Shown one piece after another: positions 1 through 64,000 of a stretch of 64,000 nucleotides of DNA (the stretch's first letter is position 1; every line of letters begins with the position of its first letter). The translations under genes were made by a program, and so were the position numbers. This stretch comes from Macrostomum lignano (taxonomy: Eukaryota). The DNA lies in NCBI GenBank assembly GCA_002269645.1, contig NIVC01001253.1:186001-250000 (forward strand), in the 5' to 3' direction. The notes beneath the pieces are model-generated. The model was not told the origin of the DNA. It saw only the letters and a program-made list of their open reading frames with translations, and did not search any database.

Positions 1-1007
1 GCAGAGAGACGGCTGGGCTCACGCCAAGCGCAGTCGGATGAGACTGCAGTGACCTGAGGACTTCGTTGCTCAGATTTACAAGTTTCGCTGGACTAGACTT
101 CCAGACATGAAAACTGTGTGCTTTACCGTTGGGTTTTCTTGTTTTTTCTAGTACGAGCTACATGCTCTTGGAATATTTTCCGTAGATTTTCCCTTGTTGC
201 TGACTCATTTCCCCTTTTTGCTCTTTTTGGGTAGTGTGCACATCGGGACCCATCGAATGGGAGCAGCCCTCTTGCTATGAACTGCAGTTTCGCACATTTG
301 CGCTGCAATTCAATTCACACTGCATGCTGAATTGCTTTTTCCATTCAAACTGCGTGTCTGCTTTGATGCGGGTTTTTTTCTGCGATTTTGTTCTGCGGAC
401 TTCAATACCCAATTGCCTGTTTGAGAAATCTGTTTGAGAAAGTTTACGGGCACATATTTCTGACAATATTTTAGATGTACTTTTACGGCTTAAAGCATTG
501 AGTGTACATGCTCCTGGATTATTTAGACACCTGGTCTCAGAATAAGCTCAATCAGCATGCAAATAAATATCATCATGTACTTTCATTGCGTATTAATGTA
601 CTCTGCAGTGACTGACAGCCTGACAACTCCCTCATGAACATTTACAGACTTGACAGAAATTTTCTATTTGATCTAATTGCTATGCTTACTGCTGATAGTA
701 CGTAGTAAATAGCTAAAAATTTTAATTTTTAATTTCGATGTTCAGATTGAATTCTGCACACACTACATGTACGTAACCTTACGTAACCTTACATGTACAT
801 ACATGTCAATATTTGTTAATATGCAGAAATAAATTTTTAAAAAATCACGGTGTTTCAATACCCGGAAAAAGTAAAAAGCCGTTAAATATATTCTCCTTAC
901 AATATTAAATATTCTGTCAACTGAACTACTAGTTGTTCAAATCTATTTGTTATATTTCTCTGCATGCTGCACATGTACAGCAGCTACAGCTTGAAACTCC
1001 TTGATCA

Positions 1008-2600
1008 GGTGCTTTGCGCTCCCAAGATGGTCTTTGCACTTCCAAGATGTGCTTGGCACTCCCAAGATGTGCTTGGCACTCCCAAGATGTGCTTGGCACT
1101 CCCAAGATGTGCTTGGCACTCCCAAGATGTGCTTGGCACTCCCAAGCTGCCATATAGTCAGATGTGCTTGGCACTCCCAAGATGTGCTTGGCACTCCCAA
1201 GCTGCCATATAGTCAGATGTGCTTGGCACTTCCAAGATGTGCTTGGCACTCCCAAGCTGCCATATAGTCAGATGTGCTTGGCACTCCCAAGATGTGCTTG
1301 GCACTCCCAAGCTGCCATATAGTCAGATGTGCTTGGCACTTCCAAGATGTGCTTGGCACTCCCAAGATGTGCTTGGCACTCCCAAGATGTGCTTGGCACT
1401 TCCAAGATGTGCTTGGCACTCCCAAGATGTGCTTGGCACTCCCAAGATGTGCTTGGCACTCCCAAGCTGCCATATAGTCAGATGTGCTTGGCACTTCCAA
1501 GATGTGCTTGGCACTCCCAAGATGTGCTTGGCACTCCCAAGATGTGCTTGGCACTTCCAAGATGTGCTTGGCACTCCCAAGATTCCATATATTCAGATGT
1601 GCTTGGCACTCCGAAGATTCCATAGTCAGATGTGCTTGGCACTCCCAAGATTCCATAGTCAGATGTGCTTGGCACTCCCAAGATTCCATAGTCAGATGTG
1701 CTTGGCACTGCCAAGCTGCCATATAGTCAGATGTGCTTGGCACTCCCAAGATTCCATATAGTCAGATGTGCTTGGCACTCCCAAGATTCCATATATTCAG
1801 ATGTGCTTGGCACTGCCAAGCTGCCATATAGTCAGATGTGCTTGGCACTCCCAAGATTCCATAGTCAGATGTGCTTGGCACTCCCAAGATTCTATATAGT
1901 CAGATGTGCTTGGCACTCCCAAGATTCCATAGTCAGATGTGCTTGGCACTCCCAACATTCCATAGTCAGATGTGCTTGGCACTCCCAAGATTCCATAGTC
2001 AGATGTGCTTGGCACTCCCAAGATTCCATAGTCAGATGTGCTTGGCACTGCCAAGCTGCCATATAGTCAGATGTGCTTGGCACTCCGAAGATTCCATAGT
2101 CAGATGTGCTTGGCACTCCCAAGATTCCATAGTCAGATGTGCTTGGCACTCCCAAGATTCCATATAGTCAGATGTGCTTGGCACTCCCAAGATTCTATAT
2201 AGTCAGATGTGCTTGGCACTCCCAAGATTCCATAGTCAGATGTGCTTGGCACTCCCAAGATTCCATAGTCAGATGTGCTTGGCACTCCCAAGATTCCATA
2301 GTCAGATGTGCTTGGCACTCCCAAGATTCCATAGTCAGATGTGCTTGGCACTCCCAAGATTCCATAGTCAGATGTGCTTGGCACTCCCAAGATTCCATAT
2401 ATTCAGATGTGCTTGGCACTGCCAAGCTGCCATATAGTCAGATGTGCTTGGCACTCCCAAGATGTGCTTGGCACTCCCAAGATGTGCTTGGCACTCCCAA
2501 GATGTGCTTGGCACTCCCAAGATGTGCTTGGCACTCCCAAGATGTGCTTGGCACTCCCAAGATGTGCTTGGCACTCCCAAGATGTGCTTGGCACTCCCAG
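1008..2600. repeat. Minisatellite with 20-bp core GATGTGCTTGGCACTCCCAA and interspersed 13/15-bp inserts
   Basis: Directly visible tandem array. Units are 20, 33 (+GATTCCATAGTCA) or 35 bp (+GCTGCCATATAGTCA). It generates the many 'WECQAHLGSAKHI' / 'MCLALPR' ORFs. Confidence 0.97.
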
Positions 2601-3228
2601 GATTTTGTTGTCAGGTACTCGCAGCATAACCTGGTGTTACAGCTGATGCACCTCACCCTACCCGAGAACAGGCATTTACAGTAATTTGTGCTTCATGGGA
2701 TTCCTACGGGTAGACGACGGACTCTGCCAGTGGCGCGTCGTTTATCCGCGCCAAGGCCTTGAGGTGACGCTGTTTCTACAGACACTAAAACACTGGTAAA
2801 GGGTCATCTGGAGCTGTTGCTTGACCTTTATGCCAAACTTTCAATGAGTGACTCCTGCTCATAGTTTGAAATTTCATTTGAATGTGACAGGTCTGTGAGT
2901 TCAGAGTAAACATTACGAAGCTAGGCAAACTCAGCTCACCCAAAGCCGCTTTATCTCAGCAGCCATTTAGAGCAAACAGCATGCACTAACGACATGACAT
3001 GCTTGCACTGGTTGGGCTCGAAGCTCGAAGCAACTCGAGTACAATCTCTTCTGCACACTAGAAGACTAGAAGAAATTTCGTAATGCTCTTGAAATGAAAC
3101 TACAGCTTTTGTCTGCCTTCTGCTTATATATTTGCAGCCAGAGGACTGCAGTTGAAGCCGAAAATATTTTCCAGAGTCATTCTGTGTAGGTACATTTTGA
3201 ATCAAGCGATCGTTGACAAGCTGACACT

Positions 3229-5325
3229 ATGCTGACTCTGATAGCCATGGGCCTCATTGCCGGGGCTGTGCTGCTGTTGTATTTTCTCTGCGTCAAGAAG
3301 GCACCAAAGCCGAACGAGCCGCCCAGTCCAGGCTGGATGCCCCTGGTAGGCAGCCTGCCGTACATGAAGAACAACCTGGCCTCTCAGATGCTGGAGAGCT
3401 TCCCAAACTCGCCTCTGGTCACTCTCTACTACGGTCTCGAGCCAGTCTACATCCTCAACAACTTTGAGGCCTTCGACGAGGCCATGGTGAAGCAGGGCCA
3501 ACGATTCATCGGCCGGCCAGTCCGGGTGCTGCAGAAGCCGACCTTGGGCAGCGACGGTGGCATTGTGTCCACCGAGGGCGAGCTGTGGCGCGAGTACCGG
3601 CGGTTCTCGCTGAAAACTCTGCGCGACTTCGGCTTCGGCAGACAGGGCGGTGAGGAGATCATCCTGAGGGAGGCTGGCGAGCTCTGCGAAGCCATCGACT
3701 CGACTCCGGCTGGGCAGGCCTTGAGCACCACCGACTTGCTCAGTCCCGCCGTCAGCAACGTCATCTGTCAGCTCGTGTTCGGCGCTCGCACAGCCACGGA
3801 GGATCCGAGATTCCCCAAACTGCTGGACATGTTCCAGTCCCTTACGCAACGTCGAGCTGCTAGACACATGAACATCATGCTGGGTGCGAACTACAAGTAC
3901 TTTGAGCAGTTCAGCTTCCTGGCCAAGCTGATGCTGCTGCGACCGGAGAGGCGGCGAGTGATTCAGCTGAGCCGGCAGCTGCTGCAGTTCTGCAAAGAGC
4001 AGGTGGCCAAGCACAAGGGCGATGCGGACATGCAGTCTGAGCCGAGGGATTACATCGATGCGCACCTGCAGCATCAGACTAATCTAGGTGAGTATTTTGC
4101 TGTACTATTTTCAAATCTCATATGGAGACTATGGGAGCTTATCTGAACACCTTGGACTGTCCAACTAAGATACCTGTGAAAGCTCTCCTAATCGGAATTT
4201 TTTATATCTGATGAAGATCTCACAAACACTTTGTCACTATTTGGCACTGCTAATGAAAATGTTAGCCTCCGTTTAAGATAAAAACCACCAGTGTTGAGAC
4301 AAAAAACAATTACTTGTTAACTCTAAGTTCATAGGCACATTTAGGACTGTAGTAGTCTCTAATGTTGCAGCCATACACTATTTTTAAACACATCAACTCT
4401 TACTTAATGATAAGTTCTATGAAATTCTCAAAAAAGAGTGTCCATGTCCCTAAGCTACTGAAATCAATATTTAAGCTACTCGGGTAGAAAATATGATATC
4501 TATGATCCAGACACTGTAACCCCATACTTTTGAGGATTAGAGAAGTTACGAAATTTTTTAGAAACTTTCGCTGCTATATATTATTGCGGTACAGAATTCA
4601 TTCAGAAACAGTCGCACTGTTGAATTCGTCTGTCAGTGTCACTCAACCAGCTCGAAATTTTTGCAGAAAGCGACAGAATATTCAACGACCTCCGCCTCGC
4701 CATGGCCATTCGCGACCTTTTCGTGGCCGGAACCGACACCACCTCCAACACGCTGCGCTGGGGCATCCTGTACATGATCGAGAACCCGGACGTGGCTGAG
4801 AAAGTGTTCGAAGAGATTCGAGTCAACGTTGGCACGGAGAGAATGCCAACAATGAAGGACAAGGGCAGTCTGCACTACACGGTAGCGGTGCTGGAGGAGG
4901 TGCAACGGCTCGGCACCCTCGTTCCCATGGGTGTGGCTCACCGCTGCGTTGAAGACTCCGTCATCTGCGGCTATCGGATTCCCGCTGACAGCGTGGTGGT
5001 GCCGAACATCTACGGAATCCATCGCGATCCGAGAGTGTTCCCGGAGCCGGAGAAGTTCAAGCCCGAGCGGTACCTGGACGAGGACGGCCGCTTCAGCCCG
5101 AACGAGTCAGTGGTGCCGTTCGGCTCGGGCAAGCGAGCCTGCCTTGGCGAGAGCCTCGCCCGCATGGAGCTTTTTGTCTTTTTCACGAGACTCATGCAGC
5201 GCTACAGGTTTGGTCTGGACCCAGCAGAGCGGCGCAGCATCAGCGAGATCAAAGACAACGCCGAGAATCACGGCGGAGGAATTCGGGCTCCGGCTGAGCA
5301 CAAAATTGTCTTCACGCCGAGGTGA
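3229..5325 (+). CDS. Cytochrome P450, clan 2 (CYP2-like), 2 exons, 505 aa
   Basis: Exons 3229-4087 and 4667-5325 joined by a phase-1 GT-AG intron (CTAG|gtgagt ... ttgcag|AA), 1518 nt in total. N-terminal membrane anchor, PPSPGWMPLVG hinge, I-helix AGTDTT, K-helix EVQR, PERY, heme motif PFGSGKRACLG. Confidence 0.95.
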
Positions 5326-5419
5326 TGCAGGGGACAATTAATGTCGAACCGATGGGATAACAGCGCACTGCTCACAGTTTCAAATTAATTATTACCTTAC
5401 AATCCTGTCCACTATAGTT

Positions 5420-5739
5420 CAGGGGTTGGAAAACCAAAGCCCACGGACAAAAATGCGGCCAGTGCAGCCTCTCCGTCCTTTGAAACTTCACAATAGCGAT
5501 CCAGCCACTCAATGTAAGCTTCCCTTATTCATTCTCTCCGCTTTCCTCTCTTTTCACTTTTCTCTCTTCTCCACCCTCTCCTCTCACCCCTATCCTCTTT
5601 TCTCTTCTTTTCTCCTCTCCTCTCTCCTCTTCTCTCCTTTTCTCCGCTCTTCTCCTCTTCCTCTCCTCATCTTCCCGCCGCTATAATCCATCCAGATTCT
5701 TTATCTGGCCTTTGAGCTAAAAAAGTTTTACGACCCCTG
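5420..5739. mobile_element. hAT/Charlie-like MITE (copy 1) with internal CT tract
   Basis: Terminal inverted repeats CAGGGGTTGGAAAAC ... GTTTTACGACCCCTG. Degenerate 8-bp flanks (ctatagtt/atataaat) have a central TA. Related to the elements at 15608 and ~51050. Confidence 0.6.
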
Positions 5740-6677
5740 ATATAAATGTAATTTCATAGTATAAGAAACAATATTACTAGCACAGATATATGTCGTAGTA
5801 TTGTAGTATGGTACTAGTATAGATGTATAGTGAGCGCAGAGAGGAATCAAGATATTTAATCAGAAGCCTGGTTAGTCTTCATCTGGCATGGACTATTTAT
5901 ATGTACCATTCCTATTTGCACATTTTTCTAACAATAACTTTCACGTTCTTTTAAACGGTTTTAATACATGTACGAGTATATGATTTTAAATTCATATAGA
6001 ATGTGAATACAGATTTTTATTTTGATGAATAAACGATATAAAATATGACTTATAACGAGTTAAAATACACTATATAAGCAAAGAATTTTCAATTTCTAAC
6101 ATAGCTTCTCAGTATTCAACTTGCGCTGCTAAGTACAATGGATGAGTTTTAACTTTAAAAACCTTTCGGACCTGATTCTTTAGCGCTCTAATAGCTAGGC
6201 TCCCAACCCTGTCAGATGGCCAGCCCAAGGTTAGCGAGAATGTGACAAGCAACAAGGTTATTGAGACAGACAATTAAGAAGGTAGAAACAAGCTCACAGA
6301 ACCAGCTCTCTCAAAATCTGGCTTTCAACTAGAAGGGATCTGAACATCTCTGAGAATTTCTGAATATTCTTATAAAATTTCTTGATCGCTTTCGGCCGTT
6401 TTGTCGACTATAACAGTACTAAAGTACATGACTAAAGTACATGACTAAAGTACATGCTGGGCTGGGTGGGTTCAATGATTTTTATACTTGATGCCATGGG
6501 TGATAAATAATTGACAGGAAACTGCATTGTTTCTAATGAGCAACTAGCGAGTTGTGTCGACAAATACTCGGCCCTTATTTTTCGTTCGGTTCTGGGGGCT
6601 CTTCTGCTTTAAATTGCAGGGCAAACAACTGGGTAATAAAAAAATTAACTTTGCATCAAGCACAGTTCAAGTGCATG

Positions 6678-7094
<417 letters not shown>

Positions 7095-7600
7095 ATCGAA
7101 TGAACCGAAATTTCACCCACTCACTATCTGAATGACTAACTGGTCCATTTTTTAATTAAAACCCGCGAGCTCACTATTAAAGCATTCCAAGCAACGCCTG
7201 CACCACTACATCTGTCCACTCTCGATCCTACTTGAAGAAACCCAAGGCCAGAATTTTTACTTTCGTAAGCATCTTGAAAGAAACTAAGCTAAGGCGTGTG
7301 CCCAAAATCAGCTAAAGGCCCAAAGTCAAATATTTTCAGAGCGTTTTACAGATTCCGTATCATTACGCTATGGGCAGGTGACCAGTAGGCCAGGTAGTTT
7401 AGTAAATAAATGTAGAAACTTCATCTAAGCTCGAATTTACGTTCAACTATCAAATTTGGCTTATCGGGGACATGCCATGTTTAGGTCTTTAATCTTTTGT
7501 AGAATAATTTTATCAAGTATGAATGCCTCATTAAACTTGTAAATGAAAATTGAATGTCTTACGTCAAAAAAGCTGCATGCGTTTGCATGATTTTAATCTT

Positions 7601-7842
7601 ATCCAAACCCACTCAGCCTCACAGCTTCATCCAGACCCACTCAGCCTCACAGCTTCATCCGGACCCACTCAGCCTCACAGCTTCATCCAGACCCACTCAG
7701 CCTCACAGCTTCATCCAGACCCACTCAGCCTCACAGCTTCATCCAGACCCACTCAGCCTCGCAGCTTCATCCAGACCCACTCAGCCTCACAGCTTCATCC
7801 AGACCCACTCAGCCTCACAGCTTCATCCAGACCCACTCAGCC
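7601..7842. repeat. 28-bp minisatellite ATCCAGACCCACTCAGCCTCACAGCTTC
   Basis: About 8.5 tandem copies. On the minus strand the unit reads AEWVWMKL*, the end of the WSC-PAN gene. Confidence 0.97.
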
Positions 7843-8740
7843 GCGCTAGCCACCTCAGCGGGCACAGCGGCGAACTTCAGCAGGCGGCACATCCGGCTCG
7901 AAGGTACGAAGGCACAGCCCAGGCAGTCCTGGCTGAGGCGGCAGGCCGCAATGCACTCTATGATGCTTCCAGCATCAGTGCTGCTGTAAATGATGGATCG
8001 AGCTGCTGGAGGCTGACATGTTCGGCATGGACGCAGCAGACTCCACGGTCATCTTGTTTCCGCCTACGGGTTCATAAATTGCGGTATTCGGAGATGATAA
8101 TTAGTTAAAGAATTGATGCAATCGCAGCAAAAGCTACTCACTCAGTGAGTAAGTGAGTTCGTAGATTGAATTTTTTCCGCTGGCGCCGCACTTTTGAGTT
8201 GTGTTGCCAGCGCAGTTGGCGCTGCAGCTGTCCTCAGTGGCGCCGTGCAGTCCGTAGGTGAAGCACCGCAGGTGCAGTAGGCGTTGTTCTGAGCACCGAA
8301 GTAGCGGAACAGGCCGTAGGCGCAGATTTGGCTGAACAGTTCCTGTTAAAGATGTTAAGTAATCGTTTATCTTAAAATAGTCAACTTTATATTTATAGTA
8401 AGTGAATCCAAGTTTTCCTTCTAAAATTTTCTATAACAGACTTCTTAATTATATCTATGGTTTTCGACTCCCTTACCTGCACCACTAAGTTTTGTTTGAG
8501 CTACGCCAGTGCTAAATTCCATGTTAACCCCTTCTTTTGCTATCTTTCTCAAAACTCAATAAACGCCGATTCATTATAACTTAACAAGGCTTTCTTAATA
8601 GTTCCAGCGTCATTGAAGTGTTTTAGCCAAAGACTGAGGACACGATTGAGTACGGGCCGATTGTGTTGATCGATTTCAGCCCTTTCAGATCTCGATTCGA
8701 TAAATCCACATAGCAACCGAGGTAGCGAAATTTCGACGTT
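7815..8740 (-). pseudogene. Decayed WSC + PAN/apple domain gene
   Basis: Minus-strand translation: FRYLGCYVDLSNRDLKG...G*NTSMTLE, then a 262-bp insertion flanked by GGAACT repeats, then ELFSQICAYGLFRYFGAQNNAYCTCG, a 1-bp frameshift at ~8262, and TYGLHGATEDSCSANCAGNTTQKCGASGKNSIY (WSC pattern). After a donor at 8141 comes SIIECIAACRLSQDCLGCAFVPSSRMCRLL...MKL* (PAN pattern). In-frame TAA at 8625-8623. Confidence 0.75.
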
Positions 8741-11700
8741 TGCACAGGCACAAAATTAGTCAGACAGAATTTAAGACTTGACAGCGTCAGGAAATGGCCG
8801 CAGTTACAATATGAAGATCTGCGGAGGGGACATGCATGACTGAAAATTGTTAGAGTGATTCAAACTGTTTTTCTACGACTGGTGAGGAAAGCAGATGCGT
8901 CTCTATAGGTGGGATGCAGTTTTTTTATAGTTATATACATACAATTTAACCTTCCCTCCCATTATGGCCATTGGTTAATTAGAGCTGTCACATGATCAGA
9001 GTTGTCCGTAGCGCTCAGCAATGCCAGACGAGCCATGCAGCAGGCCGAAAAAAGTCTATATCCTAGCATGATCGAGGGGATAAAAATTTTTATAATCCAA
9101 TTAATTTAATTCCTGCAGCTACTAACGCGTTTATGGCGCCAGAACTAGACTGATGCTTTTTATAGATAACAATTTTCTGACGTGATAAAGATCGAGACAA
9201 TTTTTTTGATAAGCTAGTCTGGCCAAAGCAAATATATAATGAGCAAAGGGGCTAGCTAAGGGTACAGGGGCATGCCCAACGTTAGTATATGTAGGATATA
9301 AAGCAGCTGTGCCTGTCAGGCAGGGCCTGGACGATTTAATTGCTGGCTAAAAGAAATATACTTTCCAAGTTTTGCTGGGATAAGTCGATGCAAAGTACAT
9401 GATGTAAAAGTGCATTTACAAGGTCAGCGACGTCACCCGGCGCGACGTCCGATTGCTTTTACGGGCGAGATGCATGTACATATGTATAAACGCCACTACT
9501 GGACACAAATTAGAGGTAGGCCTAAGGTAGGAACCAAATTTATATTTAATATCCTTGTAGTCTTGTTAGTAGAAATGTTAAGTTAGTAAGTGTAATAGTT
9601 TGGTAAAAGTTCTGTAAACAGAAAAGAGGTTTAGTATAGTGAATTCATTTTATAAATTTTATATACAACAATCTTTTAGCTTTGTTAACTTTATGTGGGT
9701 TTTATTTAGATTTTAATAGATTGTAAATGTTAATTGGGATATGTTTCTAAGAAACCCTTCGTAAATTTTAAAATGCGATTTGGTGCAGGTGCAGGCTCCC
9801 GGCGCTCCTCAATGAGATATAATTGACTAACTCGATAGCGCAAGTAAAACTAGGGTTGCGCCTAGATTTTTGGCTCTGCGCGTTGCCCCTGGACATCAGG
9901 AGGGCGATTTTTGCTATATTTTTCGGCAGTGAACCCAATAAATCCTTCCAGAGAGCTAAAAACCTGTCATGCAATATTTCAAAGCAAAATAGGCCTATAG
10001 GCAGATTTCGACGTGCGCATAAAATTTCAGCGTTGCTTGAATAATGATTGATATGATTGAATAATACCCATATTTTTTAAACAGTGCTGTACTGGTTTTT
10101 GGTTTACTAGTTTTTTAATTGCTGTAGGCCTACATCAAGTTCATGGAGTACTTGTTTATATAATTCCTTATTTATTCTATATAGGCCTACTTGTCAGTTC
10201 GTTAGCCATTAAGGCTTGTTCGAAGTTTCATAGGAAAATTATTACTATTAGTATTATTGTTAGACAATTTTTAGCCTGGGGCATTTAAATTCAAACATTT
10301 AAAAGCATGAAAAGAAGTTTCCTTTGAATATTTGACCTACTTCCAATTTTTTCATTGTTTGAAATTTTATATGTACTCAGCAATCTTGAAAAGTTGCCAC
10401 TCTGTTTGCCAGTGTCAGTGACCAATTTATCTTAGTGTCTTGGATTATTCTGAAATAAAAGATATGAGAAAGCTAATTGGGTAGCTCTAATCCATTCAAC
10501 AAAACCCTCACACACCTTCCTCAACTTCATTCCTCAACTTAGCTTGCCTTGCCCCAGTGTAGCTAAGCTAGGTTAACTTTTGTTACTTACAAAGGTTGGA
10601 AAAACTTGGAAATGATGGAAAAAACACAAAGCCCCAATAGTGGGCATTGAAATTATAATTCATTGTATTCATTATTCAGTATCTATAGTCTAGATCATGT
10701 TGAAATCCATACTGGAATAATTTGAACCAATGCATGCCAGTGCCAAATAGATGCACCAAGTAAGTGCAATTATAGTTTAATAACTGAGTGTTTATTGCTA
10801 GATGAAAATGGCACCTAAGCCAAGAAGTGTCCTGAAGTCAATTGTCCAAAGTTGTTTTAGATGCCTTGTGGATGATAGGTTAAATAGGAAAGAAGTGATT
10901 CTAAATGACTCTAAACCTTAAGGATACACAGGCCAAAAGGCACACAAAGCTGTGAGGCAGCAACAGTGCAATGAAGTATTAGGCCTAAAGAGGGGAGCAG
11001 AAAACAAACTCCCCACAAGTTGCAAGCATTTTTTACTTTTTTTGTTTAAAAAATAAAGTGCAGAGTGGCAAGAATGCAAAGACCATATAGCAACATAAAT
11101 AGACAGGCCTCCCCCCTCAGTTTAAACCTTAGTACTCTGCCCCATGTATATTGGCAAGCCACTGAATGTAGCAAAGTAATGGATATATACAAGTTGGTAA
11201 AAAGTTGCTAAAGAAGCACTTTAGGCCTAGTCACTGTAAAATTGTAAGTGTATCACTTTGGAGTTGATGAGCATGCATTTTGTATTTTCCTAGAAATGAC
11301 AATCCAACAGTCTGTTTAATACTGGTAGTATGCTCATAAAAACTCTATAATGTATCCAGAGCACCCCAAAAGTGATGCAGTTAATGATATTTTACAATGA
11401 CGCTAAAGTGCCTCTTGTGTAACTTTTTAGAAACTGCAAAACACTGCTGAAATGCCAGAAATATGACTAATTCATCAAGCAATGCAAATTCACTTCAAAC
11501 ACAACTCAGTGACTCTAGCTAATGTGACTCTGGAATGCCTCAAATATGACTCTGTGGCCCCAGGATTTATACTATTGCCCCAGAGTCACTAGAGTCGCGC
11601 CAGTATCACTTGCATCATCCCAGAATCATTTTAGAATTGCAGACAATAAAATACTTCAAAGTGATTCTGGGTGACTCTTTGACAACTTTTTTGCAACTTC

Positions 11701-12567
11701 TACCATGAAATCTCATTGCTTTAGGGGCATTTAAAATCACTTCTATCCTATTTGACCTATGTCATCTGCAACATGTCTGAAATGACTCTGGGGTGATACA
11801 AGTGACTCCACGATGCTTCTTGGCCTAAGTACCATTATTATTGGGAATTGTAGCAATTGTATATCTTACAAAGTTCATAACCTGCAGTGCAGCTACAATG
11901 GTTTTAGGACATTTCCTCAAATACCATTTGTTAAAAGCCTTTTTGTCAAACAGTAATGTGGTCATTTCGTCAAATGGTAGATAATAATAGAGCCCACTTT
12001 AACTTAAATTAAATAGAACTATATAGTAGTACAAGTATCTTAAGTAAAATGATATCACTTTGAAAATTTGTATTAATTGCAAATATGAATATATATACAA
12101 ACTATACTAAATCTCTGAACCTGACATAGGAAATTGAATCCGAAATACTAAAGTGAAAAAATAACCTTTAGATTCCTTAAATTCAACCATTTTACTTATA
12201 ATATTTTACTTTTTTGCCTCTGATAATTGGCAGTCATTTTATCAAATGCAAAGTAATTTTTCTTCATAACTTCTTTATAGAATGTATTTTAACTTTAGTG
12301 ACAATTTTTACATATAGTCACCAAGACTTGTGATCTAGTATCTAAAAGGCTTAAATTTAAGATGTTATAAATCAGACAAATGAAATGGATAATATCAGTC
12401 AGAAGATCAGAAGGTCAGAAAATCATGTTTTAGTTTATCTCTTTATGCTAATTCAAATGTCTATATAATTTATTTGTACACATTCATATTAGTTATACAT
12501 GAAAAAGACCAAATATAACCAAATAAAAATATGGAATGGAACTTTAAACATTATACAGCAAATTTAA

Positions 12568-13534
12568 NNNNNNNNNNNNNNNNNNNNNNNNNNNNNNNNN
12601 NNNNNNNNNNNNNNNNNNNNNNNNNNNNNNNNNNNNNNNNNNNNNNNNNNNNNNNNNNNNNNNNNNNNNNNNNNNNNNNNNNNNNNNNNNNNNNNNNNNN
12701 NNNNNNNNNNNNNNNNNNNNNNNNNNNNNNNNNNNNNNNNNNNNNNNNNNNNNNNNNNNNNNNNNNNNNNNNNNNNNNNNNNNNNNNNNNNNNNNNNNNN
12801 NNNNNNNNNNNNNNNNNNNNNNNNNNNNNNNNNNNNNNNNNNNNNNNNNNNNNNNNNNNNNNNNNNNNNNNNNNNNNNNNNNNNNNNNNNNNNNNNNNNN
12901 NNNNNNNNNNNNNNNNNNNNNNNNNNNNNNNNNNNNNNNNNNNNNNNNNNNNNNNNNNNNNNNNNNNNNNNNNNNNNNNNNNNNNNNNNNNNNNNNNNNN
13001 NNNNNNNNNNNNNNNNNNNNNNNNNNNNNNNNNNNNNNNNNNNNNNNNNNNNNNNNNNNNNNNNNNNNNNNNNNNNNNNNNNNNNNNNNNNNNNNNNNNN
13101 NNNNNNNNNNNNNNNNNNNNNNNNNNNNNNNNNNNNNNNNNNNNNNNNNNNNNNNNNNNNNNNNNNNNNNNNNNNNNNNNNNNNNNNNNNNNNNNNNNNN
13201 NNNNNNNNNNNNNNNNNNNNNNNNNNNNNNNNNNNNNNNNNNNNNNNNNNNNNNNNNNNNNNNNNNNNNNNNNNNNNNNNNNNNNNNNNNNNNNNNNNNN
13301 NNNNNNNNNNNNNNNNNNNNNNNNNNNNNNNNNNNNNNNNNNNNNNNNNNNNNNNNNNNNNNNNNNNNNNNNNNNNNNNNNNNNNNNNNNNNNNNNNNNN
13401 NNNNNNNNNNNNNNNNNNNNNNNNNNNNNNNNNNNNNNNNNNNNNNNNNNNNNNNNNNNNNNNNNNNNNNNNNNNNNNNNNNNNNNNNNNNNNNNNNNNN
13501 NNNNNNNNNNNNNNNNNNNNNNNNNNNNNNNNNN
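12568..13534. other. Assembly gap (967 N)
   Basis: Run of N. Confidence 1.
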
Positions 13535-13760
13535 GGCTGGTGCCCAGCAACTGAGGAATCTGAGTGGCTGGTCCAGCAACAGAGGGTCCTGGGGTTGGTA
13601 GCTTTAGCTTGTCTACCTTAGAATCTTCGGATACATTAGCTTATTCAAATGATCTGGGGGATATAGTACGGCTCTTTTTTAGAATCCAAGAACTGCTTAA
13701 TTGCCTAACCTTGAAGAAAAAAGCTTAGATACTAATTCTATTCAAAAATTTCTACGCCAG

Positions 13761-15527
13761 GTGCTTCCGAGCTCCTCATAGCCCGCAAGCTCACGGCCCT
13801 GTCCAGTCGCTATCGCCGCAATCGCTCGTCCGGTTTCGCCCAGCTGCTTCGGCCAGCGTCCACCGCGGCCGCCTGCACCGCAGTCTGGCAACAGCCTGGC
13901 AGAAGTTTGCGCCAACTGCGCCACGGAGAATGACTGCCCTGCCGAGCTGCCAGCCAGTCAGCTGTGGCTCGCCATGCGACTGGCCTTCGCTGGCGGACCG
14001 CTGGAGACTTTTTCTATTGATGATGGCTGGCAGGCTTTGGCTCTGGCTGGCAGGTGGCTGCCTCTCTGGCTGCTGCTGAGGCACAGCTGCAGTTTGAGCA
14101 TCGGGATCTGCACTGGGGCAATGTGCTGGTGAGCTGGCTGGCTTATTGGACTGTTGAACAAAATTGTGATTTGATACAATTTTCAGGTCTTCTTGATTCT
14201 AATCTTTGATCCCAGGTCTTGATTCTAATCTTTGATCCGAGGTCTTGATTCTAATCTTTGTTCTCAGGTCTTGATTCTAATCTTTGTTCTTAGGACTTGA
14301 TTCTAATCTTTGTTCTTAGGTCTTGATTCTAATCTTTGTTCTTAGGTCTTGATTCTAATCTTTGTTCCCAGGTCTTGATTCTAATTTTTGTTACCAGGTC
14401 TTGATTCTAATCTTTGTTCCCAGGTCTTGATTCTAATCTTTGTTCCCAGGTCATCTTTGATCCCAGATCTTTATTCCAATCTTTTATCCCAGATCTTGAT
14501 TCCAATCTTTTATCCCAGATCTTGATTCCAATCTTTTATCCCAGATCTTGATTCCAATCTTTGATCCCAGGTCTTGATTCTAATCTTTGTTCCCAGATTT
14601 TGATTCTAATCTTTGTTCCCAGGTCTTGATTCCAATCTTTGAACCCAGATATTGATTCCAATCTTTGATCCCAGGTCTTGATTCTAATCTTTGTTTCCAG
14701 ATCTTGATTCTAATCTTTGTTCCCAGGTCTTGATTCCAATCTTTGAACCTAGGTCTTGATTCTAATCTTTGTTCCCAGGTCTTGATTTTAATCTTTGATC
14801 CCAGGTCTTGATTCTAATCTTTGTTCCCAGATATTGATTCTAATCTTTGTTCCCAGATATTGATTCTAATCTTTGTTCCCAGGTCATCTTTGATCCCAGA
14901 TCTTTATTCTAATCTTTTATCCCAGATCTTGATTCCAATTTTTATCAATCCTTGAATGTCGACTCCTTGAGCTCTAATGCAAGATCCCAGATACTTCATC
15001 CTTCAACTTTTTTGTGATGTGATCTGACACCCCATCTCCAAGCCACCCTTCAGTGCCTTTATGCCCTCCGTTTTGTGCCAACTCTCACTCAGATCCAAAC
15101 CGCCGCGGGCTCGTCCGCATCCTACCTGGTTGCCGGGCGTCCAGTTGTCATAGCAACCCGCGGCATCGCTGCCACTGTCATAGACTTCACCATCAGCCGG
15201 CTGAGTCCCAGCCCCAGCTGCGTGATGTTCACCGACCTGAGTGACGATGAAGAGCTATTCGCTGGAGAAGGCGATTATCAGTTCGAAATCTACCGCCTGA
15301 TGCGATCGGAGTGCAACGACAATTGGCGTCAGTTCGTGCCCAAAACCAATGTCTACTGGATGCACTATTTAGCGATGAAGATGCTGGAGAAGCTGGGCGA
15401 TGAAGCTGACGGATTGGCTGATTTGAAGAGACTGACTGATCGATTATTGAACTATTCCAGCTGTCAGGAGTTGGTCCTGTGCACCGGGACTGACGATCCA
15501 TTTGCTGCTGTCAGGGTTTGTAACTAG
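13761..15527 (+). CDS. haspin: Haspin serine/threonine kinase, 3' exons (5' part in or before the gap); three 1-bp deletions in the first visible exon
   Basis: Exons 13761-14128 and 15093-15527 (phase 0). Haspin hallmarks: FEHRDLHWGNVL, IDFTISRL, DEELFAGEGDYQFEIYRLM, TNVYWMHYL. Frame slips at ~13851, ~13909 and ~14048. Confidence 0.88.
14184..14940. repeat. 26-bp minisatellite GTCTTGATTCTAATCTTTGTTCCCAG in the haspin intron
   Basis: Directly visible, roughly 29 copies. Confidence 0.96.
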
Positions 15528-15607
15528 ATCTCGTACCTTTCTATTGCGTAATCTCTATTGCCTTTGTGTAATATAGCTATCACTGATTCATGGCATTTAG
15601 CCTAGCT

Positions 15608-15967
15608 TATGGGTCGGCAAACTCTGGCCCTCCAAGCGTCTCGATCCGGCCATCGGGTTCTTGTAAAATAGCAATACGGCCCGCCTAAGTCTTGTGTCTC
15701 TTCTAACCTCTCCATTCTCTCCTCTCCTCTCGTCTCCCTTCTCTCCCCTTCTCTTCCCTCCCTTCTCTCCTCTCCTCTTCCTCTTGTCTCCCTTCTCTTC
15801 TCTCCCTTCTCTCCTCCTCTCTCTTCTCTCTTCCCCTTCTCTTCTATCTTATCCCTTCTTTATCTCACCTCTACTCTCCTCCTCTCCTCTCTTCTATTTT
15901 CCTTCTCTTCCTTCTCGACTCTCTCCCATTCTCCCGGCCCTCAAGATGGCAAGTTTGCCAGCTCCTA
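15608..15967. mobile_element. hAT/Charlie-like MITE (copy 2) with internal CT tract
   Basis: TIR-like ends TATGGGTCGGCAAACT ... AGTTTGCCAGCTCCTA. 8-bp flanks gcctagct/gcctagta. Confidence 0.6.
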
Positions 15968-16532
15968 GCCTAGTAGAACAGTACAGCCTTTAAAAATTAC
16001 CCAATGGATTATAATTATGCACTTTTACATGTATACGTAACGGTAATGTGCATGCCGCTATCATTGTGCCACCAATGGTTTTGCATTAATTCTTAGTTTT
16101 AGTCTTCTTTATTTGTTTTATTTTTACTGCCAATATATAATTACTATTTGTTTGCGTAGACAATTAAATATTTTTCGCCTATCTTTGCTAAAACAATATA
16201 CAAGTGCAGTCATTTTTGTTGCGCAATAATTTTTTTCAACATAGAAAACGGCATTTGTGTAAATTTAAACAACTGAAAATCAAATCCAGTTTCACATTTC
16301 TACGATTATTTTAAATTTATTTATCGTCATAAGCTACTGACAATAGTAGTTTGGTGCTACAGATAATTTATTTAAGTTATGTATTTATTTTACTAAACAG
16401 TGAACACTTGCATTAGGAGTGTATGTACATGTGCACATACACGTGTCAGCGTGCCTACAATATTTGCGTCTGCTGATAGCTAGTGAAAACTGTTTGCCAC
16501 AAATGGGTACTGTATTTTTGCGGCTGAATCTA

Positions 16533-17570
16533 AGGAATCGCCTCTGAATCATCAAGAATTCAAACAATCGCCCCTGAATCATCAAATATTGAAAGAATCG
16601 CCCCTGAATCATCAAGAATTTAATGAATCGCCCCTGAATCATCAAATATTGAAAGAATCGCCCCTGAATCATCAAGAATTTAATGAATCGCCCCGGAATC
16701 ATCGACAGCTCAAAGAATCGCCCCTGAATCATCGAAATCTCAAAGAATCACCCCTGAATCATCCAGAATTTAAAGAATCGCCCTGAATCATCAAGAATTT
16801 AAAGAATCGCCCCTGAATCATCGACAGCTCAAAGAATCACCCCTGAATCATCAAGAATTTAAAGAATCACCCCTGAATCATCAAGAATTAAAAGAATCAC
16901 CCCTGAATCATCAAGAATTAAAAGAATCGCCCCTGAATCATCGACAGATCAAAGAATCACCCCTGAATCATCCAGAATTTAAAGAATCGCCCCTGAATCA
17001 TCGACAGCTCAAAGAATCGCCCTGAATCATCAAGAATTTAAAGAATCGCCTCTAAACCATCAAGAATTAAAATAATCGCCTCTGAACCATCAAGAATTAA
17101 AAGAATCGCCTCTGAACCATCAAGAATTAAAATAATCGCCTCTGAATCATCAAGAATTAAAAGAATCGCCTCTGAACCATCAAGAATTAAAAGAATCGCC
17201 TCTGAACCATCAAGAATTAAAATAATCGCCTCTGAACCATCAAGAATTAAAAGAATCGCCCCTGAACCATCAAGAATTAAAAGAATCGCCTCTGAACCAT
17301 CAAGAATTAAAAGAATCGCCTCTGAACCATCAAGAATTAAAAGAATCGCCTCTGAACCATCAAGAATTAAAAGAATCGCCTCTGAACCATAAAGAATTAA
17401 AATAATCGCCTCTGAACCATCAAGAATTAAAAGAATCGCCTCTGAACCATCAAGAATTAAAATAATCGCCTCTGAACCATCAAGAATTAAAATAATCGCC
17501 TCTGAACCATCAAGAATTAAAAGAATCGCCTCTGAATTATCAAATATTAAATGAATCGCTCCTTAATCAT
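16533..17570. repeat. 30-bp minisatellite GAATCGCCCCTGAATCATCAAGAATTTAAA
   Basis: Directly visible. The left and right halves carry different homogenised variants. Confidence 0.96.
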
Positions 17571-17757
17571 CGGCCGTTGAACTTCACCCAGCAATACAAA
17601 TTTAAAATAGCGTCTGAGCATCTGAAGCTGTTTATGTACTTTTAAAGAATCGTTAATCGATCAACGAAACAGAATAGTTAGAAGTCCGTCATTAAAGTCT
17701 GTCAGTAGTCGCAAACTACGCCATCTCCTTATAACAACGCCATTAGTGGCTGTCGGT

Positions 17758-19542
17758 CTACTTTCCTGAATCGTCTGTCCCATTGGTTGAGGGCAGCGCT
17801 ACTCGCTGGCAATACCTTGACACCAGCGGTATCCAGCTGCCGTCCCCGCCTCCGCTGCCGCCCGCTGCGCCACCCCCGCCGCCTCCTCCTCCGACGCTAC
17901 CGCCGGCCCCGCCGCCAGCGCTGGCACCGCCGCCTCCCGCGCCGGATTTGCCTCCAGCCGCTGTGCCGTCCGCCTTCAGTACGATGTCGTGAATAATGCA
18001 GTGGTAGCCTTGCGGGCACGAGCATTTGAAGGTCACGGATACGGGACCGCCAGACGTTGACTGGCGCTTCTCAGCGCAAACTGTCGGACGTCCGGTTGAA
18101 GTTGGCGACCCTGCAACTGCCGGCTGTCGGTCTGGTGTGGCTGCGGCTGTTCCAGCAGTCGAGGTCGCGGGCAGGGCTGGAGCTGATGGCAGTAGGGAAT
18201 CTGGAACTCGGCACTGCTCGATGGGGCAAACGAATTCGTAAACCCACTGGTTGTTCTGCAGACTCCAGGAGCGAAGCTGGTACAGCGGCACCTTGGATAC
18301 AGAGATGGTTAATGTCCAAGGAATAAAAATTGTTTCAATGGCAACCGGACAGCTGTAGAAATGCGTCATCAGCTACACAATTTATTCCCCTTGGCAACCG
18401 GACAGCTGCAGAAATGCATCAGCAACATACCTTTTTATTCCCCATGGCAACCGGACAGCTGCAGGAAGGCTTCATCATCTAACACACCTTATTCCCCATG
18501 GCAACCGGACAGCTGCAGGAATGCTTCATCATCTACCACACCTTATTCCCCATGGCAACCCGACAGCTGCAGGAATGCTTCATCATCTACCACACCTTAT
18601 TCCCCATGGCAACCGGACAGCTGCAGAAATGCTTCATCATCTAACACACCTTATTCCCCATGGCAACCGGACAGCTACAGAAATGCATCATCAGCTACAC
18701 ACCTTATTCCCCATGGCAACCGGACAGCTGCAGGAATGCTTCATCATCTAACACACCTTATTCCCCATGGCAACCCGACAGCTGCAGGAATGATTCATCA
18801 GCTACACACCTTCTTATTCCCCATGGCAACCGGACAGCTGCAGGAATGCTTCATCATCTACCACACCTTATTCCCCATGGCAACCGGACAGCTGCAGAAA
18901 TGCATCATCAGCTACACACCTTATTCCCCATGGCAACCGGACAGCTGTAGAAATGCATCATCAGCTACACACCTTATTCCCCATGACAACTGGACAGATG
19001 CAGAAATGCGTCAGCAGCTACACACCTTATTCCCCATGGCAACCGGACAGCTGCAGAAATGCATCATCAGCTACACACCTTATTCCCATGGCAACCGGAC
19101 AGCTGCAGAAATGCATTATCATCTAACACACCTTATTCCCCATGGCAACCGGACAGCTGCAGGAGTGTCTCCTTAACTGGGGTCTCCAGGCATCGTGCGG
19201 ACTGTCAAAGATGGCCGCCACCTCTCCAGAGTTGCAGCGTCGATCGGGTTTTTGCAGCTCGCCGCACGCCAGGAACTGCACCAGCAGGTCCGGGTGCTCA
19301 AAGTGCAGCCAAACGAAACTGTTATCAGCCGTCAGGGACACGTGCTCGCCGCTGCAGTGCTGGCAGCCTCTGCAGTACTGTCCCTGGTCTACCACTTTGT
19401 CGTGAAAGTGTAGTATAGCGTTGCACACCAGTCCAGGCTTGACTTCCTCATCAACGAAGCACTTGGGAGGCACCAGTGTCTGACTAGCAGCCATCGACAG
19501 TACAATGGTTAGGACGGTGGTGGCACATTCTATTGCGGACAT
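17758..19542 (-). CDS. Secreted cysteine-rich protein, Argos/giant-lens-like, 2 coding exons, 314 aa
   Basis: Exons 19542-19132 and 18291-17758 (phase 0, AAG|gtgtgt ... ccaag|GTG). Hydrophobic N-terminus MSAIECATTVLTIVLSMAASQ. Cys blocks HSCSCP, YEFVCPIEQC, CSCPQGYHC and SRYC resemble Argos VHCRCP, YLFACSPL..C, CQCPKGHRC and SGYC. The gene model is well supported; the family call is moderate. Confidence 0.6.
18337..19162. repeat. ~54-bp minisatellite made of the exon end and donor site of the Argos-like gene
   Basis: About 15 copies of CCTTATTCCCCATGGCAACCGGACAGCTGCAG(G/A)AATGC...ACACA. Confidence 0.96.
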
Positions 19543-20109
19543 TGCTCTGTGCATATACAACAGTCAGATATTTCGTGTGTATGCGGACGACTGGCTAGTT
19601 CGGTTGTTAATTTATCTTTCGATCGAGCTTCTCTCGTCTGCCCACCCCCCCCCCACGCCACGGCACGGCCCCATTCGTCAGGGGTTGGGCCAGCACAGAA
19701 GCCAGAATGAGTAATGAGGTCGGCATGCAGCCATTCGATGCGGAACCTGCGTCCATGAGTGAGAAATGCGAGCTTGGAGCGAGTGAGTGTGTGCTCGAAA
19801 GTGGATGGGCCAGTAGCGGAAGTGGACGGGATGAGAAATATTGCGGAACGTTGAGACGGTCGAGAAAATCCCAAACCGCACGAGGGGCGAATTCATAAGC
19901 GGTACGAGCTGGAAAGAAGTTAATTCTGGAGATCTGGGATTTATTTATTTATTATTATGCAAAGAAATTGCTGCAAAAATCCGTGCACTAAAATTTTCTT
20001 TTAATGCTTTCTGCATTATTTATTTCTTACATTATTTACTCACCACTATTTCCCTCTACACTTCCCTCTGTCTATTGTTGTCCTCATCATGTATGTCTCC
20101 CATCTTATG

Positions 20110-21860
20110 TCGCCTCCCTCTACCCCTCCCTCTACCCCCCTCTGTCCTCTCCCTATATCCCCTCTATCCCTCCCTCTATCCCTCCCTCTATCCCTCCCTC
20201 TACCCCCTCTGTCCTCTCCCTCTATCCCCTCTGTCCCTCCCTCTATCCCTCCCTCTATCCCTCCCTTTATCCCCTCTGTCCTCTCCCTCTATCCCTCCCT
20301 CTATCCCTCCCTCTATCCCCTCTGTCCTCTCCCTCTATCCCCTCTGTCCCTCCCTCTATCCCTCCCTCTATCCCTCCCTCTATCCCTCCCTCTATCCCTC
20401 CCTCTAAACCTCCCTCTATCCCTCCCTCTATCCCTCCCTCTAAACCTCCCTCTATCCCTCCCTCTATCCCTCCCTCTATCCCTCCCTCTAAACCTCCCTC
20501 TATCCCTCCCTCTATCCCTCCCTCTATCCCTCCCTCTACCCCCCTCTGTCCTCTCCCTATATCCCCTCTATCCCTCCCTCTATCCCTCCCTCTACCCCCC
20601 TCTGTCCTCTCCCTCTATCCCCTCTATCCCTCCCTCTATCCCTCCCTCTAAACCTCCCTCTATCCCTCCCTCTATCCCTCCCTCTAAACCTCCCTCTATC
20701 CCTCCCTCTATCCCTCCCTCTATCCCTCCCTCTACCCCCCTCTGTCCTCTCCCTATATCCCCTCTATCCCCCCTCTATCCCTCCCTCTATCCCTCCCTCT
20801 AAACCTCCCTCTATCCCTCCCTCTATCCCTCCCTCTAAACCTCCCTCTATCCCTCCCTCTATCCCTCCCTCTACCCCCCTCTGTCCTCTCCCTATATCCC
20901 CTCTATCCCTCCCTCTATCCCTCCCTCTATCCCTCCCTCTACCCCCCTCTGTCCTCTCCCTATATCCCCTCTATCCCTCCCTCTATCCCTCCCTCTATCC
21001 CTCCCTCTACCCCCTCTGTCCTCTCCCTCTATCCCCTCTGTCCCTCCCTCTATCCCTCCCTCTATCCCTCCCTCTATCCCCTCTGTCCTCTCCCTCTATC
21101 CCCTCTGTCCCTCCCTCTATCCCTCCCTCTATCCCTCCCTCTATCCCTCCCTCTATCCCTCCCTCTACCCCCCTCTGTCCTCTCCCTCTATCCCCTCTAT
21201 CCCCCCTCTATCCCTCCCTCTATCCCTCCCTCTACCCCCCTCTGTCCTCTCCCTCTATCCCCTCTATCCCTCCCTCTATCCCTCCCTCTATCCCTCTCTC
21301 TACCCCCCTCTGTCCTCTCCCTATATCCCCTCTATCCCTCCCTCTATCCCTCCCTCTACCCCTCTGTCCTCTCCCTCTATCCCCTCTGTCCCTCCCTCTA
21401 TCCCTCCCTCTATCCCTCCCTCTATCCCTCCCTCTATCCCTCCCTCTACCCCCCTCTGTCCTCTCCCTCTATCCCCTCTATCCCTCCCTCTATCCCTCCC
21501 TCTATCCCTCCCTCTAAACCTCCCTCTATCCCTCCCTCTATCCCCTCTGTCCTCTCCCTCTATCCCCTCTATCCCTCCCTCTGTCCCTCCCTCTATCCCT
21601 CCCTCTATCCCTCCCTCTATCCCCTCTGTCCTCTCCCTCTATCCCCTCTATCCCTCCCTCTATCCCCTCTGTCCTCTCCCTCTATCCCCTCTATCCCTCT
21701 CTCTATCCCTCCCTCTATCCCTCCCTCTATCCCTCCCTCTAAACCTCCTTCTATCCCTCTCTCTATCCCTCCCTCTATCCCTCCCTCTATCCCTCCCTCT
21801 AAACCTCCTTCTATCCCTCTCTCTATCCCTCCCTCTATTCCTCCCTCTATCTCTCCCTCT
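20110..21860. repeat. Polypyrimidine 12-bp-based repeat (CCCTCTATCCCT)n
   Basis: Directly visible. Confidence 0.97.
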
Positions 21861-22789
21861 GTCCTCTCCCGATATCCAAGCTTCCATCCTCTCTATATCT
21901 CTCCCCTGTCCCCTCCGTCCCATCTCTCCCTTCCCCCCCTCACATCCCTCTGTCCCTGCCTTCCCTTCCCATATCACCCCATTTCCTTCACTCCAGTTAA
22001 CCAGGTATAAAAATTAGTAGAACAGAATGTCTTCTCTACCAATGCGAGTATACGTACTAGGGATCCACAAGCGTAGATTGCTCTGACTAATTGATTAATT
22101 ACTAGCAATAATAGATAACTAAAGAAGATAAATGAGTTTTACATAAAGCCATTCCAGTCGAATCTCTTTGATTTACACACTTGAGCTGCCTCAATCATAG
22201 GAAGACGGCTAATACTTTAATAGACAGTACTATAGAGTCTTGGATAAAAAAGGCCATACCTACTCAAGAGTGTAATGGAAGCATCCCGATCCCAAGCCCC
22301 CGTTGCTCTGGCTGCGGTCCCCCGAGAGATGGTTTTCTTATCTCAGCGGAACTGCGCCAGCGTCAGGGATTTCAGGGTCTCTCCGTCTCCTTACCTCTCT
22401 CCCCATCCCCCCGGGTTAGGGAACAGCCTAGCCTAGCCCAGCCATTTCGGCTGATGATGCTGCTGATGATGATGATGGAGAGAGCCAGGGAGACGGGAGT
22501 AATGGGGCAGCCGCCAGGGGAACTGCTGGTCTCGAGTTAACCGGGTTGGGAGGCGCCTAAAGAGGGAAGTGACTAAAGCGAAGCCACGGCCTGAGCGAGA
22601 GTCGAAATTCACTTTTTCTCTCGATCGCGTTCTCTCTCGCATTTGCCTGCCTTCTATTCCGGTCGCAGTTGCAATATATGTGGTGACCTCTGTTAGTGCG
22701 CTGCTCTGCTAAAGCTTTTTGATAAATCTTTCAAACATAAACTTGCCAACTAATACATACATTTACTTACTCGTGAAGTAACTAATGAC

Positions 22790-23232
22790 CTCACAATTGA
22801 ACTCATCTATAAACTCACTCATGAACTCACTCATGAACTCACTCATGAACTCACTCATGAACTCACTCATGAACTCACTCATGAACTCACTCATGAACTC
22901 ACTCATGAACTCACTCATGAATTCACTCATGAACTCACTCATGAACTCACTCATGAACTCACTCATGAACTCATTCATGAACTCACTCATGAACTCACTC
23001 ATGAACTCACTCATGAACTCAGTCATGAACTCACTCATGAACTCACTTATGAACTCAGTCATAAACTCTGAGTTCATAACTCATGAACTCACTTATGAAC
23101 TCACTCATGAACTCAGTCATAAACTCTGTGTTCATCACTCATGAACTCACTTATGAACTCAGTCATAAACTCTGAGTTCATAACTCATGAACTCACTTAT
23201 GAACTCACTCATGAACTCAGTCATAAACTCTG
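22790..23232. repeat. 12-bp minisatellite ATGAACTCACTC
   Basis: Directly visible. Confidence 0.97.
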
Positions 23233-23239
23233 AGATAGT

Positions 23240-23640
<401 letters not shown>

Positions 23641-24249
23641 ATTTATCAACTATCAATCTTTTTTATCAACCTCTTATAGGAGGAAAAACAGAATACGCAA
23701 GTATACTATTAAATTTTATTATGCATTTGTTGCTTGAAAAGACCCAGCCGTATTTATGCTGGTTTCTTAGATTTTGCTGCATTTTTTCAACACGAGGAAC
23801 AGCAGCGGTTTTTGTTTCTGGGCAGAGGGGAATTCCCCTGCGAATTTCCAGCTTCAAACACAGCTGCTGTTGTCATGACAGTGTCATGAATAATTTATAG
23901 GCTCCGTTTCTTTTTATTTTTCCGTGTCGTGACGACGCTGCAAGCTCGTGGAAATTCTTGGGTTCGTGATCGGCGCCCTGAGGGAGAGGGAATGATTCTG
24001 CTAGAGAATTCGTTTTTTAAATTGATTATTTTGTTTTATTTAGTATGGATACTTCACGCTTTTCCAGTGGTTGGCATGCTTATATTGTGGCGCCACTTTT
24101 GTATTATTTGTGGCGCCTTCTTTGCGTGGATTTGGCGCCATCTTTGCATCGATGTAAGCGCCATTTTTTTATGATCGTGATGCCATTCTAAATGAATTGT
24201 GATGCCATTTTAAGGGATTAGGTGCCCTTTTTATAGGATTGAGTCGCTT

Positions 24250-24900
24250 TTTTGCATGGGTTGTAGCGCCATTTTGCATAGATTGTGGCGCCATTTTTGC
24301 ACGGCTTGTAGCGCCATTTTGCATAAATTGTGGCGTCATTTTTGCATGGGTTGTAGCGCCATTTTTGCTCGGCTTGTAGCGCCATTTTTGCATAGGTTGT
24401 AGCGCCATTTTGCATAAATTGTGGCGCCATTTTTGCATGGGTTGTAGCGCCATTTTGCATAGATTGTGGTGCCATTTTTGCACGGCTTGTAGCACCATTT
24501 TTGCATGGGTTGTAGCGCCATTTTGTATAGATTGTGGCACCATTTTTGCATGGGTTGTAGCGCCATTTTGCGTAGATTGTGGCGCCATTTTTGCACGGCT
24601 TGTAGCACCATTTTTGCATGGGTTGTAGCGCCATTTTGTATAGATTGTGGCACCATTTTTGCATGGGTTGTAGCGCCATTTTGTATAGATTGTGGCACCA
24701 TTTTTGCATGGGTTGTAGCGCCATTTTGCGTAGATTGTGGCGCCATTTTTGCACGGCTTGTAGCACCATTTTTGCATGGGTTGTAGCGCCATTTTGTATA
24801 GATTGTGGCACCATTTTTGCATGGGTTGTAGCGCCATTTTGCGTAGATTGTGGCGCCATTTTTGCTTAGATTGTGGCGCCATTTTTTCATGAATTGTGGC
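24250..24900. repeat. 22/23-bp higher-order minisatellite (TTTTTGCATGGGTTGTAGCGCCA / TTTTGCATAGATTGTGGCGCCA)
   Basis: Directly visible alternating variants. Confidence 0.95.
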
Positions 24901-25448
24901 GCTATTTTTCATTAATTGTGGCGCCATCTTTGCATGGGTTGTGGCGCCTTTTTACACGGATTATGGCGCTATTATTGAATGGATTCTGGCGCCATCTTCT
25001 CACACTGATTGCAGCACCATCGTTACAGTCATTTTTCACAACTCTCATTTGCATGCATTCATTATCTCGAACATCCTAAGTAAATATTTGAAAGAAACAT
25101 TATATATACATATGCTCATGCTCAGGCTTCATCTGAAAATCTCTCCTTTCACAGATCAATGATACTCAGATACAGCAGCTATTGGTCTGTAAAAGTGCAA
25201 ATCCAGTGCTTCAGTGAGACGAGATAGATATTTTTGTGTTCAATACCGCAAATAATATAGAAGTTATAGGGTCCGATGGTCGATTTTACTGACTTGGGGG
25301 CTGAATAGCAGAAAAAAATTGTAGCTTTTGGGGTTTGGCTGCAATTATCTGCGTGCTGGTTGTGACCGCTGGACACGACAGGCCACAGAAAGTGATTAGG
25401 AGCGCGTGGGGTTTTAAATGCAGAAATTTATTGCAGTGGGCTGTGGAT

Positions 25449-25710
25449 AGAGAGTGAGGGAGACAGGGTAGAGTGAGGGAGACAGGGTAGAGTGAGGGAG
25501 ACAGGGTAGAGTGAGGGAGACAGGGTAGAGTGAGGGAGACAGGGTAGAGTGAGGGAGACAGGGTAGAGTGAGGGAGACAGGGTAGAGTGAGGGAGACAGG
25601 GTAGAGTGAGGGAGACAGGGTAGAGTGAGGGAGACAGGGTAGAGTGAGGGAGACAGGGTAGAGTGAGGGAGACACACAAACACACGGACACTGAGACAGA
25701 CAGACAAACC

Positions 25711-25761
<51 letters not shown>

Positions 25762-25762
25762 C

Positions 25763-25798
<36 letters not shown>

Positions 25799-25811
25799 CA
25801 CAGACAGACAC

Positions 25812-25861
<50 letters not shown>

Positions 25862-25862
25862 C

Positions 25863-25930
<68 letters not shown>

Positions 25931-25931
25931 C

Positions 25932-25962
<31 letters not shown>

Positions 25963-26015
25963 CACACACAGACAGACAGACACTAAGACGGAAGACACTA
26001 AGACGGAAGACACTA

Positions 26016-26056
<41 letters not shown>

Positions 26057-26147
26057 CACACACAGACAGACAGACAGACACTAAGACAGACAGACACTAA
26101 GACAGACAGACACTAAGACGGACAGACACTAAGACGGACAGACAGAA

Positions 26148-26243
<96 letters not shown>

Positions 26244-26250
26244 TGTCAGA
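25449..26250. repeat. 19/20-bp minisatellite (GAGTGAGGGAGACAGGGTA) followed by (GACA)n
   Basis: Directly visible. Confidence 0.96.
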
Positions 26251-27412
26251 CAGACACAGACTTTGCATACGGAAGCAGCCATTGTCACGGCAGATTGCCG
26301 AGATTGCCTGCATTTTCAATCTGAAGTGACGAAGCTAAGAGAGGAAGACAGCAAGGCAGACAGACAGCAGTGCAATTGCAGGAATTGAATACAGCACAAG
26401 CTAGAGTAGCTCAGCTGTACAATTCCCAGGTGGAAGTGCACCTGGCGGGCCCAGCCCATAGCCGCGCTGAGTTTCCGTACCTGATGCAGCTCAGCCAATC
26501 CAAATTAGAGAGGACTCCTCACCTGCAGCTACAGCTGGCTCACAATGAATGGGAACAATATTCCCACCGCGCCAAAAAAATGTGAGTACGAGCTACCTTT
26601 ATGCCTCTCTCTCTCTCATTCTACCTGCCTGTCTCCCATCCCGTTCCCACGCCCGACTGACCCTGCACAGTCAAATTGCACTCCCGACTCAATAAAATAT
26701 GCTTCTCCGTTCTGTTGACTTAACCGCCCTAAGTTGCTCAGCTCCAGAGTCGCCTTAACTACCACAGGTATTAAAAGAAACTCAACGCTACTGAAAATCT
26801 TCACTGCCCTATTGCTGTTCTGTTTGCCTATATATAATCGACATTTTACTTGTAGAGCTGCGTTCACCTTTTTGGCTAGCCTAGCTATGCCAGTTTTGTC
26901 AGTTAGCATTTTGTGTCTGCCTGTCTCATTAATTGAGAGAGCAGCCATTCTTATCTCTGTCAAGTTGGAGCTCAGCTCAGGCGACGCGGCGTAACTAACT
27001 GTCTTTGAGCTGGGCCGCAGACCAGCGGAGTCCCCGCCGTAATAACTTTGGCTGAGCACAGAGTCCGTTGTCAATAGAAGCAACTACCCACCCCCTCCTC
27101 TCTCTCTCCCTTAGTGGACTCAACCAGTGCACGAGCACAACTACCCTCCCAAGCAGAGGGTTTAGACAGACAGTCAGACAGTCTAGCCCAGTTCGTGTGT
27201 TTTCTTCCATTCACATTGTTCGAGTAACACCCGAAAGAGCGAGAGAGAGAGGCTGTGAGCAAGACTCTTCGCCATCTGTCTTCTTACCCACCTTTCATTG
27301 CTTTCTTATTAAGGCCGAACTCAGTAAAACTGGGAGTCCATAGCCCTGGCTTAGGTGTGTCCATCCGTTCAATCTTGTCCGTGAGTCTGCCTGGCAAACA
27401 AACTGAGCGACA

Positions 27413-34262
<6,850 letters not shown>

Positions 34263-37161
34263 TCAATGCCCAGCAGGTCGGCCACCCATCAAAACTGTGT
34301 AAGAGAATTAAGTTTCTTTCTATCCAAACAAACAAACAAAAAATTGCTCACTTTGACTCGCATACTTTATCCTCCGAGACAGTTATAATATTTTTTAATT
34401 AAATCATCTTCAGTAGTTTTCGCATCCAACTATTACTATACTAATTTACTACTGAAAAGTCGTGAGTAGAAATGTTCGAATATTATAGGCTTATTCAAAT
34501 ATTTTTATACTTGATATAGTACCTAAGCTTAGCAGACTTATATTTTTGTTAGTGTTTTTAGAAACCAGCATCATTACTGCATGCATCCCAGCTCAATTTG
34601 TCAATAGAATAAAAGTATATTATTTTTTCATGTAGCATCCAAAATGCGATTCTTGACTTCTTGTAGTTGCTTTTCTAGCAAATTCTCTCATTCGTAAAAT
34701 TTAGTACATATTTGCTTCTTTGCCTACTTTTCAGCTGAGTTCATAAGTAGTATATGTATTTAAAAAACCATTACTTTTTGTCTAGCTTTTTCTGGGAAAA
34801 ATCCGCTTCGCTTATTTGGTAGAACCAAAAGCTGACCATAGCTATAATTGTCTTGATCATAACAAATAAAATAGTTTTTTTTTAATTTTAATAACTCCAC
34901 TTATATATATTTTTTAATTCAATGCTCTTATAACTATAATTTACTGTTTTAACAAAGTTATAATATTAGTAAAAGTTAGTAAATGTCAGAAAAATTTTCG
35001 TTTTTGAATTTTTAAAACGTGTCCCATGGGCTCGAAAACTTTGATTGCACGTACCTCTTTAAATAACTTATAAGTATTTTAAATTTAACAGTTCACTTGC
35101 TTGTTCCATCTAAAATGTTCGGCTAGCCAAGTCATTCACAAGTGTTCAATGAGTGTATTGAGGTTAAATTTTATTAAGTTTATAATAGCTCGTAAATGTA
35201 CCGTAATAAGCTCATTTTTAAAATAAAAAAGTGCCTGGAGCAGTTTTAATACTTTTTATAAGCATTGAGAAAATTTTGGTTCTGATTCTGTTTTTTTGCT
35301 TACCTAGTTATCATTTTGTTTTAATTTAGCTAGTTACGACCGAACTATCTGCTAATGGAGCAGCTGATAGTGAGGTCCGGGATACAATTTTGGGTGACAA
35401 ATTTCGATAAAGAATTGCTCTAAAATGTTACATGCTTGCATTGGTCCATATAATTTTGAAAGGCCTTAAAAAGCGTTGAAAAAAATTGAATTTTACGATA
35501 AAATAACAAAAACGAAAATTCAAAACCACTTTTTTATCTCAAAAAATGTCTTAAAACTCTAAAACGGCCCTTTTCAGAGACAATATATGTAACCCGCAAA
35601 ATTAGCTTCTTGTGTATGCAGCAAACAATCTGATTACCTATGAATGATTAAAATCAGATGAAACTTTTTAGGATGATATTTGGATTTTTTGAATGCTGTT
35701 ATTCTGTTTATCGGGCCATGGTGGTATATTGAATTTGGTAGCGGTTCGGTAGCGGTTGCTGGGGACCGGTAAGTTTTGTACTCAGAAAACACTTCACCAT
35801 CAAGTATGCTATTTTTAGAGTGAAAATATATGCGCTCTCACAGCTGCATGCTGCATATGCCATGCAAAAGCAGAAGTTTTATAGTTTTTGTTTAAATACT
35901 ATACATGTAATACAAGTAATAATTCGCTTGCTAATGGTCTGCAAATTATACATGCTCACCCATTATTTGAGAAGCAATAGTTGCCTTCATATTTATTTAA
36001 TGAACCAAAAAGGCCCATTCTCTAAAGAATTTGAGATAGCTAACGTTAAAATAAATAATTTTATTTCAAAGTTTAATAACATACGAGCTGTTTAATAACA
36101 TCGTAGTAAGAAAGACAAGCAGGACGTACAGAATGGTGTTGATGAGGGAGAAGTGCTATGGAAGAGAGGGCTAGAATGATGCAGCTACCGAAAAGAGGGG
36201 AGGAAATTCAATGAGAAATTGGAATTTAGGAAACAAATTACAATACAACGCTGCAATTAAAATTAATTATAAGCGGAACGTAAGAATAGAAAAGTTAAAA
36301 AAGTCCAAAAAACACGCACATTTACATTTACGCGCGTACATTTAACAGGCCATAAATAACAGTGTCAAAATATTTTTGCGAGTGCAGAAACACTAAAAGG
36401 TTAATAATTTTTAGTCAGATAACAACATTTCTGCGATGTACGAAGTTCTCCACTATCTGTCTTCTCTTTTGGTCCACTTACAGTAGTACGAGTACAGTAG
36501 TACTACAGTAGTATTATTGTACTATTATTTAGTATTATTGTACTTATTGTATTATTATACTGTAGTATTACAGTAGTACTGCGAAACTCCTCTGCGTTAT
36601 ATCTAGATCTATTCAAGTGCAGGAATGTGCATATGGAAACAATAATCTACCGTTAATAAATTAAACCTGCATACAACTGGTGCTTCAGTCGCGAACAATA
36701 TCAAAACTATATTAAAAATTTTCCGGAATTGACGTTGTCGTTATTCTGTGTACGAGCGTCAGCGGAACCTGTGTAATTCTACATGGTTCATGCATTGCCC
36801 TCAGCGCAACCCATCGCTGCATATTATTGAGAGTATGGCTTAAGTATTTCAATCAAACAAACTTTTTTATCGAAATTTACCAACTAATTAATATAACCTC
36901 CTGATACCCTCAGTTTGAAACACACACCGTCAGCTCAAACTTGAAAACTCTAGAATATTGAACACCTCTGAACTTAAACAAACATGGAGCTGTCTTGTAA
37001 ATTAAATTGGTAAACAGTACAGGTGTGCAGCTGGTTGTTGAAGATATCGATATAACAAATCGCTTGTTAAAAATTGAAACTATAAAGATCTATACACATG
37101 CACAGATATGTCTTTCTAATTTTTCAGTCGACGCATCGTCATAAATTCAATATCGCTTCCA

Positions 37162-40100
37162 ATGCTGTCTTGGCGGTTTTTGCAGCACCTGCTATTGCTG
37201 ACTGTTGCATATCAGTCTGGTGCTGTATCAGTGTCGAGTGGATTGTCGGATGGTGAGCACTTTCAAAATTATAAAACTAAAGAAGGAAGCTAATTGGTGA
37301 AGGCTAGATAAAATGAGGGTGGCAGGAGCTGGGCCGTGGGGGGGGGGCAGGGCAATCAGGCCACGGGCCCGCCTGTGGCCCCCCCCCCCCCAATTTCAGT
37401 TTTTTCACTTTGGATTTTCCAAAAAAATAGTTTGAAAAACCCTTTTTTTCTTTTTTACAATTTTTATTTTAGAAGCAATAGTTTTTATACAAGCACTTGT
37501 AAGCTGTTGAAACCTGCGGATCTTGAACCCGTGGAATTCCAATCCCCGGAATTATTTTCGCACGCATTCTAAAATTTGAAGTCATACTCAAACAAAAACT
37601 TAAAAAAATTGTTAATAGTTAGGATGGAGATGAACATAAAATGGAGTAAATTCGTGTAAAATTAAGATTTGAGGCAAGCATTGATCTCGTTGGCTGGGGT
37701 GCTGTGCAGAATATCAGGCAATGTCGATCTAAAACACGTATTGGAAAAGTCAAGAAAACTCTGACCCCTGCCTCTGTCTCTCTCTACATGTACATCCCTC
37801 GGATCCTTTGAAACTTCTATCTTCGCTTCTGTTTCCTCTCTTCTCTCTCATCTTCCGTCTCTCCTGTCATCTCTTCTTTCCTCTTTCCTCTCTTCTCTCT
37901 CCCCTCTTCTTTTGTCTCTTCCCCACCTCTCTTCTCTCACGTCTTTTCTCTCATCCCTACTTTCTCTTCTTTTATCTCTGCTCTCTTATCTCTTCACATT
38001 TCTCTTTTTTCTTGCCTTTCTCTTCTCTCATCTCATCTCTTCCCGGTTCTTTCCTCTCTCCTCTCTCCTCACTCTTTTCTCTGCTCTCCTCTCTCCTCTC
38101 TCCTCTCTACTCTCGTCTCTTCCCTTTCCTCTCTTTTCTCTCCACTCTCCTCTCTCTTCTCTTTCATCTCTTATCTCTCATTTCTCATTTCTCCTGTCAT
38201 CTCTACCACCTTATCTCTTTTCTCTTAACTTTACTCTCTCGTCTCTCATTTTTATTCTTTTATCTCTGCTTGCTCTCTTATCTCTTCTCATTTCTCTCTG
38301 CTCTCTACTCTCTCCTCTCTCCCCTCTTCTCACTCCTCACTCTCCCCTCTCAAAACTTCCCTCCCCTTCTTTCTCTCCTCGCTTCTTTCTACTTCTCTGC
38401 TTTCATTTCTCATCTCTCCTATCATCTCTATTCTCTCTCCTCTCTTGTCTCGATCTTCTCTCCTATCTATCTTCTCTCTCCCTCATCTCTAATCTGTACT
38501 ATCCTTTTAACATCTCTCCTCTCTTCTCTCTGCTTGCTTATCTCCACCCTATAATCTCTCCTTTCTCCACTTTCATCATCTCTCTACTCTCTCCTATCTA
38601 CTCTCTCCTCTCTCATCTCTACTCTCTTCTATCTCCTCTCTACTTCATCCTATCTACTCTCTCCTCTCTCATCTCATCTCTCTCATCTCTCCCTCTTTTC
38701 ACCTCTACTCTCTCCTCCCATTTCTCCCTCCCTACTCTCTCCCCTTCTTCTCTGCCCTCTCCTCTCACTTCTCCTCTCCTCTCGCAGTAAAAAGATACAC
38801 TCTGCAGAGATTAGCCAATAATTAAATGAACCAACAGAGTTTTTTGATGAGAATCTGCCAGAAAAAGTAAATTATTAAGTTAAATGAATTTGTGTTTAGC
38901 TCTCTATTCAAAAATGTTCCAATGCAAATCCTAAAAAGTGTTCTTGGGCAAAAAACATTTAGAATGTTAGTTACATCAACTTAGCTATTGCATTCGTTCT
39001 TTGCGAGCTCTTTTTTGGATGTGATTTTCACTTTTCGGTACAAATTAGCTTTTACAATAATTAAAAAACTCAATTCAAAATGTTGGCATTGCCCCTTCAG
39101 TTTTTACTGAGCCCTAACTGGGCCCCCTATTCTGAAACCTCTGGACGCGCCCCCGCCTGTCAGAAACTAGGAGTTCAATAAATACGAGTAGTTTAAACTG
39201 GCAGAAACTAGTTTTAAATTTGAGACTATATATATATATATAGATATAAATATTTTTGTTTCTATCTGAAATCAAATAGGAAAAGACAGTTTCACCACAT
39301 TGACTGACTGACTGACCAGTCAGAACCTGATTATTGACTTGCAGGGCTCAGCGATGGCGCGAATTCGTTGGCGCGGACGAGGCGAGCCGCCTGCAGCGAG
39401 GGCGACTGCAAGAATGGCGGGACTTGCTGGCCGGGTCCTGTGTCGGAAAGCACCCCTCCGTGTCTGTGTGCTGATGCGTACACTGGTACTTATTGCACTA
39501 ACAGAATAGACGTCTGTGCTTCAACTCCCTGCCAAAACGGAGGCACCTGCAGCAACACAGACGCGAGCCCCTGGTATCGCTGCAGCTGCGTCCCCGGCTA
39601 CACAGGTGGGTGACCGAGTGTGCAAAGCCAGTTGAAGTTCAAGCGCGCCTTAAAATTACTAGCCAAATTAAATCAAAGTCTATTTGAAAATCGAAAAGAT
39701 AAAAAAATAAATACATTTAAAGTTACTGTTCTGTTCGGTGAAATTTTCAGCTAAATACACAGCCAAATAAGATTTAAGCCAAACTTTTAACTTGCTGCAA
39801 ATATCCAATGGAGGGAGGCGGGGCAGCTAAATCCCCCCACCCATCCGCCCGTTAAAAATACGGCGCCCCATAACAACTCTGGTTAAACACTGATTGAAAC
39901 ACTGAATGAAAAACACATTGAAGCAATCTCTTTAAATGGCAAAAGCTCAACTTTTGCCACATCTTGGAATTGGCATCCACGAGCCTTAAGATTTCATGTA
40001 GGGCGCCCCACCTCAGAGACAGGGATGTCCACCTCAGCGACATGGGCGGCCACCTCAGAGACAGGGATGTCCACCTCAGCGACATGGGCGGCCACCTCAG

Positions 40101-42071
40101 AGACAGGGATGTCCACCTCAGAGACAGGTATGTTCACCTCAGAGACAGGGCACCCACCTCAGAGACAGGGCACCCACCTCAGAGACAGGGCACCCACCTC
40201 AGAGACAGGTATGTCCACCTCAGAGACAGGTATGTCCACCTCAGAGACAGGTATGTCCACCTCAGAGACAGGTATGTCCACCTCAGAGACAGGGCACCCA
40301 CCTCAGAGACAGGGCACCCACCTCAGAGACAGGGCATCCACCTCAGAGACGGGCACCCACCTCAGAGACAGGGCACCCACCTCAGAGACAGGTATGTCCA
40401 CCTCAGAGACAGGGGCGTCCACCTCAGAGACAGGGATGTCCACCTCAGAGACAGGGGCACCCACCTCAGAGACAGGGGCACCCACCTCAGAGACAGGTAT
40501 GTCCACCTCAGAGACAGGGCACCCACCTCAGAGACAGGGCACCCACCTCAGAGACAGGGCACCCACCTCAGAGACAGGGCACCCACCTCAGAGACAGGGG
40601 CACCCACCTCAGAGACAGGGGCGGCGGCCACCTCAGAGTCGGGGCGCCACCCCGCTATCAATACGTTTTGATTGCACTTTCCGTTCATTGCACAAGCGTT
40701 CGAAAAAATCTGTTCCTTGCAAGGATCTGATGGTGCTCGCTCTGCATACATTAAAAAAATTCGAATTTCGACTTCAGATTGTACTCAAATTAAATTGAGT
40801 ATTGGCGCCCCTTCGGGTAGCACCCCACCCAGATATAATACTTGCATACTCCACAGCAACAACCAAATTTTATCTCAAAGCATCGACGAAATACGAGTAT
40901 TACAGTCTTATGCCGGGGTTGTAGCCTTGTGGTTAGAGCGTCGGACTCACGACTTGAAGGTCGGGGGTTCGATTTTCGATCCCACTTAAAAATTTTGTGT
41001 CCCTGAGCAAGACACTTAACTCTGCATTGCTTCAGTTCACCCAGCTGTAAAATGGGTGCCAGCATTAGCTGGGGTAATTGAAGGTTTGTGTGGCGACCCC
41101 CCAGTCCTTGGACTGAACAGCCGTACGCAGCCTTCAGATGCGCCGCGCAATAGCTGCGACTGAGCTGTCGGTTCCACATCTGGCCCAATCGGGGCAGGTT
41201 TAATCAGTTATGATTATAATTGCTCTTCCAAAATTCAGTCTTCAAAGCACAGCTATCAAGTCATGAGGTGGAACTTCTTTCACATCCCACCGTACCGAAG
41301 GCATGCGCCGTCTTCCTTTTTTCCGCATCAAGGAGTCCATGGGGGCCAGCGCTTCAGAGTGATGAATGACTTTAGTGCTGGCATCGAAGGGGCTCGTATG
41401 GCATTGCAGAAGTGCGCGGGGGCTGAAGGTGCATACTTTGAGTGGAAAGATTCTTTTAACCAAACTTTGAGCCATCTTTAATTAATTTTTGTACTCGTTG
41501 TCTTCTAGTAATCTTAGCTAAAGTAAGAAAAGGTAGCAGGCCAAAAATAAGTCTGTGAAGTGTTTTGTTTTTACTGCTTATCGTTTTAAATCTATTAGGT
41601 ATTACACAGGTATTTTTGTACAACCATCGTATACTAGCCACCTTGTCTAGGCGTAAAGAGCTTTGGTTGCGAGAAGCATTCAATACGAAGGCTGTTGTGA
41701 GTGACTTTGTTCAGGTTTTTGCTTTCTGTTCTGTTTGCATAGGGTTGAAGTCGATGAGATATTATTTGGGGTATCGCGCATTTTATTTTTTTCTGCTTGA
41801 AATTTGATCTTCAGTTACAAATTTCTGTTGAATGGCAAGGCGAACAAGTAAGATTAATTTTTTGCTTGGATATCGCAGGCACCAACTGCGCGATCAACAT
41901 TGATGACTGCGCCAGCAAGCCCTGCGCCGACGGCCTGTGCTCAGACTTGGTGAATGACTACAGCTGCAGCTGCTTCACAGGCTGGGAGGGCAGGAACTGC
42001 AACATCAACCACAACGACTGCCCAACGGGCGCCTGCCTCAATGGCGGCAGGTGCATTGATGGCAACGGCAC
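37162..42071 (+). CDS. Crumbs-like EGF-repeat gene, copy A (exons 1-3 only; apparently truncated duplicate)
   Basis: Exons 37162-37252 (signal peptide MLSWRFLQHLLLLTVAYQSG), 39345-39605 (RTRRA site + 2 EGF) and 41879-42071 (EGF, identical length to copy B exon 3). No downstream + strand exons were found. Confidence 0.75.
37810..38785. repeat. CT-rich low-complexity tract
   Basis: Directly visible. Confidence 0.93.
40008..40640. repeat. 20-22-bp minisatellite CACCTCAGAGACAGG(TATGT/GCAC)C
   Basis: Directly visible; in intron 2 of copy A. Confidence 0.96.
40913..41215 (+). mobile_element. tRNA-derived SINE with Deu/Nin-type core
   Basis: Pol III A-box-like TAGCCTTGTGG and B-box-like GGTTCGATT, followed by GTGTCCCTGAGCAAGACACTTAAC...CACCCAGCTGTAAAATGGGTGCC, matching the recalled Deu/Nin conserved domain pattern. 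AT-rich tail. Confidence 0.7.
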
Positions 42072-42809
42072 GTGAGTTCTCCTTCTTGACTTGACTCAGC
42101 TGCAGGAGCTCTGGGAGTCTGGATGCAGCGGGGAGGCGTCAACACCTATTCTGCTCACCCCTGGCGACCACGTGCAGGTAGTGCTCAGTAGTGCCAGCGT
42201 CTGCAGCGTGCCCCCCACCCCCCTAGAGAGAGTGCAGGGTGCCCTCAGGTAGCAGACGAGCTGTCCTAAATTCTTGTGCCTGAAAATGTCAAAAATGCCC
42301 GGGTTTGGCCGAGGTAAATGAGCCTGTCCTGGGTAGAGGCGGGACACTCGCAGATGAAGTGCTCCATATTCTCAAAAGCGGAGATGCAGAATGGGATTTA
42401 TTCTTGTAGGTAGCGATATATCACACAAAATTGTTGTTTTGGATATTACACTATATCATAAGACCACACACAAATTACCTGAAGAAATTATACAAATTCA
42501 CCGTTAACTTAGAGTGACAGATTTAAAAGATTTATTAACACTGATTTTTAAATTAATTAAAGGGATCGCAGAGGATGTATGCAGGCTACAATCGGTCAAA
42601 ACGAGATTAAAACGTTAGTTGCATGTACAGCTAGTTTTAAAACGAAAAATAAATAACGAAAGTTTTTTGTGCTATAGCAAGCGTTATGTTATACGGAAAA
42701 GTATTTTAACAAAGTATTGGGTTAGAAAAATGGAATGGCGGAAAAGTTAACCAGCTGAAAGTGAGAAATTCGTGCAGCACACCCACTTGGCAGCTGACGA
42801 TCCGCAGCT

Positions 42810-43277
42810 CAGCAGTGAGCAGTGAGCAGTGAGCAGTGAGCAGTGAGCAGTGAGCAGTGAGCAGTGAGCAGTGAGCAGTGAGCAGTGAGCAGTGAGCAGT
42901 GAGCAGTGAGCAGTGAGCAGTGAGCAGTGAGCAGTGAGCAGTCAGCAGTCAGCAGTCAGCAGTCAGCAGTCAGCAGTGAGCAGTCAGCAGTCAGCAGTCA
43001 GCAGTCAGCAGTCAGCAGTCAGCAGTCAGCAGTGAGCAGTCAGCAGTCAGCAGTGAGCAGTCAGCAGTCAGCAGTGAGCAGTGAGCAGTCAGCAGTCAGC
43101 AGTGAGCAGTCAGCAGTCAGCAGTCAGCAGTCAGCAGTCAGCAGTCAGCAGTCAGCAGTCAGCAGTCAGCAGTCAGCAGTCAGCAGTCAGCAGTCAGCAG
43201 TCAGCAGTCAGCAGTCAGCAGTCAGCAGTCAGCAGTCAGCAGTCAGCAGTCAGCAGTCAGCAGTCAGCAGTCAGCAG

Positions 43278-43285
<8 letters not shown>
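42810..43285. repeat. 7-bp satellite (AGCAGTG)n then (AGCAGTC)n
   Basis: Directly visible. It begins at the stop codon of copy B (TGC TGC TGA CTGCTGA...). Confidence 0.98.
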
Positions 43286-50898
<7,613 letters not shown>

Positions 50899-51049
50899 TG
50901 GAGGCGATATTAAACTTATGATGATGCGGTAACTGAAAATTCGAAAATAATGTTTAGCTATTTTCCGTAACGAACGATTCCTAGAAGCGTACACTGAATA
51001 CCCATTTAATATACAAGACAGTTCAATGTGCGAAGGTGAGGGATGAACC

Positions 51050-51225
51050 CGAAGTGGAGAGAAGAGAGGAGAGGACAGAGGAGATGCGAGAAGGATACGA
51101 GAGAGAGGAGTGAAAAGAGAGGAGAGAGGAGACTAAGGCGAGGGAGGAGAGCTGAGAAGAGACGAACCCTGAGCCGGCCCGTATGGCTATTGTGAAGTTT
51201 CAAAAGACCGGAGGGCCTTCGATGA
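51050..51225 (-). mobile_element. Partial copy of the hAT-like MITE family
   Basis: Reverse complement contains CTCCGGTCTTTTGAAACTTCACAATAGC (cf. 5472-5498) and ATACGGGCCGGCTCAG (cf. 15674) plus a CT tract. TIRs are not evident. Confidence 0.45.
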
Positions 51226-52881
51226 AAAATTTTCGATGAAAAAGATAAAACTTTCAACAATTTTATTAAACCATGAAGCAATCCATGCGTTTTGTAGAAT
51301 TACAGGTTCCACTTACACAGTACGTCAATTCCGGAATATTTTTAAAATAGTTTTGATGTCGTTCGCGGTGAAGCGCAGCTTTAACAGTATTACAGTGTTT
51401 ATTAGCAGTAATAGGTTTGGTAGGACACAGCTCGAACTCGGTAAGCAGAGCTCAAATAGAGAATTAGAATGCAGAGCACAGCATCTCAGATGCTGATGTT
51501 TCTATATTTAGTAAATAAATAGGCATGTATTTATCGTGCTGTCTGCGACAGCAGCGACACAGTTATCCAACTAATGCTCTTATCAGTTAAGAAGACAAAA
51601 ACTGGAGAACTTCGTATGCACTGAGTGTTGTTAATCCGACAGCTAATTTCTACAGTGCTATTGTTTTTGTGGTAAGCAGACTGAGTAGAAAAATAAAGCA
51701 ATGAGACGAGCTGGCTGCAATATTATGTGTCTGAGCAGGGTTGAGACTAGAATCTTAACTTTGCTTATTCAGGTGATGCAAATTGGCCTTGTATTCCAGA
51801 CCATCCCACAATCCATGCCGCAAACCTATCCCACAACCATCAGCCACTTCAAACCAACCACGAGTTTCACATAGCCTCCGCATGTCTGTTGACCAGTTCA
51901 CGCCGACATGCATGTATACACGTAGGTCACTCTACTCGTCACTAACTACTGTCAGTAATGTAAGTCTAATATAGCTTAGAATTGGATTTCAGTCTATAAG
52001 CTCTATATTATAGTTTTAAACTTAAACTTAAAGTATTTTAACAGATGAAACAAATATGTGTGGAATCTGAAGCAACTGTAAAGCTTTGACTCTTTAGTGA
52101 TTTTCAGCACAGCACATGTATTTTTCGAATAGCGACACAATTAAATTTTGTTAATGACAGCAATATCGACAGAACAAACCGTAATATTACGAGCATATAT
52201 AATGACTAATACACTTATTAGCAATAGTTTTTTATGTTGGCATAACAATATTAAAGCTAGATTGATGCAATTTTTACAGGAAATTCATGTAAACTGGACT
52301 TGCCATAAAACTCATATTTAAACAAAAATTCTGCGTTTCAAACACGATACGCAATACAGTTTCAGAATGAAACTTGCATCAACTTATATCAGCACAGCAT
52401 TTTATAACATTATATAACTTTTGGACTTTAAAAAATATTTTACAAGAACAAGTAGCAGTTTTTTAGAAGCTCGTGACACCATCGCACTCTTACTTCGAGA
52501 ATTAGAGTCTCGAAGGCTCAATTAAAGTAAAAAGCAATCAATTTGTATGCATTCATTTTCCGATGTTGCTTTGTTATAATGAAAGTGCCGCATTTAAACA
52601 AACGAATATATACATTAGAGATATTTTTCTGTTTCAGCTTCAATTTCTTGTTGAAAAATTCAGCTTTTTTAGATCGTTTAAGCAACTTGACTTTCTTCAT
52701 TTTCAAAGGTCAATTGCTTGCCCACGATCCTTCATTTTTTATGTTAGTTTAAAAATCATGTAGCGCTTCGAAGCATGTCATAATTAAGAAAGACAATTGG
52801 CATTTTAGGTTTGCTTCATCAAATAAATTGGTTCTTTAAGATGTATCTGGGTGGGAAGAAGTATCAACGTTGGAAAATCAT

Positions 52882-55800
52882 TTAAGCACCACCTTTGCCA
52901 GTCACCTCAAAAGTCTCCAACTCGCCCTCCAGTCGTATTGGCGGTCCTGCATCGGCTGGCGCAGCATCCCGCTGCAACCGACAAAGCCATCGGTCGTCGT
53001 CCTGTCGAGTGGTGCAGCCAGTCAACCGGGTGTTATTTATCACCGAAGCTCTGGCAGAGTCGAAGTCAGATGCTCCACTGTTGAATACATTGACGATTGA
53101 TGACGCCGGCTGCCAAGTGGCCAGGTATCCGTGAGGAAGTGCGTTTCTCTTAGTGGCATTGAGAATTATTCGCTGTGATAAATTGTCATCAAAACTAGTA
53201 GAAGATGAGCCCCGAGAAATTTCTCCTTGGTTGAACCCGCGCATCTGCGCTGCCAGGGCTTCGACTAGGACGGAACCGCCTGTGGAGAATGACGTCAGCG
53301 GTGACGTCAGTTTAGAAGTCGCGGCTTGTATGGACCGCAATGCCGGCTCGGCCAGCAGGTGAGGCAGGTCCAAGTTGAAGGCGCGCAACCAGAAGTCCGG
53401 CCGACCGACAGTGTTCGGACTGTAGACATCGTCCTCCGAGCCCTGCCACGGATCGAATGTGTAGAGGTCTAGCAGTTGGGGACTCGCGCTGGCCGGCTGC
53501 TGAGCCCTCGCCAGGCGCTGGAAGAGGTCGGAATAGTCCGGAGCCGCCCACAGGCCGGACACGGGATCGTAGACTCGAACCGGCAGCCGAGAGTCCGAGC
53601 GACTTGGCAGCCAGACCAGCTCCATGTCCGCGTCGTGCAGTCCGCCCAGATACCCAAACGGAAATCGGAACGGTAGTCGGTTAATCGATGGATTCAACAA
53701 CCGGCCCGAGTTGCTGTAGTCCTGTCGAAGCACACTGTCGCCTGTGGAGTTGAACACCGCCAATGGAGAGCCCAGTCGATCGCAGGCCACGTAGAATCGC
53801 TGGCTGCTACCTGCACTATTGGACAGGAGATCCACTGCCACGAGACGACCAGCTCGATCTTCGTAGGTGAAAGCCAACAACTGTTTCTTTCGAGGATAAT
53901 AGACGTGCGTTATCCGGTTTGGCTGAAGCGGATCTGCGTAAAGCAGCTGGAAATCACGGGTCGGCGTCAGCATGTCTTGACGTGCAACTAAGCGTTGTCG
54001 ACCGTCGTAGAGGTAGCGAATTCTGTAGCAGTCGCTAGCCCCGTTAATGCACTGCGCTGTCAACAGCTTTCCAGATGCGTCAAACTTGAAGCTCTCCTGA
54101 GCTCCTAGCGACTTAAGATCGCGGCGACGAGCGAGAAATCCGTCAGAGTCAAACATGTACTCAGCCTTGCCCACAGAAGTTGGCAGGCCCCGGGAGTCGT
54201 ACGAGTAAGAGTAGGTTCGATTTTGGCTGACGCGGCTAGCAAACCGACCGTTCGATTTGTATTCGAACTCCTCCCGGTCGACCGAGGCGCCTGGGACTTT
54301 GCGATCTACTCGGATCACTCGAGAGCGCAGATCACGGACGTACATGACGTTAGTGAACACATTGTCATCGTCCTTGCCGATGCGATGGGCCAATTCCTGC
54401 ACCCTGCCTACTGAATAGGCGTGAACCGACAGGACAAACACCCTTGCCGAAGCTACGTGAAGCATCGTATCCACTAGTCTGCCCAGGCTGTCGAAGCTGA
54501 TCTTCAGCGTGCTGATAGAATCGCTCAGCTCGATAAAGTGCTCACTCCGAGTGACGGTGTACGCGCGAGGTCCACTGCCCCAGAGTTTTGTCACGTAGCC
54601 TCGAGTCAGGTGACGAGTAGTGTTCAACACTGCAGTATGGCCACCGATGCTGGTCGACATCGAAGCAGTGAACAGCTGGTCCCCGTGATAAACAGGCCGA
54701 TGTATTACCGAAGCTAAGCCGCAAGCGGCATCAAACTCGACGGTCTCCTGAACTGGCAGCAACTGACTAGCGTAGGAAAGCTTCTGAGTCACACTGCAGG
54801 CTGGTGAAGAATGCTTGGTAGTCACGACAGCCAACTGTTTACTCGCCAGGTCGTAGGCAAACCTGATGCCAGTGTCCGATCGTTCGCCATCGTAGGAATT
54901 TTGCTCGGAAATTCGGCCGTCTTGCCGATACGACAGCACTAGTCGACGCTGTCTGCTGGGGTACAGCACCGACTCGAGTGCTTCGTCTGCGTTGTAATGG
55001 AAGACTGCAGCTCTGGCTGTGCCAAGCCAGGGCCAGTAGAGCAGTCGGTTTGAGCTCAGCGAAGAATGAGCTCGCAGCCTGATAGTACCAGTCGGGGTGA
55101 CAAGCCTGCCCAGACCGCCTGTTGACGGGTCGCGCTCGAATCGATAGGTCTGACCGGCTGGATCCGAGATGCGACCGGGCTGTGGGTTTTTGATTAGAAA
55201 TGGATCTTTTGGTTTCATATTTTTTCCTATTTGAATTACTAAACATATTTGTGAGCCATGCACACCAAATCAATCTCTTCTCTATGCACAACGGAAGCTG
55301 AGAAACAGAGCGGTAGCTTATCTAATTGTCGCATAAATGACCCCTGGTTCGAATTCGCGAGCGGCTACAATATCTTCTTATCGTCTTATTGAAATTTAAT
55401 GTCGTTATTGATTTTAATACACTCTTGATGGTCGCATATCACTCATGTGAATCACACAAGTCACTCTTGATGATCATAAGTTACCTTTGTTGATCCCACG
55501 TCATTATCGAAAGATACACGACGTTTGATTCGAATAGCTCTTATTAGAAACAACCTCAACCAAAGCTTTAACTATAAGAGACGCTACCTTCAATCAATGC
55601 ACTATTTACCATACATGTAGAAGAGTTGTCCGAGTAACCGAACCGATGCACTGCCAAGTCTTCCGAGCTGGTCGCGGACCCAGACGAGAAGTTCCGGGCC
55701 TCGGACACGAGTCTCCCAGCGCTGTCGTACTGTCGCTGGAGCCAGCCCTCTCGAGCGGTGCTCTCTGAGGCTGTGCGAGGCTTGTCGGCCCAGCGCATCT

Positions 55801-58371
55801 CCGACAGCTGGTTTCGACTGCGGGTTTCAAGTGGATTGTATTGGGTCATTAACGAGCTAGAATAAGTCACGTAAAAAATTTTCATAGTCGATGGCTTCTA
55901 AGAAACAAAAAGCTCACCATTAGAAGTGGCGTGTGATCATCAAGAGTGACTCGTGATCTTTAAGAGTGACGTTGTGATAATTAGAAGTGACGTGTGGTCA
56001 TTAGGGATGACGTGTGGTCATTAGGAGTTACGTGTGGTCATTAGGAGTGACGTGTGGTCATTAGGAGTGACGTGTGGTCATTAAGAGTGATGTGTGATCA
56101 TTAAGAGTGACGTGTGAGCATCTGAAGTGACCAATATGATTGTTAGGAGTGACGTGTAATCGAAAAAGAGGGTCGATATTATAAAGGAGCAGCGAGTTAC
56201 AGAATGATTTCACTCAGTGACACTGTCAATACCATAAAGAGCTATAATAAAGCAGATATACAGATGCATGTAAATGGACTCACTCTGTATACTTGAAGTA
56301 CACTGGTCTAAAAAATGACTTCTGAGCATTGGGAACCACCGACAGCGGTTGACCAAATGAGTTATAAACAATGCTAAACAGATGCTGAGCAGCTGATGAA
56401 GCTGACAGATGATTAGAATCGTAACCGAAATACGCGGCTGTCAAACGCTGATCATGATGTCGATTAAAAGTCACGCCAAGCGTAGGTCTCGAATTTACCT
56501 TGAGGAATGGAGTATAATATAGTATAATATATATATATATCGCTCTTTGCTTTTATTTCTACTTGCAGTAGGCTAAATAGGTCCCAAAATCAGTTTCTAG
56601 CCTATTAAACCCATGTTATTCATGCAAACGGTCTAAACTTCTGCAAATGTCTTCTACAAGAAAAACTGCAAAATGAGCTACCTTTTTAGGAAGTTGCCAT
56701 TTTGTCAAGTCAAACGTGACAATACCTAATTATTTATTAATTACCAGATAGCACGCGATTGAAACGTTGGCGTTCTAGTGTTTACGGTAGTGTTCTAGTG
56801 TCGGTAACGACTGACTGCATAGACAATGAAAATAAAACATAACGAGGGTACAAAATTCTGCTGAATGACAGATTGTGTGATTGTCTAGTCAATAGAAATT
56901 CAATAGAAACTTTCGGGCTTGTTGAAGCAAGTAGCTTAGCATATAATACTTGTCACTCTATGGGAATAAATTTAGGATGGGGATTGAAGTAAAATTAAGT
57001 CGGTAGGATTAGAAAGATGGGCGAGATAGAACAATTTGACAAGTGAGAGAGATAATCAAATGAGAGAAAGAGATAGAGATTATGAGTGAGATTAGAGACA
57101 GGAGTGAGATTAGAGAGGTGAGATGAGAGAGAGTTAATTAGATTGGGAGACTGAGATTAGAGATTATGAGTGAGGTTAGAGACAGGATTGAGATTAGAGA
57201 GGTGAGATGAGAGAGAGTTAATTAGATTGGGAGACTGAGATTAGAGATTATAAGTGAGGTTAGAGACAGGGGTGAGATTAGAGAGGTGAGATGAGAGAGA
57301 GTTAATTAGATTGGGAGACTGAGATTAGAGATTATGAGTGAGGTTAGAGACAGGAGTGAGATTAGAGAGGTGAGATGAGAGACAGTTAATTAGATTGGGA
57401 GACTGAGATTAGAGAAGGAGATTAGAAAGTGGGTTAAGATTCGAGAGAATGGGTGAGATTAGAGAAGATTAGACAGTGGGTTGAGATTCAAAAGAAGGGG
57501 TGAGATCAGAGAAGGAGATTAGACAGTGGGTTGAGATTCAAAAGAAGGGGTGAGATCAGAGAAGGAGATTAGACAGTGGGTTGAGATTCAAAAGAAGGGG
57601 TGAGATCAGAGAAGGAGATTAGACAGTGGGTTGAGATTCAAAAGAAGGGGTGAGATCAGAGAAGGAGATTAGACAGTGGGTTGAGATTCAAAAGAAGGGG
57701 TGAGATCAGAGAAGGAGATTAGACAGTGGGTTGAGATTCAAAAGAAGGGGTGAGATCAGAGAAGGAGATTAGACAGTGGGTTGAGATTCAAAAGAAGGGG
57801 TGAGATCAGAGAAGGAGATTAGACAGTGGGTTGAGATTCAAAAGAAGGGGTGGGATCAGAGAAGGAGATTAGACAGTGGGTTGAGATTCAAAAGAAGGGT
57901 TCAATTTAGAGAAGGAGATTAGAGAGTGGGTTGAGATTCAAAAGAAGGGTTCAATTTAGAGAAGGAGATTAAAGAGTGGGTTGAGATCCGAGAGAGGGAA
58001 TCGGGAATGATATGGAGAGACGATAATAGAGAATACAATCGTTATTATCTAACAGAACTCCAGTTCACCTAGAAGTCATTAAAGAACACCAAACTCCCAA
58101 CCAGACCCAGTCAGGCTCACCATCAGACTCATCTGACCGGAAGTGTACACCCATTCGGATCGATGCTTCAACGCGCTGGCATCCAGTCCATCAGACGACC
58201 GTCCCAATCGAATCGTTCGGCGCCATCTTGTAGTACCACCGCTGTTGCCGCTGGCAGTTGTCCCAGATGTTAGGAATTTGATGGAACAGTTTCGGCAGGT
58301 CAGGTGAGCAGTGAGACGGCGACTGCCATTCGGTAGGTTCGACTCCGCGACTGACTGCAGAGCTGGGAGGT
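52882..58371 (-). CDS. ten: Teneurin (YD/RHS-repeat shell region), 3' exons
   Basis: Exons 58371-58121, 56498-56284, 55817-55588 and 55157-52882 are phase-compatible. YD repeats; teneurin-like RFYVACDRLGSPLAVFNSTG, FGYLGGLHD, YDPVSGLWAAPD and VNSRPTLGVTFNR. Further upstream exons are probable (e.g. 59629-59558) but unresolved. Confidence 0.88.
55920..56160. repeat. 20-bp minisatellite CATTAGGAGTGACGTGTGGT
   Basis: Directly visible; intronic. Confidence 0.9.
57080..57990. repeat. Purine-rich compound minisatellite (~80-bp units then 50-bp units)
   Basis: Directly visible. Confidence 0.94.
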
Positions 58372-58489
58372 CTGGGGAGAGTGGAAAGAATACTTTTTTA
58401 CTTAAATTGTTTTGCTTTAAGTGCATTTACCTAAGTGAATGGGTACTGAGAAGACAAATGAAGGTTAGTTGATACTAAAGAGGAGAGGT

Positions 58490-59045
58490 AGACAGGTAGA
58501 GGGGACCAGAGTTAGACTCTGAGTGAGAGAGAGAATTAGACACTAAAGGGGAGATAGATGTAGACACTGAGGGAGAGATAGAAGTAGACACCGAGGGAGA
58601 GATAGAAGTAGACACTGAATGAGAGATAGAAGTAGACACTAAAGGGGAGATAGATGTAGACACTGAGGGAGAGATAGAAGTAGACACTGAGGGAGAGAGA
58701 GAGAAGTAGACACTGAGGCAGAGAGAGAGAGAGAGAAGTAGACACTGAGGGAGAGAGAGATAAGTGGACACTGGGGTATAGAGAGAAGTATACACTGTCG
58801 GAGAGAGAGAAGTAGATAGTGAGGGAGAGAGATAGAAGTAGACACTGGGGGTCAGAGAGAAGTAGACACTGGGGGTCAGAGAGAAGTAGACACTGGGGGT
58901 CAGAGAGAAGTAGACACTGGGGGCTGGGGTCAGAGAGAAGTAGACACTGGGGGTCAGAGAGAAGTAGACACTGAGGGTAAGGGAGAAGTAGACACTGAAA
59001 GAGATAAAGAGAAGTAGGCACTAAGGGAGAGATAGGTAGAAGAGA
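58490..59045. repeat. ~24-bp purine-rich minisatellite GAGAGAAGTAGACACTGAGGGA
   Basis: Directly visible. Confidence 0.92.
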
Positions 59046-59711
59046 AAGAGACATAACAAGAGACTATGAGACAGACCCAGGTACAGGTAGGCCTATGCTA
59101 CAAAAGACCCATCTATAAGACGAAAGCCCCAGCGTTCGCTCTTTGATCGCCTACCAGAGCGCACCCGAATAACAAAGCTGATTAACCAGATTCAGTCGCT
59201 GATTAAAAAAAGATTCTCCATTCCCCTCTCTCTATGAGAGGGCGATACGAGATTTCGCTACATCAAACGAGAAGAGGTTAATAATTATGATGAAGAGACA
59301 GATTCCTGTATGGTGGGGGGGGGGTTTCGATTTGCTTTGTGAAACAAAAAACACATGAAATGATTCAGCCTCTCAGTGTTACCGATATCTAGGCCGAAAC
59401 TACATGGTACTAGAGCTCGTGTTTTCTATCGAAATTGGAGAACTATTTGGTTGGTCTTTGTGTGAGCGACTTCGGGATCTTAATGAATTCTATCTAATAT
59501 TTAGAAACGTGACCCGTGATGCTCGTGATGCTTTTCTAGATTCGAAATGAGAAAGACCTTGATGAAGAAGATGAAGTTTCGTTTGGAGGTGTCTAAACAA
59601 CACGACCGACGATTCGCGTTTGCTAATACCTAAATGACCAGATCCTTATAATAGAATTTTAGGATAATAAACAAACTAGCAATCTAGTACCTTCCTTCGG
59701 GGCGCACAATA

Positions 59712-60165
59712 GCATCCCCCAGATAGCAAGCATCCCCCAGATAGCAAGCATCCCCCAGATAGCAAGCATCCCCCAGACAGCAAGCATCCCCCAGACAGCA
59801 AGCATCCCCCAGACAGCAAGCATCCCCCAGATAGCAAGCATCCCCCAGATAGCAAGCATCCCCCAGATAGCAAGCATCCCCAGATAGCAAGCATCCCCCA
59901 GATAGCAAGCATCCCCTCAGATAGCAAGCATCCCCTCAGATAGCAAGCATCCCTCAGATAGCAAGCATCCCCCAGATAGCAAGCATCCCCCTCAGATAGC
60001 AAGCATCCCCTCAGATAGCAAGCATCCCCCTCAGATAGCAAGCATCCCCCTCAGATAGCAAGCATCCCCCTCAGATAGCAAGCATCCCCCTCAGATAGCA
60101 AGCATCCCCCAGATAGCAAGCATCCCCCAGATAGCAAGCATCCCCCTAAGATAGCAAGCATTCCC
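59712..60165. repeat. 18-bp minisatellite GCATCCCCCAGATAGCAA
   Basis: Directly visible. Confidence 0.96.
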
Positions 60166-60841
60166 CAGAAACCAAATTTCTTCAGGTATAAATGATATAT
60201 TTTATTCAAAAGCTCAGGTGCTCAGACTTGAGTATCCCCTAATTATATTTGACAAGCAATTGGAGTAGAGTGTCCCATGTATCCTAGCAATCCAATCAAT
60301 CAATGGATAATCAAACAGTTGAAGCAGTTTTCTGAGAAATCTCTCTCCTCACATTTTCCCATCAATAGATTTCAAACAAGACTCTTCATTTCCAGTTGAT
60401 TGACAGTTCTTTATAAAATTACTGCCATTAGGTTTAATCACATTTTAAAGGAAAAAATTGGTTGTGCATATGACTCACAGGTAATTTGGCAAGAAGAGTG
60501 TAAATGTTGACAGCTCTATTTGAGCTGCAAAAATGCTGCTCTGCTACTGAAAGCAGACAGGATAGGAGTGATAGGAGTGGGGGACAATAGGCATTCAGTT
60601 CCTCTTCTTTATGGTACGCGGCGCTTGTGCACGCCCTGCAGTGCCATCCCCCTACGCGCCAGGGGGAAATGACGCTTTTTTATGTCGGTGCTAACTTTGT
60701 CACCTGTCAATTTACAATGAGCATGCGGGTGCGCTGCGGATGGGAGGCGGGCAGGTGGAACTCCCACACCCAGCTTCTGAGAGCCCTGTGTCAAGATATG
60801 TCACGGCGGTAGGCATTTAGAAACTGGGACAGGCGCAATAT

Positions 60842-60951
60842 AGACAGACAGACAGAAAGACCTACAGACAGACAGACAGACAGAAAGACCTACAGACAGA
60901 CAGACAGACAGACAGAAAGACCTACAGACAGACAGACAGACAGAAAGACCT

Positions 60952-61028
<77 letters not shown>

Positions 61029-61041
61029 TACTAAGACAAAC

Positions 61042-61137
<96 letters not shown>

Positions 61138-61138
61138 T
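60842..61138. repeat. (GACA)n microsatellite
   Basis: Directly visible. Confidence 0.98.
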
Positions 61139-61974
61139 AGTCCAGTTTGATCAGCAGGATCAGTTTCAAGTGAAACGTCAATCAGAATGCCTGGGTAAGC
61201 AGGGGCTTCGCTCCGAGGTGTTAGCAGCGGTAAGAGTCGCGCGCAGTTCCTGTTTTACTCCCAGACAAGGCTTCTCACGCCATCGATTTTCCAGGAATCT
61301 CCACTCCGGGCTTCTTTCGAGATTTTCTAGCCGTATAGGTTTTTACTAAAAGTTTGAAAAAAACCTTTTTCTACACTTTTCAACAACAGGAAGACGCGAG
61401 GTCAGCTGGTGTAGTTTTTTTGTTAGTCGCAACATCCCGAGATCGCGTACCTCCAGTGAAAGCAGCTCCTGTACCTAGAAATTCTCACAATCAAAACAAT
61501 GAGGATTTTGCTTTTTTCACAGAGGAAAAAATCTACAAAAAGCACTCACGCCAGTCTTTGTTAATTCAGCTTGAACCCCTGACGGCGGGGCGGCATTTGG
61601 GATTTTCATTCAGACCATTGGGACGCGACTCAACAAGGTCCTAATCCTGCACAGTGAAAGCGCTGTATGACTAATGTGCTCAACTGTGAAGTGTTTGACA
61701 AACGATCCGGAGCTGTGTGCTCTGCTTAACACCCGGGGCCCAAGTGAAGGGTGCTGTCGTGCGCAAGTGTCAGTTTGCCTTCCCGTGAAGTGGGCGTTTG
61801 AACTGCTAATGTGACCTGCCTGAGGCCAGCTCAAGCGAACTGGGAAAGTAACTGAGCATCATGGACCACTTTTTTATTTGACGATAAATAATATATGTAC
61901 TAGTAAGCATGATAATATTACATTCTATTTGTTGCCAAGAGGATTGCCAAGATGTGTGTGAGTGAGTATCATCT

Positions 61975-64000
61975 AGAATGATACCAAACTAGAATGATAC
62001 CAAACTAGAATGATACCAAACTAGAATGATCCCAAACTAGAATGATACCACACTAGATGATCCCAAACTAGAATGATCCCAAACTAGAATGATCCCAAAC
62101 TAGAATGATCCCAAACTAGAATGATCCCAAACTAGAATGATCCCAAACTAGAATGATACCAAACTAGAATGATACCAAACTAGAATGATCCCAAACTAGA
62201 ATGATACCACACTAGATGATCCCAAACAAGAATGATCCCAAACTAGAATGATCCCAAACTAGATGATCCTAAACTAGAATGATACCAAACTAGAATGATC
62301 CCAAACTAGATGATCCCAAACTAGAATGATCCCAAACTAGATGATCCCAAACTAGAATGATACCAAACTAGATGATCCCAAACTAGAATGATCTCAAACT
62401 AGAATGTTACCAAACTAGAATGATACCAAACTAGAATGATCCCAAACTAGATGATCCCAAACTAGAATGATCCCAAACTAGAATGATCCCAAACTAGATG
62501 ATCCCAAACTAGAATGATACCAAACTAGAATGATACCAAACTAGAATAATCCCAAACTAGAATGATACCAAACTATATTGATTCAAACTAGATTGATTCA
62601 AACTAGATTGATTCAAACTAGAATGATCCCAAACTAGATGATCCCAAACTAGAATGATCCCAAACTAGAATGATCCCAAACTAGAATGATACCAAACTAT
62701 ATTGATTCAAACTAGATTGATTCAAACTAGATTGATTCAAACTAGAATGATCCCAAACTAGAATGATCCCAAACTAGAATGATCCCAAACTAGAATGATC
62801 CCAAACTAGAATGATCCCAAACTAGAATGATCCCAAACTAGAATGATCCCAAACTAGATGATACCAAACTAGAATGATCCCAAACTAGATGATACCAAAC
62901 TAGAATGATCCCAAACTAGAATTATACCAAACTAGATGATCCCAAACTAGAATGATACCAAACTAGATGATCCCAAACTAGAATGATCCCAAACTAGAAT
63001 GATCCCAAACTAGATGATCCCAAACTAGAATGATACCAAACTAGAATGATACCAAACTAGAATAATCCCAAACTAGAATGATACCAAACTAGATGATCCC
63101 AAACTAGAATGATACCAAACTAGATGATCCCAAACTAGAATGATCCCAAACTAGAATGATACCAAACTAGAATAATCCCAAACTAGAATGATACCAAACT
63201 AGATGATCCCAAACTAGAATGATCCCAAACTAGATGATCCCAAACTAGAATGATCCCAAACTAGATGATCCCAAACTAGAATGATCCCAAACTAGAATGA
63301 TACCAAACTAGATGATCCCAAACTAGAATGATACCAAACTAGATGATCCCAAACTAGAATGATCCCAAACTAGAATGATCCCAAACTAGAATGATCCCAA
63401 ACTAGATGATCCCAAACTAGAATGATACCAAACTAGAATGATACCAAACTAGAATAATCCCAAACTAGAATGATACCAAACTATATTGATTCAAACTAGA
63501 TTGATTCAAACTAGATTGATTCAAACTAGAATGATCCCAAACTAGATGATCCCAAACTAGAATGATCCCAAACTAGAATGATCCCAAACTAGAATGATAC
63601 CAAACTAGATGATCCCAAACTAGAATGATCCCAAACTAGATGATCCCAAACTAGAATGATCCCAAACTAGATGATACCAAACTAGAATGATCCCAAACTA
63701 GAATTATACCAAACTAGAATGATCCCAAACTAGAATAATCCCAAAATAGAATGATCCCAAACTAGATTTATCCCAAACTAGAATGATCTCAACCTAGATT
63801 GATCCCAAAGTAAAATGATCCAAAACTAGAATAATCCAAAACTATATTGATTCAAACTAGAATGATCCCAAAGTATAATAATCCCAAACCAGAATAATCC
63901 CAAACTAGAATGATCTCAAACTATAATAATTCCAAACTAGAATGATCCCAAACTAGATTGATCCCAAACTAGAATGATCCCAAACTAGAATGATCCCAAA
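61975..64000. repeat. 15/16-bp satellite AATGATCCCAAACTAG running off the window end
   Basis: Directly visible. Confidence 0.98.

Follow-up and report, generated by a model that had tools for sequence, protein, structure and literature searches.

A 64-kb stretch of DNA (the window) contains two related gene copies on opposite strands, each with a defect. Copy A, on the plus strand, ends after its third exon, and copy B, on the minus strand, has 12 exons and a nonsense codon in the part that it shares with A. Is this one split gene rejoined at the RNA level, the outcome of a recent inversion, or a partial inverted duplication with decay, all of which a preliminary description of the locus had put forward? 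We judge it probable that the locus reflects a partial inverted duplication together with an independent nonsense change in B. Events of this kind are ordinary in the turnover of a gene family, here in a flatworm genome of Macrostomum type.

A multi-copy family of EGF and laminin-G proteins

A and B belong to a family that evolves fast and has many copies, a flatworm-specific expansion whose members are single-pass membrane proteins bearing EGF repeats and laminin-G domains. The window DNA is 94-96% identical to contigs of the Macrostomum lignano assembly Mlig_3_7, introns included, and the proteins are 89-92% identical to their Mlig_3_7 relatives; no database protein derived from the A/B locus was found. 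The Mlig_3_7 contigs carry at least six family copies in same-orientation tandem arrays, head to tail and with the next copy 3-8 kb downstream. Exon content varies between these copies and their similarity is mosaic, a pattern suggestive of gene conversion. Repeats make up over half of Mlig_3_7, and its non-repetitive part includes duplicated blocks at ≥95% identity that total 180 Mb (PMC5730564). Background dN/dS in the family is 0.4-1.0 (0.60 for B against its closest paralog, copy 1 of the paralogous locus L001, over 593 codons), and selective constraint is weak. The locus shows rapid reshuffling of the family in Macrostomum, in the form of tandem arrays, exon fusion or duplication, one hypervariable EGF loop and partial copies. 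The window also has a teneurin-like neighbour gene, which has no match in the protein database at E ≤ 1e-30.

The anatomy of B can be read directly from the assembled DNA. The gene comprises 1193 codons on the minus strand, with a single in-frame TAG:

50899-52335, minus strand: region upstream of B, conserved upstream of L001 copy 2
50808-50898, minus strand: B exon 1, 91 nt, GT-AG
50092-50373, minus strand: B exon 2, 282 nt, phase 1-1, carries the nonsense codon
50327-50329, minus strand: in-frame TAG, codon 46 of B, inside exon 2, as assembled
48933-49125, minus strand: B exon 3, 193 nt, a hybrid whose first 126 nt are of A type and last 67 nt of 'SVDTDYCLSG' type
47405-47844, minus strand: B exon 4, 440 nt, EGF repeats, acceptor at 47844
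46062-47332, minus strand: B exon 5, 1271 nt, EGF repeats and a laminin-G-like region
45418-45986, minus strand: B exon 6, 569 nt, laminin-G domain
45093-45331, minus strand: B exon 7, 239 nt, EGF
44258-44367, minus strand: B exon 8, 110 nt, transmembrane helix
44146-44178, minus strand: B exon 9, 33 nt, GKLSLGYFERQ, matches residues 466-476 of protein P0002
43958-44071, minus strand: B exon 10, 114 nt, matches P0002 residues 477-514
43518-43607, minus strand: B exon 11, 90 nt
43278-43427, minus strand: B exon 12, 150 nt, ends in TGA

Exons 1-3 of B all have GT-AG splice sites. Upstream of B, window positions 52335-51277 align to L001 16193-17759. The preliminary description had correctly placed a TAG in exon 2 (50329-50327) but counted ten exons, having missed those at 44178-44146 and 44071-43958. 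These are phase-0 cytoplasmic exons supported by the transcript-based paralogous protein P0002.

The B protein has Pfam matches to EGF (six stretches), hEGF and Laminin_G_2, followed by the hydrophobic helix LAIAAIAVAIFIFGVLLSVSVFLLLL and a cytoplasmic tail of ~150 residues that ends ...NQPEECC. A signal peptide, many EGF repeats, one or more laminin-G domains and one transmembrane helix are features shared with Crumbs, Eyes shut, Delta/Notch-type and neurexin-type proteins, and database relatives are variously named 'Delta-like', 'EGF-like domain-containing' and 'eyes shut'. The tail of Crumbs is ~37 amino acids long, with a FERM-binding motif and a C-terminal ERLI. The tail of B, by contrast, lacks both the ERLI PDZ-binding end and a recognisable Crumbs FERM-binding motif, so that the earlier label 'Crumbs-like' holds for the EGF, laminin-G and transmembrane architecture and for nothing beyond it.

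Fragment A and its flanks

A retains the beginning of a family gene, including its introns:

36381-37161, plus strand: A upstream, promoter-proximal part, homologous to the B upstream region
37162-37252, plus strand: A exon 1, 91 nt, ATG and presumed signal peptide, donor GTGAGC
39345-39605, plus strand: A exon 2, 261 nt, phase 1-1, EGF1 and EGF2, open frame
41879-42071, plus strand: A exon 3, 193 nt, phase 1 to 2, EGF3 and the first half of EGF4, 'NINHNDCPTG' type
42072-42424, plus strand: A intron 3 remnant, 353 nt, family homology ends at ~42424

All three exons are bounded by GT-AG sites and are free of stops. The first two introns are kept (2092 and 2273 nt), and we rejected a processed pseudogene (retrocopy) on that ground. 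The upstream part matches that of B in three segments (36385-36465 to 51669-51590, 36648-36798 to 51410-51278 and 37113-37257 to 50946-50803), with a further match to DNA upstream of L001 copy 2 (17332-17798). The intron 3 remnant aligns to the intron that follows A-type exon 3 in paralogs (L001 2396-2791; L002 14256-14714 and others). Homology of A to its paralogs thus forms one contiguous subset, from ~36381 to 42424, that ends inside intron 3. In P0003, P0009, L001 and L002 the exon next to A-type exon 3 in cis encodes FTCDCTDTGF.GDRCQSN..., and this exon is absent after exon 3 of A. A tblastn search of all 64 kb on both strands with P0001-P0003 found family exons only at 39341-42147 and 43284-50368. 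There is no plus-strand family exon beyond 42147 in the window, and the last intron of A has no cis acceptor. The preliminary description was right that A is stop-free and has no exon 4 onwards, and the other copies of its missing 3' exons that it had suggested looking for do not occur elsewhere in the 64 kb on either strand.

That A and B form an inverted pair is borne out by blastn between 36.7-42.0 kb and 49.0-51.4 kb (E = 4e-47 for the exon 1 region, 2e-85 for exon 2 and 3e-58 for exon 3). Their first three exons had been called near-identical, which is true of the lengths of exon 1 (91 nt) and exon 3 (193 nt) and overstated for the sequences. Exon 1 is 92.3% identical; exon 2 is 82% identical, with indels of 21 nt and 3 nt (261 against 282 nt); and in exon 3 identity is 98% over the first 126 nt, and the remaining 67 nt cannot be aligned at the DNA level, because A and B encode different EGF half-repeats there. 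The A-type and 'SVDTDYCLSG'-type segments that are fused in B exon 3 are separate, consecutive exons in P0003 and P0009. Closer relatives of A lie elsewhere: its exon 2 is 91% identical to L001 copy 1, and its exon 3 matches L002 copies iii and iv at 98.4-98.5% identity. The introns of A and B are unrelated, with A intron 2 resembling the L002 copies and B introns 2 and 3 resembling L001 copy 2. Judged by these comparisons, neither A nor B is a recent copy of the other, and the pair is not a fresh palindrome. The dN/dS of A against B is 0.86 over exons 1 and 2 plus the first 126 nt of exon 3, and 0.65 for exon 2 by itself, values that fall within the family background.

Both ends of A can be located directly on the DNA:

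35773-36104, minus strand: B-type intergenic DNA left of the insert, collinear with L001 15729-16000
42425-42469, no strand assigned: right junction, ~45 nt of filler homologous to neither side
42470-43277, minus strand: B 3' UTR and flank, with homology to L001 13353-14622, which lies beyond the stop codon of the paralog

On the right, the 3' flank of B matches L001 in the B orientation as far as window position 42470 (L001 ...14622); a heptamer array, (CAGTGAG/CAGTCAG)n, occupies 42807-43284 in this 3' UTR and flank region. On the left, matches of 68-76% identity bracket the junction to 277 nt, between 36104 and 36381. The DNA beyond it (35773-36104) matches L001 15729-16000, which is intergenic DNA downstream of a B-like gene in Mlig_3_7, in the B orientation (E = 5e-15 and 3e-7), and a reversed-subject control for this match gave no hit. 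The left match is weak but significant, and both flanks of A are thus collinear with an uninterrupted paralogous site in L001. From these alignments, A is a 6.0-6.3-kb 5' fragment, lying in inverted orientation ~810 nt behind the B stop codon. It begins with ~0.8 kb of DNA from upstream of the gene, continues through exons 1-3 and stops 353 nt into intron 3. The simpler account offered earlier, a partial inverted duplication with decay, fits this arrangement of a 5' fragment in the 3' intergenic DNA of B, with the right junction located and the left one bracketed.

The same flanks bear on a simple inversion, in which the tandem copy following B had its 5' part flipped in place and was thereby split. 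This would be a short step from the head-to-tail arrays of Mlig_3_7, but the DNA left of A (36104-35773) is B-type downstream intergenic sequence that has kept the orientation of B and is not inverted, and family exons are absent from the 36 kb left of A on both strands. With the flank in the wrong orientation for such an event and the remainder of a split gene absent from the window, we rejected the recent inversion suggested earlier, which we regard as extremely unlikely.

An assembly artefact is unlikely, although less so than the other alternatives considered here. A could have been mis-joined to the 3' flank of B through a chimeric read or through paralogous or haplotypic contigs, and the TAG could be a consensus error; the source genome is very rich in repeats, has been duplicated in part and is difficult to assemble, many near-identical paralogs exist, and a 967-N scaffold gap lies within the window. 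Both junctions, however, sit in unique sequence outside satellite arrays, an inverted insert with collinear flanks requires two independent mis-joins, and ~45 nt of junction filler is typical of real non-homologous rearrangements. The divergence of the two arms (exons 82-98% identical, introns unrelated) also argues against a missed-adapter palindrome, and a palindromic read artefact was rejected for this reason.

For the mechanism and order of events behind the partial inverted duplication, we infer that the 5' piece of a family member was inserted backwards into the 3' intergenic DNA of B, probably by a non-homologous or replication-template-switch event that left the filler at one junction. 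We also considered a fragment captured by a transposon (Pack-MULE or Helitron-like) and rejected it, as no transposon ends flank A; no terminal inverted repeats pair 36.1-36.4 kb with 42.4-42.5 kb. The 64-kb window as a whole gave no hit in Rfam and tRNA scans, so an SL RNA or a SINE does not explain the junction. No donor copy of A was found.

The proposed joining of A and B transcripts

The most striking proposal in the preliminary description was that exons 1-3 of A, transcribed from the plus strand, are trans-spliced to exon 4 of B from the minus strand, giving a full-length protein that bypasses the TAG. The arithmetic is correct: A exons 1-3 and B exons 4-12 together form an open frame of 1186 codons with matching phases. 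A also has an intact donor with no downstream cis acceptor, its promoter-proximal block is common to B, and it is established that genic trans-splicing can join transcripts of opposite strands (PMC11414722, PMC4387717). That the phase of A exon 3 fits the B exon 4 acceptor at 47844 is, however, automatic between homologous exons and not independent evidence, and the open chimeric frame likewise follows from homology. In paralogs, A-type exon 3 is cis-spliced to an exon of a type other than that of B exon 4. A donor in trans would be outcompeted by the cis donor of B, which lies 1 kb from exon 4, and B also has a promoter and exons 1-3 of its own; the defect of B is one base in a skippable exon, too recent and mild to require a rescue system; and with many paralogs present the loss of one copy needs no rescue. 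The spliced-leader trans-splicing of flatworms, to which the proposal appealed, uses SL RNA donors and says nothing about the joining of two pre-mRNAs.

Two known systems provide more specific comparisons. In Caenorhabditis elegans eri-6/7, opposite-strand genic trans-splicing followed an inversion of the 5' exons (PMC11414722 and the work of Fischer and Ruvkun cited there). There, as here, 5' and 3' exons of a homologous frame lie close together on opposite strands and the chimeric frame is open. Were A and B joined in this way, A would supply a signal peptide and EGF1-3 to B exons 4-12 in an early-stage flatworm counterpart of eri-6/7, the 5' exons of B having been disabled recently, an idea that we find barely credible. 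In eri-6/7 a single ancestral gene was split and eri-7 has no 5' exons, whereas B has its own exons 1-3 and promoter, and A is an extra copy rather than part of a split gene. The eri-6/7 pre-mRNAs are made complementary by direct repeats of ~930 bp, and A and B lack such repeats. The best plus/plus match that would make their pre-mRNAs complementary is 36 nt long with 78% identity (E = 0.016), and no long same-strand repeat beyond it is shared between the A pre-mRNA or its read-through and the B transcription unit.

In Drosophila mod(mdg4) and lola (PMC4387717), the last intron of the 5' transcript has no cis acceptor and candidate 3' exons lie on the opposite strand, as is the case for A and B. 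The alternative 3' cassettes of mod(mdg4) are numerous and come with promoters of their own, whereas the single 3' partner here, B, has its own 5' exons. The mod(mdg4) intron also contains a conserved pseudo-5' splice site that pairs with U1 over 9-12 bp. Under a threshold of ≥9 bp of U1 pairing, which is taken from mod(mdg4)/lola and may not hold in flatworms, neither the A intron remnant nor its read-through contains such a site: contiguous pairing reaches at most 6 bp in 42072-42424 and 3 bp in 42425-43300. With B in possession of its own 5' exons, no complementarity between the transcripts and no strong U1-binding pseudo-donor, opposite-strand trans-splicing is without sequence support, and we consider the chance that it operates here to be very small. 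Were A3-B4 chimeric RNAs real, they would be a rare and evolutionarily young case of opposite-strand genic trans-splicing outside nematodes and insects.

The nonsense codon in B and the fate of both copies

At the codon that reads TAG in B, L001 copy 1 has TAC, whereas A and L001 copy 2 both have GCC. Separately from the insertion of A, a one-base change from TAC to TAG would have produced it in exon 2. The defects of A and B had been described as complementary. Both exist, but a single random nonsense change in B has a ~16% chance of falling in the part shared with A (566 of 3582 nt), and the coincidence is therefore not beyond chance. On the reading that we favour, the truncation of A and the stop in B would be unrelated, and a joining of their RNAs is neither needed nor indicated.

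From the frames and splice sites we infer what may become of the transcripts. B exon 2 is symmetric (phase 1-1), so its skipping leaves the frame open, with 1099 codons and the signal peptide kept. Two acceptors just downstream of the TAG (CCTAG|TG and TGCAG|CG) were rejected, as they are out of phase with exon 1 and do not rescue B. B would therefore be either a recent null copy, with an mRNA that is a target of NMD, or the source of a 1099-residue protein through skipping of exon 2.

The frame of A is open, its splice sites fit the consensus, none of its cysteines has been lost and its promoter-proximal block is conserved; a 5' module still in use would look like this as well. The A lineage has ~20 substitutions, with which a stop-free frame by chance is not unlikely. 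At positions that are invariant in the other copies, A has four private changes, against three each in B, L001 copy 1 and L002 copy iv. A could in principle be a small gene or a regulator in its own right, either encoding a 182-residue secreted EGF protein through read-through into intron 3 or yielding an antisense transcript that modulates B. The open frame, the signal-peptide-like start, the upstream block and the intact splice sites are in keeping with this, and a read-through transcript of A would overlap the B 3' UTR. At the exon 3 donor (GTGAG), however, an unspliced transcript runs at once into an in-frame stop (ACG TGA), and the product would stop halfway through an EGF domain, leaving three cysteines unpaired; nor is dN/dS (~0.65-0.86) below the family background. 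We regard an independent role for A as very unlikely. Judged by its sequence content, A is a gene fragment copied from a family member and not a gene.

In its essentials the locus resembles the truncated inverted duplicates, or pseudogene fragments, seen in tandem families, which likewise keep only a promoter and first exons, lose homology abruptly within an intron, carry filler at a junction between flanks collinear with an 'empty' paralogous site, and show mosaic family similarity with variable exon count. The locus is of interest chiefly for annotation, where A and B should not be merged and neither should be called Crumbs: A is a gene fragment, and B belongs to the family but carries a premature stop in an exon that can be skipped. 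Nothing essential sets the locus apart from such duplicates, and its one unusual feature is that the nonsense codon of B lies inside the part duplicated in A.

Exon structure of the two gene copies

The locus holds two members of a multi-copy family of single-pass membrane proteins with EGF repeats and laminin-G domains: copy A on the plus strand, which has exons 1–3 only, and the full-length copy B, which converges on it from the minus strand. Self-comparison of 35–53 kb resolves their inverted homology into four blocks, beyond which only low-complexity DNA matches. Exon borders were placed by base-level alignment and splice-site inspection.

Inverted homology blocks and exons 1–3 of copies A and B (all exons GT–AG)
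36682–36735 with 51374–51322, inverted block 1
37113–37264 with 50946–50796, inverted block 2 (E = 4e-47)
39301–39615 with 50417–50082, inverted block 3 (E = 2e-85)
41875–42000 with 49129–49004, inverted block 4 (E = 3e-58)
37162–37252, plus strand, A exon 1 (91 nt)
39345–39605, plus strand, A exon 2 (261 nt)
41879–42071, plus strand, A exon 3 (193 nt)
50898–50808, minus strand, B exon 1 (91 nt)
50373–50092, minus strand, B exon 2 (282 nt)
49125–48933, minus strand, B exon 3 (193 nt)

The reading frame of A is stop-free through its three exons. The exons of B past the third were modelled with a transcript-based paralogous protein (P0002) as guide, giving 12 exons and 1193 codons that end in a TGA at 43278, with a TAG in exon 2 as the sole premature stop; the preliminary description had counted ten exons, overlooking two small phase-0 exons (44178–44146 and 44071–43958). 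A conceptual chimera of A exons 1–3 and B exons 4–12 is open over 1186 codons. Exon mapping and reading frames bear out the core of that description: an inverted pair in which A is open, B carries a TAG and a chimera of the two is open.

Calling exons 1–3 near-identical was too strong. Identity is 92% in exon 1 and 82% in exon 2, which also has indels of 21 nt and 3 nt. In exon 3 the first 126 nt agree at 98%, and the remaining 67 nt are unalignable as DNA, since A and B code there for different EGF half-repeats (NINHNDCPTG... in A, SVDTDYCLSG... in B). Introns 1–3 are unrelated save for the final 44 nt of intron 1 (39301–39344 in A, 50417–50374 in B), a (GACT)n tail plus polypyrimidine/acceptor region that is 95% identical; the remainder of intron 1, which is 2092 nt long in A and 434 nt in B, is unrelated. 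This shared end may represent conservation of a splicing element or the edge of a gene-conversion tract.

The B product contains the Pfam domains EGF, hEGF and Laminin_G_2, and its relatives with solved structures are Delta-like 1, Notch and neurexin. The label 'Crumbs-like' holds for this domain architecture but no further, given a tail of ~150 residues with the C-terminal end EECC.

Family context and the origin of copy A

The translation of B exon 5 is 89–92% identical to M. lignano proteins, and B is 94–96% identical as DNA, across exons, introns and 3′ UTR, to two loci of the M. lignano assembly Mlig_3_7, NIVC01000038.1:172875-196742 (L001) and NIVC01000114.1:828484-853543 (L002). The locus is probably one of many duplicated blocks in this genome; non-repetitive duplicates at ≥95% identity account for 180 Mb of Mlig_3_7, and repeats exceed half of it (PMC5730564).

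L001 and L002 hold at least six family copies, arranged head-to-tail in a single orientation. In the usual family gene, an A-type exon 3 precedes, in cis, a further exon that starts FTCDCTDTGF(T/A)GDRCQSN and runs into B-type sequence, as seen in the paralogous proteins P0003 and P0009, L001 copy 1 and L002 copies iii and iv. B exon 3 (48933–49125) combines, in frame, two exons that most paralogues keep separate and consecutive (compared with L001 2270–2466 + 3032–3264 and L002 7251–7443), at the cost of two EGF half-repeats. The fused exon 3 recurs in L002 copy ii, and L002 copy iii has one additional A-type exon; the number of EGF exons differs between copies. Intron 4, 72 nt long in the window, has a surplus of ~4.8 kb in the L001 paralogue (4328–9196).

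The nearest relative changes from segment to segment: L001 copy 1 for A exon 2 (91%), the L002 copies for A intron 2 (~80%), L001 copy 2 for B introns 2 (90%) and 3 (95%), and, for exon 1, A and B one another. Such mosaic identities point to an old family homogenised piecemeal and not to a fresh inverted duplication of B.

On the right side, A intron 3 (plus strand) aligns with the matching introns of L002 and L001 copies to ~42424, and the B 3′ flank (minus strand) aligns with L001 13353–14622 down to 42470; the 45 nt between match neither A-side nor B-side sequence. In paralogues the next exon lies ~600–700 nt past the A-type exon 3, and this exon is absent from the window. On the left side, 36381–37161 is homologous, in A's orientation, to the upstream regions of B and L001 copy 2, and 36104–35773 matches, in B's orientation, intergenic DNA downstream of a B-like gene (L001 15729–16000; E = 5e-15 and 3e-7), with zero matches in a reversed control. 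From the two sides together, A appears to be a flipped insert of 6.0–6.3 kb in the intergenic DNA downstream of B. At the insertion site ~1.1 kb of L001-type sequence is gone or diverged.

The recent inversion suggested earlier predicts a flipped left flank and exons 4–12 of the split gene close by; the flank keeps B's orientation and those exons were not found in the window, which makes simple inversion highly improbable. An assembly artefact is unlikely, as the two junctions lie in unique sequence and the arms have diverged. We rejected transposon capture of A because no terminal inverted repeats surround the insert, and a retrocopy origin because the introns are kept. The junctions, B-oriented flanks and missing downstream exon instead support the partial inverted duplication that had also been considered. 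The structure is real and quite probably has an ordinary explanation: A would have arisen by partial, inverted duplication of a family member's 5′ end, introns included, with insertion behind the full-length paralogue B, and B would independently have acquired a nonsense change of one base in an exon that can be skipped.

The stop codon in B and the proposed trans-splicing

The TAG (50329–50327) is codon 46 of B, directly before the first cysteine of EGF1. In a four-copy exon 2 alignment A and L001 copy 2 have GCC at this codon and L001 copy 1 has TAC, placing B one base from a paralogue's sense codon. Exon 2 of B (282 nt) is phase 1-1, and splicing exon 1 straight onto exon 3 would give 1099 open codons and keep the frame, start codon and hydrophobic N terminus. 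Two cryptic acceptors near the TAG were rejected as a rescue, as they do not restore the frame. The exon 2 cysteines are conserved in all seven copies aligned. Among these the EGF2 loop between cysteines 1 and 2 has 0 to 9 extra residues (39500–39530 in A, 50170–50215 in B, and the L001 and L002 equivalents), so B's insertion there is no defect in itself; B alone has RCQNGYC in place of the otherwise invariant PC(Q/K)NGGTC.

For A and B, compared from exon 1 into the first part of exon 3, dN/dS is 0.86; it is 0.60 between B and L001 copy 1 (593 codons) and 0.4–1.0 across all exon 2 pairs. Constraint on the family overall is weak, or its members are diversifying, and these values are silent on whether either copy is dead. 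An independent role for A is very unlikely. The EGF2 loop variation, invariant cysteines and family-wide pN/pS of 0.4–1.0 may be a mark of diversifying evolution in a surface-protein family of many copies.

Opposite-strand trans-splicing, by which A exon 3 would be joined to B exon 4, had been proposed from the complementary defects and is consistent with the open chimeric frame. The phase match at this junction is real but is not independent evidence, because both third exons are 193 nt long, and the chance of B's single nonsense change landing in the A-shared coding part is ~16% (566/3582 nt). In eri-6/7, an inversion split one gene and ~930-bp direct repeats let the two pre-mRNAs pair (PMC11414722), whereas here B keeps its own 5′ exons and the best same-strand match between the A pre-mRNA, including read-through, and the B transcription unit spans 36 nt with 78% identity (E = 0.016). 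Likewise, mod(mdg4) and lola need an intronic pseudo-5′ splice site with 9–12 bp of pairing with U1 (PMC4387717), and the best in the A intron remnant is 6 bp. The B exon 3 donor, ~1.1 kb from exon 4, would compete in cis. These differences make A–B trans-splicing highly improbable. Many M. lignano genes (38.8%; PMC5730564) undergo SL trans-splicing, but this process uses SL RNA and is therefore not evidence of joining between pre-mRNAs. A protein search found no database proteins derived from this locus. Should A3–B4 junctions turn up in RNA, the locus would gain interest; otherwise its interest is low.

Neighbouring features

A heptamer array, (CAGTGAG/CAGTCAG)n with ~68 units (42807–43284), runs from the B stop codon on and forms the bulk of the presumed 3′ UTR; it likewise lies behind the paralogue's stop codon in L001. 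A 22-nt minisatellite of ~25 units (44637–45186, minus strand) starts within the end of B exon 7 and is conserved in the Mlig_3_7 paralogue (L001 11415–12338). A 5′ splice site close to consensus (CCA/GTAAGTAGTG, slash marking the junction) recurs in every unit, so that intron 7 opens with a ladder of candidate donors at 22-nt spacing, not a multiple of 3. A 795-codon open frame that lies just upstream of B and shares its strand matches the teneurin YD-shell and RHS repeats; a protein search found no relative of it at E ≤ 1e-30.

Other features of the window
3217–4143 and 4624–5322, plus strand, two exons of a cytochrome P450 gene (Pfam p450, E = 1.5e-29 and 1.2e-70)
12568–13534, scaffold gap of 967 N in the source assembly
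15018–15524, plus strand, open frame with haspin-like kinase domain (PF12330, E = 4e-29)
52885–55269, minus strand, teneurin-like open frame (Pfam PF25023, E = 4e-27)
6650–7150, 20000–22000, 23200–23900, 25300–26100, 32500–34300, 37800–38800 and 60800–61250, examples of satellite arrays

The whole window is very densely packed with mini- and microsatellite arrays, and the introns of neighbouring paralogues carry differing arrays; this density fits the reported 15% of simple and tandem repeats in the M. lignano genome.
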